Source of the DNA: Candidatus Altiarchaeales archaeon
Lineage (GTDB): Archaea; Altiarchaeota; Altiarchaeia; IMC4; SCGC-AAA252-I15
Reading direction: 5' to 3'
DNA length: 64,000 nucleotides
Assembly (NCBI GenBank): GCA_014727915.1
Contig: WJMO01000006.1
Span: 130,137-194,136 of the forward strand
Shown here: positions 1-64,000 of the stretch, piece by piece
Layout of the letters: the number at the start of each line of letters is the position of its first letter
How positions within the stretch are numbered: the stretch's first letter is position 1
Made by a program: the position numbers and the translations under genes
Notes under the pieces: generated by a model
Told to the model about the DNA's origin: nothing
Seen by the model: only the letters and a program-made list of their open reading frames with translations
Database searches by the model: none

Positions 1-39
1 TTTCTGTTTTTTATTCGGTTTTTCGTATATCCTACAGCC

Positions 40-1104
40 ATGAGGATAGAGCGCAAGGACCTGCGACACGGACTGGTGAGAGTGCGAAGCGAGAACCTGG
101 ACGACCTATGGTACCTCAGCCAGGTGATCGCGGTCGGAGACGGGGCGAGGAGCAAGACCCAACGCAGGATCAAGGACAAGGAAGACAAAAGATCGTCGGG
201 GGGGGAGAGAAGGACCATAACCCTCTCTATCAAAGTCGATAGGAAGGAGTTCAAATCAGAGACCAAAGTCCTGCGCATAGGAGGAGAGATAACAGACGGT
301 CCGGAAGACCTGGTGAGCATCGGCAGCCACCACACCTTCAACATAGAACCGGGAGACACCATAAGCATAAGGAAGGAAAAATGGGGTAAGACAGACCTGG
401 ACAGGTTGGAAGACGCGGTGAAGAGCACCCACCGGCCGAAGATACTCGTGGTCTCACTGGACGAGGGCGACGCAGCCGTAGGGTTGGTGAGGGAATCCAG
501 GATAGACCACTACGAGCTGGGCGGAAACATAGGAGGAAAATACGACATCAAAGGCCGGGAAGCGAGGAAGCACGAGTTCTACAGGGAGCTGACCCAGATG
601 CTCAGGAACATTATGGAGAAGGAGAACGTCTCCCACATAATACTTTCAGGTCCAGGGTTCGAGAAGAACAACTACCAAAGATTCCTGAGGGAGAACTACG
701 GGGACATGCAGGGCAAATGCATCGTCGAAGACACCGGCAGCTCAGGAAGGAACGGAATACACGAGGTCCTGAAGAGAGAGGTCATACACAAGACATTGGA
801 GGAAGTGAATTCCGTCCAGGACCTCCGCCTTGTGGAAGACATACTGAAGAACATCGCCAAGGACACTGGACTGTCAGCCTACGGGTTCGGGGAAGTAGCC
901 GACGCGGTCAACGCGGGAGCCGTGGAAACACTGCTTGTCACGGACGGTCTCTTCTTCAGCAGAAGGGAGGAGACTGAGCCGCTGATGAGCTCCGTGAGAA
1001 AGGTGAGGGGGAGGGTGCACATAATAAACAGCGAAGGAGAAGCAGGGCAGAAGCTAGACTCTCTTGGCGGGGCAGCCGCCAAACTAAGATACGCTATCAG
1101 CTAG
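40..1104 (+). CDS. pelA: Pelota/Dom34-like mRNA surveillance factor (eRF1-fold)
   Basis: 354-aa ORF with eRF1-like three-domain composition typical of archaeal pelota; A/T-rich TATA-like box just upstream. Confidence 0.8.
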   Translation: MRIERKDLRHGLVRVRSENLDDLWYLSQVIAVGDGARSKTQRRIKDKEDKRSSGGERRTITLSIKVDRKEFKSETKVLRIGGEITDGPEDLVSIGSHHTFNIEPGDTISIRKEKWGKTDLDRLEDAVKSTHRPKILVVSLDEGDAAVGLVRESRIDHYELGGNIGGKYDIKGREARKHEFYRELTQMLRNIMEKENVSHIILSGPGFEKNNYQRFLRENYGDMQGKCIVEDTGSSGRNGIHEVLKREVIHKTLEEVNSVQDLRLVEDILKNIAKDTGLSAYGFGEVADAVNAGAVETLLVTDGLFFSRREETEPLMSSVRKVRGRVHIINSEGEAGQKLDSLGGAAAKLRYAIS

Positions 1105-1409
1105 CGCTTCCTGCGCTTGCCCTTTCCACTGTCGCTGTCCGCCCAGACCGCCGAGGCATCATGGCTGTCCACGTAATGCTGGCGCCTCATGCTCTCCCGC
1201 TGGTCCTCGTACTCGTCCTTTCCAGGCTGGGATATGTTCATGAACAACTCTTCCTCCTGGTCTTTGCGCCAGTTCATCCGGTCAGCGTGGCGGGACGCAT
1301 CCTTGGAGATGGTCCTCCTGCAACTGTCACATACCGACTGGCCAGGCTTGAAAACGGGCTTTCCGCATCTGCCACAGTTCATCTTAGACAAACAATAGTA
1401 AAGCAGCAA
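1101..1409 (-). CDS. Small zinc-ribbon protein (CxxC...CxxC), acidic/basic tail
   Basis: 102-aa ORF with CGRCG...CDSC motif; converges on pelota stop. Confidence 0.4.
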   Translation of the reverse strand: MLLYYCLSKMNCGRCGKPVFKPGQSVCDSCRRTISKDASRHADRMNWRKDQEEELFMNISQPGKDEYEDQRESMRRQHYVDSHDASAVWADSDSGKGKRRKR

Positions 1410-1424
1410 ATAAAAGACAGCCTC

Positions 1425-3365
1425 TCAGACTCCGGCCCCGGAGAAACCGCCAACCAACCTCCGGTAACGGCCTGAAACCGTTTCAAACAGGTCTTTTAGG
1501 AACGACTCGTGTATGAACCAGACTATCAAGGCGGCGAGGACCAGATTCCAGTAGGGCCCCTTACCGGGCGTCTGAAGGTTGAAGGTAGTGAACACCGTCA
1601 AAGCCAGGAAGAACGCTATCGGAACGCTGCTCCTCTTCCGGGTGAAGTAGTATATGAGTATGAAAGGCATGCACCAGGTCAGCTCCTGCTGGTAGATGGC
1701 AGGCATGACAAGCATGAAAGCGGAGAAGCTGAAGGCAAGGTAGGAGTACGCATCTGGGCGGAGAAAAAACCCGACAGCCAGGCAGGCTATCCCGAACAGC
1801 ACGAACATCAGGGGGACGATTACTTCGTGTTGCATTATTGAAAAGCCCAGAGTCTCTCGAATGCCATCCAGGTAAACATACCATGAGTGCTCGTAGAAAC
1901 GTATCCTAACATGGTTGACCACGGTGTTGCCAAAAAACCCGGAAGGGTTGGAGAGGATGAAGGGCGAAAGGACCAACGCGAGCAGGACCATAGATGCCAT
2001 TAGCTGCCTTGCCTTACGGTTCGTGAGCATCCAGGGAACGAGAACTAGCGGTGCGTGCTTGACACCCACCGAAATCACATAGTATAATGCGAATCGTTTC
2101 CTGCCGAGATTCCTCAAAGCGAGCAGCAAGAAGAAAAGGAACACGGAATCGAACTTGCCCACGACCGCCGAGTGCACTATTATGAACGGGTTAAAAACCC
2201 AGAGGCTTGAGGCCAATAGGGATTCCTTGCGGTTCCTAGTCATACTGTAAACCTGGTCCCATATGAGCAGCCCGACAAGCAGGTCAGCCACTATTGAGAC
2301 CATCTTGGACATGAAGACCGTTGCGAATTCCGTCTCGCCGAAGACCAGCAGGTTTATGATGAAGGGCACCACCAGAAGGGGGGGTTTGCCTATGTTATGC
2401 GTCTTCCAAGTGTGGAAGTTATACTTGTTACCTATGGTATCGCCGTTGAGGATGTTGCGGGCGAGGCCAACGTAGTCTCGTGTGTCGACGTCCAAGGACA
2501 TGTTAGCATGCTCGACCCGGACTAGCAGCCCCAACAACAACATTATTACTAGTATGCTGTTCTTCTGGAGGGAGATGTCCGACCATCCTATGAAGGACAT
2601 GACCTTCCTTCGGAACACCATTATGAAGGCGGAGAAAGCGAGGAATAGGAACAGGAGGGATAAAGGGGAAACCTGCAGGTTCGCCAACATTGAAGCGCCG
2701 ATAGTCTGGTGCCTGTTCAACCTGTCTGACAGTGACATGTAGGAGAGGAAGAGCAGGAAAACCATGAAGGCGAGCTCCAGCCTCCGGACGCCCGGGAGGA
2801 ACTCCAGCAGACCCAACACCAAAACCGTGACTATGGCGATGAAGACCAGGCTTTGAAGGTTCAAGACGCATCCGAGGGAGGAGGGGTTAACGCGCAATCC
2901 CATGGTGCCACCGCCGGAGTTGACCATCTTCAACGCCAGGAGGTAAGGTGGTTCCTCCTTTGAGGGGGGTATCTTTATCCTCAATCCCCCGCAGTGGGTG
3001 CATGATCCGCAGTTTTCCCTCCGGTATATGAGCTGCTCGTTGGAGTAAGCCGATGCTATGCAATCGTCCGCCCGGTCTATTATGAAGCTCATCTCAGGAA
3101 GCGAGTCAACCCACATCCTAATGTACCGTGTGTCGGTGCCCTCCCACTCGACAAGCCGGCACATCTCCTGGGGACTGTAGACCTCCCAGTCACGGTCGTC
3201 AAAGCCGAGCCTTTGCCAGCCGTCAGAGTATTCGGAGGATATCTTAACCGGGTAGTTGTTGCTGGATCCGGGAAGCAACACGTACATGTAAGCCAGAAGA
3301 CAGACTGCCGCGCCAAGGAAAACCAGCAAGTAAACGGAAGGCCTGCCCTTCTCAACCGAATCCAT
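1425..3365 (-). CDS. Large polytopic membrane protein, function unknown (possible GT-C-type glycosyltransferase)
   Basis: 646-aa ORF; N-terminal TM, soluble Cys-containing segment (CGSCTHCGG), then many hydrophobic helices. Confidence 0.55.
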   Translation of the reverse strand: MDSVEKGRPSVYLLVFLGAAVCLLAYMYVLLPGSSNNYPVKISSEYSDGWQRLGFDDRDWEVYSPQEMCRLVEWEGTDTRYIRMWVDSLPEMSFIIDRADDCIASAYSNEQLIYRRENCGSCTHCGGLRIKIPPSKEEPPYLLALKMVNSGGGTMGLRVNPSSLGCVLNLQSLVFIAIVTVLVLGLLEFLPGVRRLELAFMVFLLFLSYMSLSDRLNRHQTIGASMLANLQVSPLSLLFLFLAFSAFIMVFRRKVMSFIGWSDISLQKNSILVIMLLLGLLVRVEHANMSLDVDTRDYVGLARNILNGDTIGNKYNFHTWKTHNIGKPPLLVVPFIINLLVFGETEFATVFMSKMVSIVADLLVGLLIWDQVYSMTRNRKESLLASSLWVFNPFIIVHSAVVGKFDSVFLFFLLLALRNLGRKRFALYYVISVGVKHAPLVLVPWMLTNRKARQLMASMVLLALVLSPFILSNPSGFFGNTVVNHVRIRFYEHSWYVYLDGIRETLGFSIMQHEVIVPLMFVLFGIACLAVGFFLRPDAYSYLAFSFSAFMLVMPAIYQQELTWCMPFILIYYFTRKRSSVPIAFFLALTVFTTFNLQTPGKGPYWNLVLAALIVWFIHESFLKDLFETVSGRYRRLVGGFSGAGV

Positions 3366-3552
3366 CTTACACCCAAAAAAAACCTAGTCCCCCGTAAATT
3401 TCAAAGATATTACATAAAAACAGTTAAAAACACGGGAGGAGAATCTGGAGGCGCATGTAGGACTGGGAGAACTTGCGATAGTAGTTGCGTCTATTGCAAT
3501 AATATTTTCGGGGTAATCAGGAATAATTTAGGGCTGAGAGGAGTAGACCCCT

Positions 3553-3574
3553 GCGGTTTAGCCCCAGGCGAGAA
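3553..3574 (-). repeat. 22-bp near-duplicate of the tRNA-Thr 3' end (T-loop to acceptor plus 6 nt downstream)
   Basis: ATTCTCGCCTGgGGCTAAACcG versus ATTCTCGCCTGaGGCTAAACaG at 3640-3661; 2 mismatches, 87 bp apart. Confidence 0.5.
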
Positions 3575-3646
3575 TCCCGCTCGTCTACCGACTCGCTTAT
3601 CCTCGCTTGGCGGACGACCCACCAGCTTGTCGGACAGTGCCTGTTT

Positions 3647-3793
3647 AGCCTCAGGCGAGAATTGAACTCGCGACCTTTGCCTGTTTGGGACCTTACGGAT
3701 TTTATGCTTCTTTCTTTCCGTGGACGCTTTCTTTCTTCGCGAGAAAGAAAGGGCCCTACCAAGGCAACGCTCTACCGACTGAGCTACTGAGGC
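3647..3793 (-). tRNA. tRNA-Thr (anticodon GGU) with ~74-nt intron at canonical 37/38 position
   Basis: Minus strand reads GCCTCAG-TA-GCTC-AGTCGGTA-GAGC-G-TTGCC-TTGGTA[intron]A-GGCAA-AGGTC-GCGAG-TTCAATT-CTCGC-CTGAGGC-T; all four stems pair; intron contains perfect hairpin CTTTCTTTCTCGCGAAGAAAGAAAG. Confidence 0.65.
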
Positions 3794-3887
3794 ATGCGAC
3801 TTTTGTTTTTCATCCCATCTTTGCCAGATGTTCATTTTTGGTGGATTTTCCATATTTGTAGGGTTTTATCGTTTATATTTGGTTTTT

Positions 3888-4778
3888 TCAGGGGTGGGTG
3901 ATGAATTGTATGCTTATGCCCAGTAGGAAGGCCAATATGGAGAGTGTCATGGTGAACACTAGGATTCGCTGGTTCACGTTGGGTTCTGTCCGGAAGCTGG
4001 CGAGTATTATGAAGTCTGTTACGACTATGACTATCCCATACAACAGTTCGTTGAATCCTACTGTGGGCGATAGTATGGGGGTTAGGCTTAGTGCTACTGC
4101 CGTGGCGGCTGCCAGGAAGGCCGCTCCCTTAGCCTTTTTCACCCCGTATTTTATGGGAAGGGTGGTGCTGTATGCTTTTTTGTCGCCTTCCAGGTCTTCG
4201 ATGTCCTTCACCACTTCCCTGGAGAGAGTGAGTGCGAAAGCGCATGAAGCGAGTATGACCGCGAGTTTCACGCCGTCGGGGTTCACCCAAACCCCGGGGG
4301 TCTGGGCTGAGGCAGCACCGTATATGAAAACCGAAGCCACAAGATAGCTGATTATAAGGTTGGAGGCCAGCAGGAGTCTTTTGCTGTATACAGCGTAGAC
4401 TATCAAGACGGAAGTGTTGAAAAACGCTATTAGAAAGCATATTGTGTTTATGGACTTTGCAACGCCCAACCCGATTAGGAACATTGCGAACGCCAGCATT
4501 AGCGCGTCGCTCTTGCTTATCCTGTTGGAGGGTAGGGGACGCGAGGGTTTGTTAACCTTGTCTATATCATAGTCGAAGTAGTCGTTCAACGCGTTCCCAC
4601 CTCCCAGTATCAGGGCTGCGGACACCGCGGCTGCTAGGACGTTCCACTGAGGTATCGGAGCCCCCGAAGCGAATACCACCGCTCCCAGGTATACGCCCGA
4701 GAAAGCTATCACCGCGTTTCTGAGGCGTATGAGGTCTAAAAGAGTCTTCAGACGACCTAGGAATCCGTTCAGTTTCAC
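3888..4778 (-). CDS. UbiA-family prenyltransferase, probably digeranylgeranylglyceryl phosphate synthase
   Basis: 296 aa, multi-TM; NALNDYFDYDIDKVNKPSRPLP (NDxxDxxxD) motif. Confidence 0.7.
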   Translation of the reverse strand: MKLNGFLGRLKTLLDLIRLRNAVIAFSGVYLGAVVFASGAPIPQWNVLAAAVSAALILGGGNALNDYFDYDIDKVNKPSRPLPSNRISKSDALMLAFAMFLIGLGVAKSINTICFLIAFFNTSVLIVYAVYSKRLLLASNLIISYLVASVFIYGAASAQTPGVWVNPDGVKLAVILASCAFALTLSREVVKDIEDLEGDKKAYSTTLPIKYGVKKAKGAAFLAAATAVALSLTPILSPTVGFNELLYGIVIVVTDFIILASFRTEPNVNQRILVFTMTLSILAFLLGISIQFITHP

Positions 4779-4829
4779 AGCCGATCCTCCTCTTTATCTA
4801 TCTCATACGATAAATAAAAAAGGCCTTTT

Positions 4830-5420
4830 TCAGCGGTCTTCAGCCGCCTTTTTTATCTTTGCAGCAACCTCGGGTTTTATCCCTGGCACCTGGGCGAGTT
4901 CCTCCAAGTGCATCCTCCTTATCTCGTCCACGCCCCTGACGCCCGCATCCCATAGTGCCTTTGAATTCTTCTCGTCCAAGCCCATTTCACTGTACTGTCC
5001 TAAGACTTCCTCAAGGGTTTCGCCCTCTTTCCTGCCTGAGCGGTAGTTGGCTATGGCCTTGTGAAGGGCGTCCGCTGCCAGGTTGCTGCAGTGAACCTTG
5101 TTGGGTGGCAGGCCGTCCAATGCTTCCACAACAGAATCCCGGGATATTTTAAGCGCCTCGTCGAGGGTCTTTCCCTTGGCCAGTTCGGTTGTCATGCTGG
5201 AGGTGGCTATGGCGGCCGCACAACCCATGGTCTTGAACCCTATGTCAGATATGCGGTCTCCAGCCACCTTTAGGAATATCTCCATGACATCCCCGCAGAC
5301 GGGGTTCCCGACCCGGCCCACCGCGTCCGCGCCTTTCACAGCACCCATGTTCCGAGGGTTTGTGAAGTGGTCCATTACGGTTTCAGAATACATTTTAAGA
5401 GGGTGAAATATAGGGCACAT
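4830..5420 (-). CDS. iscU: IscU/NifU-like Fe-S scaffold with C-terminal helix-hairpin-helix extension
   Basis: IscU-type N-terminus (start may be the second ATG at 5393); C-terminal ~60 aa with HhH-like GIKPEVAAKI; TATA-like box ~30 nt upstream. Confidence 0.7.
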   Translation of the reverse strand: MCPIFHPLKMYSETVMDHFTNPRNMGAVKGADAVGRVGNPVCGDVMEIFLKVAGDRISDIGFKTMGCAAAIATSSMTTELAKGKTLDEALKISRDSVVEALDGLPPNKVHCSNLAADALHKAIANYRSGRKEGETLEEVLGQYSEMGLDEKNSKALWDAGVRGVDEIRRMHLEELAQVPGIKPEVAAKIKKAAEDR

Positions 5421-5488
5421 GTCATATATTAACTTAGCGGTCGTCGTGGGCGGCCAGTATAAAAACCGTGCGCGTCTAATATGGTAGT

Positions 5489-6349
5489 ATGAGGCGGGTG
5501 CCGTTCCTTGTGTTGTTGTTGGTTGCGGGTTCTGCTTCAGCCCAGCTTAACGGAAACTACAACATAGTCCTGGAGGAGAACGGCAACTCTCTCGTCACCC
5601 TTGTGATAAATGGGGTTGGCACCATAAACATCCCCCTGCCCTTGGATGTGCGAAGCCCCGCAGTCAGGGACGCTTTGTACGTGCGCGCGAGCAACGGAGT
5701 TGAGGTGAGCATAGACGCTGATGGCCAGTCCACTATCGTCTACAAGACCGCTCTGCTGACCTCAAGGGAGGGTGGCAGGTGGCGTTACATGATGGAACTG
5801 CCCCCATTGGAATCTGCCACGGTCGTTGTTTATGTGCCGGAGACCGCAGTCATAGCCGAGACCAGCCCGCCTGCGGCCATAAGCCATGTTGGGGAGTCCA
5901 AGAGCATGATCTGGAACCTCAAACCCGTTAATGACTCGGCCATAGTGGCCGAGTACTCGTTCTCCGGGTCCGCGGGACATATGACAGAAGAGGGTGGAGG
6001 CAGGGGGTTGGATCTGAAATATGTGCTGGCTGTGGTTTTAGCCCCCCTGGCCGCGACCGCTGTGATAATCTATCTTGTAAGGCGCAGGCAGAGGGGAGAG
6101 GGGTTGGTCCTAAGCGGTGGAAAGCAAAATGTGCTGAAGACGCTGACGGGGAACGAGATGAAGATAGTCAGCCTACTGCTCCAGAACATGGGGGGTATGC
6201 AGAGGAACAAGCTGGAGAAAACGTCGGGCATACCGAAGTCCAGCCTTGCCTCGTCCCTCTACAACCTCGAGCAGAGGAAGATCATAAGGGTCGACAAGAG
6301 TTATGCGGTCCACTATGTCGAGCTGACCGAGTGGTTCAAGAGCCTCTAA
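5489..6349 (+). CDS. Membrane-anchored winged-helix transcriptional regulator with extracytoplasmic domain
   Basis: Signal peptide, ~180-aa external domain, one TM, C-terminal wHTH (KSSLASSLYNLEQRKIIRVD); paralogs at 32398, 42876, 55295. Confidence 0.6.
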   Translation: MRRVPFLVLLLVAGSASAQLNGNYNIVLEENGNSLVTLVINGVGTINIPLPLDVRSPAVRDALYVRASNGVEVSIDADGQSTIVYKTALLTSREGGRWRYMMELPPLESATVVVYVPETAVIAETSPPAAISHVGESKSMIWNLKPVNDSAIVAEYSFSGSAGHMTEEGGGRGLDLKYVLAVVLAPLAATAVIIYLVRRRQRGEGLVLSGGKQNVLKTLTGNEMKIVSLLLQNMGGMQRNKLEKTSGIPKSSLASSLYNLEQRKIIRVDKSYAVHYVELTEWFKSL

Positions 6350-6842
6350 AAAAGGAAACGCCTGTTCCATACTGTTCGGTACTGTTCTATGCCGTCTTTA
6401 TAGCCTGTTCATGCGATTTAATCCTGTGCCAAACACCAGTCCATCACCAAAGGAGCCAACCACTCGGGGGGTGGTTGGGGACAGACTTTGGGGGGGTGAA
6501 GCAAAAAAGTCCGCACCTCCGATGAGAGGGGGTGCGGCAACCCTCAAAACCAAAAAAAAACTTGCGAGGTGAGGCAGATGAGCGCTTGCGTATCCAGCAT
6601 AGGACGCCAGTGGTATGTGGTGTCTGACGGGAGGGCGAAGGCCTTCAGGGACAGGTGGAATGCCATGTTCGAGGCTTGCATAATGAACAGGAGATGAAGG
6701 ACAGCATGAGATTGTGCGATTCCCTTTATAGGATGGGGGGCGGACGGGGAAGGCCGTGCAGGGGTGATAGGAATGCCGCGAGGATACAGGGGGAGATGCA
6801 CAGGATTATGTGCTCGATCATCTTCAAATCGTGATTTAATAG

Positions 6843-7919
6843 TTGAAGACGATTAGTGTTAAGATGCTTTACGGGATATCAACGGCGGTTAAGGCTTTGA
6901 AGTCTTCCTTTATCGTGTTGGCCGCGGCCGCGATCATGCTGGGTGTTCTGTGGGTGGCTTACCCAAACCTAAGGCCTGAGAGCCTGGATTTGAGGGTTAA
7001 CGAGGTTCTGACGGACCCTGGGAGCCTTGGGTGGGATGATGGTTTCATAGAGTTGCACAACACCGGAGATTCCAAGTTAAGCCTGGAGGGTTGGAGCGTG
7101 CGCACGGAGTCGGGTTCGATCAACCTCTTTGGGCATATCGAACCAGGAGGTTATAGGGCGGTCTATGGTGGTCTTTTCTCGGGGGATGTTGAGACTGTCT
7201 CTCTGGTGGACCCACGGGGCAGGGTGGCGGACAGGTACTCCCGTGTGGGGGGGTTGGAAGCTGTTTCAGTCGGCAGAAGCCCTGATGGTATGGGTTCGTG
7301 GACGGGTTTCGTCAACCCCACGCCAGGGGCTCCCAACACGGTGGTTGAGAAGACGCCGACCACGTTGGATACGCTTCCGAAGGTGGAGGTTCCCGATTGC
7401 ATGGAAGAGGAGTACGAGGCCGTCAGGGCTGACACGGCAGAGGAAGGTTTTGGGTCGGTTGATTTCTGCAGGGCATTCGAGGAGGAGATGAGTGATTTGA
7501 ACCCCTACGTCCTACGCAGGATAAACGAGATATCTGACGAGGAGATCAGGGAGGCTATTGCCTTAGGGGTGGCCGAACGGGCTGTCGCAAGAGAGCGGGA
7601 GGAAAGAATCGTGGGTTTGGTCGTGTCGGACGCCGAGCTCATGGACAGCATAAGAGGGCTGATAGGCGATGACCTCTACTCTCTGGGATTGGATGGGGAG
7701 CTCGCCAAGATGAACGGCAGGTTCAAGAGAATGCTGTTCGACATCATACTAAACGGTACCGGCGGCGAGAGAAGGGAGATGAGACTGCAGCTGAAGTACT
7801 ACCTTGAGTCCAGGGAGTCAGGAGGGAGAAAAACGCTGAAGTTCCGACCTGACGAGGTTAGGGTCATGTTATCCGATGGCAGGAGCCTGCAGGAGATTCT
7901 CGTCGAATTGGAGGTTTGA
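6843..7919 (+). CDS. Membrane-anchored lamin-tail-domain (LTD) protein
   Basis: N-terminal TM then LRVNEVLTDPG...GFIELHNTGDSKLSLEGWSV resembling the LTD signature; acidic C-terminal region. Confidence 0.5.
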   Translation: MKTISVKMLYGISTAVKALKSSFIVLAAAAIMLGVLWVAYPNLRPESLDLRVNEVLTDPGSLGWDDGFIELHNTGDSKLSLEGWSVRTESGSINLFGHIEPGGYRAVYGGLFSGDVETVSLVDPRGRVADRYSRVGGLEAVSVGRSPDGMGSWTGFVNPTPGAPNTVVEKTPTTLDTLPKVEVPDCMEEEYEAVRADTAEEGFGSVDFCRAFEEEMSDLNPYVLRRINEISDEEIREAIALGVAERAVAREREERIVGLVVSDAELMDSIRGLIGDDLYSLGLDGELAKMNGRFKRMLFDIILNGTGGERREMRLQLKYYLESRESGGRKTLKFRPDEVRVMLSDGRSLQEILVELEV

Positions 7920-7920
7920 T

Positions 7921-8172
7921 ATGAAGTCCGCTTTAGACTCTGCCGTTGTGACTGTCAAAGTGTTCGTTCTGTTATGCCTGTTCCCTGCGTTGTTGATGGT
8001 CAGGAAGGCATATCCTATGATTAGGTGGGATGTTGCGGTTCCCATGGTTTCGTACACACTACTCGTCTTCACAGTGATGGTCCTGTTCCTGCCGGCTGCG
8101 ATGCTGGCGTGCATGTACATTCTCTACGGTATCGGAAGGGAAAGCAAGCCCGTTAATAAAGTTGACGTGTAA
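7921..8172 (+). CDS. Small membrane protein (2 TM), hypothetical
   Basis: ATG at 7921 directly after upstream stop; hydrophobic helices; track ORF 7876 starts too early. Confidence 0.35.
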   Translation: MKSALDSAVVTVKVFVLLCLFPALLMVRKAYPMIRWDVAVPMVSYTLLVFTVMVLFLPAAMLACMYILYGIGRESKPVNKVDV

Positions 8173-8181
8173 TATTTCGCA

Positions 8182-8682
8182 ATGGAGATAAGCCAGGCCT
8201 CCGAGGAGGACAGGAGAGGAATCTACAGGCTGTATGAGCAGTTCAACCAGGACCGGGAGGAATCAGGGGCTGGGAGGCTTGGTTTCAAGTATTTGGACGG
8301 TGATTCGCCGTGGGCGGAGGAGCTCACAGACGACGAGTGCGTAACACTAGTGGCAAGGGAGAAGAACATCGTCTTAGGATTCATAACCATAAGGATACCC
8401 AGGTTCAACCCGTTCAGGAAGATAAAAAAGCTGGGGGAGGTCGACTTGATAGTGGTTGAGAGAAAGCTCAGGCGCAGGTCGATCGGGACCAACCTGTTCA
8501 AAAAGGCAGTCAAGTTACTGAAGGGAAAGCATGTCTCCCATGTGCTTTTGAACGTTAAGGTGGGGAACAAGGCCGCGCATTCTTTCTGGAAGAAGATGAA
8601 GTTCAAACCCATGACAGAGTCCATCTATGAGAGGAAGGACGGCGTCGAGGAGGGCCTGATATACATGATCAAGAAGATATAA
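8182..8682 (+). CDS. GNAT-family N-acetyltransferase
   Basis: 166 aa; acetyl-CoA-binding-like motif RRRSIGTNLFKKAV and GNAT-like layout. Confidence 0.65.
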   Translation: MEISQASEEDRRGIYRLYEQFNQDREESGAGRLGFKYLDGDSPWAEELTDDECVTLVAREKNIVLGFITIRIPRFNPFRKIKKLGEVDLIVVERKLRRRSIGTNLFKKAVKLLKGKHVSHVLLNVKVGNKAAHSFWKKMKFKPMTESIYERKDGVEEGLIYMIKKI

Positions 8683-8706
8683 AAAAAAGTGTTTTGGGGT
8701 GTTTTT

Positions 8707-8892
8707 TCAGGTTTCTTCCTTTTTTCGCGGCCTATGCAGTATTATCTTCCCGTTCACGGGTACTGCGTCGACTAGCACTGTTACGGTGCCGTTTCCGTCG
8801 AATGCCACCCCAATGTTCGTCCATCTGTCTTTTCCTGTTTCAGGGTCTGTCACAACCGTGCTAGCCCTCCAGTCAGGTGTCTGTCCTTTCAT
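8707..8892 (-). CDS. Hypothetical small protein
   Basis: 61-aa ORF with non-repetitive composition; could be co-transcribed with 8955..9254. Confidence 0.3.
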   Translation of the reverse strand: MKGQTPDWRASTVVTDPETGKDRWTNIGVAFDGNGTVTVLVDAVPVNGKIILHRPRKKEET

Positions 8893-8954
8893 TTTCTAAA
8901 AGACAATTCACTAGATGCGGAAAAAAAGAGGGGCCTAGAGCAGTGGAAAAGTTA

Positions 8955-9254
8955 TTAGTGGTGTTCTTCCCCTTGGTAGTCGGGATGGTGTTCTCCCCAG
9001 TATTCCTTCTCCCATTCCTCGTGTTCAGCCTCCCTTTGCTCCTTCTCCTCCACAGCCTTCTGAAAAGCCTCCGAGTCGGACAGGCCAGAAGTAAAGTCCA
9101 TGGCAGCACCGTGGAACACCAGCATCGCCACCAGCAAAACCAGGAATATCCCCGCGGCTATGGACAGTGATATCAAACCCAGCGCCAGCGCCAACATTAC
9201 CCCGACCGAAGTCGCCAAAACGGCCACGATAGAGACTCCAAGCTTGGATGCCAT
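8955..9254 (-). CDS. Small membrane protein with acidic His-rich tail
   Basis: 99 aa, two predicted TM helices, C-terminal EHEEWEKEYWGEHHPDYQGEEHH. Confidence 0.4.
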   Translation of the reverse strand: MASKLGVSIVAVLATSVGVMLALALGLISLSIAAGIFLVLLVAMLVFHGAAMDFTSGLSDSEAFQKAVEEKEQREAEHEEWEKEYWGEHHPDYQGEEHH

Positions 9255-9294
9255 GTAAGGATATTGTATTGAAGTAATAAGTAGGTTTTTAGTG

Positions 9295-10251
9295 TCATAT
9301 AAGGCCTAATAGCTTGCCCATGAAGAAAACATAGAAGAGGGTGAGCATCCACCCCTCCCACATCGTTACCTGCTTGTCCTGAACGATAAAGAAGGCGAGG
9401 ACTGTCGCTACCAGCATCAGGGGTATCCCCAACGCCAGCATCGACTCTGCAATAGCCAGGGTGCCGAACAAGCCGGACACCCCCATGACCAGGAACGAGT
9501 TGAATATGTTGCTCCCGAGTATGTTGCCCAAGGCCAGCTCTGCCTTTCCCTTCCGGGCCGCTGTGCAGGATACCGTAAGCTCGGGAAGACACGTGCCCAA
9601 TGCTATCGCACTCGCTGCCAGAACCCCCTTCCCTATGCCGAGGAACTCTGAGAGCACGACAACGGATTCGATTGTGTACTTCGCGCCCACGTAGATGAAC
9701 AACGCGCTCAACGCCAATGTCACCCACGTGAATTGCGTTATCCTGACCTTCTTGGCCTCCTTCTCCAGCTCCTTGACTTCGGGGCTCTTCTTCCTCTTCT
9801 CAACCGCGAAAGTATAGCCCACATATATCAAGGCACCTGCGAGGGACAGGAAAGCCTCCGGCCGGGTGAAGACCCCATCGTAGGACATCAACGCCAGGAG
9901 GAAGGCTGAGGCTGCGAATATTGGAAGGTCAACGTGTATCACCTCGAAGGTAACGTCCATCTTCTTCGCCAATATGGCGACTATGCCGAGTATTAGGAAT
10001 ATGTTCGCGATGTTGGAGCCGACCACCGTGCCGGAAACTATCTCCGAGCTGCCGTTTAGGACCGCTATCACGGATGATACCATCTCGGGCAGGGATGTGC
10101 CCACGCTGACTATCGTGACACCCACTATGAAGGCGGGAACACCGTAGAAAAGGCCTATCTTCTCGGCTGCGTCAGTGAAGTGCTCCGAAGATTTCACAAG
10201 AACGAAAAGGCTCGAAGCGAACACAACAACCCACAACAGCAGGTCTAGCAT
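9295..10251 (-). CDS. Na+/Ca2+ exchanger family (CaCA) antiporter
   Basis: 318 aa; two alpha-repeat signatures GTSLPEMVSSV and GTCLPELTVS. Confidence 0.8.
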   Translation of the reverse strand: MLDLLLWVVVFASSLFVLVKSSEHFTDAAEKIGLFYGVPAFIVGVTIVSVGTSLPEMVSSVIAVLNGSSEIVSGTVVGSNIANIFLILGIVAILAKKMDVTFEVIHVDLPIFAASAFLLALMSYDGVFTRPEAFLSLAGALIYVGYTFAVEKRKKSPEVKELEKEAKKVRITQFTWVTLALSALFIYVGAKYTIESVVVLSEFLGIGKGVLAASAIALGTCLPELTVSCTAARKGKAELALGNILGSNIFNSFLVMGVSGLFGTLAIAESMLALGIPLMLVATVLAFFIVQDKQVTMWEGWMLTLFYVFFMGKLLGLI

Positions 10252-10282
10252 GATTAATAATCGGGAGACAATAAAATATACG

Positions 10283-11380
10283 ATGGAAGAGGGCTCGGCA
10301 GCGGGTATTTTTCGCGTCTTCTATGATGTGATCCTGAGACCAGGGGAGACCTTGCGCCTGCAAAAGGGGCGTTCCACCTGGAAGAAGGGTTTAACCGCCC
10401 ACTTGGCCGCGGCTGCGGTGATGATATTCTTCCACCTGCACAGGCTGCTATATTTCGAGGATGGGCCCAGCGCATTGGTTGGGGTTTCAGCTTTCGCAAT
10501 GGCATATCTGGCATATTCCTTTTTGCAGCTTTCAGGGGTCTTGATAGCCCATCTTATCTCCAGATTGTTCGGGGGGCGGGGTAGACTTGTTGAGATGCTC
10601 TGGCTGACTGGAACCTATGCTGTGCCCTTGGCTTCCGCAGCCGTTGCCGTGGGAATGCTATCCAATATGTCACTATGGTTCATGGCCATAAACATACCTC
10701 TCCTGGCCTTCGCACTGTGCCTTGACATGATCGCCATAGAGGAAGCCCACGGTCTTTCAAGACCCAAGAGCGTTGGTGCTGTGTTATCTTCTTTCCTGAT
10801 GAAGTTCATAATATTCGCTATGGTAGCGTTCTCCGCGTACTCTGCCAGCCTTATGGCATTAAATTCGGGTTTCATGGGTTTGGACCGTGCGGTGAACGCC
10901 AACAACGTGGAGATATTGGATGTCGGTCAGGCATCGGATACGATAGAGTCTGGGGGATTGGCCTTCCACATGCCAGGGGGGTGGGTCGCGGATAGGGATT
11001 CCAAGGCCCTGAGACTGTTCGGTTACAGGTACTACGTGAAGGGCGATGCTGTTATTATGATTGCGGAGGGAGGCATCATCAGCGGGCTCCTTCCAAGTGA
11101 CGGTCAAGAGTACACTGGCGAATCCTGCAGGTCCATCGAGTTCGGCATGGCCTCGGAGCCGGGGGTGAAAGCAGCCGAGTACGTGGAATACGGGCTAGTT
11201 AGGGGTTGTGAGGCGAGGATGCCCGGGGGGGACGGCGGGGTGCAGATAATATTCCAGGGTGTTGTCTGCGAAGGCCATCCGATAACTTTGACAGTGGTAG
11301 CCCCGGACGACTCCAGCATTTCCAGCGAGGAGGCGGTGTCAGACTACCTGGATCTCATGGAGAGCATATCGTGCGTGTGA
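10283..11380 (+). CDS. Membrane protein with C-terminal soluble domain, hypothetical
   Basis: Track ORF starts at 10175 but overlaps the divergent CaCA start; ATG at 10283 or later is more plausible; several TM helices. Confidence 0.45.
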   Translation: MEEGSAAGIFRVFYDVILRPGETLRLQKGRSTWKKGLTAHLAAAAVMIFFHLHRLLYFEDGPSALVGVSAFAMAYLAYSFLQLSGVLIAHLISRLFGGRGRLVEMLWLTGTYAVPLASAAVAVGMLSNMSLWFMAINIPLLAFALCLDMIAIEEAHGLSRPKSVGAVLSSFLMKFIIFAMVAFSAYSASLMALNSGFMGLDRAVNANNVEILDVGQASDTIESGGLAFHMPGGWVADRDSKALRLFGYRYYVKGDAVIMIAEGGIISGLLPSDGQEYTGESCRSIEFGMASEPGVKAAEYVEYGLVRGCEARMPGGDGGVQIIFQGVVCEGHPITLTVVAPDDSSISSEEAVSDYLDLMESISCV

Positions 11381-11419
11381 AGGTCTGCTTTTAACCATTT
11401 CAACCAAATTATTACTAGG

Positions 11420-12214
11420 ATGGCAGTTGAAGGTCAAGGCCCCGGCGGAGGAGGCGGAGGTCAGGAGCCCATGGTAGAGAGATGCCCCACGGGGATAGAA
11501 GGGCTTGATGAGCTGATCGAAGGCGGACTGCCCAAAGGCAGGGTTGTGCTGTTAGCAGGGGACTGCGGGACGGGCAAGAGCATATTCTCCACACAATTCC
11601 TCTACAACGGGGCTGTGAATTACAACGAGCCGGGGATACTGTTGAGCCTTGAGCAGACTCCGGTAAACCTCAAAAAGGACGCCCTTAACATGGGCTTCGA
11701 CCTGGACGCGCTTGAGAGGCAGGGGAAGCTGGTAATAATCGATGCGAGCCTGTCGGGGCTTGCGTTCAGGAAGTTCAACCGAAAGTACACCATAAGCCCG
11801 CAGGAATTCAGCCTCGACAAGGTGATCGCCCTAATAAACGAGTCTGTCCAGCAGATAGGTGCCAAGAGGGCTGTGGTGGACAGCTTCAGCGCTTTGGAGA
11901 CCGTCTTGGAGGCCAGCTCCGCAAAGGGCGGTGACATACAGGAAGACCTGCGGAAGACCATCGTGGGCATAAACTACAAGCTCCAGAACATGAACCTCAC
12001 ATCATTGCTCATAGGGGATATGATAGGCGGCCAGATAAGCAGGTACAACATAGAGCAGTTCATGGTGGACGGTGTGATAACGCTCGACTATGTCACAGCC
12101 GGGGCTGACGCCGGCAGGCACCTTGTAATCCAGAAGATGCGGGGCACCAAACACAGCGAGAACATACACATGATAGACATAGAGCAGGGTAAGGGCGTCA
12201 TAGTCAAGGGCTGA
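11420..12214 (+). CDS. KaiC/RadA-like RecA-superfamily ATPase (single domain)
   Basis: PTGIEGLDELIEGGLPKGRVVLLAGDCGTGKS Walker A in KaiC-type context. Confidence 0.7.
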   Translation: MAVEGQGPGGGGGGQEPMVERCPTGIEGLDELIEGGLPKGRVVLLAGDCGTGKSIFSTQFLYNGAVNYNEPGILLSLEQTPVNLKKDALNMGFDLDALERQGKLVIIDASLSGLAFRKFNRKYTISPQEFSLDKVIALINESVQQIGAKRAVVDSFSALETVLEASSAKGGDIQEDLRKTIVGINYKLQNMNLTSLLIGDMIGGQISRYNIEQFMVDGVITLDYVTAGADAGRHLVIQKMRGTKHSENIHMIDIEQGKGVIVKG

Positions 12215-13391
12215 CGTCATCGGATAGTATCATGTTTACGTATGAAGCCCAGATGCCGTAGGCTACGAACAATACCGTGTAGTCGAACAGCCCCCCGAGA
12301 TATGATGCCAGGATTGACGGCGCCATCACCGTTGCTATGAGGAGGGGGACATAGTATCGGGTGTGCCTCATCTGCCGGAGGACATAGTAGGTGGGGGCTA
12401 TCAACAGTATGTAAGAGTAGTCTTTGAAACGTGGGACAGCAATCGCGTATACTAGGCATGACATTATTATGACCTGGAGCATTCGGTCTTCGCCGCCGCG
12501 TTCCATCAGGACCTCGCAGGCTCGGAAGGAGAAGCAGAGGACCGGGATTACCAGGAGGGAGTATATCGCCTCCGCAGGTATAGGCAGATGACCCAGTTTC
12601 GAGGAGACTTCTTTCGCGAAGGCATATGAGCTGGGGTTTATGGTGCCCCTCTCCCCGGGGGATGTGACGACAAACTCGGCGTTGTGCAGGTAGCCGCTGA
12701 AGGCCTGCGGAGCAATCACGTATGGTGCCAGTAAGTAGAGTGAGAAAGCAATGGCCGAAATCGCCAGGAGCTTCCAGTGGCGAGCGTCCCCCACGAAAAG
12801 TAGCAGAGCCAGGAATGCGAGTGGTGTGAGCTTGAAGGTGGACGCCAAAACCGTGAAAAACGAGAAGAGCGCGTATCTCTTCTGCAGGAGGAAGTAGAAT
12901 GCGGACCATAGAATCACCTGCTCGAACAATGATATGTTACCTGCGAAGACGTCCTTGAAGACCGCCTCATTGTAGGCCATCAGCCAGAACAGGTAGTAGA
13001 ATACGTCGACTTCACCGTGGAATATCCTCTTCCTCCATGAGAGGAACAGGAAGACCATTGCAGCGTATTTCAGAAGTAGATATAGTTCCTGTGCGAGACC
13101 CCAGTCTAAGACTGTGAATAGCCGGAAGAACATCAGGGTTGGAGGCGGGTAAACGTAGGGGTGGACCGTCTCCCCGGCCATTATCGCAAGCGTTTCTCCG
13201 TCATATGGGTCCAGGCCGTGGCTTTGGGCTTCCGCAGCCGCATAGTATCCTTTGAAGTCCCACTGGCTTATACCGCCCGAGAAGGAGAAGACAGTGAATG
13301 CGAGGAATACAAGGTAGAAGAGCAGGGCAGCCCTGGGCAGGTCCTTGTCGGATAATGGGTCATAAGAGTCCTCCAAAGCCAATGAAACCAC
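12204..13391 (-). CDS. Polytopic membrane protein, putative GT-C-like glycosyltransferase; paralog of 36641..37864
   Basis: 395 aa; shares long blocks with 36641..37864 (NISLFEQ, FKLTPLAFLALLLFVGD, PRFKDYSYILL). Confidence 0.55.
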   Translation of the reverse strand: MVSLALEDSYDPLSDKDLPRAALLFYLVFLAFTVFSFSGGISQWDFKGYYAAAEAQSHGLDPYDGETLAIMAGETVHPYVYPPPTLMFFRLFTVLDWGLAQELYLLLKYAAMVFLFLSWRKRIFHGEVDVFYYLFWLMAYNEAVFKDVFAGNISLFEQVILWSAFYFLLQKRYALFSFFTVLASTFKLTPLAFLALLLFVGDARHWKLLAISAIAFSLYLLAPYVIAPQAFSGYLHNAEFVVTSPGERGTINPSSYAFAKEVSSKLGHLPIPAEAIYSLLVIPVLCFSFRACEVLMERGGEDRMLQVIIMSCLVYAIAVPRFKDYSYILLIAPTYYVLRQMRHTRYYVPLLIATVMAPSILASYLGGLFDYTVLFVAYGIWASYVNMILSDDVSP

Positions 13392-13451
13392 CTTTGATGT
13401 GATGGTTCATCAATTGGGTCGGAATACTTAAATGCCATTAAAAAGGGCATA

Positions 13452-14576
13452 TTGCAATTATATACCATGCGGTGGTTGGTGGCGTCAGCTCTAGTTTTAT
13501 TCGTCTCGGGTTGCATATTCGAGGATCCGGTGATATCCGAGGCTGTTGAGAAGAAGGACCCGGGACTCTGCCTGACGCTCGAGGAATACAGGAGCAGGAG
13601 GGAGTGCTTCCACAAGGTCGCGGTGGCAGCCGGGGACCGGAGCATATGCGACGAATACAGCAAGGAACTCTACGGTGACGCCTGGCAGATGTGCCTTTCA
13701 TCGGTCGCAGTGGAAAATGACGACGTAAGCATCTGCGACAGCATCAACACAACCCTGCATAAGAGCGGGTGCAAGAGCGACATAGCGATAATGCGCAACT
13801 CGACAAGCCTCTGCGAACAAGCTGAGGAAGAACGTGATAGAGACGATTGCAGGTCGCAGATATCAATCAACACAAACAACGTAAGCCTATGCCATGAGGT
13901 AGAGAACGAGTTCACTAAAGACAATTGCATGGGAAAGCTGGCCAAGAAAAACAGCAATCCACAGTTATGCCAGCACATAGAAAGCCGGGTTATGCGGGAC
14001 GTATGCTATGATGAACTGGCGGTTGTTACAGACGATCCTGGGGTCTGCGATGGCATGAGCGAGGGCAATAGCATCGCATGCAAGGCAAAAGTCACCGGAG
14101 ACTCCGGCCTATGCGACAGCCTGGACCCCGGCAAGTTCAACGTCGACCAGTGCATATTGGACGCTGCCAGGAACTCCCTGAAGGAAAGCGACTGCGCTAG
14201 GATAGGGACCGAACACATGAGGCAGATATGCTACAATAACATCGGGGGGGCATCGGGCAGGCCTGAACTCTGCGACAAATCAGGAGACTTGAAGGGGTTC
14301 TGCCTGAAAGACGCCGCCATCTCAGCAGCTAATCCAGAGTACTGCAAGGGCATCAATGAGGTTGGACAGAGAGACAAGTGCATAACGGAAGCAACGGAAG
14401 CCTCCGACACCATGAAGGGATGCGACCTCATTGAAGACGACGAGCGTCGTGAGGACTGCATGAGCAACTGGGTGGAGGAACACCCGGAAGAGCAGGGGCC
14501 TATTTACCGGACGAAGGAAAGGATAAAGGAGAAGGTGGGGGAAGTGGTTGCCAACGCACTTTTGGGTGAGAACTAA
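13452..14576 (+). CDS. Lipoprotein built from ~28-aa cysteine-pair repeats
   Basis: Signal peptide with lipobox-like SGC; recurring spaced Cys pairs across ~300 aa; acidic. Confidence 0.55.
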   Translation: MQLYTMRWLVASALVLFVSGCIFEDPVISEAVEKKDPGLCLTLEEYRSRRECFHKVAVAAGDRSICDEYSKELYGDAWQMCLSSVAVENDDVSICDSINTTLHKSGCKSDIAIMRNSTSLCEQAEEERDRDDCRSQISINTNNVSLCHEVENEFTKDNCMGKLAKKNSNPQLCQHIESRVMRDVCYDELAVVTDDPGVCDGMSEGNSIACKAKVTGDSGLCDSLDPGKFNVDQCILDAARNSLKESDCARIGTEHMRQICYNNIGGASGRPELCDKSGDLKGFCLKDAAISAANPEYCKGINEVGQRDKCITEATEASDTMKGCDLIEDDERREDCMSNWVEEHPEEQGPIYRTKERIKEKVGEVVANALLGEN

Positions 14577-14869
14577 GCTTCGCCTTCGACTTTCTCTAGT
14601 GTCCCGTATTTTCCTGAAGAAATCTGCTTATCTCCCTTGTATTCCTTGCACCAGCCCTTGGTTATCTTTACAACGTCTCCCGGCTTGTAGCTGTCTATCT
14701 GGTCGTTCCACAGTGTCAAAACCGCGTTTCCCGTCTCGTCCTCGACCGTAACCTGCTGGACGAAGCCCACGCGGGTCTCATTAGGCTCCTTGACCTCCGT
14801 CACCTTGACTACGATCTCTTCCACTGGCGTCTTGTCTCTTAATTCCTGGATTTTCATTTTACTACACAT
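14573..14869 (-). CDS. OB-fold nucleic-acid-binding protein (SSB/RPA-like)
   Basis: 98 aa; beta-rich OB-like pattern (VTVEDETGNAVLTLWNDQ...GDVVKITKG). Confidence 0.55.
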   Translation of the reverse strand: MCSKMKIQELRDKTPVEEIVVKVTEVKEPNETRVGFVQQVTVEDETGNAVLTLWNDQIDSYKPGDVVKITKGWCKEYKGDKQISSGKYGTLEKVEGEA

Positions 14870-14923
14870 ATACTACTTCATCAAATAAAACCATTTATAT
14901 TGAACAATGACTAATTATGTTGC

Positions 14924-15109
14924 ATGGAAAGCTCTGAAAGCGGGAAAAAAGACAGATATAAGTGCAAAGTATGCGGTTACGTGTACGACCCAGAGAAGGG
15001 AGACCCTATTTCTAATATAAAGCCCGGAACAGCCTTCAAGGACATTCCAGAAGGGTGGACGTGCCCGGTTTGCGGCGTTGGAAAAGACCAGTTCGAGAAG
15101 ATAGAGTAG
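14924..15109 (+). CDS. rub: Rubredoxin
   Basis: [10 protein letters not shown]...W.CPVCG signature; TATA-like TTTATATT ~20 nt upstream. Confidence 0.85.
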
Positions 15110-15157
15110 GTTACTCAGGGCATACCAGCCAGTATTTATGCACAGACAACAATAGAT

Positions 15158-15176
15158 AGTTTACAAAAGTAACCAT
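15158..15176 (+). promoter_or_regulatory. Conserved promoter motif AGTTTACAAAAGTAACCAT (copy 1), upstream of Dx-like/FDP operon
   Basis: Identical 19-mer at 18123-18141; contains inverted repeat TTAC-N4-GTAA; 55 nt upstream of GTG 15231. Confidence 0.5.
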
Positions 15177-15230
15177 ATTTTGAGTGGGTGGTGTATTCAT
15201 CCAATTTCATAGCAGATGGAGGTGACCTAA

Positions 15231-15443
15231 GTGGCCAGACAAGGCGACAGACACAAGTGCGGAGTATGTGGCGTGGAGATCATATGCGTAGAAGGCTGCG
15301 GTTGCAGGAAACCCCGTCTGGTATGCTGCGGGAAGGCGATGAGGAAAAAGACAGGCCGGAAGACAGTGAAGAAGAAGGCCGAGAAAAGCGTTAAGAAGAC
15401 CGCTAAGGCCAAGATTAGGAAGGCGGACAATAAAAGGATATGA
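15231..15443 (+). CDS. Desulforedoxin-like (CxxCG...CC) protein with lysine-rich C-terminal tail
   Basis: GDRHKCGVCGVEI...LVCCGKAM matches desulforedoxin Fe(Cys)4 motif; ~30-aa K-rich tail; GGAGGTGA SD 7 nt upstream of GTG. Confidence 0.6.
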   Translation: MARQGDRHKCGVCGVEIICVEGCGCRKPRLVCCGKAMRKKTGRKTVKKKAEKSVKKTAKAKIRKADNKRI

Positions 15444-15449
15444 GGGCGT

Positions 15450-16640
15450 ATGATGGCATGGGAGATGAAAGACGGGATACATAATGTCGGAGCGGTGGAC
15501 TGGGACAGGAGATTGTTCGACGAGCTGATACCACTGCCCGACGGCACAAGCTACAACGCATACCTGGTGAGGGGAAGCGAGAAGACCGCGCTCATAGACA
15601 CGGTAGACCCAACAAAAGAGGATGAGCTGTTCGAGAACCTGGAGAGAACAGGAGTGGACCGGCTGGACTATGTTATACCCAACCACGCTGAACAGGACCA
15701 TTCGGGGACGATACCCAAGGTCCTGGAGAGATACCCAGAAGCAAAGGTAGTGACCAACGGAAAATGCAAGGAGTTCCTGATTGACCTGCTGCACATACAA
15801 GACGACAAGTTCCAGGTGGTGGAGGACGGCGAAACCCTCTCACTTGGGGACAGGACGCTTGAATTCATAATAGCACCGTGGGTCCACTGGCCCGAGACCA
15901 TGCTCACATACCTAAGAGAGGACAGGATACTCTTCTCATGCGACCTGTTCGGGTCCCACCTGGCAACCAGCGACAAGTATGTGAAAGACGAATCCAAGGT
16001 GTTGGAAGACGCCAAGAGATACTACGCGGAGATCATGATGCCCTTCAGAAAGCTGATCAACGGGCATCTGGAGAAGCTGAGGGGATACGACATCGAAGTC
16101 ATAGCAGCCAGCCACGGACCATTGTATGACAGGCCTGAATCCATAATGGAGGCATACAGGGATTGGACCTCAGACGACGTTAAAAACGAGGTGGTGATAG
16201 CGTACGTGTCGATGCACGGAAGCACCGAGAGGATGGTTGAACGCTTCGCCAACACCCTTATCGAGCGCGGCATCCGGGTAAGGCCGTTCAACCTGGCCGG
16301 GTCTGATGTGGGAGAGCTTGCTATGGCTCTTGTGGACGCTGCAACCCTGGTTGTCGGCACCCCAACGGTCCTGGCAGGACCGCACCCCGCAGCCGTTTAC
16401 GCGGCATATCTCGCGAACGCATTGAGGCCCAAGACACGGTATGCGACGGTCATAGGATCATACGGGTGGGGGGGAAGGACAGTGGACCAGGTCAAGAGCA
16501 TGCTGCAGAACCTTAGCGTCGAATTCCTCGAGCCGGTGATAGTCAAAGGGCTTCCGAGAGCGGATGACATGAGAGAACTCGACCGGCTGGCAGACAGCAT
16601 ACTTAAAAAGCACCAGGAACATAACATCATAGGTGAATAG
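15450..16640 (+). CDS. fprA: Flavodiiron protein (metallo-beta-lactamase + flavodoxin domains)
   Basis: 396 aa; diiron site HAEQDHSG; C-terminal flavodoxin-like domain. Confidence 0.85.
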   Translation: MMAWEMKDGIHNVGAVDWDRRLFDELIPLPDGTSYNAYLVRGSEKTALIDTVDPTKEDELFENLERTGVDRLDYVIPNHAEQDHSGTIPKVLERYPEAKVVTNGKCKEFLIDLLHIQDDKFQVVEDGETLSLGDRTLEFIIAPWVHWPETMLTYLREDRILFSCDLFGSHLATSDKYVKDESKVLEDAKRYYAEIMMPFRKLINGHLEKLRGYDIEVIAASHGPLYDRPESIMEAYRDWTSDDVKNEVVIAYVSMHGSTERMVERFANTLIERGIRVRPFNLAGSDVGELAMALVDAATLVVGTPTVLAGPHPAAVYAAYLANALRPKTRYATVIGSYGWGGRTVDQVKSMLQNLSVEFLEPVIVKGLPRADDMRELDRLADSILKKHQEHNIIGE

Positions 16641-17117
16641 GTGCCTGAAATGGAAGGGGAAGAACTGCGTAAGAGCATACAGGAGTACATCGAAGGGCAC
16701 AACGTCTGCACCATAGCGGTGACAGACGGCGAGAACCCCTCGGCCCATACCATGTACTACGTGAGCCACGGCATCCACATATACCTGGAATCAGACCCCA
16801 ACTCCCAGAAGATACACGTGCTAAATGCAAACCCCAGGATATCATTGACCATAGACGAGGACTACCAGGACTGGAGGCAGATAAAGGGCATACAGCTTTT
16901 CGGACGCGCCAACCTGACGGACGAAAGGCATGCCCCAAGGCTTCAGGAAGCCTTCTCGAGGAAGTTCCCCCACATAAACGACCTCGGAGGCATACCCAAT
17001 CATCACATCTTCATAGAGGTAATACCAGAGAAGATATACTACATGGACTTCACTGAAAAGTTCGGGCAGAGGAACATATACTACGTTGACGAGAAAAAAT
17101 CCGTTATAAACTGGTGA
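16641..17117 (+). CDS. Pyridoxamine 5'-phosphate oxidase-like FMN-binding split-barrel protein
   Basis: 158 aa; PNPOx-like pattern; ATG overlaps upstream stop. Confidence 0.6.
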   Translation: MPEMEGEELRKSIQEYIEGHNVCTIAVTDGENPSAHTMYYVSHGIHIYLESDPNSQKIHVLNANPRISLTIDEDYQDWRQIKGIQLFGRANLTDERHAPRLQEAFSRKFPHINDLGGIPNHHIFIEVIPEKIYYMDFTEKFGQRNIYYVDEKKSVINW

Positions 17118-17177
17118 CCCGTCAGTTACTTGACCGTAACCCTTGCATTTATACGCCTGTAAGACGGATAATGACCT

Positions 17178-17822
17178 GTGAAAGAGGGACTGCCGCTTCT
17201 CGCGTTGCTTGTCATATTCTCAGGGTGCCTTCAGACGCAGGTAATAGGGTTGGACGGGGTTGAAGTCCGGGACTACGAGGGCAAGGACCTGTCCTCCATA
17301 AACGACTTCAGGGAGAACTCCATCCGGGGGCCGCAGCAAATAAACGCAAGCACATACAGGTTGGAGGTCACTGGATTGGTCGACAACCCGGGGGAATACA
17401 CCTACGAGGACATCCTGAACCACCAGCGATACTCCAAGATAGTAACCCTATACTGTGTTGAAGGATGGGATGTCACCATACTATGGGAGGGAGTGCTCGT
17501 CAGGGACCTGTTGGAAGAAGCGGAAGTCATGCCGGAAGCCGACACCGTGATATTCCACGCCCAAGACGGTTACAGCACGTCACTGCCCCTCAGCTACTTC
17601 ACGGAAAACGACATAATACTCGCCTACAGCATGAACAACGTCACCCTCCCGGCGGAGCGGGGGTTCCCCTTCCAGCTTGTCGCAGAGGACAAGTGGGGAT
17701 ACAAGTGGGTGAAGTGGGTTACTGAAATCGAGGTTTCGGACGAGCCGGACTACAGAGGATACTGGGAGACCCGCGGATATAACCAGGACGGGTCCGTTGA
17801 CGGCCCCGTATTCGAGAGATGA
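17178..17822 (+). CDS. Molybdopterin-dependent oxidoreductase (sulfite oxidase/MsrP-YedY family), lipoprotein
   Basis: Signal peptide + SGC; Mo-ligand context LYCVEGWDV. Confidence 0.7.
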   Translation: MKEGLPLLALLVIFSGCLQTQVIGLDGVEVRDYEGKDLSSINDFRENSIRGPQQINASTYRLEVTGLVDNPGEYTYEDILNHQRYSKIVTLYCVEGWDVTILWEGVLVRDLLEEAEVMPEADTVIFHAQDGYSTSLPLSYFTENDIILAYSMNNVTLPAERGFPFQLVAEDKWGYKWVKWVTEIEVSDEPDYRGYWETRGYNQDGSVDGPVFER

Positions 17823-17852
17823 GCTTAAATAGACAGCATCACATTCAAGACT

Positions 17853-18062
17853 ATGGCAGTGGCTGAGATCGCATACGCGGAATTCGCGGGCGTTGCGTTG
17901 ATAGTCTGGTCCGGGATATCCTCGCTGGCCCTGGTGGTTCTGACCGCCCTAACGGGCAGGAACTTGCTGCCTGTGAAATACCACAGGAAGCTGGCTTTTG
18001 CTGCGATCTTCTTCGCATTTGGCCATGGCATCCTGGCTGCAGCCGCAAACCTTGGGCTCTGA
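17853..18062 (+). CDS. Small membrane protein (2 TM), hypothetical
   Basis: 69-aa hydrophobic ORF directly after the Mo-oxidoreductase gene. Confidence 0.35.
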   Translation: MAVAEIAYAEFAGVALIVWSGISSLALVVLTALTGRNLLPVKYHRKLAFAAIFFAFGHGILAAAANLGL

Positions 18063-18122
18063 ACAAGGTAACCAATAGGATACCCCAAGGTTTATATTGG
18101 ACAACAACCAAATAGAGAATGC

Positions 18123-18141
18123 AGTTTACAAAAGTAACCAT
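18123..18141 (+). promoter_or_regulatory. Conserved promoter motif AGTTTACAAAAGTAACCAT (copy 2), upstream of glutaredoxin/TrxB operon
   Basis: Identical to 15158-15176; extended similarity (acaacaa...tagag) on the 5' side; ~42 nt upstream of ATG 18183. Confidence 0.5.
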
Positions 18142-18182
18142 GTCTGGTTTTATATGTGTTAAAAGAAGTAGGTGATGCAAGT

Positions 18183-18419
18183 ATGGACAAGATAAAAGTG
18201 TACTCGACCCCGACATGCCCCTGGTGCAAGAAGCTGAAGGGATGGTTGGACGAGAAAGGAGTCAAATACGAGGACTTTGACGTCTCCTCAGACCACGAGG
18301 CAGCCCGTGAGATGATAGAGAAGAGCGGACAGATGGGAGTGCCCCAGACAGACATCGGAGGCAAGGTCATAGTGGGATTCGACCCGGACTCCATCGAGAA
18401 GGAATTAGAAGATGCATGA
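18183..18419 (+). CDS. Glutaredoxin/NrdH-like thiol-disulfide oxidoreductase
   Basis: CPWC active site; ATG 18183 preceded by GGTGA; track start 18156 is probably too early. Confidence 0.75.
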   Translation: MDKIKVYSTPTCPWCKKLKGWLDEKGVKYEDFDVSSDHEAAREMIEKSGQMGVPQTDIGGKVIVGFDPDSIEKELEDA

Positions 18420-19314
18420 TACAGTGATCGTGGGAGGGGGAATAGCAGGTTTGACCGCGGCACTGTACGCCTCAAGGAAGCGGATGGACTACCGCATAAT
18501 CTCCTCAGAGATGGGAGGCCAATTCTACGCCAGCGGGGAGATACTCAACTACCCCGGAGTCGTCGAAACCGACGGCGTTGAATTCCAGAAGACCATGGAA
18601 GAGCAGATGAGGAAAAACGACGTCGAAGTGGTCAGAGAGACAGTCGAGAAAGTGGAAAGGGCAGGAGAAGACTTCAACGTGATTACAGACAAGAGAGAAT
18701 ACGAGACGAAGACCGTAATATTAGCAACTGGAGCCCGCCCAAGGAAGCTTGGAGTCCCAGGGGAGGAGAAGCTCCTGAAGAAGGGCGTGACATACTGTAG
18801 CATATGCGACGGACCCCTCTTCAATGCCATGGACGTGGCAGTCATAGGCGGGGGAAACTCCGCACTGGAGGCGGTGGACTTCATAGGGGACATAGCATCC
18901 AAGATATACGTGCTGACGAACGAGGCGGAATTCAGAGCGCACGAATACCTCCAGGAAAAGGCAAAGGACAACCCAAAGGTGGAGGCAATGTTCAACGCAG
19001 ATATCAAGGAGATAGCAGGTGATGAGTTCGTCAATTCGTTGAAGTACGAGGCAGACGGCAGGGAGAGGACGATAGATGTGAAAGGCGTGATAATCGAGAT
19101 AGGCAGGACGCCGAACACTGAGAATTTCAAGGACCTGGTCGAAACAGACAATGAAGGCCACATAAAAGTTGACTGCCGCGCGCAGACCAGCACAGCCGGT
19201 GTGTTCGCAGCGGGAGACTGCACGGACGGGCACGAATACCAGTACGTGATAGCCGCAGGCCAGGGCTGCATGGCCCTTCTAAAGGCCGCACGCTACCTAG
19301 CGATGAACAGGTAA
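18412..19314 (+). CDS. trxB: Thioredoxin-disulfide reductase
   Basis: Two GxGxxG/A dinucleotide motifs and redox-active CSICDG. Confidence 0.85.
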   Translation: MHDTVIVGGGIAGLTAALYASRKRMDYRIISSEMGGQFYASGEILNYPGVVETDGVEFQKTMEEQMRKNDVEVVRETVEKVERAGEDFNVITDKREYETKTVILATGARPRKLGVPGEEKLLKKGVTYCSICDGPLFNAMDVAVIGGGNSALEAVDFIGDIASKIYVLTNEAEFRAHEYLQEKAKDNPKVEAMFNADIKEIAGDEFVNSLKYEADGRERTIDVKGVIIEIGRTPNTENFKDLVETDNEGHIKVDCRAQTSTAGVFAAGDCTDGHEYQYVIAAGQGCMALLKAARYLAMNR

Positions 19315-19335
19315 ATAACATATTAGGTGATGTAA

Positions 19336-19824
19336 ATGGGCACAAGAGGACGGGAAATCGTCGGTTTGGACGTTGAAAAGCTCATAGTAGAGCTGAACAG
19401 GGCATTGTCAGACGAATGGCTGGCATACTACCAGTACTGGATAGGGTCGAAAGTCGTTGTGGGCCCGATGAGGGACGCGGTCGTGGCGGAGCTGACAGAG
19501 CACGCTAACGACGAGCTAAGGCACGCCGGAATGCTCGCCGACAGGATAATGCAGTTGGAAGGCGCGCCAGTGCTGAAACCAGAGGAATGGTATGACATGT
19601 GCAACTGCGGATACGACAGCCCAGATGACCCAGCAGTCAGGAAGATACTAGACCAGAACATCAAAGGCGAGCAGTGCGCGATAGACGTGTACAACAAGAT
19701 CATGAAGATGACAGAGGGCAAAGACCCCATAACATACCAGATGGCCTTCGAAATCATGAGAGACGAGGTAGAGCACGAAGACGACCTGCAAGCCATCGCA
19801 GAGGATATCAAAGGAATCAAATGA
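19336..19824 (+). CDS. Ferritin-like/Dps-like diiron protein
   Basis: 162 aa; four-helix-bundle ferritin-like carboxylate/His pattern. Confidence 0.65.
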   Translation: MGTRGREIVGLDVEKLIVELNRALSDEWLAYYQYWIGSKVVVGPMRDAVVAELTEHANDELRHAGMLADRIMQLEGAPVLKPEEWYDMCNCGYDSPDDPAVRKILDQNIKGEQCAIDVYNKIMKMTEGKDPITYQMAFEIMRDEVEHEDDLQAIAEDIKGIK

Positions 19825-19835
19825 GGTGAAAAAGA

Positions 19836-20219
19836 ATGAGCACAAAAGAAAGGGGCGAAGTGTACAAGTGCAACGTCTGCGGCAACATCGTTGAGGTGCT
19901 GATCGTTGGCGGTGGAGAGCTAGTATGCTGCGAAAAGCCCATGGAACTTTTAGAGGAGAAGACAGAGGATGAGGGCAACGAAAAACACGTGCCAGTCATA
20001 GAGAAGACCGAGGACGGCGTTAAGGTGAAGGTCGGGAGCGTGCCACACCCCATGGAGGAAAAGCACCACATCCAATTTATCGAAGTGCACTCTGACGGGA
20101 TGATACACCGGAGATACCTGAAGGCAGGAGACAAGCCAGAAGCGGATTTCATACTGTCCTCGGAAGTGCAGAAGGCCCGGGAATACTGCAACATACACGG
20201 CCTCTGGGGTAGCGGATAA
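19836..20219 (+). CDS. dfx: Desulfoferrodoxin (2Fe superoxide reductase)
   Basis: N-terminal desulforedoxin motif CNVCGNIV...VCCEKPM; SOR domain KHVPVIE...HH...CNIHGLW. Confidence 0.85.
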
Positions 20220-20220
20220 G

Positions 20221-20367
20221 GTGACGGGAAAGAGGCACTGGCGTTGCAACGTCTGCAACGACATACACTACGGCAACGCAGGCCCCAAAGTCTGCCCTAC
20301 CTGCAACGTGGAGAACGCATACGTCGAGGTAGACACTGAAGAAGCCAGGAAAGTGATGGGACTATGA
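20221..20367 (+). CDS. Small rubredoxin-like zinc-ribbon protein (48 aa), not in ORF track
   Basis: GTG start 2 nt after dfx stop; WRCNVCNDIHYGNAGPKVCPTCN (CxxC-x16-CxxC); stop overlaps ATG of next gene (ATGA). Confidence 0.5.
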   Translation: MTGKRHWRCNVCNDIHYGNAGPKVCPTCNVENAYVEVDTEEARKVMGL

Positions 20368-20630
20368 ACAAGGAGGAACTGCTCGAGGCCTGGAAGAGGT
20401 TCACGGAAAAGAACGACTTCAGGCTGAACCCGGACAAGGAGCACGTGGACATGATACTGGACGGCGTTCTAGCTAACGAGAAGGAACACGGCCTGAAGCT
20501 CTGCCCCTGCAGGATCCGGGACGGCACCAGAGAAAGAGACCTTCAGCTCATCTGCCCCTGCAACTTCAAAACCCACGAAACATGGGCTGAGAAGGGACAA
20601 TGCTGGTGCGGGCTTTTCGTGAAAAGATGA
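20364..20630 (+). CDS. Ferredoxin:thioredoxin reductase catalytic-subunit-like protein
   Basis: CPC...CPC...CWC spacing characteristic of FTR catalytic subunit. Confidence 0.7.
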   Translation: MNKEELLEAWKRFTEKNDFRLNPDKEHVDMILDGVLANEKEHGLKLCPCRIRDGTRERDLQLICPCNFKTHETWAEKGQCWCGLFVKR

Positions 20631-20642
20631 GCCATGCACGCC

Positions 20643-21023
20643 CTAGGTTATGGCCATGTGGCATTGGGCCCTGACAGAAGGGTCCGATATCCTATCGCAT
20701 AGTTTACGGTTGCCAGTCGCCACCCCGACCCTGCCGATGCAAAGTTCCCTATGTTCCGGTACAGAGACCTTATCGCATATTTTAACGTCCATGAGCTCAG
20801 AGGCGGTGTTAATGTAACACAGGTCCTTGAGATTTCCCTCACGCCCCTCACACGCACCCGGGTCAGTGTACTCTGCAGTGGGCTCGCCCGCGTCATCTTC
20901 CGCCCGTGGGTCCTCTGGCATCATATTCGGCCTTGAAGGCACTGCAACGGCAGCCCCGCCAACACCCTCCCCTCCAATGCACCCGCATAAGAGCAGAATA
21001 GAGAGTACTGCGAAGAATCTCAT
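20643..21023 (-). CDS. Lipoprotein with cysteine-pair repeats (same family as 13452..14576)
   Basis: Signal peptide + CGC; DLCYINTAS...KICDKV...RELCIG...RKLCDRISDP...AQC. Confidence 0.5.
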   Translation of the reverse strand: MRFFAVLSILLLCGCIGGEGVGGAAVAVPSRPNMMPEDPRAEDDAGEPTAEYTDPGACEGREGNLKDLCYINTASELMDVKICDKVSVPEHRELCIGRVGVATGNRKLCDRISDPSVRAQCHMAIT

Positions 21024-21029
21024 AGCATA

Positions 21030-21587
21030 CTATTCGACATACCTGTTCTTATATGCGAACTCGCTGGCTTCCTTCCGGGGAGGCCTCTGCTTCTCCCCCA
21101 GTCTCTGCTTCTCGCTCAGATAGTCGGGGACGGACTCACTGTGCCTGCCCACAACCAACAAGGCTATGACCTCGTATTCGCCGGGTATGCCAAGAACCTC
21201 GCGCACCTTCTTGGGGCTGTAGCCCGCGATGGGATGGGCCACCAAACCTAGTTCGGTGGCTTGGAGGATCATGAAGGCCGTCGCCAAACCGACGTCGAAG
21301 TTGTTATAAACGCGATCCTTTATCACGCAGTCATCGTCTGGCTTGCTGAAGACAGCCACTATCAGCGAAGCCTCCCTAGCCCACCTATTGCCATCTGACA
21401 GGGCCCCATGAAGCTCGGACAACACCGCAGGATCGTATGCGAGCACGTAGCGCCAGGGCTGGTTGTTGTTGCAGGAGGGAGCGAGGCGGGCGGCAGACGC
21501 AAGATCATCGACCAACTCTTCCGTTACCTCGAACTTCTCCAGGGCACGGTAAGCCCTCCTCCCCTCAATGGCCTCGCGGACATCCAC
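21030..21587 (-). CDS. Nitroreductase-family protein
   Basis: 185 aa; nitroreductase-like FMN-binding pattern (RRAYRAL...PSCNNNQPW). Confidence 0.7.
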   Translation of the reverse strand: MDVREAIEGRRAYRALEKFEVTEELVDDLASAARLAPSCNNNQPWRYVLAYDPAVLSELHGALSDGNRWAREASLIVAVFSKPDDDCVIKDRVYNNFDVGLATAFMILQATELGLVAHPIAGYSPKKVREVLGIPGEYEVIALLVVGRHSESVPDYLSEKQRLGEKQRPPRKEASEFAYKNRYVE

Positions 21588-21588
21588 T

Positions 21589-22089
21589 TTACATCGTAAC
21601 GGTCTTGAAGTCGTGGAACTCCCCCGTTTCGGTCACGAACTCCGCCTCAGACTCGAGTATGGAACGGTGCTTCTCCTCCTCCTTGACCATCTTTTCGAAG
21701 AATATCTTGGACTCGTCGTCGGGGGCGTTCGCGGACATCCAATTGTAGAGGTCGATGCTGTTCTCCTCCGCCTTTATGGCGATGTTCAGCGCATCCAAGG
21801 CGTCAGCCATGTCGTCCAAGCTGCCGCCTGGAACTTTCTCCTCGAAGACGCCGCTAGGGTCGTATTCCTTCTTCGAATCCACGTACATGCAATACTGCTC
21901 GTCGTATAACCGCTTGTATACTTCAGCGATGTTGTTAAAATGCACCCGCTCCTCGGAGGCGAGATGCTCGAACATTGCACTACCGTCCTTGTTGTATGTC
22001 TTCTTCGCGCAGCCCAGGTAGAAAGCCTCACCCTCCAACTCCAGGTCCAACGCCCTGTTAAAACCCTCGCAAACGTCCTTCACATCCAT
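21589..22089 (-). CDS. Rubrerythrin-family ferritin-like diiron protein (no rubredoxin domain)
   Basis: E..E..H diiron pairs; ATG at 22089 preferred over TTG 22110; TATA-like box ~22 nt upstream. Confidence 0.65.
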   Translation of the reverse strand: MDVKDVCEGFNRALDLELEGEAFYLGCAKKTYNKDGSAMFEHLASEERVHFNNIAEVYKRLYDEQYCMYVDSKKEYDPSGVFEEKVPGGSLDDMADALDALNIAIKAEENSIDLYNWMSANAPDDESKIFFEKMVKEEEKHRSILESEAEFVTETGEFHDFKTVTM

Positions 22090-22244
22090 TTTGAAACCAC
22101 ATTTTTTCAAATTTTTTAAAATATTTCCGAATTATTTAGGAATTTCCCAAAACAATTTATAACCCGTAGGGTATATAAAAGACTTGGTATGCGCGGAGTT
22201 ACCTGGTTCTATTTTAAAAGAGAACCACATCTGATTAAAACACG

Positions 22245-22826
22245 ATGAAACAGGCCATGACCGTCCTTTTGATGTTTTCGCTGGTGTCCATGTCGTCCGC
22301 CCAGTGGAGCGACTGCCCCTTCGACATAGTGAACGACAGCTCGCCGGGACTCTGCGGCCGATACGTCGACACCGGAGGGGACAGCATATGCGACCGCAGC
22401 CAACCATACCCGGAAGAGACCACCCCCGACTCGGAGGATGGTGAAACCCGAGGAGACGAGGTTTTGAAGTCCCAGCTGATCCCTACGATAAGCAGGAACC
22501 AGAACGCCAGGAAAGTCTACAACATGATACCTTTGGTCATATTCCTAACAGTAGTATACCTGGTGACCCTGAGGGCGGCGGACAGGGGCACAATATCACT
22601 AAGAACCCACAGGAGGATATGGAACGTGATGCTGCTGATCTCGTTCCTAGTATCCGGCCTGCTGGGAGTCCTGCTGGTGCTCAGGATAAACTATGGGATA
22701 ATCATACAACCACCATTCAACATGCTATACTGGCATGTGGAAGCCGGGATAGCTATGGCTACCGTCTCCATCTTCCATATACTCTGGCACATCCAATACT
22801 TCAAGTCCATTCTGTCGAAACCCTAG
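22245..22826 (+). CDS. Membrane protein with N-terminal Cys-rich extracytoplasmic motif, hypothetical
   Basis: Signal peptide, CPFDIVNDSSPGLCGRYVDTGGDSICD, then TM helices. Confidence 0.45.
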   Translation: MKQAMTVLLMFSLVSMSSAQWSDCPFDIVNDSSPGLCGRYVDTGGDSICDRSQPYPEETTPDSEDGETRGDEVLKSQLIPTISRNQNARKVYNMIPLVIFLTVVYLVTLRAADRGTISLRTHRRIWNVMLLISFLVSGLLGVLLVLRINYGIIIQPPFNMLYWHVEAGIAMATVSIFHILWHIQYFKSILSKP

Positions 22827-22870
22827 CCATTTATAGTCTCGGCGCCAATGGGTTAAACGGGGTGTGAAGG

Positions 22871-23518
22871 TTGGGCGAAGTCATCGTTTTCACGAAGGTC
22901 CCCGAGAGGGGTTATGTGAAGACGAAACTGCAGAAGGAGCTACAATCCCATGTAGTCGAAGAGCTCTATACGGCATTGCTGAAAGACGCTTTGGAAAAGC
23001 TCGGGGATTACACCCCATATGTGGCCTACTATCCTGAGCGGAAGCAGCAGATGCTCTGGACCATACTAGGGGACAGGAACTACATAGTCCAAAGGGGTAA
23101 GGGCATGTGGGAGCGGATAGTCAACGTCTTCAACGACTTCTACAGGATGGGATTCGACTACGTGGCGGCTGTTAACTGCGACGCCCCGTCTCTGACGAAG
23201 GGGCATGTTGAAGAGGCTTTTGCCCTGATGAGGGACAACGACCTAGTGCTAGGACCCGCCTATGACGGAGGGTTCTATCTGATCGGCGGCAGGGGTTTGA
23301 AACAGGGTTTGTTCGAGGGAGCAGAGTGGAAATCGAGGAACGCATTGGAGACGATCGCAGAGAACGCCCGCAAACAGGGTTTGAATGTGGCCTACACCGA
23401 GAGATTGAGGGACATAGACACTCCGGAGGACGTTAAAGCCGTGTGGGAGAGCCAGAAACTTGACAAGAACGGGAAAACCTATGAGATACTTGCCAGGATA
23501 AACAAACAAATCGGTTGA
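22871..23518 (+). CDS. DUF2064-like nucleotidyltransferase-fold protein
   Basis: IVFTKVPERGYVKTKL N-terminus and DIDTPEDV near C-terminus. Confidence 0.5.
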   Translation: MGEVIVFTKVPERGYVKTKLQKELQSHVVEELYTALLKDALEKLGDYTPYVAYYPERKQQMLWTILGDRNYIVQRGKGMWERIVNVFNDFYRMGFDYVAAVNCDAPSLTKGHVEEAFALMRDNDLVLGPAYDGGFYLIGGRGLKQGLFEGAEWKSRNALETIAENARKQGLNVAYTERLRDIDTPEDVKAVWESQKLDKNGKTYEILARINKQIG

Positions 23519-23587
23519 ACACCCCCCCCCACGATAACCTCAAGGTTACTATCAAGTATTTTAAACGCTCCTGCCATATCTCAGTCT

Positions 23588-24067
23588 ATGGGCAGATTGC
23601 TGGCATTCCTCATCCTAGCTTCGCTCATTGCGAGCGGATGCCTTGATAGCACCAGCGAAAACAGAAGAGACGCGGTCGAGACGCCTGCAACCCACGGTAA
23701 AGAGCCCGCCACAAACACTGAAGTTATGATCCCTGAGATAGACGGTTCCAAACACTACACTGAAGTTGACGCCCGCCAGGCCAAGAGGATATACGATGAA
23801 GTCGAAGGCGTTGTTGTTGTTGACGTCAGGGGATGGCCGCTCTACGACGCGGGACACATACCAGGAGCCATAAACATTCCCGAGAAGGAGGTCGAAGGCC
23901 TGGGCTCACTGGACAAGGAAGCAACGTACCTGATATACTGCGGCGGGAACGGGCAGAGCATACGCGTAGGGGAGGAGATGGGCAGGAGAGGGTTCAAGAA
24001 CGTCTACAGGCTAGTGGACGGGTACGCCGCCTGGAGGAGGGAGGGATACCCGAAGGAGAAGACCTAA
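23588..24067 (+). CDS. Rhodanese-domain sulfurtransferase, lipoprotein
   Basis: Signal peptide + SGC; rhodanese fold with active-site loop YCGGNGQS. Confidence 0.65.
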   Translation: MGRLLAFLILASLIASGCLDSTSENRRDAVETPATHGKEPATNTEVMIPEIDGSKHYTEVDARQAKRIYDEVEGVVVVDVRGWPLYDAGHIPGAINIPEKEVEGLGSLDKEATYLIYCGGNGQSIRVGEEMGRRGFKNVYRLVDGYAAWRREGYPKEKT

Positions 24068-24079
24068 AAGACCGGTTGA

Positions 24080-25414
24080 TCACTTAGTATATCCCTTTCG
24101 TTTCTCTCTTGTTATCTGCTTGCTGCGTTCCACCTGCGGCTGGTCCACCGGGTTGACATCCCTAACTAGGGCGGGATACACACCGAAGGCATAGTGGCTG
24201 AAAGCTAGCAGGGAGCCAACCGTCTTCGCTGTCATCTCCTTGACCTCGACCGTCACATGAGATATACCACGTTCACCAGCCTCCTCTCGGGTGCCCTCGT
24301 ATTCGAACAGCAAGGCCTTCTCCAAGGGAACCCCATCACCTGCCTTCAAGCCGGTGGAGTCGGGCGCTTTAAGGGTGAAGAATAATACTGCCATGTCCTG
24401 CTTTCCGCCGAACAGCCTTTGGTTGGTGTGATGCTGGGACTCGGGAGCAGAAGCAGCCAGAATGGTCTGCCCAGCCCCGGACTTGCAGCTGCTCTCGTGC
24501 AATAGCTGAACGATAAGGTGGGCGAAGCCATCGAAACGGTGTGAGTACATGGGCGCGAACAACGTGTTCTTACCCTCCCCTTCAAGAGCGTACAATACAG
24601 CGGCAAGGAATAATGCGGGGTTATTGCCTGCAGCGACCTTCGGCCCGATTTTCTCGTATGCTTCGCAAGCGCCGGCGTCTATCTTCTCCAGATCCTCCAA
24701 GCCCAACCCCAGAAGGGCCAGGGGGAGCATCCCGGAGGGTGTTCGTCCACTGTACCGGCCGCCAATCGGCGGATGATCGAGCGAGACCCTGTCAGCCGCC
24801 CCGCCAGTGAAAGACTTTAGCATCTTATACAATGGCCTGCTCTCGTCTTTTGCCGTTACCGCAGCCAGGTTGTATGACTTGAACTGTGAGAACGCGTCCA
24901 ACACCCCCTGCGTAGACCCTGACTTGCTGACAGCCAATACTACGGTCTCGTCTTCGCTGCATGCCCCCTTCAGATATGATATGTAGTCGGGGTCCATTGT
25001 GTCCAGGATGTGAAGTCTGCCATAGCCCGTTGAGAACTTCATAAGCGCATCATATAGTGCATGGCATGTGCTGACGGAGCCGCCGTTACCCACTAGTATG
25101 AGATCGTGTACCGCGTCCATCGAGTAGGCGTCCTTTATGCGCTCGGAGGCTATGTATACGGCTTGCATGTCAGCCTCGTACCCGTGGAAGCGGAGAAGCC
25201 CATCCTCTATGAGGTGGTTGTCTATCACGTCCAGCCGCTCCTCCTGACCGGAGGATATGAGTTGTTTATCACTACGGAAAAGGTAGCCTGTCCTTAGCTG
25301 CTGGGGTATCCTGTCCAACTGCGGGGCTGCAATGTCAAGAGGGTCCCGACCCCCAAAATCCAAACCTTTGAAATCAAGCCTTAAGCCGTTCAAGACCCTG
25401 TTGCCTGCTGGCAT
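24080..25414 (-). CDS. pgi: Glucose-6-phosphate isomerase
   Basis: 444 aa; PGI signature-like IGGRYSGRTPSGMLPLA. Confidence 0.7.
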   Translation of the reverse strand: MPAGNRVLNGLRLDFKGLDFGGRDPLDIAAPQLDRIPQQLRTGYLFRSDKQLISSGQEERLDVIDNHLIEDGLLRFHGYEADMQAVYIASERIKDAYSMDAVHDLILVGNGGSVSTCHALYDALMKFSTGYGRLHILDTMDPDYISYLKGACSEDETVVLAVSKSGSTQGVLDAFSQFKSYNLAAVTAKDESRPLYKMLKSFTGGAADRVSLDHPPIGGRYSGRTPSGMLPLALLGLGLEDLEKIDAGACEAYEKIGPKVAAGNNPALFLAAVLYALEGEGKNTLFAPMYSHRFDGFAHLIVQLLHESSCKSGAGQTILAASAPESQHHTNQRLFGGKQDMAVLFFTLKAPDSTGLKAGDGVPLEKALLFEYEGTREEAGERGISHVTVEVKEMTAKTVGSLLAFSHYAFGVYPALVRDVNPVDQPQVERSKQITREKRKGYTK

Positions 25415-25470
25415 CGGGTTAGTAATGGTATGGGGTAGAAATAAATATCCGAAGGTGCTAGAGGTATGTT

Positions 25471-26097
25471 ATGAGAAAGCTGCTTAGGGAGATCGAATCC
25501 CTAAAGGCTTCGCCCGTCGGCGATAGCATACGTGAGAGGATGGGAGAGTTCGAATCCTGCGGCAGGGAAGACTGTTGCACCCTGTTCAAAGAGCTGTGCT
25601 TCTGCATACTCACGGCGAACTTCACGGCCGAACGGTCCATCAGGATACAAGAGGCAGTCGGCGACGGCTTCATCAATCTATCGGAGAAGAAGCTGGCCAA
25701 GAAGCTGAGGGAACTGGGTCACAGGTTCCCGAACGCCCGCGCAGGATACATCGTGTCGGCGAGGAAGCACAAGAAGCCACTAGAGAAGGCGTTGAAATCC
25801 TTCAAGGACGAAACTGACCTGAGGGATTGGCTGGCCGAGAACGTCAAAGGCCTGGGCTACAAGGAGGCTAGCCACTTCCTGAGGAACGTAGGGTTCAAGA
25901 ACGTGGCGATAATTGACTTCCACATAGTGGACCTGCTGGTTAAGCACGAGCTCATAGATAGGCCGAATACTATGACGAAGAGGAGATACCTTGAGGTGGA
26001 GGAGGTGTTGAAGAGGATAGCAGAGGAGGCAGGCGTGACCCTTGCCGAGCTGGACCTCTACCTATGGTACATGGAGACCGGCAGGATATTAAAGTGA
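25471..26097 (+). CDS. 8-oxoguanine DNA glycosylase/AP lyase, Ogg2-type (HhH-GPD)
   Basis: 208 aa; FCILTANFTAE block and HhH region. Confidence 0.65.
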   Translation: MRKLLREIESLKASPVGDSIRERMGEFESCGREDCCTLFKELCFCILTANFTAERSIRIQEAVGDGFINLSEKKLAKKLRELGHRFPNARAGYIVSARKHKKPLEKALKSFKDETDLRDWLAENVKGLGYKEASHFLRNVGFKNVAIIDFHIVDLLVKHELIDRPNTMTKRRYLEVEEVLKRIAEEAGVTLAELDLYLWYMETGRILK

Positions 26098-26115
26098 GAG
26101 AGGATAATCAATTAC

Positions 26116-26985
26116 ATGGTGGATGACAGTATCAGAGAAGACATCCTGAAAGCCCAGGAGAACGAGATAACGGAGTACCTCATCTACAGGAGACTTGCGG
26201 AAGCCACCAGCGACCGGAAAAACAGCGAATTGCTTAGGAGGATAGGCGAGGACGAGCTGGCCCACTATGAATTCTGGCGAGATCACAGCGGAGAGGACGT
26301 TAAACCCGACACGTTCAAGGTGTGGCGATACACCATGGCCGCTAAGCTGTTGGGTCTGACGTTCGCGGTGAAGCTGATGGAGCAGGGTGAGGAACGGGCG
26401 CAGATAGCATACGATGATATCTCAAAGCACATCCCAGAAGCTGCTAGGATAATCGAGGAGGAGGACGAGCATGAAGGGCAGCTGCTGGGCATGTTGGACG
26501 AGGAGAGGCTGAGGTACATGGGGTCTGTCGTGCTGGGACTGAACGACGCCCTCGTGGAGTTGACCGGCGCACTGGCAGGGTTCACACTCGCCTTCCAGGA
26601 CAGCAGACTAGTTGCTGTTACGGGTTTGATAATGGGTTTCGCGGCGTCGCTTTCCATGGCAGCCAGCGAGTACCTGGCAACCAAGTCGGAGGATGATGGC
26701 AAACACCCGGTTAAAGCCTCGGTGTACACCGGCTCCGCTTATGTGCTGACCGTGGCGCTTCTGATACTGCCCTACCTAGCATTAACCAACATCTACCTGA
26801 GCCTGGCGTTCACGTTGGTGAACGCAATCCTGGTGATCGCGTTCTTCACATTCTACATCTCAGTCGCGAAGGACCTAAGCTTCAGAGAGCGGTTCCTGGA
26901 GATGGCGGGCATCAGCATGGGAGTGGCCCTGCTCACCTTCATAATCGGGTACGCTGTAAGGTCCGTGTTCGGAGTCGACTTCTAA
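26116..26985 (+). CDS. VIT1/CCC1-family Fe/Mn transporter with N-terminal ferritin-like domain
   Basis: Ferritin-like (E...EDEHEGQ) N-terminus fused to VIT1-type TM domain. Confidence 0.7.
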
Positions 26986-29426
26986 AACTTTTTGATCTTC
27001 GCCCTCCGCAGCATGTTCGCGTTGGTCACCACCGTTATGGAGCTGGTCGCCATGGCAATCTCGGCTATCACCGGATGGGCCAAACCAAGCACCGCCGCCG
27101 GCAGGGCTATAAGGTTGTAGAAGAACGCCCAGAAGAGGTTCTGCTTGATCTTGGAGAACGTAGCCCGCGAAAGTTTAACTGCCGTGACAACCGACGACAG
27201 TTCCCCGCGTACGAGAGTCACGTCCGCTGCTTCGATCGCTATGTCCGTGCCGGTCCCGATGGCTATGCCGACGTCAGCTTGGGTAAGTGCTGGGGCGTCG
27301 TTTATGCCGTCGCCGACCATCGCTACAACACCGCTCTCCCTCTGCAACCTCTTTATCTCATCTACCTTGCCGTCTGGCAGGACCTCCGCCAGAACACGTT
27401 CTATGCCCGCCCTCTCAGCTATGGCCTCAGCGGTCCTCTGGTTGTCGCCGGTTATCATTGCAGGCTCCAGTCCGAGAGCCTTCAGCTCGGCTATGGCCTC
27501 CACCGAGTCCTCCTTCAATGTGTCGGCAACCGCGATAACACCAGCCAGTTCACCGTCCACCGCGACGAACATGGCGGTTTTAGCCTCTCCCTCGAGCCTC
27601 TGGACCTCTTCGACCGCAGGATAAACGTCAACGCCCGCATCGGACATGAGACGCCGGCTGCCAACGTGAACCACCTTCCCGCTGACCTCTGCCCGGACTC
27701 CCTTGCCGGACACGGACTCGAAGCCGGTGATGTCCCTGAGTTCCGCCGAATCCGCCCGGGCCTTCTCTACTATCGCCTCGCCCAGAGGATGCTCCGAGCC
27801 GGACTCGACACTGGCCGCAAGAGAAATCAAACCACCAGCCCCGCCGTTAAATGGTATCACATCGGTCACCTCGGGCTTTCCCTTGGTTATGGTGCCGGTC
27901 TTGTCGAATACTATGGATCTAACGTCCTTCAACGCCTGCATGGCAGCGCCATTCCTTATTAGTACTCCGTTCTCAGCCCCCATCCCACTGCCGACCATCA
28001 GCGCCGTGGGGGTCGCGAGGCCGAGCGCGCAAGGGCATGCGATCACAAAGACCGCCACAGTGGCGAATACCGCGAGAGAAACCGAATCGTGAGTCAAGTC
28101 AACCCAAGGAAGATAATCCTGGAGGAGGCCTGCGCCGACCTTCATTGTGCCGGGAAACAGCATCCAGGAGGAGAAAGTCAGCAACGCCACAACCACCACT
28201 ACCGGCACGAACACGCCAGTGACCCTGTCTGCGAACTCCTGTATCGGCACCTTCGTTCCCTGAGCCTCCTCGACCATGCGGATGACATTAGCAAGGAACG
28301 TGTCCTTACCCACCCTGGTGGCTCGGACCTTCAAAAGGCCGTTCTGGTTCACCGTCGAACCAATGACCTCATCGCCTGCGTTCTTGGCGACCGGCATGGA
28401 CTCTCCCGTGGCCATGCTCTCGTCCACGGAACTCGAACCGTCGAAGACCACCCCGTCAGTTGGTATCTTCTCCCCCGGGCGGACGACCATGACATCACCC
28501 ACAGCAACATCCTTCAGCTGAACCTCTTTTTCAACCCCGTCAACGATTACACGGGCCGTCTTAGCCTCCAGTTTCAATAGCTTCTTGATCGCCTGGGACG
28601 CCCTGCCCTTCGCCCTCGCCTCAATGTACCTGCCGGTGAGGTGGAAGCTCATTATCATCGCCGAAACACCAGCGTAGTTCAATATGGGAGTGAAAAGAAC
28701 CGCGACACCCGTGAGATACGAAGACAATGTCCCCATGGCTATGAGAACGTCCATGTTGCCGCTACCATGCCGGACCGAGTTCAAGGCGCTCTTGTAGGTG
28801 GAGGAGCCGGCCCACGCGAGGACGGGAGCCGCCAACACGACCATTCCAATGTTGAACACCCGCATGTTGGGCCATGCTACCCCAATGAACATCTCGGGGA
28901 TCATCCACACCATTATCGGGACCGTGAACGCCCATGCGATGAACGCCCTCCTCCGCGCCTCGGAGTATTCGCCATCCTCGTCCTCTTCGACTTCCTCGTC
29001 TTCCACTACCTCGAAGCCAGCCGCTTCAACAGCCGATTTAAGCTCATCATAGCCGACCTTGACAGGGTCATAGTTGACGGTCGCCCTTTCGCTCGCGAAG
29101 TTCACGACCGCATCCACACCATCCAGTTTTTTCAGAGCATCCTCGGTGTTCTTGGCGCAGCTAGCACAGTGCATCCCCTTGACCTTGAAGGTTAATTTTC
29201 GATTGTCAGCTTCCTCCACGTCGTAGCCCGCGTCTTCAACGCGCTTCCTGATATCTTCCCCTCCGACCTTGTCAGGGTCGAATTCGACATATGCCTTCTC
29301 AGAGGCGTAGTTGACATTGGCGGATGAGATGCCATCCAGCTTCTTCAACGCCTTCTCTATGTTAGCGGCGCAACCCGCACAGTGCATTCCCTTAACCTTG
29401 AACGACTTCTTCATCATCTTATCCAA
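26982..29426 (-). CDS. copA: Heavy-metal (copper-type) P1B-type ATPase with two N-terminal HMA domains
   Basis: GMHCAGCA and GMHCASCA metal-binding motifs, [22 protein letters not shown]. Confidence 0.9.
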
Positions 29427-29430
29427 CCCC

Positions 29431-30054
29431 TTAATAGAATCTGACCCCCTCTTTTAAATCGTCTTTCTCGATGGTCACGAAACCATCCTCCACAGCATGC
29501 GGAAGATATGCAGGCCAGCAACCTCCTCCACGGTTCATCCCGCCCAAATCGTCTATCCTGAAGTGCCTTCCGCAGTTCACGCATTTCACGTCGGAACCAA
29601 CTTGTGCGTATCCCTTGGATCCTCCGCAGACTTCGCAGGCGTCGAATGCGGTCCTAACCTCTCCGTCACTTCCCAAGACCACGAGATACCTTATCGTCTC
29701 GCCTCCGAAGTCAAAGCTGTATTTGCCGATCTGAGAGGATATCTCAGACAAGGGTATCCTGACCACACTATCATCAGAGCCGATAGCAGACTGGGAGTCA
29801 GACCCGGATACAACACTCCCAACAACATCAGAGACTGCATTTGACTCTTCCGCTCTAGGAGCGTCATTTCCCGACCCACCGGACAAAACCGCGAACGCGG
29901 CCGCCAGGACGACCAAGCCTAACAGCAGGTGTGCGCTGCCAAAACCTCCACCTCCATCAACCGATGCCTGCCCGCCGGATTCTTCTGACACTCTCACGCT
30001 ACCGCTCTTAGATGCTCGCCCTCTATTTTTCTCCCTTTTTCCCTTTCTTGCCAT
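29431..30054 (-). CDS. Membrane-anchored protein with CxxCG...CxxCG zinc-ribbon-like motif (DUF2318-like?)
   Basis: TM helix then DACEVCGG...CVNCGRHF; start probably ATG 30054. Confidence 0.45.
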
Positions 30055-30058
30055 TTTA

Positions 30059-30421
30059 TCATTCACCAGTAAACCCGGCACCTGGACCTATGCCACAGCT
30101 GCCCTCTTCGATGTCTCCCTTGCACTGGGGGCAGACTTCATCGAATCTTCTCTGGGCTATCATCTCATCGCACCTGCATATGCCGTCATCCCAAAGCCAA
30201 TGCCCCATGAAGCACATGTCACACACCGGGCTGATACAGCACTTGTACTCCCCGGACTCAACCTTCTCGGCTATCAGAGAGTTCACCTCATCCAAGGCAT
30301 TAGCCCGCCTAACCTGGTAGCTGTCAGGATAGGGCGGGTTCCCGCCTGAAGAGTATGCCAGAATGGATGATATGCCTATCACCGCCGCCAACGCGACAAG
30401 TCTCTTATCCACCGGCACCAC
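30059..30421 (-). CDS. Secreted/anchored Cys-rich putative metal-binding protein
   Basis: Signal/TM then CCISPVCDMC...CRCDE...CPQCKG...SCG (11 Cys in ~60 aa). Confidence 0.45.
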   Translation of the reverse strand: MVPVDKRLVALAAVIGISSILAYSSGGNPPYPDSYQVRRANALDEVNSLIAEKVESGEYKCCISPVCDMCFMGHWLWDDGICRCDEMIAQRRFDEVCPQCKGDIEEGSCGIGPGAGFTGE

Positions 30422-31073
30422 CCAGCTCTGAGCCTATCACTTCCCGGAATGCGCTCATCGGCTGGGCGCCGACTACCTTCTGCCCGCCTATGAAGAACGT
30501 CGGGGTCCCGGACACCCCCCGGCTCCTTCCTTCTGAGATATGGCTTTCCACCAGCGACTCCTTCGAGCTGGAGTCCAGGCACCTGTTGAACTGCAACCTA
30601 GCTAACCCAAGGTCAGAGGCTATGGACTTCAGGACATCCGAGTCTCCGACATCATAGCCTGAACCGTGCCTTTCGAAGAGCATGTCATGGTATTCCCAGA
30701 ACATGCCCTGGTCCCTGGCGCACTCAGCGGCCTCGGCAGCCTTGTCAGCGCCCCTGTGAAAGGAGAGGGGAAACTGCCTGAAAACAACCTCAATCCGGCC
30801 CTCATACTCTTCACGTATCTGGTTGACAGTGGTCGCAGCCCTCGCGCAGTAGGGGCATTTGAAGTCGCTGTAGACGACAACCTGCAAAAGACCCCCACCG
30901 CCTGAATCAGATGCAACCACGGCATTAGGGGGCGACTGAACGCCCTCAGCCGGGGGTGTTTCTGATGGCTGCAATAGCGCGTATGCAGCCACCGCGAACA
31001 ACACGGCGATGACGACGCTCAACGCCAGTATGTTATTCCCACCGCAGCAACCGTCTGATCCTTCCCGTTTCAT
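30405..31073 (-). CDS. DsbA-like thioredoxin-fold thiol:disulfide oxidoreductase, membrane-anchored
   Basis: CPYC active site; start probably ATG 31073 overlapping upstream stop. Confidence 0.7.
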   Translation of the reverse strand: MKREGSDGCCGGNNILALSVVIAVLFAVAAYALLQPSETPPAEGVQSPPNAVVASDSGGGGLLQVVVYSDFKCPYCARAATTVNQIREEYEGRIEVVFRQFPLSFHRGADKAAEAAECARDQGMFWEYHDMLFERHGSGYDVGDSDVLKSIASDLGLARLQFNRCLDSSSKESLVESHISEGRSRGVSGTPTFFIGGQKVVGAQPMSAFREVIGSELGGAGG

Positions 31074-32356
31074 CTTCCACCTCCGCATCCGCAACCGCAT
31101 CCGCCGCCACCGCATGAACCGCCACATGAGCCCCCACCTGGGACCTCGATGGTCTCAACCGCCTCTGCAACAGCAGCAGGGTCCTCGATGTTTATGTCTT
31201 CTTTTACCACGAAAACCCCGGGTATCATCCCCATCCAGCAGCTCCAGGGTATAGTACCAGAATCGTCTGGCGTGAACTCGATCGTCTGCAAACCGGGTTC
31301 TATGTCGAATTCCAAACCTAGCTTGGGCACCTGTATGGCGTTGTTACATCCGTTTATCTCCTTGCCGTCTATTACCCACTTGACTGGAACCCCCCTTTTC
31401 AGAACGAACTTGTCCGGCTTCCAACCGTACCGGTTCACCTCCATCTCTATTACCTGGTAGCCGCCTTCAAGCTCCAATGAGAGGTTGCCTGGGTCGTCTT
31501 CCATCGCCTGAGCCGACACAAGGATGGTGTTGAAGTCCGCTCCCGTGCCAGTCAACGCCAACCCCCGGTTCACCATAACCAGGCCCAACAGTATAACTAC
31601 TACCCCAGAGTAGCGAACTATCTTATGGGTCATCCTGGAGCTAACCACCGATGTCAAAACCCCGAAGCCGAGCAGGACAGGTAGTGTGCCCAACCCGAAC
31701 ACTGCAAGGTATAGAGCGCCGTGGACTGGACTGCCAGATGATGCTGCCAGTATGTACACCGCCTGCAGTGGGCCGCAGGCTATCATCAGCCCGTTCAACA
31801 ATCCGATAACCGCGGGGCTCCTGCTCTCATTCTCCTTTTCAGACCGCCACCTGTCTATGAACGAGGGCATTGTAAGCCTGAAGCGACGGAACCATTTCAT
31901 CATTCCCAGCATGTTGAACCCGAACAAAACCAGGAACAAACCCGCGAGTATGGCCGCCGCACCCCGCATGAACGGGGTGAAAGTGAAGAAAGACCCTATG
32001 AAACCGAATACGGCACCGAAGAACGCGTAGGACACTGTCTTGGACAATCCATACGTTAGGTGGGAGCCGTAGTTGATACGCCCGTCCGCGGCCTCCTTGG
32101 CAGAGTAGCTTACCACAAAACCCCCACACATGGCAACACAGTGGAAGCCGGTCAGCAGGCCTATTATGAACAGCAACATTATTGAAGTGTCACTGTCCAA
32201 TGAGGGCATGTACACGCCAAAGCTCTCATGAAGCATATAGTATCCCCCGGCGAGGATGGCCAACACACCCAAAACCACGGAGACGTTCTTCAAGTCCGCA
32301 GTTGAAAACGCTATCCTTCTGTTGATATTAGAATTTTTCATGTTTATCCAGAGCAA
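31070..32356 (-). CDS. DsbD_2/CcdA-like transmembrane domain fused to cupredoxin-like domain with Gly/Cys-rich tail
   Basis: TM Cys pair GFHCVAMCGGF; C-terminal beta-rich domain; tail GGGSCGGSCGGGGCGCGCGGGR. Confidence 0.55.
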   Translation of the reverse strand: MLWINMKNSNINRRIAFSTADLKNVSVVLGVLAILAGGYYMLHESFGVYMPSLDSDTSIMLLFIIGLLTGFHCVAMCGGFVVSYSAKEAADGRINYGSHLTYGLSKTVSYAFFGAVFGFIGSFFTFTPFMRGAAAILAGLFLVLFGFNMLGMMKWFRRFRLTMPSFIDRWRSEKENESRSPAVIGLLNGLMIACGPLQAVYILAASSGSPVHGALYLAVFGLGTLPVLLGFGVLTSVVSSRMTHKIVRYSGVVVILLGLVMVNRGLALTGTGADFNTILVSAQAMEDDPGNLSLELEGGYQVIEMEVNRYGWKPDKFVLKRGVPVKWVIDGKEINGCNNAIQVPKLGLEFDIEPGLQTIEFTPDDSGTIPWSCWMGMIPGVFVVKEDINIEDPAAVAEAVETIEVPGGGSCGGSCGGGGCGCGCGGGR

Positions 32357-32397
32357 CTAGGATGAAACAATATAAGCCAACATAGGTGAAACTGGTT

Positions 32398-32871
32398 TCA
32401 TTTAAGGACCACTATGTTTGTCAGGCCTCTCCTACGCCTCTCTAGCAGGTTCTTGGACTCCAGCCGGTCCAGGTTCCGGGTTACCTTAACCTTTGACAGC
32501 CCGGTCTTCTCGGATATCTCACTCTGGAAGATTGTGCCTCCAGAGTCTGAGATCAGCTGGTAGACTGTCTTCTCATCCCCATCCAGGCTTCCGAGGTTCT
32601 CCAGCCACTTCTCCCTGCCTGAAGGCTCCTGATCCAATCTGCCGCCCTTCAAAGCCAGGTATATGCCGATGAAGAACAGTATCACGACACCAGCCAATCC
32701 GCCATAGAAGACGGGAGGGACCTTGAAATGGATCATCTCGCAGCTTTCCCCGCAGGTGCAGGACTGGGTGCTCATATCGGCGAGAGTGTCTAGGAGAACT
32801 GACAATAACGCCACCAGAAAGACCGCCAATAGTATCAGCACAATCCCTACTTCCCGCAATCCGGCCCTCAT
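32398..32871 (-). CDS. Membrane-anchored wHTH regulator with CxCxxxC motif
   Basis: TM - STQSCTCGESCEM - TM - C-terminal wHTH (KTGLSKVKVTRNLDRLESKNLLERRR). Confidence 0.55.
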   Translation of the reverse strand: MRAGLREVGIVLILLAVFLVALLSVLLDTLADMSTQSCTCGESCEMIHFKVPPVFYGGLAGVVILFFIGIYLALKGGRLDQEPSGREKWLENLGSLDGDEKTVYQLISDSGGTIFQSEISEKTGLSKVKVTRNLDRLESKNLLERRRRGLTNIVVLK

Positions 32872-32877
32872 CTTAAG

Positions 32878-33726
32878 CTAAACCCATTCCTCCCTTAGCT
32901 TTTCTCCTTTTATGCTTATTACCGCCGATTTCACAGGCACCTTCCGCTGAGCCCTTTCAACAGCCTCTTTCGCCATCTGCAGCAGCCCAGTGCAGCATGG
33001 GACTTCCATTGTCACCACCGTGAGCGTGTTTATCCCGGCGTCATCAATGAGTGAAACGAGCTTCTCCACGTACGTCTGCTGTTCGCTGTCCAGTTTCGGG
33101 CAGGCTATCGCCAGCCGCCTTCCCTTCAAGTACTCACCGTGGAAGCGCCCGTAAGAGTATGCCGCACAATCAGCCGACAACAGCACGTCAGCGCCCTTGA
33201 AGTAAGGTGCCAAAGGCGATACCAGGTGCATTTGGACAGGCCACTGCCTCAGCTGCGAGGAAACCTCACCAACCACTTTACCCACTACCTCCGGGTCATG
33301 GGAGAAGTCCATAGTCCTGGCTCCCGGGCAGCCCCCCGCAGACCCTGAGCAAGGCGTCTCAGGTGCTGCGGTTTCCGGGACCTCCAAACCCTTATCCTTC
33401 AGGAATCCGACAGCCTCGTTGTAGTATCCCATCTCCCCATGATCTCTCAGATGTTCAAGGTGGGCTTTTATCGTGTTATAGCCCTGCTTGACGATGTTCT
33501 CCATGACCCTGCGCTCATCGTAGGGTTCCGCCTCCCGCTCGACTATGTCTATCGCGCCTTCGGGACAGTGTCCCATGCAGGCTCCGAGCCCGTCGCAGAA
33601 GAGGTCGCTGACCAGCCGGGCCTTGCCGTCTATCATCTGCAACGCTCCCTCGGGGCAGTTGGGTATGCACAAGCCGCACCCTGTGCACTTGTCCTCGTCT
33701 ATCTCGATTATGCTACGCTTTACCAT
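32878..33726 (-). CDS. 4Fe-4S dicluster-domain protein with additional Cys-rich C-terminal domain
   Basis: CTGCGLCIPNCP and CDGLGACMGHCP ferredoxin motifs; C-terminal CAAY...CPKL...PCCTG. Confidence 0.65.
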   Translation of the reverse strand: MVKRSIIEIDEDKCTGCGLCIPNCPEGALQMIDGKARLVSDLFCDGLGACMGHCPEGAIDIVEREAEPYDERRVMENIVKQGYNTIKAHLEHLRDHGEMGYYNEAVGFLKDKGLEVPETAAPETPCSGSAGGCPGARTMDFSHDPEVVGKVVGEVSSQLRQWPVQMHLVSPLAPYFKGADVLLSADCAAYSYGRFHGEYLKGRRLAIACPKLDSEQQTYVEKLVSLIDDAGINTLTVVTMEVPCCTGLLQMAKEAVERAQRKVPVKSAVISIKGEKLREEWV

Positions 33727-33737
33727 GTTGTATCCTC

Positions 33738-34085
33738 TCAGCCGAACACGAAGGCTGATAGTGTGGGCAGCAGCAGGTACAAGACCATCAACGTCAGAGA
33801 GACATAGGTGACTATGCTAACAGCCACCATCGTCCTATGGGCTTTGACGTCGTTCAAGGTGCATGTGCCGCCGCACTGCCTTTTGATCTTGAAGTAGAGG
33901 GACAAGAGCATGAAAACCGTGCCCGCCGCTATGAAGAAGAGCTTATACCTTGGAAGCTTCAATGCTGCGGTCATGCTCCCAGCCCCCAATGTCCCGAATA
34001 TCATGACCAGTATCAGGGGCAGCGTGCAGCAGCTCGACGCTATGATCGTGGCCTTCACCCCCGTCCAGAATCCCTTCAATCCCAT
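33738..34085 (-). CDS. MerT-like heavy-metal transport membrane protein
   Basis: 115 aa, 3 TM; vicinal Cys pair in TM1 (ASSCCTLPL) and loop Cys pair (CGGTC). Confidence 0.5.
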   Translation of the reverse strand: MGLKGFWTGVKATIIASSCCTLPLILVMIFGTLGAGSMTAALKLPRYKLFFIAAGTVFMLLSLYFKIKRQCGGTCTLNDVKAHRTMVAVSIVTYVSLTLMVLYLLLPTLSAFVFG

Positions 34086-34309
34086 CCTATCCTATCAACC
34101 TCGCCTTTGAAATCCTCTCCAACAGCCTCTGCTGCCGGTGGTTCTCTCGTGTTCGGTGATTTGGCCGGCCTGCGCCGAGCCTCCTTAACGCTCTCCAAAC
34201 CGTAGAATATTAGGGCAGCCAGCAAGACCACCACTAATATTATTATGAATATCCTGTTCTCGCTGACTCCCCCGCCGCCTTCCTTTTTGTTAAGCGTCTT
34301 CAGGCTCAT
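34076..34309 (-). CDS. Small single-TM membrane protein, hypothetical
   Basis: 77 aa; stop overlaps the MerT-like start. Confidence 0.4.
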   Translation of the reverse strand: MSLKTLNKKEGGGGVSENRIFIIILVVVLLAALIFYGLESVKEARRRPAKSPNTREPPAAEAVGEDFKGEVDRIGWD

Positions 34310-34348
34310 CTTTTGAAAGTAAAAAAAAATGATGTTATAGATACTGTC

Positions 34349-34375
34349 CTAGCAGCAACCGCATCCTGGACCCAT
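34349..34375 (-). other. Candidate 8-codon Cys-rich mini-ORF (MGPGCGCC) with strong Shine-Dalgarno
   Basis: GGAGGTGA 5 nt upstream of ATG; followed by a T9 run and then the ATG of 34076..34309. Confidence 0.3.
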
Positions 34376-34458
34376 AAAGCTCACCTCCAAAGATTATAGT
34401 TACTTTTTAACACTATATGTTGTGTTCTTTGAATAAATAGGTGTTGGTAACCGGATTG

Positions 34459-34998
34459 TTACCCTACGCCAAGGTCCAACTCCACCATTATCTTATGGGA
34501 TTGGTCAAGTGGCAGTATCAGGTTGGGGTATTCCCCGAAGAAGTCCCGCGCCTCAGAGGTTGTTAGCTGCTCCCGGAGCCTTTCCGCGTGTTCGAGTATC
34601 TCCTCCTTAGTCCTCTTCTCCAGGCTGGGACAGTACTCCAGGGAATCAAGTGTAAGGTAGGCCTTACCATCCTTTTTCATGACGAAGAAGGGCCATAGAC
34701 GACACCAGAAGGGCCCGACCTCGTATACCCTGCACTTCACTCCGTCTGTGAAGGGGCAGATATAGTGGCCGTTCTCCATGATCTTGAACGTGACCCTGTG
34801 GGTGTTCTCAGACTCCCTCTTGAACAGGCCCTCGGAGAAGCCCAACGCCAAGGCAGCCTCGTATTCCTCGTCTGTGAAGACCGGAAAGAACGAGGGGTAG
34901 TGGGGGCTGAACCTGCAACAGGGATCAGTGCAGGCGAAACAATCCTCGGAGGAAGTCAGCATATCAAGGTCTGGTATTTTCATCTTTTCAAACCTCAC
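34459..34998 (-). CDS. YkgJ-family CxxCxxCC putative Fe-S/zinc-binding protein
   Basis: CFACTDPCC motif near N-terminus; additional conserved Cys. Confidence 0.6.
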   Translation of the reverse strand: MRFEKMKIPDLDMLTSSEDCFACTDPCCRFSPHYPSFFPVFTDEEYEAALALGFSEGLFKRESENTHRVTFKIMENGHYICPFTDGVKCRVYEVGPFWCRLWPFFVMKKDGKAYLTLDSLEYCPSLEKRTKEEILEHAERLREQLTTSEARDFFGEYPNLILPLDQSHKIMVELDLGVG

Positions 34999-35989
34999 CG
35001 ATCAGATGGTCTATTATGAGCTCGCAGATGTTAGCGGAGTATTCGCCGGTCCGCCTTATGCTCTCGGCTATATGGTCGACAGAGTGAATCTTCTGGGGTT
35101 CGATGCCATAGGCTTCGGCGGATATCGAATTGCAGAGGGGGTCCAGGTCTGGCAGGGATTCGATTGTCCGGTTAGCATTGAGAACATCGTTGTTGAACCA
35201 TGAGTTCATGCTCTCATTGAATATACCCATGGCCGTGTCGTTGGCTGCCCTGATAGATTCCCGCACAGGCTTGTATTTTTTACTGGTCAGGGACGGTGCG
35301 TTCTTTGCGATGGTGACCGTGTGATCGGATATCCGTTCCATTATCATGCTCGCCAGATAATGGAATCTCGCTTCCTGAGGGAGAACGCCCATGTTCTTGG
35401 AGAGCAACGGGTTGTTGACTAACAGGTTATACTGGTGCGCTATAAGCCAGTGAAGTCGGTTAACCTCAACGTCCCTGGAAACCACGTCTTCTGCCAGCTT
35501 GATGCCTTTCTTGGAGAGGGTTGAAATGGCATCCTTTCGCATCGTGGTTATCAAGACGTGCATCCTATTGAGAGTATTGGCGAATGGCATCTCAACAGGG
35601 TTGAGTAAATCCCTTATCTGTATGAAGTTATCCGTCTCCTCCACAATCTCCGGGCCCACCGCCACCTGTATGAACTCTGTCACAGCCTCCCTCTTGTCGG
35701 TGCCCATGTGAGACTCCGACTCGACATCGATCAGAGTGTATCCCATAACATAGGCGCCGACGAGAAGCCTGAATAGGTATCTTGGGCTGAAGCTGTCCCC
35801 CACAGAGATCACCTTCTTACGCACTACGCTCTCGCCGGTCAGTTTTGGGACTATTGTCAGCGTGCCGTCTGGCTGCTGGAGAACGCCAACAGGCCTGTTC
35901 TTCGTAAGATTGTTATTGTCGACCCAATCCTTAGGCAGGGTTATCATGTAGGACGACCCACCCGTAACCTGTATTTTTCTCAGATCCAC
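34988..35989 (-). CDS. PhoU-like regulator with N-terminal AbrB/SpoVT DNA-binding domain
   Basis: VDLRKIQVTGGSSYMITLPKDWV swapped-hairpin motif then PhoU-like helical repeats; GTG 35989 preferred over track start 36139; A/T-rich promoter at 36000-36060. Confidence 0.65.
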   Translation of the reverse strand: MDLRKIQVTGGSSYMITLPKDWVDNNNLTKNRPVGVLQQPDGTLTIVPKLTGESVVRKKVISVGDSFSPRYLFRLLVGAYVMGYTLIDVESESHMGTDKREAVTEFIQVAVGPEIVEETDNFIQIRDLLNPVEMPFANTLNRMHVLITTMRKDAISTLSKKGIKLAEDVVSRDVEVNRLHWLIAHQYNLLVNNPLLSKNMGVLPQEARFHYLASMIMERISDHTVTIAKNAPSLTSKKYKPVRESIRAANDTAMGIFNESMNSWFNNDVLNANRTIESLPDLDPLCNSISAEAYGIEPQKIHSVDHIAESIRRTGEYSANICELIIDHLIGEV

Positions 35990-36080
35990 CAAAACAACCC
36001 CAAATACATAATATATATATTTTATGTCGGAAAGATATATAAATGATTCAACATATATATAATCGCTCCTGTGCATTAAA

Positions 36081-36266
36081 TTGGGAAGTCTAAAAGTGGG
36101 ACCGGAAAAAATTGTTGAAAACGCAAACGTGGGTGGCAATATGAATGGATACTGTTACATACCATACCAGTGCAAACATTTCGAAAAAAAGGACGGAAAA
36201 CGATGCGAGTGCAGACACTCCATATACGGAGACTGCTTCAACCCCCAGATGATGAAGGAGGACTGA
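36081..36266 (+). CDS. Small Cys-rich protein, hypothetical
   Basis: Likely real start at internal Met (MNGYCYIPYQC...CEC...C). Confidence 0.3.
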   Translation: MGSLKVGPEKIVENANVGGNMNGYCYIPYQCKHFEKKDGKRCECRHSIYGDCFNPQMMKED

Positions 36267-36270
36267 CAGC

Positions 36271-36579
36271 ATGGACGCCATAGTGCTATACGACCAGGAC
36301 GGAAAAAGAGCATCAGAAATCTCAACATACCTGGCAGAAAAAGACAAAAAACACACTATAGCGGAGACGATAGTCGAGTGCAAGGAAAGGATAAAAGGTC
36401 ATGGTAGGGGATTCCTGATGATCGGCGAATTCGACGGAGCAGAGGACATAAAAGGTCTTGCCGAGATCATACGGGAGGAGAACATCACGCCAGTGTTCTT
36501 CGACCTCTTCGACCCCGAAGAGAAAGACTACATGAACAGACTTCAAGAATATATCAACGTCAAGACACCCCAAGGGTAG
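36271..36579 (+). CDS. Hypothetical protein, weak receiver-domain-like pattern
   Basis: 102 aa, alternating beta/alpha pattern with acidic pocket-like residues; not a canonical response regulator. Confidence 0.35.
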   Translation: MDAIVLYDQDGKRASEISTYLAEKDKKHTIAETIVECKERIKGHGRGFLMIGEFDGAEDIKGLAEIIREENITPVFFDLFDPEEKDYMNRLQEYINVKTPQG

Positions 36580-36640
36580 GGAACCGATGTGGCTGCCCTG
36601 TTTTGAGGGTGGTCAGGCTTTTAGGGCAGCCACATCAAAA

Positions 36641-37864
36641 TCACCGATCACTGAATACGTCCTTCAGGTACATCACCCAGACGGCATATGCCATGAAGAG
36701 AGGATAGTATTCGAGTAAGGTGAAGGGATACTTCAGCCCGGAGCTGAAGATGGGTATGACGAAATACGTCGCCATCACCAGGAAGTTGTAGTGCCTAACA
36801 TACTTGGGTCGGCGGAGTATGAAATAAGTAGCCGGCAACAGGAGTATGTATGAGTAGTCCTTGAACCTTGGCATAACCAGCGCGAACGCAACCGTCGACA
36901 GGAAGAGAATCATTCTGCGCCAGTCAGAGGCAGAAGAAGACCTAAGCACCATAAAAGCCTTCAAGGTCAGCAAGAGCACCGTCAGAGAAGTGAGAAGATA
37001 GATGATCTGCCATAGGATGCCCGGAGTAAATATGCCATACTCGTATCTGAGGATGTCTGACAAGTCCCCCAGGAGCTCTGGCATGCAGGGGTTCAAAACC
37101 CCCCGCTCATTGGGTATCGACACAGACAGATTAGCGCTGTTGACGTATGAATCGAACTGGGAAGGGCTTGCAAGATAGGAAAAAACGAGATAGAGCGAGA
37201 AAACAAAGGCTGAACGCAGGAAGACACGGTATCTTGCATTATCGCCAACCAACAGAACCAAGCCCAAGAAGACTATCAGGTTCAGCTTGAAAGACGAAGC
37301 AGCCAGCACGAACAGAGAGAAAAGACTGTGCCTGCCCCTAAGGAGGAAGTAGAAGCCAGACCACAGGAAAGCCTGCTCAAAAACAGAGATATTGCCCCCT
37401 ATAAGGTCCCTTATGAGAGTCATGTTATAGGCAAGCAGGCAGGCCCCATAGTAGAAAACGTCCACATCCCGTTTAAGGAAGAAATCACGCCATGAAGAGA
37501 GGAGGACCCCGACGAGCAGCAGCTTAACACCTAGGAAGACATGCTGTGCCAAGCCATATTCAAAGAATGAGAATGGCTTGAAAAAATATACGGTCAGCGG
37601 AGGATAAACGTATGTGTTGATCGGATAAGGCGCGATTTCAAGTAGAGTCTCAGAATCGTAAAGCCCAACGCCCATCGAGTGCATCTTGGCTGTGTAGTAG
37701 TAGACAGGAAAATCCCACTGTAGGTCTGCAAGGCCCGAATACATAAAAAAAGACCATAGCAAGACCAGAAGTACGGGTATGAGGGCCACAGACTCCAAAC
37801 GACCATAGGGCAGATCCTGCCTTCGATTTTCCATGTTATAGCAGTTGGAACACGGGCCAGACAC
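36641..37864 (-). CDS. Polytopic membrane protein, putative GT-C-like glycosyltransferase; paralog of 12204..13391
   Basis: 407 aa; conserved blocks shared with 12204..13391. Confidence 0.55.
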   Translation of the reverse strand: MSGPCSNCYNMENRRQDLPYGRLESVALIPVLLVLLWSFFMYSGLADLQWDFPVYYYTAKMHSMGVGLYDSETLLEIAPYPINTYVYPPLTVYFFKPFSFFEYGLAQHVFLGVKLLLVGVLLSSWRDFFLKRDVDVFYYGACLLAYNMTLIRDLIGGNISVFEQAFLWSGFYFLLRGRHSLFSLFVLAASSFKLNLIVFLGLVLLVGDNARYRVFLRSAFVFSLYLVFSYLASPSQFDSYVNSANLSVSIPNERGVLNPCMPELLGDLSDILRYEYGIFTPGILWQIIYLLTSLTVLLLTLKAFMVLRSSSASDWRRMILFLSTVAFALVMPRFKDYSYILLLPATYFILRRPKYVRHYNFLVMATYFVIPIFSSGLKYPFTLLEYYPLFMAYAVWVMYLKDVFSDR

Positions 37865-37953
37865 CCATGAAAACCCGCTGTTAAGTATTTAAATACCATG
37901 ATAAAAAAAAATCAGGGTTTTTGAAGGTTCAGAGGGGTATCTAAAAGGTTACC

Positions 37954-38856
37954 ATGAGGCTTATATTGGTTACCTGCTTATTGTCTTCGATGGTGGATAG
38001 AATAGTATTGGCCGCGGGTCTACTGTTGCTGATAGTGTTCGCAGGCCTGGTCTTGGTGAACCTTAAGGACGAGCCCCGAACCATGTTCCCAACGACCACC
38101 ACTACCGTGCCGACCACTTCAACAACAGCGACTACTTCGACGACACAGACGTCAACAACCCTCCCAAAGCCCGATTCCACTACAACCACCTCGACCACCA
38201 CCTCGACGACTTTGAGGTATGTTGAAGTGAGGTGGAGCGACCTCAGCAAATGCCGGAGCACCTCCCTGGGCAGCATGAACACGCTGCTGGCGTGGGTGGG
38301 CGACGAGCTGGAGGGGAGTTGGGGGGAGAAGCCTGAGCCCAGGGCATATGTCACATGCGACAGCCCAGAGCTAATACCCGTGGACATAGTCACACTACGC
38401 GGCGGCAGGAGCATCGAACCCGTCAACGACGTCAACGGCACCTACAGGTTCATGGTGAAATGCGGACGCAACCAGCTGGCCGAAGACCTTAACGACTGCA
38501 GGGAGCTTAAAGCCTATTTCGACAGGAACACCATAACCGGCGAAGGTTCAGACTATACGGTAGTTGCCACGTCATCCTCAACCACCACAACCTTGAAGCG
38601 TAACCCTTACCTCGACAAGTTCCGGGGTAAGGGCTATCGCAAGGTTGACATGCACATATACTGGCTGTGCCCCAGCTGCGTGCCGGCAGTGAACAACCTG
38701 GTCATCGGCGAGCCGGGGGTGAAGAGCCGCAGCCTGGCCTACAAGCAGAACGTCAGCTACGTCATATACGACCCCACAGTCGTGGACCTGGAGAGGGTGC
38801 TGGAACTATCAGGCGCGGGGGGAGACGTAGAGGTATACCAGGACCTGGAAATCTGA
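37954..38856 (+). CDS. Membrane-anchored secreted protein with poly-Thr linker
   Basis: N-terminal TM; ~45-aa Thr/Ser-rich linker; Cys-containing globular domain. Confidence 0.5.
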   Translation: MRLILVTCLLSSMVDRIVLAAGLLLLIVFAGLVLVNLKDEPRTMFPTTTTTVPTTSTTATTSTTQTSTTLPKPDSTTTTSTTTSTTLRYVEVRWSDLSKCRSTSLGSMNTLLAWVGDELEGSWGEKPEPRAYVTCDSPELIPVDIVTLRGGRSIEPVNDVNGTYRFMVKCGRNQLAEDLNDCRELKAYFDRNTITGEGSDYTVVATSSSTTTTLKRNPYLDKFRGKGYRKVDMHIYWLCPSCVPAVNNLVIGEPGVKSRSLAYKQNVSYVIYDPTVVDLERVLELSGAGGDVEVYQDLEI

Positions 38857-38862
38857 ACATAG

Positions 38863-39627
38863 TCATCTGCTGTGCTTTCTCTTAAGTTGGCCTACCGTGT
38901 ATTCCGCGAGTTTCTCCAGGTTCACCGTGTCATCGCGGTTGTACTTCACCAGAAGGTCGAGTGCTTTCTCGCCCTTCACTTTTTTGCCTGCGACTTCCAC
39001 CGTTCGATCGTTCTCGTAGGCCTTCCACAGCCGCACAGCATCGTATCCCGTCACGCCGTCCGTGTCCCTTGACATGCCCAGCCGGGATTCGATCCTCTTA
39101 AGGCCGCCGCTGAAGCCGAGGGACCTCAGGGGATACATGAGATCAAGGTGAATCTGCTTGAAACTTATGTCCAATGCGTGGGTGAGGAATGGAAGGTCAA
39201 ACCTCATTCCGTTGAATGAGACTATGTATTTGAAATCCTGCAAGTCCTTCTTCAGCTCCCCCAGGTTATCCCCTGACACATAGCTTTTGGTCTCCCTGCC
39301 GCTGTGCACGCAGACGGTTGTCACCTCGTCATAGACAGGTGACAGTCCGGTTGTCTCGATGTCGATGTAGCAGGCGTGGTCCCTGAACGCGTTATACGCC
39401 CTCCACGTCAGAGGCTTGGGCAGGCGTTCCCTGAAGTAGTGGTGGTCGAGGGCGTCGAGGCGTGCGATGCTCTCCAGACAGGCTGCCCTGAGACGCTTGC
39501 AGATGGGCGCCGGCAGTTCAACCTCTTTTTTCGCCAGATGCCTCCAGCTTTTGACACCCCTCTCCCAGAGCATCCTCTCCGTCTTCTCCCCGACCCCGGG
39601 GATATGCTGGAATGTGGACTCGATCAT
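38863..39627 (-). CDS. RNase H-like (DEDD-type) predicted exonuclease
   Basis: N-terminal HhH-like region; YIDIETTGL exonuclease motif. Confidence 0.6.
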   Translation of the reverse strand: MIESTFQHIPGVGEKTERMLWERGVKSWRHLAKKEVELPAPICKRLRAACLESIARLDALDHHYFRERLPKPLTWRAYNAFRDHACYIDIETTGLSPVYDEVTTVCVHSGRETKSYVSGDNLGELKKDLQDFKYIVSFNGMRFDLPFLTHALDISFKQIHLDLMYPLRSLGFSGGLKRIESRLGMSRDTDGVTGYDAVRLWKAYENDRTVEVAGKKVKGEKALDLLVKYNRDDTVNLEKLAEYTVGQLKRKHSR

Positions 39628-39819
39628 TCAAGACAATTAGAATTGGCAATTATTAATTGGACCCTGGACGATGAGCGTGGTGGATCCGGGAGGAGTTTCG
39701 CATCATCCGGAGTCACGATAGGGATATCGGCGGTTTTGGCTCCGGCAGCCATCACCCCGCTCATGTAGTTACCAGATGGTTACCTCAACATTATAATCCA
39801 GGGGAATAATAGTATTAAT

Positions 39820-40182
39820 ATGAAGGACCTTAGGTATCTTACGGGCGTTTTAGCCATTCTGCTCTTGTCTGCCGCGTTCTTTGCGTTGAACACCGGAGCG
39901 GACGAGACACCGCAATTACCCCAGCAGGTGGATGAAAAAGCCCACGACTGCCTTGATTTCATCGACTCTGACGGCGACGGCGTATGCGACAAGGAAGGAA
40001 CGTGCCTGAAGCACAACAGTGAAGGGGGATGCGGCAACTGCGATAGGCACAAGTACGAAGGTTCTGAAGTTGGGTGCAGTTTCGGACGCAAAGAAGGCAA
40101 GGTCGGAGGATGCACTGGAGTATGCGGGAAGCACGCCGGCAAAGACCATCTGCCCTGCGGGCGAAAAAGCGTTTTCAGTTGA
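39820..40182 (+). CDS. Secreted Cys/Gly-rich small protein, hypothetical
   Basis: Signal peptide; DxDGDGVCD and many Cys/Gly/Lys. Confidence 0.4.
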   Translation: MKDLRYLTGVLAILLLSAAFFALNTGADETPQLPQQVDEKAHDCLDFIDSDGDGVCDKEGTCLKHNSEGGCGNCDRHKYEGSEVGCSFGRKEGKVGGCTGVCGKHAGKDHLPCGRKSVFS

Positions 40183-40332
40183 AGATGGGATTGTTCTGCG
40201 GTGAATGCGGTCTGACGGAGGCGATAACGCCCCTGCTGCTTACACTGTCCGTCATACTGCCAGTGGAACTGAAGTCCAGAGTTGAACGTTACCTCGCAAG
40301 CCGCAGATGCGAAGTCAAAGAGGAAGAGCCGG

Positions 40333-41496
40333 TTAAGTGAACATGCTCAGGCTCGTCTGTACGTTATGAAGGTTCTCCCTCAGGAGAAGAGACTCTCTCT
40401 CATAGGTCTCAATAGGCAGGGTCAGCTTTCCCAAAGCCTGGTCAAGCGCCTCTATGAGGGTGTTATGCTCTGTTGGCTTGCCTTTCACCGCCGCCCGGAC
40501 GTTCTCGCGCACATTGAAAACTCCCAGAGGGACGTAGCCGGGGTAGGCTTCCCTGAGTATTATCGCTCCTGCCTGGATCTTCTCTCTGTGCAGCTGCTCC
40601 AACACAGCCATCTTGCAGCTGTAGTAGCATCCGCCCACGCAACTGTATCCTCTCTTGCCGAGGTTGGTCTCATGGTCTCCGAAGGTGTGGGTCCTGCCGC
40701 CCAAGACTTTGATGAAGGACTCAGTCCACTCGTACTGCCATGCCGTAGGCAGCAGAATCACCTGGTAGCTGTTGTTGAGGCTCTGGTGCCCGTAGACCCG
40801 GTAGCAGTCTAGGATGTCATTTTGCCTGACCTCCTCAAGGAGGTGGTTTCCGATCGTCGAATCACATGCTGTTATCGACCACCTGGTGGGCACCATCCTC
40901 CGGTTCCTCTTCAACCCGAACGCGCCTACAGACAGCGCCTTCTGCATCTTGGAGAAATGCGTCTCACGCCTGTGAAGGTCCAGTATGGCTTCTTTCGCCT
41001 TCAAGTCCGTGTCATAGTATGCTTTCTCAAGGTCCCTGTCCCAGCTGCCCTCCTCTACCCTGTATTCTTCGAGGAACGCGCTGGGTCCGTGAGGTGTGTG
41101 CTCGTCGCTCAACCTCAATCCCCTGGGCTGGTTCCTGAACTTCACCTCTCCCATGCTTGAACGCTTTGAGAGTGCGGTCTCCTGGAGTTTCACCGCGAGC
41201 CTGTCCTCAACGTCCGTGACATCCAGCTCCCGCTTGCCCCTGACCAGGTTAACCCTGTAGTTTATTATCTCATCCTGCTCGTATCCGCCTGGCACCCACT
41301 CTTCCGGGCTGTCATATATTTCCGTCGCCTCATGTTCAGCTGCCATCATGGGACCGGCGTAGACTTTGGGATAGTTCCAGGAGCCGATGAACACCGAAGG
41401 GGGAGTGCTGCCCTCCATCTCCCTGCCGACGTCAACGCTCCTGATCCTGGTCTGAGCCGTAAGCTGCTTCAGAAAATAGCCCTTACCCTTCAGCAT
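40333..41496 (-). CDS. Hypothetical protein (possibly Nre-like DNA-repair-associated family)
   Basis: 387 aa; PSVFIGSWNYPKVYAGP block and later Cys cluster SCVGGCYYSC; family assignment is from memory only. Confidence 0.45.
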   Translation of the reverse strand: MLKGKGYFLKQLTAQTRIRSVDVGREMEGSTPPSVFIGSWNYPKVYAGPMMAAEHEATEIYDSPEEWVPGGYEQDEIINYRVNLVRGKRELDVTDVEDRLAVKLQETALSKRSSMGEVKFRNQPRGLRLSDEHTPHGPSAFLEEYRVEEGSWDRDLEKAYYDTDLKAKEAILDLHRRETHFSKMQKALSVGAFGLKRNRRMVPTRWSITACDSTIGNHLLEEVRQNDILDCYRVYGHQSLNNSYQVILLPTAWQYEWTESFIKVLGGRTHTFGDHETNLGKRGYSCVGGCYYSCKMAVLEQLHREKIQAGAIILREAYPGYVPLGVFNVRENVRAAVKGKPTEHNTLIEALDQALGKLTLPIETYERESLLLRENLHNVQTSLSMFT

Positions 41497-41569
41497 ATGA
41501 AGAACTTCGACACCCTAATAAAAACAATAGGGGTTAGAGCAGCGGAAAAATAAATGTTTGGGGGGATGT

Positions 41570-41797
41570 CTATAGCATCTCCCCTATCTCTATTGTGTCG
41601 TCTTCAGGTATGAACGGGGGCATAACCTCGTCCACGTCCACATCGTCCAATGACGTGTTATCTGCGACGGTGCCGGGCTGCACTCTCGTATCCCCCTGGG
41701 GGCTGGAGTCCTCCGACATGCCGGCGTCCGTATGCGTGGACTGCATGCATCCTATGGCAAACACCACCAGCACTGCGAGGGCGACTAATGCTCTCAT
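41570..41797 (-). CDS. Small acidic lipoprotein, hypothetical
   Basis: Signal peptide with GC lipobox; stop overlaps upstream gene start. Confidence 0.35.
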   Translation of the reverse strand: MRALVALAVLVVFAIGCMQSTHTDAGMSEDSSPQGDTRVQPGTVADNTSLDDVDVDEVMPPFIPEDDTIEIGEML

Positions 41798-42783
41798 TTT
41801 CCATTGCCTCCGCCGCCGTTATTGCCCTGTGCTCCTAAACCGTTATTGCCCGGTCCTCCACCGGCGGGGTTTTCCTGGCCTGGGCCTTTCTTATCCTGTT
41901 GTTTCTGGATTATCTCCTGGCGCTTTTCCATGCGGTCCTGGAGCTTGCCCATCTGGCGGTCGAGGTTCTCCACCCTCTTCTGCAGCCGCTCCTGCGCGCC
42001 ATCCGACAGGTTCATGGCCTGGGCCTTCTCCAACCTCTTCTCAAGCCTGGCGTTAGCTCTTTCCATCTGGTTCAACGCAACCCTGTCGGCCACAGCCTTC
42101 TTGAAGACGCTCCCCTTGACATGCTCTTCCTTCATCGCAGACCATGCGTTCCTCTTCTGGGTATTGTTCATTGCCTTAAATGCGTTCTTCAATGACTTTT
42201 GTACCTGGCTCTTGTTCGCTTCGCCGTTCTCCACATCCTCGATAAGGCCAGGGTCGTCTATGCCGGCCGCGTCCATCATGTTCTGCAGCTGCTCCGCATT
42301 ATACGCGTTCCGGGCATTCCGGAACCTCTGCTTCCACTCCTGCCCGGTGCCGTTCAACTCAGCCCTAAATGACTTCCTCAAAGCCGCCGCCTCAGGACCG
42401 GAGATCAAAGTCCTCGCGGATTCCCGGAACTCCTTGGTCAAAGCCACAGACTCCTGTTTCATGTCAACAAAAGCCTTAGCCGCCGCCTCCCCGACCGCGG
42501 GCTCCGTGGACCCGACCTCGTCCAATAGCACGTTCATCTCGGCCAGAATCGCCTCCAGGCCGGACGAGTCACTCCCGTTCGCCTCAACATACCCTATTAT
42601 CTCCTCACCCCATGCGATGTTCTTCTCAAGCGCCCGCTCAAGCTGGAGCAGACGCACCTCAGAACCCCAGGTGGACCTGAAAGCCAGTGTCTCATTCTCC
42701 ACCTCTCCACCAGCATCCTCTGCGAATACAGGGTTCGCGTAAGCCAACACCACCAACAAGCTCAAAATCAATGCTTTTTTCAT
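41794..42783 (-). CDS. Secreted coiled-coil protein with Gly/Asn-rich tail
   Basis: Signal peptide; long helical K/E/Q-rich region; C-terminal GPGNNGLGAQGNNGGGGNGK. Confidence 0.5.
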   Translation of the reverse strand: MKKALILSLLVVLAYANPVFAEDAGGEVENETLAFRSTWGSEVRLLQLERALEKNIAWGEEIIGYVEANGSDSSGLEAILAEMNVLLDEVGSTEPAVGEAAAKAFVDMKQESVALTKEFRESARTLISGPEAAALRKSFRAELNGTGQEWKQRFRNARNAYNAEQLQNMMDAAGIDDPGLIEDVENGEANKSQVQKSLKNAFKAMNNTQKRNAWSAMKEEHVKGSVFKKAVADRVALNQMERANARLEKRLEKAQAMNLSDGAQERLQKRVENLDRQMGKLQDRMEKRQEIIQKQQDKKGPGQENPAGGGPGNNGLGAQGNNGGGGNGK

Positions 42784-42875
42784 ATTCCATTCACCTCACA
42801 ACATTTGTTGGTTGCTTACATCTAAGGTGGAACAGCATAAGAGCCTACGCCGGAAAACGGCGGAAAACCGCGGAA

Positions 42876-43559
42876 CTAGTTCAACTTCACCATGGCGCTC
42901 ATCCCGACCCGCCTCTTCTCGACAACGCCCATGCCCTCGAGTGTGTCTATGTTCCGTGACACGCTGGACTTGGGCAGGTTCAGCTGCTCACATATCTCCG
43001 CCTGGTTCACGGGAGCATTCCTCTCCCTGAGGAACTCGACTATCATCCTCTGCCTGTCGGTGAGCATACGATCGTCAAAGCCAGCACCTGCCTTGGAAGG
43101 CCTCCACCATAGATACATCACCGCAGAGGCGGCAGCCAACAAGGCTATGACGGCAGCATACAGTGTGCTGTTGTCAGGTGAACTTTCACGGCCGATGGTG
43201 TACTGGACCAGGACATTGAAGGGCTCATCCTCCCCAACCCCCGACACCTTAACCCTCCCATCCTCGGAGGATATCCTGAAGCCCCGGGGGGACATGGCAT
43301 AGTTGACTTCCGCCCCTTCGGGCAGCTTGACAGAGTACACGTACTCGGTGAAATCACCGTCCAAGCTGATGTTAAGCAGCCAGTAGCCGCCGCGCTTGAA
43401 CGTGTACTGGTCGTAGACCCCGTCAGCCAGCAGGGGGTGGTTGCTGGTGCCAGATATTGTAGCGGCTCCAGACCCGCTGACATCAAATGATACGTCAGCG
43501 TAGTAGGCCTCGGCCGAGGCGAAACCAACCAATAAGATGAAAAGCAAAACCCGCTTCAT
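42876..43559 (-). CDS. Membrane-anchored wHTH regulator with extracytoplasmic domain (paralog family)
   Basis: Signal peptide (start probably MKRVLLF at 43559), external beta-rich domain, TM, C-terminal wHTH. Confidence 0.55.
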   Translation of the reverse strand: MKRVLLFILLVGFASAEAYYADVSFDVSGSGAATISGTSNHPLLADGVYDQYTFKRGGYWLLNISLDGDFTEYVYSVKLPEGAEVNYAMSPRGFRISSEDGRVKVSGVGEDEPFNVLVQYTIGRESSPDNSTLYAAVIALLAAASAVMYLWWRPSKAGAGFDDRMLTDRQRMIVEFLRERNAPVNQAEICEQLNLPKSSVSRNIDTLEGMGVVEKRRVGMSAMVKLN

Positions 43560-43719
43560 CGTGGAGAATATATATGCCAGACATCCTCTTAAAGGCATAA
43601 GCCACAACCGACAGTTAAAATTATTTATAATATTTTCAAAATAATTTAAAATTTTACATTAATACTTTGTCTTCCATGTTGGGCTGGCCGGTATTTTTAT
43701 TCCCTGTTCCCATGAGTTC

Positions 43720-46314
43720 ATGTTCAATATGCGGTGGTTGGTTTTATTCATAGTGTTGGCGCTATTATCAGGCTTCACGACTGGCAGGCAGGATCAGGGC
43801 ATGATGCCCGACCTGGGAAAGCAGAAGCCCGGCGCTGGCATCCCTGAGGTAGAGACCGGCCCCGGCAGCCAGCCGGCAGACCTGCCGGAGGTGCCCGGGG
43901 AGCGGGCGCTCATCTCCGGCGTGCCACACTATTATCAGGCGACCATGGAGGGGGAGATGTGCCCCAACCTCCTGCCCCTGCTCCTGGGAAGCCCCGTGCC
44001 CGCAGGCTACAAGGACTATAAGACCGGGTGCGGGCCGGTTGCTGCAGTGGCTGTTATGGGGTGGTGGGAGCGCCGGGGGGTAGACGGCCTGCTGCTGCAT
44101 ACGGTGGAGGGGGACGGCCTGCCCCAGGACACGATAATAGAGATAGGCCAGTACGAGTACTTGAGGAGGCTGCCGGACTGTGACAGCGGCCAGGCGGCGG
44201 TGACACCCTCAAGGTTCGAGACAGGATTCCAGAACTACCTGGACGACCACGGCAGCGTGGAATTCACGGTCACAAAATACAAGATAACCAAGGACAGCGA
44301 CTTCGACCAGATATGGGATATGGTCAAGGAGGAGATAGACAACGGCCGGCCCCTCGTATACCTGCTCAGGCATGACGGTCTGCGGCAGGACGCAGCCAAC
44401 GACCAGGACAACCACAAGCTCGCAGACCACTACATCGTCATAGTAGGATATGATACGGTGGACAACCAGCGTGTTCTGGTGGGCCAGTACAACTTCGGCT
44501 ACGTCGGCTACTACGACCACTACTTCACCCACTGGCTACCCCTCGAGGTCGGAGACTACACAACAGCCTATCCAAAGTACCACCTGTTCGCCATCCGGCC
44601 TGTCTCAGAGCCGGACTACATGGGAGAGTGCAGCGGGTGGCTGCTGAACACCACCAGGTTCCACGAGGCAGACCCCTACGACGGCGTCCAGTCGGAGTAC
44701 TTCAGGCCCTACCAGGCGGAGTTCACCAACGGCAGCACATGGAAGAAGACCAACGTGTTGGAGAAGCAGGACGGCATCTGCTTCGTGGCCAGGTGGATAG
44801 ACTCCGACGAGGACGGCATCTATGACGGGGAGGACAACTGCCCCGACATCTACAACCCAGGCCAGGAGAACGGCGACGGCGACGATTACGGGGACATATG
44901 CGACTACCCGGACATCGTGTTAGAATACGGTTACAGGGACTATTCCGAGGTGGAGTTGGGTGACGGGCGGGCGAGGATATCATTCACCATCGACACGAAC
45001 CTCACCAACCAGGGAACAGACCCCATTGTAGCCGGGACTTCACTGGTTGTGAAGTGGGTGCAGGAGGCAGTGACAACAGGGGGTGAGAAGGTAACAGCCG
45101 ATGAAGATGGCGAGATTGTGCCTTTGAAGATAACCCAGGCCAAAGGAAGTAAGAAGCTGATGATCATGGAGAACATCCCGGACGAGGATGAAGGCGGCAG
45201 CGGGCCTGAACTCATTTTGAACGTGGACGGCATGTTGGACATGCCGTTGGAACGCAGCCAGCAGGTGACTTTGTCTGCCGGGCTGTTGGAAGGCGGGTCT
45301 TATAGCCTGGACTCCCAGACGTTCTCGTTGATATTGGACGAGGGCGAATGCGCCACTGTCACCCACACGATATACACCATCGATTCGGTGGATGAGATGG
45401 ACGGCCATGAGGACAATGAAGTGGTTGAAGTCCCCTACAACAAGCTCAGCGACTGCTTCGGAGTCGCTGGAATAGACCCTGACGATGTTATAGACAGCAT
45501 ACTCGGGCCTCAAGCTTCCGTGGACGGCGCGGACACCCCTGAGTTGGACAAGGACATCGCCGAAGCCGGCATAGACCAGATAATAGGGATCCTGCAGACC
45601 ATAGGACCGGAGGGCGGTACGAACCTCTACCACGACCATTTGACCGTTGACTTCCCCGCGGGCGCTGTTGACAGGCAGCTGCCGTTGAAGGTGAAGATAT
45701 TCAGGGGTAGTATGGCGGGGTTCGATCCCGTGGGGGAAGTATATGACATCCAGTTCCCGCCGGGGCAGAGGCTTAACAAGCCCGTGACATTGTCCATAGG
45801 CTATGGGGGTGAAGACCTCGCCGGGGTTGAGGAGGGTTCCCTGGCTGTTCACACTTTCTCCCAGGGCAGGTGGACTGCCCTGCCATCCGAGGTTGACACG
45901 GCATATGATGTTGTGTCAACCCAGCTGAACCATTTCACCCTATACGCACTCGCACCATTAGGTCAGGGTTCTAAGACGCCGCCGAAGCCGTTCAACAAGT
46001 CGACGGCTAAGCCATTCGACAAGCCGGATCTTGGGAAGCCAAATAGATCAGAGATGCGCGGTTTCAAAGGCCCGGAGGGTAAAACGGGCGGAGAGAAGGC
46101 TTTGCTGTTCAAGCACATGAAATCCGGCGAGCAGCTTGTGAAGGTGAAGAACGTGACAAAGGACGGCCGCCCCGCCTACCAGGTGCAGAAAAAACGCAGA
46201 GCCAGGATACTAGGCATAGTTCCTGTTGATGTGAACGTGGAGACGACAGTCGACGCCAACAGCGGGGAGAAACTGGGGGAGAATAAGCCCTGGTGGAACT
46301 TCCTGGCATTCTAA
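43720..46314 (+). CDS. Large secreted protein: N-terminal C39-like papain-fold peptidase domain, thrombospondin type-3-like Ca-binding repeats, extended beta-rich region
   Basis: Signal peptide; catalytic-type Cys (YKTGCGPVAAVAVMGWW) and His (ADHYIVIVGYD); DSDEDGIYDGEDNCPDIYNPGQENGDGDDYGDICD. Confidence 0.65.
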   Translation: MFNMRWLVLFIVLALLSGFTTGRQDQGMMPDLGKQKPGAGIPEVETGPGSQPADLPEVPGERALISGVPHYYQATMEGEMCPNLLPLLLGSPVPAGYKDYKTGCGPVAAVAVMGWWERRGVDGLLLHTVEGDGLPQDTIIEIGQYEYLRRLPDCDSGQAAVTPSRFETGFQNYLDDHGSVEFTVTKYKITKDSDFDQIWDMVKEEIDNGRPLVYLLRHDGLRQDAANDQDNHKLADHYIVIVGYDTVDNQRVLVGQYNFGYVGYYDHYFTHWLPLEVGDYTTAYPKYHLFAIRPVSEPDYMGECSGWLLNTTRFHEADPYDGVQSEYFRPYQAEFTNGSTWKKTNVLEKQDGICFVARWIDSDEDGIYDGEDNCPDIYNPGQENGDGDDYGDICDYPDIVLEYGYRDYSEVELGDGRARISFTIDTNLTNQGTDPIVAGTSLVVKWVQEAVTTGGEKVTADEDGEIVPLKITQAKGSKKLMIMENIPDEDEGGSGPELILNVDGMLDMPLERSQQVTLSAGLLEGGSYSLDSQTFSLILDEGECATVTHTIYTIDSVDEMDGHEDNEVVEVPYNKLSDCFGVAGIDPDDVIDSILGPQASVDGADTPELDKDIAEAGIDQIIGILQTIGPEGGTNLYHDHLTVDFPAGAVDRQLPLKVKIFRGSMAGFDPVGEVYDIQFPPGQRLNKPVTLSIGYGGEDLAGVEEGSLAVHTFSQGRWTALPSEVDTAYDVVSTQLNHFTLYALAPLGQGSKTPPKPFNKSTAKPFDKPDLGKPNRSEMRGFKGPEGKTGGEKALLFKHMKSGEQLVKVKNVTKDGRPAYQVQKKRRARILGIVPVDVNVETTVDANSGEKLGENKPWWNFLAF

Positions 46315-46321
46315 AAAAAAT

Positions 46322-46759
46322 TTGAAGCTTTATTTGCATACTACCAAATATGGCATAATGGTCACTGGAACAGTCCCCAAGGAGGAGGTTCCCCGGCGTA
46401 TTGGCACTGACGGAGCTATTTTGAGGAAGGACGGTGTTCTGGTGGGGCCGCGGGAGTTCGTGCGACTAAGCAGGAGTGAACGGCAGCTGTTGGACAAGCT
46501 GCTAGTGGAGTGCTATGGGGACGTGAAAGACCCGTTGGACACCTGGGCCGAGACCCCGGTTGGCAGGATCTTCTCCCTACAAGAGCGTGACTCCATAATA
46601 AAAGGTGTGAAAGACGACCTGGACCCTGAGGACGCGGGTCTGTTGTTCGACCGGCTTGAGAAGCTCAAGCACGAGAAGGAAGTCCCCCACCCCCAGGAGC
46701 ACTTCCACACGCAACTAACGCACGCTGCCAAGTACGCAAGCCAACGGCAGAGAATCTGA
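46322..46759 (+). CDS. Hypothetical protein
   Basis: 145-aa ORF, no recognisable motif. Confidence 0.35.
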   Translation: MKLYLHTTKYGIMVTGTVPKEEVPRRIGTDGAILRKDGVLVGPREFVRLSRSERQLLDKLLVECYGDVKDPLDTWAETPVGRIFSLQERDSIIKGVKDDLDPEDAGLLFDRLEKLKHEKEVPHPQEHFHTQLTHAAKYASQRQRI

Positions 46760-47118
46760 AAAAGCAGGATATATTTTTCCATATCCTACCTAGTATTCTA
46801 CCATGGGCAAGTTTAGGATGGTCTTCGGCCATAGCATCCAGGGTATTGAGGCCCGTGAGGAGCTGCGGCACAGAATACAAGTCGGGATTGAAGTGCACCG
46901 ACACAGACCTCGGACAGCACTTCTACTTCCCAGGCACCACAACAGGAAAACGATACTCCGCCTCGACCTCTGTGGACACTGAGACCGACAGCTGCGAAGG
47001 CGAGTTCATACTCAACGAATACTACTACGTCGGCGACACCCGGTACATCACACAGTACAGGTGCCCCAACGGCTGCGAAGACGGAGCCTGCAAGAGCGGT
47101 TTGTAACGTCAAGCCCTT

Positions 47119-48516
47119 CTATTTCCGGCCGTTCCAGCAGTATAGGCAGAGTTTCTCCCTGGGCAGGCCGATCGCCTCTATCATGTCTTCGAGGCGCTGG
47201 TACATTAGGGACGTGGAGCCGAGGTCATTGTTTATCCACTCTACCATCTTGGCGTATTCGTCGGAGTCGGAATCCAGGTATTTGTCCACGTTCTTTTTTA
47301 TGTCTCCTTCCAGGCTTTTTATCGCCTTCCGGGCGGCCAGCTCCTCCAGGGTCTTCGTGGAAAGGTTGTACTTGCAGGGGAACATAAGCGGGGGACAGGC
47401 CACTCTGATGTGGATCTCCCTGGCTCCGCTGTTGTATAGTTTGTTGAGGGTGTAGTTCTTCAGCTGTGTGCCGCGGACGATGCTGTCCTCGCATATCACG
47501 ATGCTCTTGCCCTTTATGATCTTCTCGTTGGGTATGAGCTTCATCAAGGCTATCTGGTCCCTTGTCTCCTGGGAAGGGGGAGTGTAGCTGCGTCCATATC
47601 CGGGTGTGTACTTGACCATGGGGCGCCTGAAGGGAACTCCAGCGCCGATCGCGTAACCGATGGCATGCGCCACCCCGGAATCGGGTATGCCCGCGGCCAT
47701 ATCAGCCTTCACACTATCGCGTGCTGCCAGGGCCTTCCCGCACCGTTCCCTGACCTCCTCCGCGTTTATTCCCTCGTAGTCAGATGCCGGGAAGCCCGTG
47801 TATATCCACATGAAAGAGCATATCCGATTGTCTTCCCCCTCTTTTTTAACCGTCTTAACGCCCTTTTCAGTGAGCAGGACTATCTCGTCCGGTCCGACGT
47901 GCTTCTTCGCCTTCAAACCCAGGTTGGAGAAGGCGCATGACTCGGATGTGACCGCGTGGAATCCATCGCCTTCGCCGACTACGAGGGGAAACCTGCCTTT
48001 CCGGTCGCGGGCAGCGTATACTCCGTCCTTGTTCAGTAGCAGCAGTGTTATAGAGCCTTGGATCTGGTCGTACATCTTGCCTATGCCGTCGACGATGTCA
48101 TCGCCTTTGCTTATCATTGTTGCCACCAGCTCGGCCGGGTTCACTCCGTCCTTGGAGTACTCTGAGAATGTCTCCCCGTTCTCGATCAGCTCGCTGGCTA
48201 TTTCAGACTTGTTCTCTATGAGCCCGTTTGTGCAGAGGGCGTAGGTGCCGAACTTCGACTCGAATACGAGGGGCTGCTCGTTGCTGTCGCTTATGACGCC
48301 GATGCCCGCTTTGCCCTCTATGTCCTGGAGGTCCTGGTAGAACTTCCCCTTGAACTGGCTCTGCTGTATGTCGTGTATCTTCTTCGTTATCCTGTTCTCG
48401 CCGTTGAGGACTGCGAGGCCCCCGTACTGTGTTCCAAGGTGGCTGTGGTAGTCCACGCCCACGAATAGTTTGCTCGTGCAATCCGCCCCGCCTATGACTC
48501 CGAACAATCCACTCAT
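47119..48516 (-). CDS. Amidophosphoribosyltransferase-like protein (PurF family) with Ser in place of the N-terminal nucleophile Cys
   Basis: Ntn-amidotransferase + PRTase layout; PRPP motif SIVICEDSIVRGTQ; N-terminus MSGLFGVIG where PurF has MCG. Confidence 0.75.
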   Translation of the reverse strand: MSGLFGVIGGADCTSKLFVGVDYHSHLGTQYGGLAVLNGENRITKKIHDIQQSQFKGKFYQDLQDIEGKAGIGVISDSNEQPLVFESKFGTYALCTNGLIENKSEIASELIENGETFSEYSKDGVNPAELVATMISKGDDIVDGIGKMYDQIQGSITLLLLNKDGVYAARDRKGRFPLVVGEGDGFHAVTSESCAFSNLGLKAKKHVGPDEIVLLTEKGVKTVKKEGEDNRICSFMWIYTGFPASDYEGINAEEVRERCGKALAARDSVKADMAAGIPDSGVAHAIGYAIGAGVPFRRPMVKYTPGYGRSYTPPSQETRDQIALMKLIPNEKIIKGKSIVICEDSIVRGTQLKNYTLNKLYNSGAREIHIRVACPPLMFPCKYNLSTKTLEELAARKAIKSLEGDIKKNVDKYLDSDSDEYAKMVEWINNDLGSTSLMYQRLEDMIEAIGLPREKLCLYCWNGRK

Positions 48517-48590
48517 CCTAAAGGAGAAGCTATTGGACAGATAGTTTAAAAAGTAATGTAATAAACCCTGACGCATAATCTCTTCCCAAT

Positions 48591-49163
48591 ATGAGAATGT
48601 CCATTGTTTTGCTGGTTATTATGTCGGGTTGCCTCGGAGGCGGGCCCGACGTGGAGGCCGAGCCGACGACGACTACCATCACCCTGCCCGAGGACTGCGG
48701 TTTAGACGTTCCAGTCAGGCTGCAGATGGATGGGGACTGGTGCGGGGTGGCGGTATCCCAGATGATCCTGGAATACTATGGGTTATACGCGGACCAGAAG
48801 ACGCTCTCGGAGGAGATAGTCGGGGACCGTGGAGGCTCCTTAACGCATATGAAGGACGTGCTTGCAGGCTATGGGCTGGAGGTCGAGGAGAAGAACTATG
48901 GTTTGGAGGGTGTCAGCGAATTGGAGAAGGCAGTCTGCGGGGAGAGGTCGCCCGTAATCGTCTTGCAGAGGATGGGCTTCGAAAACCCGAACAGCCACTA
49001 CAGGATCGTCGCAGGCTTCGACAGGAGATACGCTTATGTAATCGACCCATACTATGGGCGGGTGAGATTCACCAGGAACGAGTTCAGGGAGCTGTGGGAG
49101 TTCAACGACCCGAACAGGGTGGACAACACCGCCTTGATAGTCAGGGGAGGGGTGAGGGTTTGA
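48591..49163 (+). CDS. C39-like papain-fold peptidase-domain lipoprotein (catalytic residues present)
   Basis: Lipobox SGC; Q-x5-C (LQMDGDWCGVAV) and His (SHYRIVAGFD). Confidence 0.6.
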   Translation: MRMSIVLLVIMSGCLGGGPDVEAEPTTTTITLPEDCGLDVPVRLQMDGDWCGVAVSQMILEYYGLYADQKTLSEEIVGDRGGSLTHMKDVLAGYGLEVEEKNYGLEGVSELEKAVCGERSPVIVLQRMGFENPNSHYRIVAGFDRRYAYVIDPYYGRVRFTRNEFRELWEFNDPNRVDNTALIVRGGVRV

Positions 49164-49672
49164 TGGAGTGTAGGGGGGCTCTGGTGTTGTTGATGGTTTT
49201 CAGCGGTTGCATCGGCGTAGAGGATGGGTTGCCGGAGGAATGCGGGTTGAAGATCGAATTCCATGGCGTGGGTGATGCCGCCTTCGCCCGGGCAGTGTTG
49301 GAATACTACGGGATAAACAGGAGCTTGGAGGTGTTGGAAGGAGACCTAGCCATGGAAGCTGGAACAGGCCGGTTAGACCGGATGAAGTCTCTGCTGAGGA
49401 TGCACGGACTCCACGTTGAAGAGGGTAAGGCCATGGACTGGGAGGAGTTGGGCGTTCACGTCTGCGAAGAGGGCAATACAGCCATATTATTTCACAGAGA
49501 GGGAGAGACTTTCATGGCTGTCCTGGGTTTCGAAGGCGGCAGAGTATACGCCGAAGACCAGAGGGAGGGTCTGGTCAGGTTCACCAGGGATGAGTTCATG
49601 CTTTCAACATTGCAGGATGGTAAGTTGGTCGTTCATGGTAGGCTCTTGGAGGGTAAGCCACTCTGCATCTGA
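49163..49672 (+). CDS. C39-like domain lipoprotein paralog lacking catalytic Cys and His (predicted inactive)
   Basis: ATG overlaps upstream stop (TGATG); lipobox SGC; Gly/Asp at Cys position, Thr at His position; conserved LVRFTRDEF tail. Confidence 0.5.
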   Translation: MECRGALVLLMVFSGCIGVEDGLPEECGLKIEFHGVGDAAFARAVLEYYGINRSLEVLEGDLAMEAGTGRLDRMKSLLRMHGLHVEEGKAMDWEELGVHVCEEGNTAILFHREGETFMAVLGFEGGRVYAEDQREGLVRFTRDEFMLSTLQDGKLVVHGRLLEGKPLCI

Positions 49673-49705
49673 TCAGCGCCCCTCAACCAAAATGGCCTTT
49701 CAGAT

Positions 49706-50971
49706 TCACATTTCAGCTAGATGTCGGTGGGGGTGAACGCCCTCCTTCAACGTATCGTCTACCAGCGGCCCTAGCCTATTCATGTTCTCTGCAACCTGCC
49801 TCTTGAAGAAATGGAGTGAGGTGAAGGTGGTTAACAACGCGACAGAGACTATGAGGGAGAACACGGACTCCCCCATCAGCCCCTGTTTCAACGCCACTAC
49901 CGCGATTATCAGCTCTATGCCCCCGCGACTGTTCATCCCGTAGCCGACTGCCCGGATGGTCCCCTCCTTCAGCTTCACCATCTTCCCAGCCAGGTAGACG
50001 CCAGCGTATTTGCCGACTGCACCCAAGACCGTCAATCCAATAAGCAAGGGCATGTTCCTGAAGATGTTCGCCAAGTCGAACCTCAACCCGACGGAGATGA
50101 AGAAGAAGGGTATTATGAAACCGAAGGTTATGGCGTCCAGGTTCCGTATTATCTCCCTGCCTTCCCTCCGCTTCTTCACGGTCTGGTTTATTATGAGACC
50201 TGCTATGAACGCGCCTATCAGCGAGCTCAACCCGAACACCTGGCTGAGGAAGGTGACGAGCAATCCGAATATGAGGGATAAGGTAAGCATCTGGTTCTCG
50301 CCCCGGCGCCGCCACACAAGGCTGGCAATGTATGGGTAAACCCACAAGCCCACTACAACAGCTATCAGGAAGAACGCTAGGTATTCTGCTGCGAGCTTCC
50401 CCGCGGCAGCGACCAGTGAGTCCACCGTCAGGTCGTCAACCTTCACAGCCACAAGTATAAGCGACAACGCTACCACACCGAGTATGTCGTCGACCATGCC
50501 CGCGCCCACAATGACAGCCCCGTCCCTGGACTGTAGGAGGCCGTATTCCATCAGGATCTCCACAGCGATGGCCGCGGCTGTGACTGACATGCACAATGCA
50601 ACGATCAGCGAGGTTGAAAAGCCCAGGCCGAACAGTGAGAGGAAAGTGAACGTCAGCGTCAGAGGGCATATGAAGGCTGAAAACCCCACTGCAAGGGAGG
50701 CGGTCGACATCTCCCTCAAACGCTCAAGGTCTATTTCGGTCCCGGCCAGCAGTATGAAGAACACTATGCCCACCTCTGATAGGAACTCGAGCAAGGGCAT
50801 GAAACCCTCAGGCAGCAGGAATGCGTTAACATATGGCAGGCCGATGAAGACTCCAGCGAGTATGTATCCGAGAACCCTGGGATACCTGAGCTTGTTGAAG
50901 AACTCGGAGAACAGGAATGATACCATCAGGCAGCCGGTGAAACCCACCAGCATCGGGCTCAAAGACTCCAC
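49706..50971 (-). CDS. Cation:proton antiporter (CPA/Kef-type Na+/H+ exchanger family)
   Basis: 421 aa, ~12 TM, CPA-like Gly/Asp-containing helices. Confidence 0.75.
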   Translation of the reverse strand: MESLSPMLVGFTGCLMVSFLFSEFFNKLRYPRVLGYILAGVFIGLPYVNAFLLPEGFMPLLEFLSEVGIVFFILLAGTEIDLERLREMSTASLAVGFSAFICPLTLTFTFLSLFGLGFSTSLIVALCMSVTAAAIAVEILMEYGLLQSRDGAVIVGAGMVDDILGVVALSLILVAVKVDDLTVDSLVAAAGKLAAEYLAFFLIAVVVGLWVYPYIASLVWRRRGENQMLTLSLIFGLLVTFLSQVFGLSSLIGAFIAGLIINQTVKKRREGREIIRNLDAITFGFIIPFFFISVGLRFDLANIFRNMPLLIGLTVLGAVGKYAGVYLAGKMVKLKEGTIRAVGYGMNSRGGIELIIAVVALKQGLMGESVFSLIVSVALLTTFTSLHFFKRQVAENMNRLGPLVDDTLKEGVHPHRHLAEM

Positions 50972-51007
50972 CTAAGAAAATCACAGGAGAAGAATAAAAG
51001 AGGAAGG

Positions 51008-51685
51008 TCAGACTATCTTCCCGTCGACTATCTGTATCTTCTGCCTGGCGTTCTTGGCTATCTTCGAGTCGTGGGTGACTATCACCAAGGTCTTGCCCTC
51101 TTCCTCGTTCAACCTCTTCAGCAGGCCCATGATTGTCTTCCCGGTATTCTGGTCCAGGTTCCCGGTGGGCTCGTCGGCGAGTATAATCTGGGGATCGTTA
51201 GCCAGGCTTCTAGCTACCGCGACCCTCTGCTGCTGTCCGCCGCTCAGCTCCGACGGCCTGTTGCCCGCCTTGTCGGAGAGGCCGACCAGCTCGATTATCT
51301 CCTCTACTTTACTATTCCGCACGGGTTTTGGTGTGCCCTTGAATCTCATGGGGAGTTCGATGTTCTCGGCTGCGCTCATCGTCGGGATGAGGTTGAACTG
51401 CTGGAAAACGAACCCCAGCTTCTCCCTCCTCAACCTGGCCTTCTGAACTCCGTTCAACCCGCTTATGCCAACGTCCTCGATGTAGACCTCCCCCCGTGTG
51501 GGGGTGTCCAGGCAGCTTATCAGATTCAGCAAGGTGGATTTGCCAGAGCCTGAAGGTCCGATTATGCTAGCGAACTCCCCCAACTCAATCGTCAAGTCCA
51601 CTCCGTTCAATGCCCTGCATTCGTTAGGCTCGCCCTCGTTGTATATCTTGAACAAACCCACACAGCGTATTTCCCCGTTACTCAT
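51008..51685 (-). CDS. ABC transporter ATP-binding protein (MacB/LolD-like)
   Basis: Walker A GPSGSGKST, signature LSGGQQQR, Walker B ILADEPTGNLD. Confidence 0.9.
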   Translation of the reverse strand: MSNGEIRCVGLFKIYNEGEPNECRALNGVDLTIELGEFASIIGPSGSGKSTLLNLISCLDTPTRGEVYIEDVGISGLNGVQKARLRREKLGFVFQQFNLIPTMSAAENIELPMRFKGTPKPVRNSKVEEIIELVGLSDKAGNRPSELSGGQQQRVAVARSLANDPQIILADEPTGNLDQNTGKTIMGLLKRLNEEEGKTLVIVTHDSKIAKNARQKIQIVDGKIV

Positions 51686-52847
51686 AGCGCAACACCTCTA
51701 TAGGATCGAGCCTCGAAGCAGCCCATGCAGGATATAAGCCTGCCCCCATCCCTAGTATGAGGGAGAATGCGAATCCTATGGCGATGAGCTCAGGGCTTAA
51801 TATGGGGGTGAATGACGTGTGGGATTTCACCAGTTCACTGGCTCCATATCCGAGCATGAACCCGATGAACCCGCCTATGAGGCTCAACACCGCGGACTCC
51901 TCCAATACCTGCATGAGTATGTTGGTTGTGGTGGCGCCGATGGCCTTCATCACCCCAATCTCCCGCCTGCGTTCCATGACGCTCATGATCATCGTGTTCA
52001 TTATGCCAATGCCACCCACGATAATGGACACAGCGCCGATGCCGTAGACTGCCATCGTTATGGTGCCCAACGTGCTCTCCAAGCTCCGGACCAACGTAAT
52101 AGCAGAGAAAGCCCGGACCGTGTCGAACATGTCGCTTATCTCCTGTTGGATAGGTTCTACATTCTCGACCTCGTCCACCTTCACCTTTAACTGGGTTATC
52201 TTGTCGTCGTCTTCCAAATCCTGCATGGTTGAAAGGGGGACGAAAGCCGCCTCGTCAATTGTTGAGTCCCCGGTCTCCTCCAGGATGCCCACGACTTCGA
52301 AGTGGAAGCTATCGGTGGTGTCGTTCTCGACCCGCTGGTACTCTATCTCGTCGCCGACGTTGTACAGTTGGTTGTAGGCGGTCGTGGATCCCAGGAGCAC
52401 CACATACTGGAAGTCGTCTGATACATCAAGTTTACGACCGTCATCTGCGACTATGTTCTCGCCTATCAGGTAGTCCTGGTCTTCAGGGTTCAAGGCCGTG
52501 AACTCCAGGGTGCTGGATGAGCCGCCCATCATCCGACCCATCATCCCCCCAAAGCCTCTGTGGCCCCCGCGGCTTATCCGGTATTCGCCGATTGCCACAA
52601 CGTCCGTTACGCCTGTTATGTCCCGTATGTCCTGTATCATGTCCTCGGTTATACCGTCCTCGCTCTCGAAGTCGCGGACGTCGATGACGGCCGCCATGTC
52701 ACCGAAGGAATCCTGTATCTGCTTGTTCAACCCCTCACCTATGGCTCCGAGGGTGAGTATCAAACCTATGCCCATGGCTATGCCCAGCATGGTCAATATG
52801 CTGCGGGACTTCTGCCTGAAGACGTTCTTAAACGCGATGTCAAGCAT
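51678..52847 (-). CDS. ABC transporter permease, FtsX/MacB-type
   Basis: N-terminal TM, large extracytoplasmic domain, C-terminal 3-TM FtsX-like bundle; start probably ATG 52847. Confidence 0.8.
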   Translation of the reverse strand: MLDIAFKNVFRQKSRSILTMLGIAMGIGLILTLGAIGEGLNKQIQDSFGDMAAVIDVRDFESEDGITEDMIQDIRDITGVTDVVAIGEYRISRGGHRGFGGMMGRMMGGSSSTLEFTALNPEDQDYLIGENIVADDGRKLDVSDDFQYVVLLGSTTAYNQLYNVGDEIEYQRVENDTTDSFHFEVVGILEETGDSTIDEAAFVPLSTMQDLEDDDKITQLKVKVDEVENVEPIQQEISDMFDTVRAFSAITLVRSLESTLGTITMAVYGIGAVSIIVGGIGIMNTMIMSVMERRREIGVMKAIGATTTNILMQVLEESAVLSLIGGFIGFMLGYGASELVKSHTSFTPILSPELIAIGFAFSLILGMGAGLYPAWAASRLDPIEVLRYE

Positions 52848-52848
52848 C

Positions 52849-54531
52849 TTACTTCTTCTTACGCCTCTTGTAGAGCTTGTAACCGCCAACAACCACAACC
52901 AAGACTATAACTGCCTTCATTAACAGGGCTGCCAGCCCAGAACCAGAATTCCTATTTGAAGAGCCCGTGAAAGAGGACATCGCAGTTGAAGAACCACCCC
53001 CAAGGTTGAAGGTTTCCACCTGGGTGACTCTCTCACCGTTCAATCCAGCATACTCCAACGTCAAAGTGAACGGGCCGGACACGGTAGTGTCGAAGGTGAA
53101 GGTCGTCTGCTTCGTAGGCTTGATGTCCGACTTGTAGGAGACAATCTCCTGGCTTCCGGTTTGAGCGTATGCGGAAGTCCCACTATCAGACGTTGATTGC
53201 CTGGCACCTCCGCTGGGCCGGACCATACCCCTGCCAGACAACATGGACACCGGATTAGACTGCCTCTGGCTCGCCCTGTTTTCCCAGGCCTCATCCGTGG
53301 ACTGGGTGCTACGGTCAAACGTCCGGTTACCCAGGTCCGACGTCTTTACAGTGGCCTTGACTCCCTCCGCAGCCCGGGTGCCAATGTTAGCGACTTCTAT
53401 GCGGAGCGAACCACGCTCCTGATCGACGTTTATCACCTCCAATATGACCTGCCCCGACACATCCAATCCGATGCTCTTCTCATCCGTGTACGAAGTGCCC
53501 CCGACCGTATAGTCTATCGTCAAGGGTATCGCATAGGTTTGAATCTCAGCATCCCATGAGATGGATATCTCAAACTCTGTCTGCACATCCTCGCCGGACT
53601 CGACCGTGCCTATGTGCTTCTCCGCAGTGTCAACTGGGACGAAAGGCTCGGACAGTGTCAGGCTTGCCGTGACATCATCAGCGGCCGCAGCCCCATAGTT
53701 CTTCAAACCCATCTTCAATTCTACCGTCTCTCCCGGACCTGTCGGCTCGTAGCTGACGTTCAAAACCTTGAAGTCAATGCCCGCACTCTCAACGTTCAAG
53801 CCGAAGGACATGTTTCTGGAGGCTGAAGTGCCGGACTCGTCCGTGTAGTCTATCTTCAAAGAGACCATGCACGCCCCCTCAGCAGAAGGCTTTATCTGGT
53901 AGCCCAATGTGAAATCATCGCCTTCCTCAATGTCTCCTATGTACTTTCTGGATGAGCCTATAACGGTGAGGCAGTCAGACGATAGCGTGGCTTCCAGGTC
54001 CTCCACCGAGGAGCGCAACGTACCTTCCAGGACCAGGTCTCCGAGCGTGTCCTTATAGTATGTGGTCTTCTCCGGGTTCAACTGGAAGAGTGGGTTACCG
54101 TATATCCGCAGGGGCACGTCCCATGTGGTGAGCAGGTTGTTCACCGAAGTCCCATCGTATTTGAAACCGTCATATGATATGCGAACGTTAATCGCTGTCA
54201 AACCCGTCTTCGCTCCCTCCTTTACCCTCACAACTACGGGCACGGTCTTGGACTGCTCCGGGTCGACCCTGCCTATGTAGAATTTCTTGTCGACACTCAC
54301 GACACCAGTGCTTGGAATGTATACTTCAACGTCGTCAGCGCGAAACCCGCCAGTGTTCTCAATGGCAAGGTTGAGTATGCCACTGTCACCAGGCCTGAGA
54401 TTAGAGTCATAGTATGTCGAGTCGAAGTCAACGACCACGTTAGTTGGTGAGGTCGTGCCTGCAGTAGCAGCCAAGACACCATCTGAAAAAATGCAAAGGA
54501 ACACCATCAACAACAAAATCCTTTTCACCAT
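52849..54531 (-). CDS. Secreted surface-layer-like beta-repeat protein with C-terminal TM anchor (partner of FtsX/ABC pair)
   Basis: Signal peptide; repeated beta-rich modules; C-terminal TM + KKRRKK stop-transfer. Confidence 0.65.
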   Translation of the reverse strand: MVKRILLLMVFLCIFSDGVLAATAGTTSPTNVVVDFDSTYYDSNLRPGDSGILNLAIENTGGFRADDVEVYIPSTGVVSVDKKFYIGRVDPEQSKTVPVVVRVKEGAKTGLTAINVRISYDGFKYDGTSVNNLLTTWDVPLRIYGNPLFQLNPEKTTYYKDTLGDLVLEGTLRSSVEDLEATLSSDCLTVIGSSRKYIGDIEEGDDFTLGYQIKPSAEGACMVSLKIDYTDESGTSASRNMSFGLNVESAGIDFKVLNVSYEPTGPGETVELKMGLKNYGAAAADDVTASLTLSEPFVPVDTAEKHIGTVESGEDVQTEFEISISWDAEIQTYAIPLTIDYTVGGTSYTDEKSIGLDVSGQVILEVINVDQERGSLRIEVANIGTRAAEGVKATVKTSDLGNRTFDRSTQSTDEAWENRASQRQSNPVSMLSGRGMVRPSGGARQSTSDSGTSAYAQTGSQEIVSYKSDIKPTKQTTFTFDTTVSGPFTLTLEYAGLNGERVTQVETFNLGGGSSTAMSSFTGSSNRNSGSGLAALLMKAVIVLVVVVGGYKLYKRRKKK

Positions 54532-54586
54532 ATTTTTTCACCTTATTATCCTGAATATCAAGAATACACATCCTTAAATATAATAC

Positions 54587-54636
54587 TGAAACAGGGGATA
54601 TCCCAGCGTGAAACACCTGTAGCAGAATGTGAAACA
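54587..54636 (+). promoter_or_regulatory. Triple TGAAACA direct-repeat array (R1), upstream of surface-protein/ABC operon
   Basis: TGAAACA at 54587, 54609, 54630 (spacing 22, 21); TATA-like ttaaatataat adjacent. Confidence 0.55.
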
Positions 54637-54701
54637 TGGGTTTGGGAGGCTTCCCGGGTCGGATTAGAGTGGGAAGCCTCCGTTGTGGTGGCTGCAGTGA
54701 G

Positions 54702-55211
54702 CTATTGTTTAGTTCCTGCCGGTTGGCCTTCTGCAAAAGGGCATCCACCGCCCCGCATACCCCTACCAGGAAATCCACCCCCCATCTTCCCGGGGCATTT
54801 ATCCGGGTTCTCCTGGCAGTAGGCATGGTGGGCCTCCATTATCTCCTCGTGTGTGGCGTCCTCGCCGAGGCCGAGCTTGGATAGCATCTCACTGTGCCTT
54901 TCCTCCATCTCCTGGTGGCGTTCCTCCATACGGGCCTTCACTGCAATATGGAACTCCCCTATCGTATCGTCCTCGGTCAGGCCGAGGTCGGATAGTCTCT
55001 TCTCCCACATGGCTTCTCTTATCTCTTCTCTCGTAGCATCTTCCGTAAGCCCGAGCTCCTCCAGGTTCACAGGCTCATGTCCTTTCATAAACCCGTGTCT
55101 GGAGAATCCCTTGCTTCCCCCTGCCGCTTCCGTTGCGTTGACGGCCACCACCAGTCCTAGGACCAGCAGTGCTGCCAAGCCAGCGGCAAACAGTTTGGTT
55201 TTACCATCCAC
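54702..55211 (-). CDS. Secreted protein with three LGLTED(A/D)T..EEI repeats and Gly-rich tail
   Basis: Signal peptide; GTG start preceded by GAGGTGA. Confidence 0.5.
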   Translation of the reverse strand: MDGKTKLFAAGLAALLVLGLVVAVNATEAAGGSKGFSRHGFMKGHEPVNLEELGLTEDATREEIREAMWEKRLSDLGLTEDDTIGEFHIAVKARMEERHQEMEERHSEMLSKLGLGEDATHEEIMEAHHAYCQENPDKCPGKMGGGFPGRGMRGGGCPFAEGQPAGTKQ

Positions 55212-55239
55212 TTTGGTTCACCTCGAAGGATTCATTGGA

Positions 55240-55289
55240 TGAAACAGGGCATAAGTTTGGATGAAACAGTTGTGGCAGAAGATGAAACA
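55240..55289 (+). promoter_or_regulatory. Triple TGAAACA direct-repeat array (R2)
   Basis: TGAAACA at 55240, 55262, 55283 (spacing 22, 21), 30-80 nt upstream of GTG 55211. Confidence 0.55.
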
Positions 55290-55294
55290 TGACT

Positions 55295-55705
55295 TTAAAG
55301 CTTCAGCTTGACGAGGTTGGTGTTTCCCAGGGGCTTCTTCTCAACGACACCCCGTTGCTCCAGCTTGGACAGGACCCTTGAGACCTTCACCTTGGATATT
55401 CCGGTCTCTGCAACGAGGTACATCTGCTCCATCTTGCCCTCCTTCAACAGCACCTCTATTATCTTCCGCTCCTCAGCGGGCAATACCTTCAGCATCGAGT
55501 AGGCCTGCCTCTGGGTCACCTTCCACTGGAACATTAGTATTATCAGAGCTCCAACACCCATGGAGACAGCTGTCACCCCGTAGACCACCACAGGCATGGA
55601 CGAGCCGGTGTCTTCAATGTAGGACCCGTTAAGTATGGACAGTAGTATCCCCAAGCCGAACACTGACGTTAATGCTATCGCTAACCGCTTCTCCGAGACT
55701 TCCAT
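55295..55705 (-). CDS. Two-TM membrane-anchored wHTH regulator (paralog family)
   Basis: Two TM helices then wHTH (ETGISKVKVSRVLSKLEQRGVVEKK). Confidence 0.55.
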   Translation of the reverse strand: MEVSEKRLAIALTSVFGLGILLSILNGSYIEDTGSSMPVVVYGVTAVSMGVGALIILMFQWKVTQRQAYSMLKVLPAEERKIIEVLLKEGKMEQMYLVAETGISKVKVSRVLSKLEQRGVVEKKPLGNTNLVKLKL

Positions 55706-55708
55706 CTT

Positions 55709-55987
55709 CTATCCGCCTATGTCCTCCTTCATCTCAAGGTATGTTTTCTTGTCTATCTCCCCTGACACATACCGTTTCTTCAGCACGTCCAATGGTGTTT
55801 CAACCCTGCGGGAGCCGCGTACAAGCCACCAGAATATGAGGGCAACGACCACCACTATGACGAGATTCCACACCATGAAGGTCGGAACCAATCCGAATAT
55901 GGGCTCACGACCCAGGAAAGGATGCGGCGCCCTGCATGTGGAGAACATTGCGGCCCTGCCGCCGAACTCGGCAAAAGTCTGGTTCAT
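55709..55987 (-). CDS. SHOCT-domain small membrane protein
   Basis: TM helix followed by LKKRYVSGEIDKKTYLEMKEDI; real start may be an internal Met. Confidence 0.45.
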   Translation of the reverse strand: MNQTFAEFGGRAAMFSTCRAPHPFLGREPIFGLVPTFMVWNLVIVVVVALIFWWLVRGSRRVETPLDVLKKRYVSGEIDKKTYLEMKEDIGG

Positions 55988-56023
55988 AAGAATATCACCT
56001 CAGTACTATACAACTAATAAGAA

Positions 56024-56073
56024 TAAAAAAGGGTGAAACAGGCGATATCCAGGGTTGAAACAGCCGTATCAAA
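56024..56073 (+). promoter_or_regulatory. Triple TGAAACA direct-repeat array (R3), divergent intergenic region
   Basis: TGAAACA at 56024, 56046, 56067 (spacing 22, 21); first unit plus GATATCC flank near-identical to R1. Confidence 0.55.
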
Positions 56074-56135
56074 AAATGAAACACTGATAGGTTTTTATAG
56101 ATTTGCAGTCAAATAAGAAGGCGTGGAGGTCACAT

Positions 56136-56924
56136 ATGGACTTCATAGTATTATCGGTTTCGGGTTTTTTGATAGGGGCTTTAGGCACGATAATAGGCTC
56201 GGGAGGGGGTTTTCTTGTAGTCCCACTGCTTCTCCTGCTAACCGACCTCTCACCCCAGGTTATCGCGGGGACCTCCTTGACAGTGGCTTTGTTCACATCC
56301 CTGTCGGGTTTTGTCGCATATCACAGGCAGAGGAAGATCGACTACCTTGTCGCGGGAGTATTTGTCCTAGCTCTGATACCGGCGACTTTCATCGGCGTGG
56401 AAGTAAACCAGAGGATAGAAGCGGACCAGTTCAGGATGATACTGGGGGTCCTGCTGGTGATGATCTCAACCCTGCTATTCAAGAGGGTCAACATCCGGAT
56501 ACCGCATTATATCCCCTACCCCATCCACTATGACCGGGAGAAGACGGACAGCCAGGGAGTCACATACAAGTATCACGTGAGCATGAGGAGGGGGGCGCTC
56601 ATGAGCTTCGTTATCGGGGTGGTCTCGCCGGTTGTGGGCATCGGCGGAGGAGTCCTCAGGACGCCTGCGATGGTCGTTTTGGAAGGCATGCCAGCCCGTA
56701 TCGCAGCGCCAACAAGCCAGGTAACGACGATATTCGGGGGTGCGATTGCAGTGGCGTTGTTCGCCATGAAATCCCAGATCAACATATCATATGCCATACC
56801 GCTTATAGTGGGGGTGATAGTGGGGGCGCAGGTTGGAGCCCTATTCTCAGAGAGATACGGGCTTATGGTCCGGAAGATTACCTCAGCCGCCCTTTTCATA
56901 ACTGGGCTCTGGCTGCTGCTGTAG
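56136..56924 (+). CDS. TauE/SafE-family (DUF81) anion exporter
   Basis: Two repeated halves each with Gly-rich motif; start probably ATG 56136. Confidence 0.7.
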   Translation: MDFIVLSVSGFLIGALGTIIGSGGGFLVVPLLLLLTDLSPQVIAGTSLTVALFTSLSGFVAYHRQRKIDYLVAGVFVLALIPATFIGVEVNQRIEADQFRMILGVLLVMISTLLFKRVNIRIPHYIPYPIHYDREKTDSQGVTYKYHVSMRRGALMSFVIGVVSPVVGIGGGVLRTPAMVVLEGMPARIAAPTSQVTTIFGGAIAVALFAMKSQINISYAIPLIVGVIVGAQVGALFSERYGLMVRKITSAALFITGLWLLL

Positions 56925-56966
56925 GCTAGTGCTTTTTTTCGTGGGGTTGCATAATTATCCTCCAAG

Positions 56967-57659
56967 ATGAAAGCCTATAGGATTTTTTATCTCTCGGTTT
57001 TGGCTGTGGTGTTAGCTGCTGCCCTGCCGTCAATATTTAACCATGCCCTGTGGCTCATGGGAGGGGAGGGCCTGCCGAACATAATAGCCGGCAGGTGGGA
57101 TCTGGTGGCTTTGAACGTGGCCTTCTTCACCTTCTTCCTCCTGCTCACAACCTACAAGAGGCATGTCAACTGGCGTTCCCGTAACATCTACACCGCCTTC
57201 ATAGTCGCGTTGTTCGCGGAGATGTACGGGTTCCCGTTGACCGCGTATTTCATCGCAAACCGGTTCGGGGTCGTGGACGTGGACTACCGACCCGCATACA
57301 ATCTGACCTTCGATTTCCTGGGCGTCTGGTTCACCTTGCCCACGATGATGATCGCCGGCGCTGCGGTCACCGTATTCGGCCTCGCATTGATAGCGGCGGG
57401 GTGGTATCAGGTGTACAAGAGCGGGGGCGGGGTAGTCACCACCGGCTTGTACAGGTACTCCCGGCACCCCCAGTATGTGGGCATACTATTGGTCACCTTC
57501 GGGTGGATAATACACTGGCCCACGATCCCGACACTTGCCATGTGGCCGGTGCTGGCGGTTGTCTACTACCGGCTGGCGAGGGAGGAGGAGGCGTGGGTCG
57601 AGAAACAAAACCCCAGAGAATTCAAGGAATACCGAGAAAAAACGCCCATGTTCATCTAG
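56967..57659 (+). CDS. ICMT/PEMT-family membrane methyltransferase
   Basis: Multi-TM with C-terminal GLYRYSRHPQYVG and EE..L motif. Confidence 0.7.
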   Translation: MKAYRIFYLSVLAVVLAAALPSIFNHALWLMGGEGLPNIIAGRWDLVALNVAFFTFFLLLTTYKRHVNWRSRNIYTAFIVALFAEMYGFPLTAYFIANRFGVVDVDYRPAYNLTFDFLGVWFTLPTMMIAGAAVTVFGLALIAAGWYQVYKSGGGVVTTGLYRYSRHPQYVGILLVTFGWIIHWPTIPTLAMWPVLAVVYYRLAREEEAWVEKQNPREFKEYREKTPMFI

Positions 57660-57920
57660 GCTATTTGATTTTGTGGATGCTGTTGTCGAGGGTGTATAGC
57701 TGGGCGAACCCGGGCTTCACATCCAACAACGCGATGCACGCGTTCTTCTGCTTTATGCCCTCCGCCCCCTCCAAGGGACAACCCTCCTAAAAGAGAAATA
57801 CACCGGATTCAGACTCTTCGCAGCAGCACTGATCACAACCGGAACAATCCTGATATCCATAGCCAACTAAAAAAAAAACAGAATAATTTGAACAAAAATA
57901 CAAACAATTTATAAAATTTA

Positions 57921-58007
57921 GCCCCCGGAGCAGCCACCAACCACAACCAACAATAAGAGCCAAATAGCATATGTGCTGGTTTTAGGCTAAAAAAGGCGTT
58001 AGGGACC
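57921..58007 (+). repeat. Direct repeat A flanking hicBA cassette
   Basis: gcccccggagcagccaccaaccacaaccaa...gagccaaatagca...gttagggacc; imperfect copy at 58749-58877. Confidence 0.6.
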
Positions 58008-58069
58008 AATAAATCAAAGGTTTAACATTCTTAAATAGTATTTAATTATCTTACATTCTTATATCTTTT

Positions 58070-58303
58070 ATGATGAAAAAAACTCAATTTCCCCTTGTTA
58101 TTGAAAAAGATGAGGATGGGTTCTATGTTGTAGAATGCCCAGTGTTGGAGGGGTGTTATTCTCAGGGTAAAACCTTGGATGAGGCGATGAAGAATATTCG
58201 GGAAGTCATTGAGATCTGTCTTGAGGAATCGTCCACTAAAGATTTTCTGAAAAACTATCACCCAGTAGAGTTTAGCTTCCATACTATTACTGTTGGTTCA
58301 TGA
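58070..58303 (+). CDS. hicB: HicB-family antitoxin (UPF0150-like)
   Basis: FPLVIEKDEDGFYVVECPVLEGCYSQGKTLDEAMKNIREVIE typical of HicB N-domain. Confidence 0.7.
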   Translation: MMKKTQFPLVIEKDEDGFYVVECPVLEGCYSQGKTLDEAMKNIREVIEICLEESSTKDFLKNYHPVEFSFHTITVGS

Positions 58304-58527
58304 TGGCATCGAAGCTGCCCATCGTTTCTGGCAAACAAGCAGTCAAAGCGTTCAACAAACTTGGTTATGCTGTTATTAGAAGGAGGAGTAGCCATATTCG
58401 CCTGGAACATGAAAGTAAGAAAAAGATAACAATCCCAGACCACAAAACACTAGGAAAAGGAATACTAAGAAAACTAATCCGCGATGCTGAGATAACAATA
58501 GAAGAATTCAACAAATTACTAAAGTAA
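58300..58527 (+). CDS. hicA: HicA-family toxin (YcfA-like)
   Basis: 75 aa; SGKQAVKAFNKLGYAVIRRRSSHIRLEH pattern; start overlaps hicB stop. Confidence 0.7.
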   Translation: MMASKLPIVSGKQAVKAFNKLGYAVIRRRSSHIRLEHESKKKITIPDHKTLGKGILRKLIRDAEITIEEFNKLLK

Positions 58528-58748
58528 AATTTTCACCCCAATTCTTTAAAGGAGTTCAACACCCCCCAAATCAACGAATCCTCATCCGACTCAATGAAGC
58601 TCTCGAAGCGATCGAAAAGGAAGCCAACAAATTCTTCGTGCAATTGTCCAAGAACAAGCAGTTCAGAACTTGGCTGGAGAAGACGTTCACAGCCCCGAAG
58701 ATCGAGGCGGGGTTGAGTTTGCCCTTTTTTTCGGTTGCCGGTTTCGAA

Positions 58749-58877
58749 GCCCCAGGAGCAACCACCAACCCACAACCAAGAAAAAGAGCCAAATAGCAAA
58801 TCAGCTAGAATTAAGCTAAACCCGTCGAAACTACCAACACACAACCAAGAACAGAAGCCAACAGCGTGTTAGGGTCC
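58749..58877 (+). repeat. Direct repeat B flanking hicBA cassette (with internal partial duplication)
   Basis: gccccaggagcaaccaccaacccacaaccaag...gagccaaatagca...gttagggtcc. Confidence 0.6.
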
Positions 58878-58885
58878 TTTTTCTG

Positions 58886-59722
58886 CTATGTTTTTTTGAA
58901 TTTAAGGTGTATTATCTCTGGTTGGGCGAAGAATCTTATAGGTAGTCCTGTCACTCCTACTCCATTTGTTATTATGACTTTTGTGTGTTCTGTTTCCACG
59001 ATGCCACTTATGTATTTTTCACCGTAGTCGCTTGTCTTGTAGGGGGTCCATAAACCGAAGAAAGTGACCTGTCCACCGTGTGTGTGCCCTGCTAACATAA
59101 GGTCTATTTTGTCTGTTTTAATCTCTTCTGCGTAGTCTGGATTGTGTGAGATAAGGATTACAAAGTCCTCTTCTGAAACATTCTCTATTGTTGGTTGTAT
59201 GTCCTGTGTGTCTTCCCATATGTCTCCGACGCCACCTACCCTAATCTTGTTCCCATTATCTGTAATCCATTCACCCTGGTTGTCGACGAGCGTTATATCG
59301 GCCTCCTCTAGGGCTTTCCTTGCTTGTTCTGCATCAGCCCAATGTTCATGATTGCCTAACACACCATAGACTCCCAGAGGTGCATGGAGGTCTTTTAATT
59401 CTCCTATGCAGGGGTCAATGTATTTTATGTCATCGTAGATGTAGTCGCCACCCAACAAAATAATATCTGGTTCGAGGTCGTTAATCATCCCTATTATGTC
59501 TCTTGTCCTCTCAACTGACAACAGGGGACCGCAGTGTATGTCAGCCACGAAAACAGCAGTCTTACCATTAAACGAACTGGGAACATCCTCGTCAACAATA
59601 TCTATCTCATTAACTCGAATAAGATATGCCTCAATGAACGAATAGGCAAAACATAAAAGAAACACCATTCCCATACCGACTAGTATCCTTTTCCACCGCA
59701 TCTCAAACCATATAACCCCCAA
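58886..59722 (-). CDS. Calcineurin-like metallophosphoesterase
   Basis: N-terminal TM; motifs GDYIYDD, GNHEHW, GHTHGGQ. Confidence 0.75.
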   Translation of the reverse strand: MGVIWFEMRWKRILVGMGMVFLLCFAYSFIEAYLIRVNEIDIVDEDVPSSFNGKTAVFVADIHCGPLLSVERTRDIIGMINDLEPDIILLGGDYIYDDIKYIDPCIGELKDLHAPLGVYGVLGNHEHWADAEQARKALEEADITLVDNQGEWITDNGNKIRVGGVGDIWEDTQDIQPTIENVSEEDFVILISHNPDYAEEIKTDKIDLMLAGHTHGGQVTFFGLWTPYKTSDYGEKYISGIVETEHTKVIITNGVGVTGLPIRFFAQPEIIHLKFKKT

Positions 59723-59953
59723 TCAATAAATATTTCTGGATTTCACTCTAACAACAAACAGATATATGGCTCTAAAGGTCCATCTCCCCATCAAAAGGCT
59801 ATATTGCACCAGAACAAACAGGTGAGCTACAAGAACAAACAGGGTAGGGTGTTGTCTTGTCTTGTGAAGTCTCCTTGGCCTGTTTGGGCTGAATATTGGT
59901 TTTTATCCTGTCTTGTATGCTAGGATGATGGTTCCTTGATCCTTGCCTGTATT

Positions 59954-60415
59954 TTAAGGAATAATCTCGTTGTGGATGTAACTATGAGCAGCTAAGGAAT
60001 ATGCCCCACTAATGGCATGGACCATTACACAAGCTATCAGTGAGACTAATGAAAAGATAAAATTGAAAATAAAAACTGGGATTATTATTCGGTTACGTCT
60101 TGAATTAACTTTTTTCTCTAGATAGACATGTATGCTGGAAAAACCAATCCCATAACAGATCGGGTTAATTATCAGAAAAATTTGTTCAATCATTCCCTGC
60201 ATTAAATTCATGTTCTGTGCATCTGAGAGTAGATTGAATACTGGTTTGGTAAATGTAAGGATGATATTTCCAGCTGAGAATATGCTCTGTCCTGCAATAA
60301 TAAAAATTAGTAGATAGAACATAATCTGCAAGACAATAATAAAAAAAGCAATTAGGGCCGACTTTATCCATTTGTTTTCTTGTGAAAAAATCTTGCGCCT
60401 TAAGTTACCTAGCAT
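59954..60415 (-). CDS. Membrane protein, hypothetical (AT-rich gene)
   Basis: 153 aa, 4 predicted TM helices; low GC. Confidence 0.4.
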   Translation of the reverse strand: MLGNLRRKIFSQENKWIKSALIAFFIIVLQIMFYLLIFIIAGQSIFSAGNIILTFTKPVFNLLSDAQNMNLMQGMIEQIFLIINPICYGIGFSSIHVYLEKKVNSRRNRIIIPVFIFNFIFSLVSLIACVMVHAISGAYSLAAHSYIHNEIIP

Positions 60416-60439
60416 TTTAGCCTATATCGAGTTCCTTTT

Positions 60440-63400
60440 TTATTCGAAGTTTAGTACTCCGTCCCGCAATTTGAATGTTCCGTTGTCTAGTTCTATTTTG
60501 GAGTCTGCGATTGATACTGTCAGTTCCCTTGCAGTGAATGTTGATTCTATCACTCTCATTGTGCCGTTGACGTAGATGTCGTCTACTGTACAAGTGTTGT
60601 CTGAGGTAACATTCCAGTCTCCGTATTCGGGGCATGATTCTCCACTGCATCCTGCTTCGAGTTGGATGGTTATGTTGATTGCTTCGCTGGTTGAGTATAT
60701 GCCCTCTGTTGTCTCTATTTCTATAGTGAATTCGTAGCTGTTGCCGGATGTCCCTGTTGCGTTGACACTCCAGCTGGGACTGCATGATTGCCCGTATGTC
60801 AGTGGTCCACAGTCGTAGGGGTTTTGGCTGGTTGTGTAGAATGGTGTTCCACTATTCATCGGGATTGCTCCTTTTCCTATGGTGACCGCTGTGCTGTTTA
60901 CTGCGGTCCCGTTCATGTATTCGTCTCCTGGCGTGATTTCGCATATTATGCCATCTCCTATTGTGTAGTTGGAGTATTCCAGCGTATTGCTTGTTTCATC
61001 GCTTATCACTTCACCGTTTTTGAACCAGCGGTAATGGGCAGTTGGCGTGTCATCGTCATCCCCTAGTCCCAGGTGGTTGCATTCCAGGTTCTCGCTGTAC
61101 GGTGGCGAGGAGGGCAGTATGTATGCAAGAGTGACATAGGGTTTGCATCCTCCTCCGCTAACGCAAGATGATGTGCAGGTCACTTCTGTGTCGTTCCATG
61201 TTCCATCCCCTCCCCCTATGCATGTCCTGTAGCTTTGTCCGTCGCAGTAACGGTAGTTTTGGCTGTACTGGCTGCCGTCGTGTACGCACCCGTCTGATAG
61301 GCTTGAGCAGAATTCCCCGCTGTCGTCATAGTCGTCCGGGTAGCAGTAACCTCCACTACAGACATCATCTGGGTCGCTGCCTTCCTGTTCCTTGTCTTCA
61401 CAGTCTCCGCCATCAGATACTTGTGTTAGGCAGTCTCCGTCTTTGTTGCAGTATTCTCCTGCTGAACAGTTACTGTGCATTACACACCCGATCGTGTATT
61501 CAAGATAAATGTCTTCTGGAAGCCATTGCACTTCGTTCAGTTTAGGATCTGGCTCCCCTGGTGGTCCATCACAGTCTGTTTCTGATTCGACGTCTAGATG
61601 CAGCTTAAATCCTATTATACTCTTGTTTTCGTTTAAGTAACTGTCTTGCACTTCTGTTAGTATGTCTTCGTCAAGGCTGCAGTCACAATCATGCCATGAT
61701 CCGTCATCCCAGCTCATATCACAGATGGTCGCTATTTCAGTTGAGCCTATGCCTTTATCGTCGCATGATAGGCCTCCAAAATCTTCATCTAGAATGTTTA
61801 TTGTTAGTTCGTCTCCACTATTGCCTGAACCTATTGCAGAGCAGTCTCCACTGGAACTTCCTTTTAGCCTCATTGTTTTGACGTCTAAGGTGGCGTTTTC
61901 GATGATCTCTGAGATGTTGTATGTCCACCATCCCATGGAAAAATCCCCGTATTCCAGTGCGCTGCCTGTTGCTCTTATAAGATTGTCTCTTAAGTCGCTT
62001 CCACTGCAGTTGTTTTTATCGCAGCTTTGGAAATCTAGTTCTTCTACATCGTTGTATTCTTGAAGGGGTTTAATAGTCGGGTCTATGATGATGGGATATT
62101 CTGCTTCCAATAGCCATTTTTTCGGGAGATTCAATCGTAGGATCGTATCTCCCAACTCTTTGTAGATTGTATATGATGTGTCGAGTTTTTCACTGTGGTT
62201 GTCTGTGATGAACGGCCTCTGTATTGTGAAATACGATAATTCCACTGGTATTCTGCCTTGTTGTTTCTTTAGTTTGAATGGAATATCTTCTTCAACGAGT
62301 TTTTCACTGCCATCCCAGTTTATACCATTGACAATCGGGGTTAAGTGCTCTGGATAATCAAGGATATATGTTATTTCAAAGTCCTGTGTTGAAGATGCAA
62401 AGAGATTTGAAGAGTCTACAATGATGGATTCCTTTAGCAAATCGTCTGTTAGTTCATACTTGATGTCAACACCTTCACCAAGAATATTCGCATAAAATGG
62501 TTCGTCGTTAAACATGGATAAGCTGTTTGAATCATAGAATAATTTTTGATTAGTGGTTGGCTTTATTTTAAAGGATAGTGTTGTGTCTAATGCTGTGAAA
62601 TCAACGGTCTTATCCATGTGGAATACTGCACTATAGTGTTTTTTCTCGTATTTAATGTCCTCTTCGGCTGAAACCAGGGTGGTTGTGGTTGTTGAGGTGT
62701 CCATTGTTGTAGTGGTTAGTTCAATTAGGGTGGTGGTTGTAGTTTCAATTGTCGTGGTTGTGGTCTCTGCTGGGAGGGTTGTAGTGGTTGAGGATGGTTG
62801 GAGTGTGATAGTTGTTGTGGTATCTAATAATGGAATGGTGGTGGTTGTCTCACTCGTGGAGGTAGTTGAGGATGTGCTTGTTGTGCTTACCAGGATTTTG
62901 CTTTCATCCTGTGTTGATGAGGCCAGATCTGGATCCAGGATTACGGTAACATTACCACAGTCGTCTACCAGGCATGTCACGTTCACGGTAAAATCAAAGA
63001 ACTGATTTTGGTAAACTATTTCAGAAGATACCAAAGGATCAAGAATAGATATATCTACTTTTGGAAGTGCAAGGACCGTGTAATTGAATACTGCTACGTT
63101 GTTGGTTTCGTCCAGTTCTTCGACAGAGTCTTTGCTGTCTGCTATCACGTATACATGGTTGGTTCCTGTGTTGTTTGTGACGTTCCATGTTAAATCAACA
63201 AGATAATCTTCTCCAACGTCAAGCAGGCCCATTGATGAATTATATATTTCTTCTGCTCCGGTGGGTGTTGCTACTATAATGCTTATTTCCGCGCTTGAGG
63301 TAGTTGATGCTAGTGTCCCGTCATTTGTGACCGATGCGTTTATAGTGATGATCTGGTTTTCATAGAGGTTCTGTGGCGTGACATTCAAGGTTGAGTTGAA

Positions 63401-64000
63401 GTCGGGCATATCCGCACCGATTGCCGTGAAAATTGTGTTATGATCAATGAGCGCCCATACGTATTTATTGATGGTATCGACTCCAGTTATTGCTTCTTCA
63501 AGCCATTCTGAAGCGGTTTCATTCCACCAGTGAATTTTTAGAGTTTCTTCTGGAACGGTTAATGCACTGGAATTATAGGGGATTTTCAACAAGAAATAAT
63601 TGAATGATCCACTGATCTCAACATTCACATATTTACCTATGCTACTGTTATCACCGCCAGTTGGAGCAGAGATTATATCAAATCCTGAGAAATATGCAAG
63701 GGAATCCAAACTGTTTAGGATTCCAAGTATGCCCTCTGTTTCGTTAGTTGGTGGTTCTGGTTTTACTAGTATTGTTGCATAAGCCTGGTTATTTGCTTCA
63801 TCAGTTTCTTCAATATCATCTTGGGAGTCTATTTCTACAAATATTGTATGGTTATTTGCATCGGGGATATTCCATGATACGCCAACTTGTTTACTTCCTC
63901 CTGCTTCGACAACATCCGCAATGCTTGAACCTATGTATACTCCTCCATCACTTATGTTACCATCATAAAAACTAACATTAACGTCATATGCATTGCTACT
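60440..64000 (-). CDS. Giant surface protein (partial, N-terminus beyond window): CARDB-like repeats, ~90-aa poly-Thr linker, Cys-rich C-terminal domains
   Basis: Reading frame stays open upstream of track start (TTG 63709) to the window edge; DETNN-type motifs (ELDETNNVAVFNYTV; ETDEANNQAYATILV). Confidence 0.65.
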   Translation of the reverse strand, partial: SSNAYDVNVSFYDGNISDGGVYIGSSIADVVEAGGSKQVGVSWNIPDANNHTIFVEIDSQDDIEETDEANNQAYATILVKPEPPTNETEGILGILNSLDSLAYFSGFDIISAPTGGDNSSIGKYVNVEISGSFNYFLLKIPYNSSALTVPEETLKIHWWNETASEWLEEAITGVDTINKYVWALIDHNTIFTAIGADMPDFNSTLNVTPQNLYENQIITINASVTNDGTLASTTSSAEISIIVATPTGAEEIYNSSMGLLDVGEDYLVDLTWNVTNNTGTNHVYVIADSKDSVEELDETNNVAVFNYTVLALPKVDISILDPLVSSEIVYQNQFFDFTVNVTCLVDDCGNVTVILDPDLASSTQDESKILVSTTSTSSTTSTSETTTTIPLLDTTTTITLQPSSTTTTLPAETTTTTIETTTTTLIELTTTTMDTSTTTTTLVSAEEDIKYEKKHYSAVFHMDKTVDFTALDTTLSFKIKPTTNQKLFYDSNSLSMFNDEPFYANILGEGVDIKYELTDDLLKESIIVDSSNLFASSTQDFEITYILDYPEHLTPIVNGINWDGSEKLVEEDIPFKLKKQQGRIPVELSYFTIQRPFITDNHSEKLDTSYTIYKELGDTILRLNLPKKWLLEAEYPIIIDPTIKPLQEYNDVEELDFQSCDKNNCSGSDLRDNLIRATGSALEYGDFSMGWWTYNISEIIENATLDVKTMRLKGSSSGDCSAIGSGNSGDELTINILDEDFGGLSCDDKGIGSTEIATICDMSWDDGSWHDCDCSLDEDILTEVQDSYLNENKSIIGFKLHLDVESETDCDGPPGEPDPKLNEVQWLPEDIYLEYTIGCVMHSNCSAGEYCNKDGDCLTQVSDGGDCEDKEQEGSDPDDVCSGGYCYPDDYDDSGEFCSSLSDGCVHDGSQYSQNYRYCDGQSYRTCIGGGDGTWNDTEVTCTSSCVSGGGCKPYVTLAYILPSSPPYSENLECNHLGLGDDDDTPTAHYRWFKNGEVISDETSNTLEYSNYTIGDGIICEITPGDEYMNGTAVNSTAVTIGKGAIPMNSGTPFYTTSQNPYDCGPLTYGQSCSPSWSVNATGTSGNSYEFTIEIETTEGIYSTSEAINITIQLEAGCSGESCPEYGDWNVTSDNTCTVDDIYVNGTMRVIESTFTARELTVSIADSKIELDNGTFKLRDGVLNFE

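What the first reader, a model, noticed from the sequence alone, without database searches (positions are those of the whole stretch)
31070..32356. DsbD_2-like membrane domain fused to cupredoxin-like domain with Gly/Cys-rich tail
A TM domain with an in-membrane Cys pair (HCVAMCGG) is joined to a beta-rich cupredoxin-like domain and ends in GGGSCGGSCGGGGCGCGCGGGR. This suggests electron or metal relay across the membrane to a copper-binding module. The domain calls are from motif reading only.
Basis: inference. Interest (0 to 1): 0.6.

Follow-up and report, generated by a model that had tools for sequence, protein, structure and literature searches.

The report
Copper-relay membrane protein in archaeal operon
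This gene encodes a membrane protein with a DsbD-like core carrying buried cysteines, fused to a copper(I)-chaperone-like domain and a cysteine-rich tail predicted to lie outside the cell; it belongs to a large, untested protein family that sits beside copper-export pumps and probably helps handle toxic copper.

Summary

TM1 H72-C73-x-x-M76-C77-G and TM4 C194-G-P are invariant in 98 of 98 ungapped diverse relatives. Loop charges predict N-terminus inside, cupredoxin and tail outside. Relatives usually carry an N-terminal HMA domain, which this copy lacks. They occur in DPANN archaea, CPR bacteria, Clostridia and methanotrophs, often beside CopZ and CopA. Here the gene lies in an eight-gene, tightly packed same-strand cluster (probably one operon) ending in copA.

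Best explanation (about 0.45): a Cu(I) thiolate-relay permease acting with CopA. Main rival (about 0.28): a DsbD-like reductant conduit keeping outer thiols reduced. The TM4 Cys aligns with DsbD's redox Cys, and a DsbA-like gene overlaps the stop codon.

No experimental study of the family was found. The NCBI name "sulfite exporter TauE/SafE" is unsupported. This is a catalogued but uncharacterised family, of moderate interest.

The parts
31070..32356 (-). Whole ORF, 428 aa: extra TM helix, DsbD_2 six-TM core, CupA-like cupredoxin domain and Gly/Cys tail. The stop codon is at 31070-31072.
32219..32302 (-). TM0 (aa 19-46), an extra N-terminal helix. In relatives it links a cytoplasmic HMA domain to the core. 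The HMA domain is absent here.
   Evidence: AF2 helix 19-46; hydropathy peak 25-43; alignment with HMA-bearing homologues
31580..32173 (-). DsbD_2 membrane core (aa 62-259), six TM helices.
   Evidence: Pfam PF13386 E=4.1e-45 and PF02683 E=3.2e-8; hhalign to E. coli DsbD TM region, probability 96%
32123..32143 (-). TM1 motif H72-C73-V-A-M76-C77-G78, which lies mid-helix in the model.
   Evidence: Invariant in 120/120 close homologues and 98/98 ungapped diverse representatives
31763..31795 (-). TM4 motif N188-G-L-M191-I-A-C194-G-P-L-Q198 at a helix break.
   Evidence: C194/G/P invariant. C194 aligns with the TM4 redox Cys of DsbD and CcdA. The helix is broken at 190-195 in the AF2 model.
31202..31474 (-). 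CupA-like cupredoxin domain (aa 295-385), predicted extracytoplasmic.
31346..31348 (-). C337, equivalent of CupA C74, the ligand that bridges both Cu(I) sites.
   Evidence: Alignment; ligand roles from PMC5646241; invariant
31226..31240 (-). C373-W-M375-G-M377, equivalent of CupA C111-x-M113-x-M115.
31073..31138 (-). Gly/Cys tail GGGSCGGSCGGGGCGCGCGGGR (aa 407-428, five Cys), predicted disordered.
   Evidence: pLDDT below 50 for aa 413-428. CGCG occurs in the C-terminal tail of 116/120 homologues, with 3 or 5 Cys in 109/120.
30405..31073 (-). Membrane-anchored DsbA-like thioredoxin-fold protein with a CPYC motif. Its ATG overlaps the target's TGA (ATGA).
   Evidence: Pfam Thioredoxin_4 and DSBA; sequence at the junction; PDB relatives MdbA/DsbA and ScsC
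30059..30421 (-). 120-aa membrane-anchored Cys-rich protein with no family match.
   Evidence: A homologue lies in the same position in Woesearchaeota locus L005.
29431..30081 (-). FtrD-like/DUF2318 membrane-anchored protein with CxxC...CxxC.
   Evidence: PF10080 E=1.1e-22; within 300 nt on the same strand as target homologues in 14 of 82 loci
26982..29426 (-). CopA-type P1B ATPase with two N-terminal HMA domains, the last gene of the cluster.
   Evidence: Pfam E1-E2_ATPase, Hydrolase and 2x HMA. An ATPase core lies within 8 kb of homologues in 47 of 82 loci.
32398..32871 (-). Membrane-bound winged-helix protein (DUF7343/MarR-like) with a Cys motif, a candidate regulator 41 nt upstream of the target.
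   Evidence: Pfam; near target homologues in 17 archaeal loci, upstream in all and mostly on the same strand
32878..33726 (-). 282-aa protein with an N-terminal 2x[4Fe-4S] ferredoxin domain.
   Evidence: Pfam Fer4 families. Homologues lie 19 nt downstream of the target homologue in L041 and about 5.6 kb away in L002 and L012.
33738..34085 (-). MerT-like small membrane protein, sub-threshold, the first gene of the cluster.
   Evidence: PF02411 27.2 bits against a cut-off of 32.9; NCBIfam MerT 30.9 bits against 150

Best explanation
The protein is a copper-homeostasis membrane protein that most likely passes Cu(I), or another thiol-loving metal ion, across the membrane by ligand exchange between sulfur ligands. 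It would do this instead of passing electrons. Shown: a DsbD-superfamily six-helix core. Shown: an invariant buried ligand set, H72, C73, M76 and C77 on TM1 and M191 and C194 on the broken TM4, with M261 on TM6 strongly conserved. Shown: a C-terminal CupA-type domain with an intact two-copper Cys/Cys/Met/Met site, followed by a flexible Gly/Cys tail. Shown: position inside a tightly packed eight-gene cluster that ends in a CopA Cu(I) pump. Predicted: N-terminus in the cytoplasm, cupredoxin domain and tail outside. Inferred: Cu(I) is handed from a cytoplasmic donor to the mid-membrane Cys/His/Met site. That donor is the fused HMA domain and CopZ in most relatives. It is unknown here because the HMA domain is missing. 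The core then switches access as DsbD and CcdA do, and the metal is picked up outside by the tail and the CupA-like site. The result would be extracytoplasmic capture or removal of Cu(I) alongside CopA. The direction (export) is inferred from the operon partners and from the reported CsoR control of bacterial relatives.
For: CupA ligands C74/C111 (site 1) and C74/M113/M115 (site 2) are described in PMC5646241. They map to C337/C373/M375/M377, which are invariant in 120/120 close homologues and 42/42 diverse relatives. Several buried residues cannot take part in disulfide exchange yet are invariant or strongly conserved: H72 and M76 (42/42), M191 (41/42) and M261 (36/42), together with Y102, Y110 and Q198. 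C73 and C77 are one helical turn apart (i, i+4) on the same face, next to the H72/M76 pair, which suits metal binding. Metal-chaperone folds sit on both sides of the membrane. The HMA domain is present in 109/120 close homologues and 66/100 diverse representatives. A Cupredoxin_1 hit or a C.M.M motif is present in 45/100 and 109/150 respectively. Loop charges (family mean K+R) are 2.6/3.2/6.9/1.0 on one side and 0.2/1.0/0.0/1.2 on the other, giving N-in and C-out. Gene context: a CopA core lies within 8 kb in 47/82 loci, usually directly downstream, and a CopZ-like gene lies nearby in 20, mostly upstream. Annotated plasmids of Haloferax, Streptomyces and Deinococcus show the same pairing with HMA proteins and/or P-type ATPases. 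Streptomyces pFRL6 carries two separate CcdA genes next to its copy, which suggests a non-redundant role. COG2836 proteins (HMA + DsbD_2 + DUF2318) were inferred to belong to the CsoR copper regulon of gut Firmicutes (PMC4938975). From my own knowledge: most families of the LysE clan are metal or solute exporters, and CcoA uses HxxxM and MxxxM motifs for Cu import.
Against: No member of the family has been tested. The core retains the TM4 Cys that aligns with the redox Cys of DsbD and CcdA and a TM1 Cys, so a DsbD-type electron relay is not excluded. In this window a DsbA-like CPYC protein is translationally coupled to the gene, which fits a reductant conduit. This copy lacks the cytoplasmic HMA donor domain, and no free CopZ gene is present in the window. 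A second Cu(I) route beside CopA looks redundant, and no energy coupling is evident. No structural analogue of the membrane domain was retrieved. I could not inspect model coordinates, so the clustering of the ligands is inferred from helix positions only.
Confidence: 0.45

Rival explanations
1. The protein is a DsbD/CcdA-like reductant conduit. The membrane Cys residues carry reducing equivalents from the cytoplasm to the outside. This would keep the Cys ligands of the CupA-like domain, the tail and neighbouring outer thiol proteins (DsbA-like, 120-aa Cys-rich, FtrD-like) reduced under copper stress. It may also drive Cu(II) to Cu(I) reduction by the CupA-like domain. The working analogy is ScsB/ScsC or DsbD/DsbC in copper tolerance.
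For: There is homology to DsbD_TM. C194-G-P aligns with the TM4 redox Cys of E. coli DsbD and Streptomyces CcdA, and a TM1 Cys is retained. The orientation matches DsbD, with the C-terminal domain outside. The DsbA-like CPYC gene overlaps the target's stop codon, and its PDB relatives include ScsC 'suppression of copper sensitivity' proteins. The same pairing occurs in L005 and L062. CupA Cys residues were reported to reduce Cu(II) and to need an unknown reductant (PMC5646241). E. coli dsbD sits directly beside cutA. From my own knowledge, dsbD was first found as a copper-tolerance gene.
Against: It does not explain the invariant His and Met residues in the membrane. It does not explain the second TM1 Cys at i+4, a spacing poorly suited to a disulfide within a helix. 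It does not explain the fused cytoplasmic HMA domain in most relatives. A thioredoxin-fold partner is adjacent in only 2 of 82 other loci. The TM1 motif is HCxxMCG rather than the PCxxP context of DsbD and CcdA, and it was not covered by the profile alignments. Bona fide CcdA genes coexist with a family member in Streptomyces pFRL6.
Confidence: 0.28
2. The protein is an outer-face Cu(I) acceptor or sink for CopA. The CupA-like domain and tail take Cu(I) as it leaves the pump, much as CusF does in Gram-negative bacteria. The membrane domain would serve mainly as an anchor or docking module, not as a pathway.
For: The gene order places the protein directly upstream of copA in many loci. The CupA-like domain is most similar to a chaperone that partners with CopA. 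Its predicted location is outside the membrane.
Against: A simple anchor would not need a 200-residue core with more than 20 invariant residues, including three Cys, a His and several Met. Haloarchaeal relatives keep the membrane core next to the ATPase without any cupredoxin domain. The cytoplasmic HMA domain of relatives is unexplained.
Confidence: 0.1
3. The protein is a Cu(I) importer. The outer CupA-like domain and tail capture copper and pass it inward through the membrane site to HMA and CopZ, in the way MerP and MerT import Hg(II).
For: The layout mirrors the Mer relay, with a metal-binding domain outside, Cys residues in the membrane and an HMA domain inside. Close homologues, about 50% identical, occur in copper-demanding methanotrophs. 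A MerT-like gene heads the cluster.
Against: Most carriers are anaerobes. From my own knowledge, Clostridia, DPANN archaea and CPR bacteria have little known need for copper. The usual partners are the efflux pump CopA and CopZ. Relatives were inferred to be under the copper-excess repressor CsoR. [quoted passage not shown] I did not verify that this protein is a homologue.
Confidence: 0.07
4. The protein is a sulfite or organosulfonate exporter of the TauE/SafE family, as the NCBI record names it.
For: Only the database name supports this.
Against: There is no Pfam TauE match at E<=0.01, while DsbD_2 scores 154.6 bits. No NCBIfam model matches. The fused domains and neighbours are all metal-related.
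Confidence: 0.01

Closest known systems
Streptococcus pneumoniae CupA, and the CupA-like N-terminal domain of pneumococcal CopA (PDB 4F2E/2MRY, 4F2F)
   Different: CupA is a small protein on an N-terminal anchor that faces the cytoplasm and feeds CopA from inside. Here the domain follows a seven-helix membrane region and is predicted to face outside. It also carries an extra Cys-rich tail.
DsbD / CcdA / ScsB thiol-disulfide electron transporters (PF02683)
   Same: The six-helix core is homologous (hhalign probability 96% and 91%). The TM4 Cys-x-Pro at a helix break is equivalent. The orientation is the same, and both have a link to copper tolerance.
   Different: The TM1 motif is H-C-x-x-M-C-G, not P-C-x-x-P. 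There are three buried Cys plus a His and several Met. The flanking domains are metal chaperones (HMA, CupA-like) rather than thioredoxin-like or Ig-like redox domains.
MerT/MerP/NmerA mercury relay
   Same: The logic is the same: a thiophilic metal is handed between Cys pairs from a soluble metal-binding domain, through Cys residues inside the membrane, to an HMA-fold domain on the other side.
   Different: The membrane fold is unrelated. The partners are copper proteins rather than mercury proteins, and the likely direction is opposite. This is a resemblance in mechanism only; the target has no Pfam or NCBIfam MerT match.
HMA-DsbD_2-(cupredoxin/DUF2318) fusion proteins of COG2836/COG4633, inferred CsoR regulon members in gut Firmicutes (PMC4938975)
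   Same: It is the same family, with the same TM motifs and the same association with CopA, CopZ and DUF2318.
   Different: The window copy lacks the N-terminal HMA domain. Its DUF2318 partner is a separate gene. It carries the CGCG-type tail typical of DPANN archaea rather than the CC-type tails, or no tail, seen in many of the more distant relatives.

Membership tests
DsbD_2 (PF13386), DsbD/CcdA superfamily | Profile match above the curated threshold over the whole domain | tested here: met
   154.6 bits against 24.9, aa 62-259 matching profile positions 2-198 of 199. DsbD_TM scores 33.6 bits against 27.1.
DsbD_2 (PF13386), DsbD/CcdA superfamily | Six-helix core with a conserved Cys next to Pro at a break in TM4 | tested here: met
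   AF2 helices, with the TM4 break at 190-195. C194-G-P aligns with DsbD 'SPC' and CcdA 'TPC'.
DsbD_2 (PF13386), DsbD/CcdA superfamily | Conserved TM1 Cys in a P-C-x-x-P context | tested here: inconclusive
   A Cys is present (C73, C77) but in an H-C-x-x-M-C-G motif. The profile alignments start after this motif.
DsbD_2 (PF13386), DsbD/CcdA superfamily | Transfers reducing equivalents from thioredoxin across the membrane | not testable with these tools
   This needs redox-state trapping or complementation experiments.
CupA-type cupredoxin-like Cu(I) chaperone | Cupredoxin-like beta-sandwich closest to CupA | tested here: met
CupA-type cupredoxin-like Cu(I) chaperone | Ligands C74, C111, M113 and M115 of the two Cu(I) sites | tested here: met
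   C337, C373, M375 and M377 align with them. Ligand roles come from PMC5646241. They are invariant in 120/120 and 42/42 sequences.
CupA-type cupredoxin-like Cu(I) chaperone | Cytoplasm-facing domain on an N-terminal membrane anchor | tested here: not met
   The domain is C-terminal to seven predicted TM helices, and loop charges place it outside. This is a prediction, not an experiment.
CupA-type cupredoxin-like Cu(I) chaperone | Binds Cu(I) and hands it to CopA | not testable with these tools
   This needs metal-binding and metal-transfer assays.
Pfam Cupredoxin_1 (PF13473) | Score at or above the gathering threshold | tested here: not met
   21.5 bits against 27. Of 100 diverse relatives, 45 match at E<=1e-3 (best 5.9e-30), so the family is related but this copy is divergent.
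Type 1 blue-copper electron carriers (plastocyanin/azurin type) | His, Cys, His, Met ligand set | tested here: not met
   The first ligand position is Cys (C337). The C-terminal loop is C-W-M-G-M with no His.
TauE/SafE sulfite exporters (PF01925) | Profile match to the TauE family | tested here: not met
   No match at E<=0.01 in Pfam and none in NCBIfam.
HMA-DsbD_2-cupredoxin fusion family (COG2836/COG4633 type) | N-terminal cytoplasmic HMA domain with GMxCxxC | tested here: not met
   It is absent. Only 41 nt separate the ORF from the upstream gene. The only HMA motifs in the window are the two in CopA. The motif is present in 109/120 close homologues.
HMA-DsbD_2-cupredoxin fusion family (COG2836/COG4633 type) | TM motifs HCxxMCG and CGP, a C-terminal C...CxMxM domain, and a CopA/CopZ neighbourhood | tested here: met

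The most novel reading that the evidence does not exclude
The DsbD scaffold has been converted from an electron conduit into a copper conduit. This would be a previously unrecognised, non-ATPase class of Cu(I) transporter, widespread in anaerobes and also present in methanotrophs. It would move the metal by thiolate ligand exchange from a cytoplasmic HMA domain, through a buried Cys3/His/Met site, to an outer CupA-like domain and a Cys-rich 'fishing-line' tail.
Probability: 0.4. Interest if true: 0.75.

Novelty: new variant of a known kind. Interest (0 to 1): 0.5.

Why it matters
Copper export in bacteria and archaea is explained almost entirely by P1B ATPases, with RND pumps added in Gram-negative bacteria. 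A second membrane route or partner would change how cop operons are read. This one is conserved next to CopA in DPANN archaea, CPR bacteria, Clostridia, haloarchaeal and actinobacterial plasmids, and methanotrophs. It would also give a concrete test of whether a thiol-disulfide transporter fold can carry metal ions. [quoted passage not shown] Culturable carriers such as Clostridium sporogenes, C. beijerinckii and Methylobacter marinus A45 make the question directly testable.

Tried and rejected
- **AlphaFold database search:** the afdb50 library was not available.
- **Sequence search of the PDB with the membrane domain alone:** it found nothing even at E<=10.
- **First AF2 model (16 sequences):** it was poor in the membrane region, with mean pLDDT 65.9. 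A 120-sequence alignment raised the mean to 81.7. Coordinates cannot be inspected, so ligand distances were not measured.
- **Five literature searches:** they found no experimental work on the fusion family.
- **Truncation or frameshift as the cause of the missing HMA domain:** rejected, because only 41 nt lie upstream before the next gene and no HMA-coding frame exists there.
- **The tail as a low-complexity accident:** rejected, because the same Cys pattern recurs in homologues 50-70% identical.
- **The long ORF call for the DsbA-like gene (ATG at 31127), which overlaps the tail:** rejected in favour of the ATG at 31073, which overlaps the stop codon.
- **Methylobacter marinus neighbourhood:** it was uninformative.
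- **Looking for family members that had lost the TM4 Cys but kept the TM1 motif, which would have separated the two main models:** none were found.
Full report
**Observation.** The ORF at 31070..32356 on the minus strand encodes 428 aa.

**Domain calls.** Pfam gives DsbD_2 (PF13386) at E=4.1e-45 over aa 62-259. It gives the related DsbD_TM at E=3.2e-8. Cupredoxin_1 scores only 21.5 bits, below its cut-off of 27. No TauE model matches in Pfam, and no NCBIfam model matches at all.

**The C-terminal domain.** A sequence search of the PDB matches aa 296-384 to the Streptococcus pneumoniae Cu(I) chaperone CupA (2MRY/4F2E) at E=2.6e-10. It also matches the CupA-like metal-binding domain of pneumococcal CopA (4F2F). 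With a family profile these E-values become 5e-16 and 1.4e-7.
- An AlphaFold2 model built on 120 homologues has mean pLDDT 81.7, with 89-98 across the core of this domain.
- Foldseek agrees, with target-normalised TM-scores of 0.85 for both 4F2E and 4F2F.
- CupA binds two Cu(I) ions through C74/C111 and C74/M113/M115 (PMC5646241).
- These align with C337, C373, M375 and M377.
- All four are invariant in 120 close homologues and in 42 diverse ones.
- The site has no His ligands, so it is not a blue-copper electron-transfer centre.

**The membrane domain.** The model and a hydropathy scan give seven helices: an extra TM0 followed by the six-helix core, with TM4 broken around C194. TM1 carries H72-C73-x-x-M76-C77-G78, and TM4 carries N188...M191...C194-G-P-L-Q198.
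- These residues are invariant in 120/120 close homologues.
- They are present in 98/98 ungapped sequences among 100 representatives that share only about 36-64% identity with the query's membrane domain.
- Other conserved polar residues are Y102, S109, Y110, T224 and M261.
- Profile comparison with the E. coli DsbD membrane region (probability 96%) and a Streptomyces CcdA (91%) aligns C194-G-P with the TM4 redox cysteine of those proteins.
- The TM1 motif falls outside the aligned region.
- The membrane domain has no sequence relative in the PDB, and no convincing structural analogue was retrieved.

**Topology.** Family-mean K+R counts per loop are 2.6, 3.2, 6.9 and 1.0 on one side. They are 0.2, 1.0, 0.0 and 1.2 on the other. 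This places the N-terminus in the cytoplasm and the cupredoxin domain and tail outside. The orientation is the same as in DsbD. It is a prediction, not a measurement.

**The family.** More than 2000 proteins match in the word-indexed search. In the representative library, 6382 clusters match at E<=1e-3. The usual architecture is an N-terminal HMA domain (GMxCxxC), TM0, DsbD_2, one or two CupA-like domains and often a Cys-rich tail.
- Among 100 diverse representatives, Pfam finds HMA in 66 and Cupredoxin_1 in 45.
- Motif counts over 150 representatives give a C.M.M motif in 109 and an HMA motif in 86.
- The tail contains CGCG in 116 of 120 close homologues, with three or five Cys in 109 of them.
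- More distant relatives carry CC-type tails or none.
- The window copy is unusual because it is complete yet lacks the HMA domain. Only 41 nt lie upstream, and the only HMA motifs in the window are the two in CopA.
- Carriers include Altiarchaeota, Woese-, Nano-, Micr-, Iain- and Pacearchaeota, and Methanosarcinales.
- They also include CPR bacteria, many cultured Clostridia, and methanotrophs such as Methylobacter marinus A45 and Methylocystis sp. H62.

**Context in the window.** Eight genes lie on the minus strand with gaps of 41 nt or less, or with overlaps. In order they are:
- a sub-threshold MerT-like protein;
- a 282-aa ferredoxin-domain protein;
- a membrane-bound winged-helix protein (DUF7343);
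- the target;
- a membrane-anchored DsbA-like protein with a CPYC motif;
- a 120-aa Cys-rich protein;
- an FtrD-like/DUF2318 protein;
- a CopA-type ATPase with two HMA domains.

The DsbA-like start codon overlaps the target's stop codon as ATGA.

**Context elsewhere.** I compared 82 related loci.
- A CopA ATPase core lies within 8 kb in 47, mostly directly downstream on the same strand.
- A small CopZ-like gene lies nearby in 20, mostly upstream.
- An FtrD-like gene lies within 300 nt on the same strand in 14.
- The DUF7343 gene lies upstream in 17, all archaeal.
- A DsbA-like gene is adjacent in only 2.

Two loci examined in detail show CopZ, then the target homologue, then an optional FtrD-like gene, then CopA, with overlapping stops and starts. 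Annotated plasmids of Haloferax and Streptomyces place family members next to heavy-metal P-type ATPases. Those of Streptomyces and Deinococcus place them next to HMA proteins. The Streptomyces island also holds two ordinary CcdA genes. A published regulon inference puts COG2836 proteins (HMA + DsbD_2 + DUF2318) in the CsoR copper regulon of gut Firmicutes (PMC4938975).

**Mechanism.** Two readings fit the anatomy.

The metal-relay reading explains more of it.
- Metal-chaperone folds sit on both faces of the membrane.
- A buried set of soft ligands includes His and Met, which cannot do disulfide chemistry.
- The two TM1 Cys residues are spaced one helical turn apart.
- An intact two-copper site lies outside, followed by a flexible thiol-rich tail.
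- The family shows constant company with CopA and CopZ.

Thiolate ligand exchange is chemically close to thiol-disulfide exchange. A DsbD-type alternating-access core could therefore plausibly carry Cu(I).

The electron-relay reading is kept alive by three points.
- The DsbD-equivalent Cys is retained in TM4, and a Cys is retained in TM1.
- The DsbA-like gene is translationally coupled in this window.
- CupA's Cys residues were reported to reduce Cu(II) and then need an unidentified reductant.

I put the metal relay at about 0.45 and the reductant conduit at about 0.28. An outer acceptor for CopA with a passive anchor gets about 0.1, a Cu(I) importer about 0.07, and the annotated sulfite exporter about 0.01. 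The copper-handling role itself is much more secure than any one of these mechanisms.

**Comparison with what is known.** The outer domain works like CupA and meets its fold and ligand criteria. It does not meet CupA's cytoplasmic placement, so I do not file the protein as a CupA orthologue. The core is a member of the DsbD superfamily by profile and by the TM4 Cys. Its TM1 motif departs from the family's P-C-x-x-P context. The Mer relay is a mechanistic parallel only.

**Novelty.** The architecture is already catalogued, both in JGI's COG-derived names and in the precomputed Pfam domain lists. I found no experimental study of it in five literature searches.

**Verdict.** The protein is an HMA-less, DsbA-coupled variant of a large, uncharacterised copper-associated family that is probably mis-named in public records. 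Interest is moderate. It would be high if the DsbD-fold copper-conduit reading proved true.

Noticed in passing
window 26982-34085 (- strand): Eight consecutive genes with gaps of 41 nt or less, or overlaps, look like one thiophilic-metal operon. In order: MerT-like, ferredoxin-domain protein, DUF7343 wHTH, the target, DsbA-like, 120-aa Cys-rich, FtrD-like, CopA. Four of the products are predicted to be membrane-anchored Cys-rich proteins facing outward.
   Followed up: partly
window 32398-32871 (-): A 157-aa protein has two predicted TM helices, a SCTCGESCEM Cys motif and a C-terminal winged helix (DUF7343/MarR-like). Homologues lie upstream of the target family in 17 archaeal loci and in none of the bacterial loci. 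It is a candidate membrane-bound copper-responsive regulator.
   Followed up: partly
window 30059-30421 (-): A 120-aa membrane-anchored protein with many Cys (CCISPVCDMC...CRC...CPQC...C) has no Pfam or NCBIfam match. A homologue occupies the same position, between the DsbA-like gene and copA, in Woesearchaeota locus L005.
   Followed up: partly
window 32878-33726 (-): A 282-aa protein has an N-terminal 2x[4Fe-4S] domain and an unassigned Cys-containing C-terminal half. The precomputed Pfam label on a homologue is PF27217 'AF_0155'. Homologues lie 19 nt downstream of the target homologue in L041 and about 5.6 kb away in L002 and L012.
   Followed up: partly
window 30405-31127 (-): The mechanical ORF call for the DsbA-like gene starts at 31127, inside the target's tail. 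The ATG at 31073 overlaps the target's TGA and is the likelier start. The product then begins MKREGSDGCCGG, with a Cys pair ahead of its membrane anchor.
   Followed up: yes
loci L013, L015, L019, L021, L023, L026, L027, L063, L070, L073: Methanotrophs carry homologues 46-55% identical to the archaeal protein. They include Methylobacter marinus A45, Methylocystis sp. H62, Methylocella, Methylococcaceae and a Bathymodiolus symbiont. This is closer than the Clostridia copies (about 35-39%) and suggests horizontal transfer between very distant lineages.
   Followed up: partly
P0002-P0004, P0006-P0012 and similar; L001 8001-9866: Many Altiarchaeota homologues of 590-630 aa carry two tandem CupA-like domains, each with the C...CxMxM ligands. 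The window copy has one.
   Followed up: partly
L088 (Streptomyces sp. F12 plasmid pFRL6): A metal island holds a DsbD_2-cupredoxin gene, an 85-aa HMA protein and a P-type ATPase. It also holds CopY-type, MerR-type and ArsR-type regulators and two ordinary CcdA genes with a peroxiredoxin.
   Followed up: no
window 58001-64000: GC content drops to 0.40-0.44 from 0.51-0.58 across most of the rest of the window. This may be a foreign or otherwise distinct segment.
   Followed up: no
L001 1532-2317: A neighbouring Altiarchaeota protein carries a precomputed Pfam label PF27854 'Heavy_Cys_CGP', a family I could not examine here. It may be relevant to the Cys/Gly-rich motifs in this system.
   Followed up: no

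What the first reader, a model, noticed from the sequence alone, without database searches (positions are those of the whole stretch)
32398..32871. Membrane wHTH regulator with CxCxxxC between two TM helices inside the metal operon
A winged-helix DNA-binding domain is tethered to the membrane and carries CTCGESC adjacent to the bilayer. It is a candidate one-component metal or redox sensor regulating the surrounding array.
Basis: inference. Interest (0 to 1): 0.6.

Follow-up and report, generated by a model that had tools for sequence, protein, structure and literature searches.

The report
Membrane-tethered copper-operon regulator with its operator
This small archaeal gene encodes a DNA-binding protein anchored in the membrane, with conserved cysteines facing outward, and a highly conserved 14-base DNA site directly after the gene marks it as the likely switch for the neighbouring copper-export and disulfide-handling genes across a whole group of tiny archaea (DPANN).

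Summary
ORF 32398-32871 (-) encodes a 157-aa protein with two TM helices, a short acidic outer loop carrying C38-x-C40-x3-C44, and a C-terminal winged helix (Pfam DUF7343/MarR_2; AF2 pLDDT 88). It is identical to an Altiarchaeales MAG protein annotated as a MarR-family regulator.

- **Family:** hundreds to thousands of ~160-aa, mostly DPANN, proteins share this architecture. C38 and C44 are invariant. C40 is present in a minority and is often replaced by His. Charge distribution puts the loop outside and the wHTH inside.
- **New finding:** a 14-bp palindrome, TGAAAC-NN-GTTTCA, occurs once in the 64-kb window, at 32387-32400, overlapping the gene's stop codon. A TATA-like box and a third GTTTCA follow at fixed spacing, then the DsbD_2-cupredoxin/DsbA/Cys-rich/FtrD-like/CopA operon.
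- **Conservation:** 68 of 80 species-level loci carry the element, against about 2 sites expected by chance. It moves with the HMA/CopA operon when that operon is separated from the regulator gene.
- **Reverse test:** the DNA motif alone recovered the regulator gene in 91 of 120 metagenome loci.

Best reading: an uncharacterised transmembrane one-component regulator, probably a repressor, of a copper-efflux/thiol-redox operon. It probably senses Cu(I) or thiol oxidation at the outer Cys site. Sensing, and whether it represses or activates, are inferred.

The parts
32398..32871 (-). Gene for the 157-aa membrane-tethered winged-helix regulator (2 TM + outer Cys loop + C-terminal wHTH)
   Evidence: ORF. 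Pfam DUF7343/MarR_2. Identical NCBI protein and orthologues. AF2 model pLDDT 88.
32788..32850 (-). TM helix 1 (residues ~8-28)
   Evidence: Hydropathy up to 3.25. AF2 helix 5-36.
32740..32760 (-). Cys motif C38-T-C40-G-E-S-C44 in the extracytoplasmic loop
   Evidence: Sequence. C38 and C44 invariant in 94 sequences. C40 is Cys or His in 63 of 159 members.
32650..32712 (-). TM helix 2 (residues ~54-74)
   Evidence: Hydropathy. AF2 helix 53-75.
32401..32586 (-). Cytoplasmic winged helix-turn-helix (residues ~96-157), with recognition helix S-K-V-K-V-T-R and wing R-R-R-R-G-L-T-N
   Evidence: Pfam match to residues 98-156. AF2 elements H-E-H-H-E-E. K126, V129, R131, R146, R147, G148 and N151 are invariant by the alignment tool's numbering, which counts from residue 2 because Met1 was omitted. 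Only generic wHTH matches in PDB.
32387..32400 (.). Candidate operator: 14-bp palindrome TGAAAC-NN-GTTTCA overlapping the regulator's TGA stop codon
   Evidence: Only exact match in the 64-kb window. Present with <=1 mismatch in 68 of 80 species-level loci, 85 sites against 2.25 expected. Not a stable RNA hairpin: -0.9 kcal/mol, z 0.01.
32370..32375 (-). TATA-like box (TTATAT) between the palindrome and the third half-site
   Evidence: The consensus of 64 aligned sites shows tttATAag at a fixed position. Window sequence.
32363..32368 (-). Third GTTTCA half-site, 18 nt after the palindrome and just downstream of the TATA-like box
   Evidence: Exact composite GTTTCA-N18-GTTTCA in the window. Spacer is 18 nt in 48 of 52 exact cases.
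31070..32341 (-). First gene after the operator: DsbD_2 membrane domain fused to a cupredoxin-like domain with a Cys/Gly-rich tail. The likely ATG is at 32341, 21 nt after the half-site.
   Evidence: Pfam DsbD_2 4e-45, Cupredoxin_1. Sequence. Homologues follow the operator in many loci.
30405..31127 (-). DsbA-like thioredoxin-fold protein
   Evidence: Pfam Thioredoxin_4/DSBA. Recurs after the operator.
30059..30421 (-). 120-aa Cys-rich protein without a family match
   Evidence: No Pfam or NCBIfam hit. Homologues at the same operon position in L002, L006 and L012.
29431..30081 (-). FtrD-like (DUF2318-type) membrane Cys protein
   Evidence: Pfam PF10080 1e-22. Recurs after the operator.
26982..29426 (-). 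CopA-type P1B ATPase with two N-terminal HMA (CxxC) domains and CPC, YN(x4)P and M(x2)SS motifs. Last gene of the tightly packed operon.
   Evidence: Translation. CopA-like hits occur near the regulator in 50 of 88 loci and after the operator in 47 of 120 metagenome loci. Reading the motifs as Cu+/Ag+ specific rests on established P1B-1 classification.
32878..34085 (-). Upstream co-oriented genes: Fer4/AF_0155-type protein (32878-33726), 6 bp from the regulator start, and MerT-like protein (33738-34085). Probably co-transcribed with the regulator, and not preceded by the operator.
   Evidence: ORFs and Pfam. No palindrome upstream of them.

Best explanation
The gene encodes a transmembrane one-component transcription regulator of about 160 aa.

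Shown here:
- The protein has an N-in topology, a two-helix membrane hairpin, a 16-30-residue acidic outer loop with an invariant Cys pair, and a flexibly tethered cytoplasmic winged helix.
- A palindrome, TGAAAC-NN-GTTTCA, starts inside the gene's stop codon. After a fixed 18-nt spacer holding a TATA-like box comes a third GTTTCA, then the operon DsbD_2-cupredoxin, DsbA-like, Cys-rich protein, FtrD-like, CopA.
- The regulator-palindrome-operon arrangement is conserved across DPANN phyla.

Inferred:
- A dimer of the regulator binds the palindrome. A second, weaker binding event covers the TATA box and the third half-site.
- In the unstimulated state the promoter is therefore occluded and the protein acts as a repressor.
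- The outer Cys site binds Cu(I) or another thiophilic metal, using C38 and C44 plus C40 and M46 in this protein. Relatives use Cys/His/Met at the extra positions.
- Binding changes the packing of the TM hairpins, lowers DNA affinity and de-represses copper export and envelope thiol-disulfide repair.
For: Architecture and topology:
- establish the domains, the TM helices and the inside/outside assignment.
- C38 and C44 are invariant in 94 sequences.
- 157 of 159 two-TM members have at least 2 loop Cys, and 136 of them have no Cys elsewhere.
- The position two residues after the first Cys is C in 34 and H in 29 members. The last Cys is followed by P in 113 of 159, then by M or H.
- 252 of 256 members have an additional C, H or M around the pair. 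His frequency is 0.033 in the loop against 0.007 in the cytoplasmic part.

Operator:
- The palindrome is a unique exact site in the 64-kb window.
- In 929 kb of species-level loci there are 62 exact and 85 <=1-mismatch sites, against 2.25 in shuffles. 68 of 80 loci carry one. It lies within -2..+60 bp of the regulator's stop codon in 38 loci.
- Where iscS-nifU or other genes intervene (L002, L005, L006, L016), the site moves to about 60 bp upstream of the HMA/DsbD_2/CopA operon.
- The rigid consensus is TGAAACTAGTTTCA-N9-tttATAag-N-tGTTTCA, from 64 sites.
- Reverse test: the DNA pattern alone retrieved 120 metagenome loci. 91 carry the regulator on the same strand, 64 of them with the site within -10..+70 bp of the gene end.

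Regulon:
- CopA/HMA/DsbD_2/DsbA/FtrD follow the operator in 64 of 120 metagenome loci, and DUF411 (CopG-like) in 12.
- The largest unbiased neighbour cluster is HMA/DsbD_2/CopA, found in 40 of 80 loci.
- The recognition helix and wing are nearly invariant, matching the invariance of the operator.
Against: - No binding, metal or expression data exist. The regulator-operator assignment rests on co-localisation.
- Only two of the three cysteines are family-wide, and a conserved extracytoplasmic Cys pair could simply form a disulfide.
- The palindrome sits just upstream of where BRE should be, which is the classic position of archaeal activators. The direction of regulation is therefore uncertain.
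- CopA exports cytoplasmic Cu(I), so an outward-facing sensor is not the obvious design.
- About a quarter to a third of operator-linked operons encode four uncharacterised Cys-motif proteins instead of CopA, so the signal need not be copper.
- The loop has lower model confidence, with pLDDT about 71-76.
- The tools cannot model a dimer or metal binding.
Confidence: 0.6

Rival explanations
1. The regulator and operator are the same, but the outer Cys pair is a thiol-disulfide redox switch. It is oxidised by oxidants, by Cu(II)-catalysed chemistry or by the DsbA-like enzyme, and reduced via the DsbD_2 protein. It reports envelope disulfide stress rather than binding metal.
For: - Exactly two Cys are invariant, spaced 5-15 residues apart, on the extracytoplasmic side.
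- The regulon is rich in DsbA-like, DsbD_2 and redoxin genes.
- From established knowledge, the bacterial transmembrane regulators ToxR, TcpP and CadC use periplasmic Cys pairs in this way.
Against: - The strongest linkage is to CopA, HMA chaperones and DUF411/CopG.
- Extra Cys/His/Met ligands next to the pair are nearly universal, in 252 of 256 members. A plain disulfide would not require them.
Confidence: 0.25
2. The protein is a signal-dependent activator, or a dual regulator, rather than a repressor. Ligand-induced dimerisation at the outer loop lets the wHTH pair bind the palindrome just upstream of BRE/TATA and recruit TFB/TBP.
For: - The palindrome ends about 9 nt upstream of the TATA-like box, which is directly upstream of the expected BRE.
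- P. furiosus CopR binds a palindrome directly upstream of BRE and acts as both repressor and activator (PMC7830388).
- ArnR, the characterised archaeal membrane-bound regulator, is described in its paper's title as an activator (cited).
Against: - A third GTTTCA lies between TATA and the expected start site at fixed spacing.
- The TATA region itself resembles a degenerate left half-site.
- Both features fit promoter occlusion.
Confidence: 0.35
3. The cysteines are purely structural, forming a disulfide staple across the TM hairpin. The membrane anchor serves localisation. Activity is controlled elsewhere, by partner proteins, proteolytic release or protein level.
For: - The loop is very short and has no recognisable sensor domain.
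- Two paralogues in the same window share the membrane-tethered wHTH design without any loop cysteine.
Against: - The Cys pair, together with flanking soft ligands, is retained across phyla while the rest of the loop varies freely.
- The Cys-bearing subfamily specifically tracks copper and thiol operons.
Confidence: 0.12
4. The palindrome is bound by a different factor, or is a transcript-level element, and its adjacency to this gene is only syntenic.
For: - No direct binding evidence exists.
- 17 metagenome loci with at least 500 bp upstream of the motif lack a detectable regulator gene.
- Some loci contain ArsR or PadR-TRASH genes.
Against: - The association holds in both directions and across phyla. 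The regulator is always on the same strand, and the site often overlaps its stop codon.
- Sequence is conserved, not just pairing potential, and the RNA hairpin is negligible at -0.9 kcal/mol with z 0.01.
- The invariant recognition helix parallels the invariant site.
Confidence: 0.07

Closest known systems
Transmembrane transcription regulators (TTRs) as a class, including the archaeal ArnR/ArnR1 of Sulfolobus acidocaldarius (Demey et al. 2023, PMC10269533; Bischof et al. 2019, PMC6396743)
   Same: A one-component protein with a DNA-binding domain and TM helices that acts on DNA from the membrane. Such proteins are known to be common in archaea, at about 4 per genome.
   Different: - ArnR has an N-terminal HTH. 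From my own knowledge, its TM helices are C-terminal and it regulates archaellum and pilus genes.
- Here the order is reversed: TM hairpin first, wHTH last.
- The sensor is a minimal Cys loop.
- The regulon is copper and thiol genes.
ToxR/TcpP/CadC-type bacterial membrane regulators
   Same: They bind DNA while membrane-anchored, and an extracytoplasmic Cys pair modulates activity (established knowledge). The open problem of how a tethered factor finds its site is shared.
   Different: - Those have an OmpR-type N-terminal wHTH, a single TM and a folded periplasmic domain.
- No sequence relationship was detected here: there are no Trans_reg_C hits.
Archaeal CopR/CopT (Lrp-type HTH + TRASH domain), the known copper regulator of cop clusters (PMC7830388)
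   Same: It is a functional analogue, encoded next to copA. It binds a palindrome adjacent to BRE/TATA of the cop promoter.
   Different: - CopR is soluble and senses metal through a cytoplasmic TRASH domain. It appears octameric by size-exclusion chromatography and negative-stain imaging, the latter done on the TRASH-deletion variant.
- Its motif is TTNNCAWWWTGNNAA.
- The protein here has no TRASH domain, is membrane-anchored, has outward-facing cysteines and a different operator.
CusS/CopS periplasmic copper-sensing histidine kinases
   Same: Two TM helices flank an extracytoplasmic metal-sensing segment that controls copper-resistance genes (established knowledge).
   Different: - Those are two-component systems with a ~130-aa periplasmic domain, a kinase core and a separate response regulator.
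- Here sensing and DNA binding would sit in one 157-aa chain.
MarR and ArsR/SmtB winged-helix repressors
   Same: The winged-helix fold and the HTH sequence signature. Fold matches include ArsR, CzrA, SqrR and MarR. Many of these are thiol- or metal-responsive.
   Different: - The fold matches are weak (E>1e-3, TM-score 0.3-0.4) and restricted to the wHTH.
- The MarR dimerisation helices and the ArsR alpha3/alpha5 metal sites are absent.
- The NCBIfam ArsR model scores 19.5 bits against a cut-off of 55.

Membership tests
Pfam DUF7343 (PF24034) winged-helix domain | Match to the profile above the gathering score | tested here: met
   47.2 bits against a cut-off of 27.6, residues 98-156, profile positions 3-61 of 62. 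Precomputed for all homologues.
Transmembrane transcription regulators (TTR; Demey et al. 2023) | A predicted DNA-binding domain plus at least one predicted TM region in one polypeptide | tested here: met
   wHTH. Two TM helices. Definition taken from PMC10269533.
MarR family | wHTH matching the MarR/MarR_2 profiles | tested here: met
   MarR_2 30.4 bits against 27 and MarR 26.2 against 24.6, but only over residues 107-147.
MarR family | N- and C-terminal helices forming the MarR dimer interface around the wHTH (~140-aa soluble fold) | tested here: not met
   The AF2 model shows a TM hairpin, one short helix (85-93) and then a bare wHTH that ends at the wing. PDB matches to MarR proteins cover only 70-116 alignment columns at TM-score 0.34-0.39.
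ArsR/SmtB metalloregulators | Match to the HTH_metalloreg/HTH_5 profile, and alpha3N or alpha5 metal sites in the cytoplasmic domain | tested here: not met
   NF033788 scores 19.5 bits against a cut-off of 55. There are no Cys or His in the cytoplasmic domain, since the only cysteines are 38, 40 and 44.
Archaeal CopR/CopT | Lrp/AsnC-type HTH plus a C-terminal TRASH metal-binding domain | tested here: not met
   No TRASH or AsnC-type hit in Pfam or NCBIfam. CopR architecture as described in PMC7830388.
ToxR-like regulators | N-terminal OmpR/PhoB-type wHTH (Trans_reg_C), single TM, periplasmic domain | tested here: not met
   No Trans_reg_C hit. The domain order is reversed and there are two TMs.
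Functional class: metal- or thiol-sensing regulator | Effector (Cu(I) or oxidant) changes DNA binding through the Cys site | not testable with these tools
   Only indirect evidence is available: conservation of the Cys pair with soft ligands and a copper/thiol regulon.
Functional class: sequence-specific regulator of the downstream operon | A conserved cis-element co-occurring with the regulator and positioned in target promoters | tested here: met
   Forward test: 68 of 80 loci, 85 sites against 2.25 expected. Reverse test: 91 of 120 loci. Fixed promoter architecture. Physical binding was not tested.

The most novel reading that the evidence does not exclude
This would be the founding example of a DPANN-wide minimal transmembrane copper or thiol sensor-regulator that takes the place of the soluble CopR. 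Its operator is kept immediately after its own stop codon, often overlapping it. The reason would be that a membrane-tethered factor works best in cis: co-transcriptional membrane insertion would place the nascent regulator next to the promoter it controls. If so, the locus offers a natural, sequence-defined system for testing how membrane-bound transcription factors find DNA. It would also be the first extracytoplasmic metal-sensing one-component regulator described in archaea.
Probability: 0.3. Interest if true: 0.85.

Novelty: new variant of a known kind. Interest (0 to 1): 0.68.

Why it matters
- **Few known regulators in DPANN.** By my own knowledge, DPANN archaea have tiny genomes, very few recognisable regulators and almost no experimental genetics.
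- **A complete regulatory pair.** A regulator-operator-regulon triplet conserved from Altiarchaeota to Woese-, Pace-, Aenigm-, Micr- and Nanohalo-archaeota gives an unusually complete and directly testable regulatory circuit for these organisms.
- **An alternative to CopR.** It suggests that copper and envelope-thiol homeostasis in these lineages is controlled by an outward-facing, membrane-anchored one-component sensor rather than by the CopR/TRASH system known from other archaea.
- **Relevance to tethered regulators.** The near-obligatory placement of the operator at the end of the regulator gene bears on the open question of how membrane-tethered transcription factors reach their targets.
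- **A lead on unknown proteins.** The same operator flags a second operon of four uncharacterised Cys-motif envelope proteins as likely members of the same stress response.

Tried and rejected
- **Chance ORF:** rejected. There are orthologues, a large family and a confident fold.
- **Solved or characterised relative:** none found. The PDB sequence profile gives at best E 8e-4, to the CodY and RPC34 wHTH. Foldseek against PDB returns only generic ArsR/MarR/CodY wHTH with E>1e-3.
- **Literature:** no paper contains 'DUF7343' or the palindrome. Searches on DPANN/copA/MarR found nothing relevant.
- **Palindrome as RNA hairpin or terminator:** rejected. It folds at -0.9 kcal/mol with z 0.01.
- **Generic inverted-repeat scan of three intergenic regions:** the tool's 30-nt distance and seed settings found only a weak repeat (I1) and missed the operator. 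The operator emerged only from aligning the orthologous regions downstream of the gene.
- **Regulation of the upstream MerT-like/Fer4 genes by the same site:** not supported. There is no palindrome upstream of them, and the only <=2-mismatch sites in the window are intragenic or distant, at 7255 and 33052.
- **Conservation of the paralogue repeat arrangement:** the only true orthologue among the fetched loci (L069) showed no such repeats, so this is left as an observation.
- **Dimer, DNA or metal modelling:** not possible with the available structure tool. Cys-Cys distances could not be read from the model.
Full report
**1. The observation**

The ORF at 32398-32871 on the minus strand encodes 157 aa. 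The sequence runs MRAGLREV, then a hydrophobic stretch, then DTLADMSTQS-C38-T-C40-GES-C44-EMIHFKVPP, then a second hydrophobic stretch, then a polar C-terminal half. These three cysteines are the only ones in the protein.

Hydropathy gives TM1 at about 8-28 and TM2 at about 54-74.

Pfam places DUF7343 on residues 98-156 (2e-12, 47.2 bits against a cut-off of 27.6). MarR_2 and MarR score just above threshold on residues 107-147. NCBIfam gives only sub-threshold wHTH hits.

An AlphaFold2 model built from a 94-sequence alignment has mean pLDDT 88. In protein numbering (model +1) it shows:
- helix 5-36;
- a loop at 37-52 with lower confidence;
- helix 53-75;
- a linker, then a short helix at 85-93;
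- a canonical winged helix, alpha-beta-alpha-alpha-beta-beta, at 98-156.

The protein is identical to an NCBI entry named 'MarR family transcriptional regulator' from a Candidatus Altiarchaeales MAG with a 537-kb contig.

**2. The family, the cysteines and the topology**

Close orthologues (48-59% identity, Altiarchaeota) all carry C-x-C-G-x-x-C-x-M.

A profile search of 1.84 billion representative proteins finds 3698 relatives at E<1e-3 and 169 at E<1e-30. The 150 best-scoring that are listed are mostly 150-195 aa and nearly all full-length matches. A second search finds more than 1900 clusters at E<1e-10, named at most 'MarR family', 'hypothetical' or 'uncharacterized membrane protein'.

Among 159 members with two TM helices:
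- 157 have at least 2 cysteines in the loop. 115 have exactly two and 42 have three.
- 136 have no cysteine elsewhere.
- The first and last Cys are 5-15 residues apart.
- The residue two positions after the first Cys is Cys in 34 and His in 29.
- The last Cys is followed by Pro in 113, then by Met or His.

In the 94-sequence alignment the two Cys columns corresponding to C38 and C44 are invariant. In a larger set, 252 of 256 members have an additional Cys, His or Met around the pair. His is about five-fold enriched in the loop relative to the cytoplasmic part.

K+R density is 0.226 at the N-terminus, 0.049 in the loop and 0.237 after TM2, and the loop is net acidic. By the positive-inside rule the loop is extracytoplasmic and the wHTH cytoplasmic.

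The refinement is that the invariant feature is a Cys pair plus a soft third or fourth ligand, not the exact triad.

**3. Taxonomy and gene context**

A scan of one genome per GTDB species returned 80 loci. Nearly all come from DPANN lineages: Altiarchaeota, Woese-, Pace-, Aenigm-, Micr-, Iain-, Nanohalo- and Undinarchaeota. A few come from MAGs labelled Methanosarcinales or Methanobacteriota.

tblastn with the window's operon proteins found, within the loci (up to 8 kb on each side of the regulator gene):

| Query | Loci with a hit (of 88) |
|---|---|
| CopA-like | 50 |
| DsbD_2 | 30 |
| DsbA-like | 22 |
| FtrD-like | 17 |

40 of the 80 species loci have one of these within 3 kb on the same strand, mostly downstream.

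Unbiased clustering of neighbours ranks HMA/DsbD_2/CopA first, with 40 loci. Next come four uncharacterised Cys-motif proteins: a 214-aa protein with CEYCCG...ACGCAHSY, a 76-aa protein ending GGC, a 174-aa multi-TM protein with AHCPLCTG, and a 160-aa protein. DUF411 (CopG-like), PadR-TRASH and ArsR genes follow.

In Altiarchaeota the regulator usually follows cysK-cysE-cysS and a tRNA-thiolase-like gene. It precedes iscS-nifU and/or HMA, HMA-DsbD_2, DsbA, the Cys-rich protein, FtrD and CopA.

The window's ATPase has two HMA CxxC domains and the CPC, YN(x4)P and M(x2)SS motifs. By established P1B-1 classification these indicate Cu+/Ag+ export.

**4. The operator (main new result)**

Aligning the DNA just downstream of the regulator gene in Altiarchaeota loci revealed the palindrome TGAAACTAGTTTCA, followed by a TATA-like box and another GTTTCA.

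In the window:
- The palindrome is TGAAACTGGTTTCA at 32387-32400. Its first three bases on the minus strand are the TGA stop codon of the regulator gene.
- It is the only exact match to TGAAAC-NN-GTTTCA in 64 kb.
- On the minus strand it is followed by an 18-nt spacer containing TTATAT (32375-32370), then GTTTCA (32368-32363). 21 nt further on is the ATG (32341) of the DsbD_2-cupredoxin gene.
- From there to CopA the five genes overlap or are at most 5 nt apart.

Across the 80 species loci (929 kb):
- There are 62 exact and 85 <=1-mismatch sites, against 2.25 expected from shuffles.
- 68 loci carry one.
- The nearest site lies within -2..+60 bp of the regulator's stop in 38 loci, within 800 bp in 17 more, and 0.8-5 kb away in 9.
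- Where other genes intervene (L002, L005, L006, L016) the site is found about 60 bp upstream of the HMA gene that heads the DsbD_2...CopA operon. It tracks the target promoter, not the regulator gene as such.

Sixty-four sites align without gaps to TGAAACTAGTTTCA-N9-tttATAag-N-tGTTTCA. The spacer is 18 nt in 48 of 52 exact cases.

As RNA the palindrome folds at only -0.9 kcal/mol with z 0.01, so it is a DNA element.

The reverse test used no protein information.
- 91 encode a family member, always on the strand that puts it upstream of the oriented promoter.
- In 64 of these the site lies within -10..+70 bp of the gene end.
- 12 of the 29 loci without the regulator have less than 500 bp upstream of the site.

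Genes after the operator are the Cop/Dsb/FtrD module in 64 loci, the four-unknown-protein module in 28, and DUF411 in 12 (species loci).

The recognition helix (S-K-V-K-V-T-R) and the wing (R-R-R-G-x-T-N) are invariant or nearly so. This parallels the invariance of the site.

**5. How it most likely works**

Shown:
- the architecture and topology of the protein;
- the invariant outer Cys pair;
- the conserved regulator-palindrome-TATA-half-site-operon arrangement;
- the copper and thiol content of the operons.

Inferred:
- A dimer binds the palindrome. The dimer would be held together by the TM hairpins, because the wHTH has no MarR-type dimerisation helices.
- The stretch T-A-T-A-A-G-N2-GTTTCA resembles a degenerate second site whose left half is the TATA box. 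Cooperative occupancy would then exclude TBP/TFB, which means repression.
- Cu(I), or oxidation, at the outer Cys site repacks the hairpins and releases the DNA. This switches on copper export (CopA, HMA proteins) and envelope thiol-disulfide maintenance (DsbA-like, DsbD_2, FtrD-like).

The direction of regulation is uncertain. The palindrome lies exactly where archaeal activators bind, and P. furiosus CopR binds directly upstream of BRE and is a dual regulator (PMC7830388).

My estimates:

| Claim | Probability |
|---|---|
| The protein binds this palindrome and controls the downstream operon | ~0.8 |
| The Cys site is the sensor | ~0.75 |
| The signal is a thiophilic metal, most likely Cu(I) | ~0.5 |
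| The signal is thiol oxidation | ~0.25 |
| Repressor rather than activator | ~0.6 |

**6. Comparison with what is known**

The general class is known. Transmembrane transcription regulators are common in archaea (PMC10269533). ArnR and ArnR1 are the archaeal examples named in the papers read here, with an N-terminal HTH (PMC6396743). That their TM helices are C-terminal is from my own knowledge.

The known archaeal copper regulator is the soluble CopR (HTH + TRASH). The protein here has no TRASH domain, no ArsR-type metal site and no MarR dimer helices.

No solved structure or paper for this family, or for its operator, was found. I therefore rate it a new variant of a known kind. It is an uncharacterised, DPANN-wide subfamily of membrane-tethered wHTH regulators, with a distinctive outer Cys site, a defined candidate operator and a copper/thiol regulon.

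**7. Caveats**

- All functional statements rest on comparative genomics and a monomer model.
- MAG taxonomy labels may be imprecise.
- ORF calls in the fetched loci were made with a simple script.
- About a quarter to a third of the operator-linked operons lack copper genes, so the physiological signal may be broader than copper.

Noticed in passing
window 55295-55705 (-) and 55240-55292: A 136-aa paralogue has the same design (two TM helices and a C-terminal DUF7343-like wHTH with recognition helix S-K-V-K-V-S-R), but its loop has no cysteine. Directly after its stop codon lie three direct repeats of TGTTTCATC(C), 21-22 bp apart, with a TATA-like CTTATG between the second and third. They sit upstream of a secreted, Cys-containing 169-aa protein (54702-55211). 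The one orthologue among the fetched loci (L069) did not show the repeats.
   Followed up: partly
window 42876-43607 (-) and 42820-42885: A third membrane-tethered wHTH paralogue of 243 aa has a signal or TM segment, a ~150-aa extracytoplasmic domain, a TM helix and a wHTH. Its recognition helix differs (K-S-S-V-S-R). Its TAG stop codon sits in the centre of a different palindrome, GAACTAGTTC. A CTTATGC box and GTTCCA follow, which echoes the operator-after-stop-codon layout.
   Followed up: no
window 34349-34375 (-), RBS-like GGAGGTGA at 34381-34388: A mini-ORF encoding MGPGCGCC plus a stop codon lies in the 150-bp intergenic region upstream of the small-TM/MerT-like/Fer4/regulator genes. A short Cys-rich peptide in a metal locus could be a leader peptide or a chance ORF.
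   Followed up: no
window 31070-31140 (-), C-terminus of the DsbD_2-cupredoxin protein: The DsbD_2 membrane domain is fused to a cupredoxin-like domain and ends in a Gly/Cys tail, GGGSCGGSCGGGGCGCGCGGGR. Orthologues in other loci instead carry an N-terminal HMA domain on the DsbD_2 protein.
   Followed up: partly
L088 ~8460-11000; also L047, L048, L057, L076, L084, L086 and others: In many Woese- and Pacearchaeota loci the same operator precedes a conserved four-gene set with no family assignment. The genes are a 214-aa membrane-anchored protein with CEYCCG...ACGCAHSY, a 76-aa protein ending GGC, a 174-aa multi-TM protein with AHCPLCTG, and a 160-aa protein ending CC-K-E. DUF411/CopG or a redoxin often follows.
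   Followed up: partly
L002 ~1950-1975, L005 ~8530-8555, L014 ~1690-1705, L016 ~8515-8540: A second, unrelated palindrome, TTAAC(A/G)ATTGTTAA, is conserved upstream of iscS-nifU in Altiarchaeota loci where those genes follow the regulator gene. It is presumably the site of another regulator of Fe-S assembly genes.
   Followed up: no
window 34393-34411 (-) versus L012 ~4570-4590: The promoter-like stretch TTAAAAAGTAACTATAATC, upstream of the small-TM/MerT-like genes, closely resembles GTAAAAAGTAACTATGACC downstream of the regulator gene in L012. GGTTAC/GTAAC motifs recur in several Altiarchaeota intergenic regions.
   Followed up: no
L003/L004 8533-11862; L012, L013, L058: In some Altiarchaeota the operator precedes DsbA-like, FtrD-like (DUF2318), an ABC ATPase and a MacB/FtsX permease, plus an ArsP-type permease, instead of CopA. 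From memory only, this gene set resembles the thioredoxin/DUF2318/ABC module that accompanies P19-Ftr1 metal-uptake systems in bacteria.
   Followed up: no

What the first reader, a model, noticed from the sequence alone, without database searches (positions are those of the whole stretch)
47119..48516. PurF-like amidotransferase with Ser replacing the N-terminal nucleophile Cys
Both the Ntn-hydrolase and PRTase domains look intact, but the N-terminus reads MSGLFG where canonical PurF has MCG. No in-frame Cys start is available. Glutamine hydrolysis would be impaired, so this may be an ammonia-dependent or regulatory paralog.
Basis: partly seen in the sequence, partly recalled or inferred. Interest (0 to 1): 0.45.

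Follow-up and report, generated by a model that had tools for sequence, protein, structure and literature searches.

The report
Cysteine-less PurF paralogue, purine pathway
This archaeal gene is a real member of a large, strongly conserved but unstudied branch of the first purine-synthesis enzyme (PurF) that has lost the cysteine and arginine needed to use glutamine, so it most likely makes or controls the first purine intermediate without glutamine.

Summary
Window 47119-48516 (minus strand) encodes a 465-aa full-length PurF homologue starting MSGLFG. Ser2 aligns with the Cys1 nucleophile of B. subtilis PurF, and no in-frame Cys lies upstream. It is not an error. In 75 species-level orthologues the position is Ser 60, Gly 14, Thr 1, never Cys.

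Ser is not a conserved substitute nucleophile. Gly replaces it repeatedly. Arg26 is Leu/Met, Asn102 and Asp127 are variable, and Arg72-Tyr73 are missing. The PRPP-binding loop, flexible loop and four Fe-S cysteines are kept. The predicted fold matches PurF (TM 0.83).

The clade is monophyletic and better conserved than canonical PurF from the same genomes. It occurs in at least 596 species, nearly all known only as metagenome assemblies or single cells. A Gly-type relative occurs in cultured Muribaculum. In relatives the gene sits in purine operons, next to a Cys-type purF in 13 of 84 loci.

Best reading, untested: a glutamine-independent PRPP aminotransferase. A regulatory partner of PurF is the main rival. 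Cys-less archaeal PurF' was noted in 2011, but I found no functional study of any such protein.

The parts
47119..48516 (-). CDS of the Cys-less PurF-like protein (465 aa plus TAG stop)
   Evidence: ORF list and translation. 100% identical to P0001, an NCBI Altiarchaeales MAG protein. Full-length match to PurF in PDB and TIGR01134.
48511..48516 (-). Start codon ATG and Ser2 codon AGT, at the position of the Cys1 nucleophile of PurF
   Evidence: Sequence. Alignment to 1ao0. Orthologues have Ser 60, Gly 14, Thr 1, Cys 0, and Ser is always encoded by AGY.
47827..48516 (-). N-terminal Ntn-fold (former glutaminase) domain, residues 1-230
   Evidence: Pfam GATase_7 at residues 75-196. AF2 strand 3-9 and a confident fold. 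Mean pairwise identity of 55% within the clade, so the domain is under selection.
48430..48441 (-). H26-L27-G28-T29, replacing the H-R-G-Q motif of PurF (Arg26 lost)
   Evidence: Group comparison: all 11 canonical sequences have Arg; the clade has Leu 64 / Met 11. Among representatives, Cys1 always comes with Arg26 (14/14).
48286..48291 (-). S76/D77 junction, where Arg72-Tyr73 and about 8 residues of the PurF glutamine loop are missing
   Evidence: Alignments. The deletion is also found in some Cys-bearing relatives, so it is a trait of the wider clade.
47122..47826 (-). Type I phosphoribosyltransferase domain and C-terminal region, residues 231-465
   Evidence: Alignment to PurF residues about 233-408. 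Shared invariant residues D279 S280 G281, R309, K326.
47464..47490 (-). PRPP-binding loop E343-D-S-I-V-R-G-T-Q351 (canonical D-D-S-I-V-R-G-T-T)
   Evidence: Invariant in 75 orthologues. The last Thr is Gln in all 75.
47539..47619 (-). Flexible catalytic loop, residues 300-326 (KYTPGYGRSYTPPSQETRD...)
   Evidence: Only segment with pLDDT below 50 in the model. K302 and R309 are kept. Canonical T-F-I is S-Y-T here.
47818..47820 (-). Cys233, equivalent to [4Fe-4S] ligand Cys236 of B. subtilis PurF
   Evidence: Cys in 74 of 75 orthologues and in all canonical sequences. Its role as a ligand is taken from my knowledge of the B. subtilis structure.
47374..47376 (-). Cys381, equivalent to [4Fe-4S] ligand Cys382
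   Evidence: Cys in 74 of 75 orthologues.
47137..47148 (-). C457-x-x-C460 (LCLYCW), equivalent to the C-terminal CxxC cluster ligands
   Evidence: Invariant in both groups.
47242..47325 (-). Clade-specific insertion of about 25 residues (398-425, AIKSLEGD...YAKMVEW)
   Evidence: These columns are gapped in canonical PurFs. Conserved A398, I399, E403, G404, Y413, M424. Helical in the model.
48545..48552 (-). TTTTTAAA, a possible archaeal TATA box about 32 nt upstream of the ATG (inference only)
   Evidence: Read from the sequence. It lies downstream of the alternative ATG at 48576, which favours 48516 as the start. Not tested.

Best explanation
Shown here:
- The gene encodes a genuine, strongly conserved member of a large monophyletic branch of the PurF family.
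- In this branch the two-domain PurF fold, the PRPP-binding loop, the flexible catalytic loop and the four Fe-S cysteines are kept.
- The glutamine-hydrolysing apparatus is gone. The N-terminal Cys is a small residue (Ser here; Gly, Ala or Thr elsewhere). Arg26 is Leu/Met. The oxyanion Asn and the Asp that binds glutamine's amino group are no longer conserved.
- Relatives sit in purine-biosynthesis operons, often right beside an ordinary Cys-type purF.

Inferred mechanism: after removal of Met1 the protein binds PRPP in its intact phosphoribosyltransferase site. It transfers the phosphoribosyl group to ammonia that does not come from its own N-domain. The ammonia would be free NH3/NH4+, or conceivably come from a partner. 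The product is phosphoribosylamine for PurD. The enzyme would then be a glutamine-independent first step of purine synthesis, working beside or instead of glutamine-dependent PurF. The still-conserved N-domain would serve as a structural lid or allosteric module, not as a glutaminase.
For: Glutamine site lost:
- Cys1 is S60/G14/T1; Arg26 is L64/M11; Arg72-Tyr73 are absent; Asn102 is N20/S19/A14/V9/T6; Asp127 is variable. All are invariant or nearly so in the 11 neighbouring canonical PurFs.
- Among 80 full-length cluster representatives, Cys always co-occurs with Arg26 (14/14), and Cys-less forms mostly have Leu/Met.

PRTase site kept: D279-S280-G281, K302, R309 and (E/D)-D-S-I-V-R-G-T are invariant in 75 orthologues.

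Fold intact: pLDDT 87, disordered only in the flexible loop as expected for PurF; TM 0.83 to 1ao0.

Under strong selection: 69.5% mean identity against 56.7% for canonical PurFs from the same genomes, higher in 35 of 45 pairs. The N-domain is 55% identical.

Purine linkage in 84 related loci:
- Cys-type purF in 13 loci, purM in 12, purD in 6, purB in 5, purL in 5, guaA in 5.
- In Omnitrophota L009/L052/L042 and Hadarchaeota L060/L068 the gene lies between purL/purQ or purD and purM, the slot purF occupies in the B. subtilis pur operon (my recollection of that operon), with no Cys-type purF within 6 kb.
- In Muribaculum intestinale a Gly-type relative directly follows purL.

Precedent: per Brown et al. 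2011 (PMC3261824), citing Mei & Zalkin 1989, E. coli PurF Cys1-to-Ser/Ala mutants lose glutamine-dependent activity but can still use ammonia as the nitrogen source.
Against: - No biochemical or genetic data exist for any member.
- A Cys-type purF is adjacent in 13 of 84 loci, so the protein is at least sometimes redundant with, or dependent on, the real enzyme.
- I could not test whether any genome has only the Cys-less form.
- The N-domain keeps many clade-specific invariant polar residues (D22, Y23, H48, Q54, N126, N198). A mere lid would not obviously need them.
- The loop residues Phe-Ile, which I recall as lining the ammonia channel in canonical PurF, are Tyr-Thr here, and Tyr73 is gone. 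The route for ammonia is therefore unclear.
- purQ is present in the same operons, so these organisms have not abandoned glutamine-dependent amidotransfer in general.
- In this window the gene has no purine neighbours at all.
Confidence: 0.45

Rival explanations
1. Non-catalytic or regulatory partner of canonical PurF. The Cys-less subunit would assemble with Cys-type PurF, which normally forms dimers or tetramers. It would tune activity, stability or nucleotide feedback. This would resemble HisZ with HisG, or inactive PyrC' with aspartate transcarbamoylase.
For: Tight same-strand adjacency to a Cys-type purF in 13 of 84 loci, sometimes with gaps of only tens of bases (L027, L022, L001). Higher conservation than the canonical enzyme and a conserved N-domain, as expected for a protein constrained by interfaces. 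A clade-specific 25-residue insertion and many clade-specific invariant surface-type residues. Crenarchaeal PurF' also sits beside purF.
Against: In 71 of 84 loci no Cys-type purF lies within 6 kb. In several purine operons the Cys-less gene alone sits between purL/purQ or purD and purM. The complete PRPP-binding and flexible-loop residues are invariant, which a pure scaffold would not need, although a PRPP or nucleotide sensor might. No interaction data exist.
Confidence: 0.25
2. A phosphoribosyltransferase with a different substrate. The remodelled N-domain and flexible loop would bind a nucleophile other than ammonia, or a different amide donor. The product would be something other than phosphoribosylamine in nucleotide metabolism.
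For: Clade-specific invariant residues cluster in the former glutamine-site motifs (D22-Y23-H24-S25-H26-L27-G28-T29; Q54-F55-K56-x-K58-F59) and in the flexible loop (Y303 insertion, T304, S310, P313). The PRPP loop ends in Gln instead of Thr in all 75 orthologues. There are recurrent operon links to carB and to DUF1846, a family of unknown function.
Against: The strongest and most varied gene linkage is to early purine genes (purF, purM, purD, purL). No candidate reaction is missing from the pathway that I can name. Some Cys-bearing relatives share the GTQ loop and the missing Arg-Tyr, so these traits do not by themselves signal a new chemistry.
Confidence: 0.15
3. A Ser-nucleophile Ntn amidohydrolase. 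Ser1, exposed after Met removal, would replace Cys1 as the nucleophile, as in penicillin acylase. The enzyme would still hydrolyse glutamine or another amide.
For: Ser is the commonest residue among the 75 close orthologues (60/75), always directly after Met, and is followed by an invariant Gly. Ser and Thr nucleophiles exist in other Ntn hydrolases (general knowledge).
Against: Gly replaces Ser in 14 of 75 orthologues, arising at least two or three times on the tree. Across cluster representatives the position is Gly 26, Ser 16, Ala 11, Thr 6. The oxyanion Asn and the glutamine-binding Arg and Asp are not conserved. E. coli PurF C1S has no detectable glutamine-dependent activity (PMC3261824).
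Confidence: 0.05
4. Artefact: a sequencing error (TGT to AGT), a wrong start codon, or a decaying pseudogene.
For: AGT is one substitution away from TGT.
Against: No Cys lies in frame upstream. There are 75 orthologues without Cys from many phyla. An identical NCBI protein exists. The ORF is intact and highly conserved. Correlated loss of Arg26 cannot be a one-base error.
Confidence: 0.01

Closest known systems
Glutamine PRPP amidotransferase PurF, B. subtilis type with [4Fe-4S] cluster (EC 2.4.2.14; TIGR01134; PDB 1ao0/1gph)
   Same: Same two-domain fold over the full length (E 3.6e-57; TM 0.83). Same PRPP loop, flexible loop Lys/Arg and four cluster cysteines. Relatives lie in purine operons.
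   Different: About 29-32% identity. Below the family cutoff (208.6 against 350 bits). No Cys1, no Arg26, no Arg72-Tyr73; Asn102 and Asp127 not conserved. No propeptide. PRPP loop ends in Gln. Has a 25-residue C-terminal insertion.
Crenarchaeal PurF' (Brown, Hoopes, White & Sarisky 2011, Biol Direct 6:63; e.g. SSO0633 beside purF SSO0632)
   Same: A PurF paralogue lacking the N-terminal Cys (Ala or Val, some marked 'ser'). It is encoded beside purF and other pur genes. It was proposed, without testing, to be ammonia-dependent.
   Different: Described only in Crenarchaeota. Whether it belongs to the same clade as the protein studied here could not be tested, because no PurF' sequence was obtainable. 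Ala- and Val-type representatives do exist 32-38% from the window protein, but their taxonomy is unknown.
Mlab_0150 of Methanocorpusculum labreanum (same paper)
   Same: [quoted passage not shown]
   Different: Reported as a recent duplicate most similar to the organism's own purF. The clade here is ancient and only about 30% identical to co-resident PurFs. Not compared directly.
Asparagine-synthetase-B-like enzymes without Cys1 (beta-lactam synthetase, carbapenam synthetase); pseudoenzyme partners such as HisZ
   Same: A class II amidotransferase fold kept as a non-glutaminase domain while the synthetase or transferase half works (first group). A catalytically dead paralogue used as a regulatory subunit (second group). 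Both are analogies recalled from general knowledge.
   Different: Different families and reactions. No homology beyond the Ntn fold (AsnB-type hits are weak).

Membership tests
PurF, glutamine PRPP amidotransferase (TIGR01134, EC 2.4.2.14) | N-terminal Cys nucleophile exposed by Met removal or propeptide cleavage | tested here: not met
   Ser2 aligns with Cys1 and no Cys lies upstream. Orthologues have S60/G14/T1 and no Cys.
PurF, glutamine PRPP amidotransferase (TIGR01134, EC 2.4.2.14) | Glutamine-site residues Arg26, Arg72/73, Asn101/102-Gly, Asp127 | tested here: not met
   Leu27, deletion, variable Asn and variable Asp. Only the Gly is kept.
PurF, glutamine PRPP amidotransferase (TIGR01134, EC 2.4.2.14) | Score at or above the curated equivalog cutoff | tested here: not met
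   208.6 bits against a cutoff of 350.
PurF, glutamine PRPP amidotransferase (TIGR01134, EC 2.4.2.14) | Ntn domain plus type I PRTase domain, with PRPP loop and flexible loop | tested here: met
   Full-length alignment and TM 0.83. E-D-S-I-V-R-G-T, K302 and R309 conserved. Loop 300-326 has low pLDDT.
PurF, glutamine PRPP amidotransferase (TIGR01134, EC 2.4.2.14) | Four Cys ligands of the [4Fe-4S] cluster (B. subtilis-type subfamily) | tested here: met
   C233, C381, C457 and C460 are conserved in both groups. Cluster binding itself was not tested.
PurF, glutamine PRPP amidotransferase (TIGR01134, EC 2.4.2.14) | Phosphoribosylamine synthesis from PRPP | not testable with these tools
   Needs an enzyme assay or complementation.
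Cys-less PurF paralogues (PurF' sensu Brown et al. 2011) | PurF homologue lacking the N-terminal Cys | tested here: met
Cys-less PurF paralogues (PurF' sensu Brown et al. 2011) | Co-occurs with, and lies close to, a Cys-type purF and other pur genes | tested here: inconclusive
   Met in relatives: 13 of 84 loci have a Cys-type purF within 6 kb, and many have purM/purD/purL. Not met in this window, which has no pur genes in 64 kb.
Cys-less PurF paralogues (PurF' sensu Brown et al. 2011) | Sequence membership in the crenarchaeal PurF' cluster | not testable with these tools
   No PurF' sequence could be retrieved. The paper's supplement gives only locus tags and tree images.
Ntn hydrolases with a Ser/Thr nucleophile | Conserved N-terminal nucleophile and oxyanion-hole residue across the family | tested here: not met
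   Gly in 14 of 75 orthologues. Gly or Ala in 37 of 80 representatives. The oxyanion Asn is variable.
Anti-phage defence PRTase effectors | Match to a known defence-system model | tested here: not met
   No PADLOC hit.

The most novel reading that the evidence does not exclude
In much of the anaerobic microbial world the committed first step of purine synthesis would be carried out, or gated, by an ancient glutamine-independent PurF-like enzyme class. This would cover Altiarchaeota, Hadarchaeota, Thermoplasmatota, Omnitrophota, Planctomycetota, Syntrophales and gut Bacteroidales such as Muribaculum. Databases currently label all of these proteins 'amidophosphoribosyltransferase'. In some lineages it would be the only PurF.
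Probability: 0.3. Interest if true: 0.7.

Novelty: new variant of a known kind. Interest (0 to 1): 0.5.

Why it matters
PurF is the textbook glutamine-dependent, feedback-regulated entry point of purine synthesis. If this clade makes phosphoribosylamine without glutamine, or is an obligatory partner of PurF, several things follow. Metabolic reconstructions of many uncultured anaerobes and of gut Bacteroidales would mis-state the nitrogen source and the regulation of purine synthesis. The database name 'amidophosphoribosyltransferase' would be misleading for thousands of sequences. The question left open in 2011 about archaeal PurF' would also become testable, because a relative exists in a cultured organism (Muribaculum intestinale).

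Tried and rejected
Rejected:
- Sequencing error or wrong start. Orthologues and the upstream frame rule it out.
- Ser as a replacement nucleophile. Gly, Ala and Thr variants occur and the oxyanion Asn is variable.
- Defence-system PRTase. No PADLOC hit.
- I first took the deletion of the Arg72-Tyr73 glutamine loop and the GTQ ending of the PRPP loop as signs of glutaminase loss. Seven Cys- and Arg26-bearing representatives also lack Arg-Tyr, and four of them have GTQ. These are traits of the wider clade, and only the Cys1/Arg26 loss is specific.

Found nothing:
- Second purF or other pur genes in the window.
- Riboswitch or other Rfam element upstream in 12 bacterial loci. Only a tRNA was found.
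- Literature on this clade. Six searches returned only Brown et al. 2011.

Could not be done:
- Looking up the window's own contig. P0001 is not in the contig index.
- Genome-wide co-occurrence of the Cys-less and Cys-type genes. Only one genome-contig scan is allowed and loci reach only +-10 kb.
- Comparison with crenarchaeal PurF' sequences. The supplement holds only locus tags.
- Taxonomy of the Ala- and Val-type representatives. No names are on record.
- Inspecting the AF2 model around residue 2. Coordinates are not exposed.
Full report
**1. The observation**

The gene lies on the minus strand at window 47119-48516. It starts ATG AGT GGA TTG (M-S-G-L) at 48516 and ends with TAG at 47119-47121. 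The mechanical ORF begins 20 codons earlier, at an ATG at 48576. The in-frame translation between the upstream stop codons and MSG contains no cysteine, and homologues start at M-X-G. A TTTTTAAA motif at 48545-48552, about 32 nt upstream of the ATG and downstream of the alternative start, could be an archaeal TATA box. That is inference only.

HMMER against PDB sequences gives B. subtilis PurF (1ao0) at E 3.6e-57 over residues 3-406. Query G3 aligns with chain G2, so Ser2 sits at the Cys1 position. TIGR01134 (purF) aligns end to end, but at 208.6 bits against a curated cutoff of 350. Pfam sees only GATase_7. The protein is identical to NCBI MBD3388369.1 / MBD3416433.1, annotated 'amidophosphoribosyltransferase [Candidatus Altiarchaeales archaeon]'.

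**2. It is a family trait, not an error**

A search of 5.8 billion proteins hit the 8000-candidate ceiling. Homologues 59-74% identical come from Altiarchaeota, Thermoplasmatota, Omnitrophota, Elusimicrobiota and others, and all that I read begin MSG or MTG.

They include Methanosarcinales, Hadarchaeota, Planctomycetota, Syntrophales, Clostridia, Gemmatimonadota and Verrucomicrobiota.

In 75 species-level orthologues with a complete N-terminus, the residue after Met is Ser 60, Gly 14, Thr 1 and Cys 0. Ser is always encoded by AGC or AGT and never by TCN. Gly uses GGN and Thr uses ACT. All of these are one step from each other and from Cys TGY.

**3. What is kept and what is lost**

I aligned the 75 orthologues with 11 Cys-type PurFs encoded next to some of them and with B. 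subtilis PurF.

Lost:
- Cys1.
- Arg26, now Leu 64 / Met 11.
- Arg72-Tyr73, absent together with about eight following residues.
- Asn102, now N20/S19/A14/V9/T6.
- Asp127, now variable.

Kept:
- Gly103.
- D279-S280-G281, K302 and R309.
- The PRPP loop (E/D)-D-S-I-V-R-G-T.
- Cysteines 233, 381, 457 and 460. Cys233 and Cys381 align with B. subtilis Cys236 and Cys382, and Cys457/Cys460 are invariant in the Cys-type neighbours too. I recall Cys236, Cys382, Cys437 and Cys440 as the [4Fe-4S] ligands of the B. subtilis enzyme.

Clade-specific invariants:
- D22, Y23, S25, T29, H48, Q54, F59, N126, N198, H284, R298.
- An inserted Y303.
- Gln351 in place of the last Thr of the PRPP loop.
- Two extra cysteines (C13, C342).
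- An insertion of about 25 residues at 398-425.

The AF2 model is confident (pLDDT 87, pTM 0.86). Only residues 300-326 are disordered, and these correspond to the PurF flexible loop. Foldseek's best PDB match is 1ao0 with TM 0.83. The fold is therefore intact and the transferase half looks functional, but the glutaminase site has been dismantled.

**4. Ser is not a substitute nucleophile**

On a neighbour-joining tree the clade is monophyletic and separate from the canonical neighbours. The Gly forms arise at least two or three times.

An exhaustive HMMER search of 1.84 billion cluster representatives gave 904 hits at E <= 1e-30. Among the 80 full-length representatives in the best 150, the Cys1 position is Gly 26, Ser 16, Cys 14, Ala 11, Thr 6 and other residues 7. 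Cys always comes with Arg26 (14/14). Cys-less forms mostly have Leu or Met there, and nearly all start M-X-G with no propeptide.

One caution applies. Seven Cys-bearing representatives also lack Arg72-Tyr73, and four of them share the GTQ loop. Those two features mark the wider clade. The correlated loss of Cys1 and Arg26 is the specific signal.

**5. Selection and context**

Across ten genomes that encode both forms, the Cys-less proteins are more conserved than the canonical ones. Mean identity is 69.5% against 56.7%, higher in 35 of 45 pairs. The two forms in the same genome are only 28-32% identical. The N-domain of the clade is 55% identical on average, so it is not decaying.

I clustered the neighbours across 84 related loci and confirmed identities with Pfam. 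A Cys-type purF lies on the same strand within 6 kb in 13 loci. Other linked genes are purM (12 loci), carB (8), DUF1846 (8), purD (6), purB (5), purL (5) and guaA (5).

Gene orders seen:
- Omnitrophota L009/L052: purB-purL-(LOG)-(purQ)-X-purM-purD, with no Cys-type purF nearby (X is the Cys-less gene).
- Omnitrophota L022/L027: both forms side by side.
- Hadarchaeota L060/L068: purD-X-purE-purB-folD-purM-purS-purL.
- Methanomassiliicoccales CP070739 (L001): X followed 90 nt later by a Cys-type purF reading KEQ-CGVAAI...LQHRGQE.
- Syntrophales: a housekeeping cluster, coaD-X-ispG-proS-relA.

A Gly-type relative (42% identical, 436 bits) occurs in cultured Muribaculum intestinale, directly after the large purL.

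In this window the gene has no purine context. It lies between genes for secreted peptidase C39-like proteins, near a Na+/H+ exchanger and an ABC transporter. The 64 kb contain no other purF or pur gene. No Rfam element lies upstream in 12 bacterial loci, and there is no defence-system match.

**6. Mechanism**

The sequence shows an intact PRPP-binding transferase joined to an Ntn-fold domain that cannot bind or attack glutamine in the PurF manner. According to Brown et al. [quoted passage not shown]

My preferred explanation (confidence about 0.45) is a glutamine-independent PRPP aminotransferase. It would make phosphoribosylamine from PRPP and external ammonia, with the N-domain retained as a lid or allosteric module.

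Rivals:
- A non-catalytic partner or regulator of Cys-type PurF (about 0.25). Tight adjacency, high conservation and the clade-specific insert favour it. Against it, the gene sits alone between purL/purQ or purD and purM in some operons, and its PRPP site is fully conserved.
- A transferase with a different nucleophile (about 0.15). The remodelled, invariant motifs in the former glutamine site and flexible loop suggest it, but no candidate reaction is evident.
- A Ser-Ntn hydrolase (about 0.05).
- An artefact (about 0.01).

These last two are disfavoured by the data above. None of these can be settled without an assay or a whole-genome census, and neither was available here.

**7. Comparison with what is known**

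The closest characterised family is B. subtilis-type PurF. The fold, PRPP site and cluster ligands match. The nucleophile, the glutamine site and the equivalog score do not. The protein should therefore not be filed as EC 2.4.2.14.

The closest described analogue is crenarchaeal PurF' (Brown et al. 2011). It lacks Cys, sits beside purF and was proposed to be ammonia-dependent, without testing. I could not obtain a PurF' sequence, so shared membership is untested. The same paper mentions Mlab_0150, a Ser-bearing recent duplicate, which does not fit an ancient clade. Six literature searches found nothing else.

**8. Verdict**

This is one member of a very large, ancient and slowly evolving Cys-less branch of PurF. 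Databases label these proteins as ordinary amidophosphoribosyltransferase, and I found no functional study of any of them. The Ser is incidental. The gene itself is an ordinary member of that branch. The branch is the interesting object, and it is now testable in cultured Bacteroidales. Interest 0.5; a new variant of a known kind.

Noticed in passing
L023 4456-5979 (DUF1846), 6001-7458, 7480-10713 (carB); L053 51-3997; also L012, L029, L035, L051, L028, L034: A DUF1846 protein (PF08903/PF20921, about 510 aa, unknown function) lies directly next to the Cys-less purF-like gene in 8 loci. carB is often in the same tight operon (gaps of 3-25 nt). This may be a lead to the function of DUF1846 in nucleotide metabolism.
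   Followed up: partly
L068 6001-7404 (Hadarchaeota): This orthologue has Gly at position 2. It has also lost all four Fe-S ligand cysteines (C233N, C381S, C457N, C460V), yet it sits inside a full pur cluster.
   Followed up: no
L009 4367-5059; L052 5203-5940: A LOG-family gene (PF03641, 'possible lysine decarboxylase'; members I recall as nucleotide phosphoribohydrolases) is embedded between purL and the Cys-less purF-like gene in Omnitrophota purine operons.
   Followed up: no
window 43720-46314, 48591-49163, about 49164-49672 (+ strand): The gene is flanked by secreted or lipoprotein-like proteins. The first two have peptidase C39-like domains. The 864-aa one also carries Asp-rich repeats of a calcium-binding type. 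The third was judged only by eye: its translation resembles the second, and it was not scanned.
   Followed up: partly
P0338, P0366, P0416, P0432 (cluster representatives): These are Cys1- and Arg26-bearing PurF relatives that lack Arg72-Tyr73 and have the GTQ PRPP loop. They look intermediate between canonical PurF and the Cys-less clade and could represent the ancestral state.
   Followed up: partly
window 48478-48480 (Cys13) and 47491-47493 (Cys342): Two cysteines are invariant in the Cys-less clade (74/75 and 75/75) where canonical PurFs have Ala and Val. Cys342 immediately precedes the PRPP loop. Their role is unknown.
   Followed up: no
L085 10001-11404 and neighbours (Syntrophales): In Syntrophales the gene lies in a conserved housekeeping run coaD-X-ispG-proS-relA/spoT-...-rph-rdgB (X is the Cys-less gene), next to the (p)ppGpp synthetase gene. 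E. coli PurF has been crystallised with ppGpp (PDB 6czf, listed).
   Followed up: no
window 40333-41496 (- strand): An archaeal Nre protein (PF04894/PF04895) is encoded about 6 kb from the gene. This is consistent with the archaeal origin of the window.
   Followed up: no
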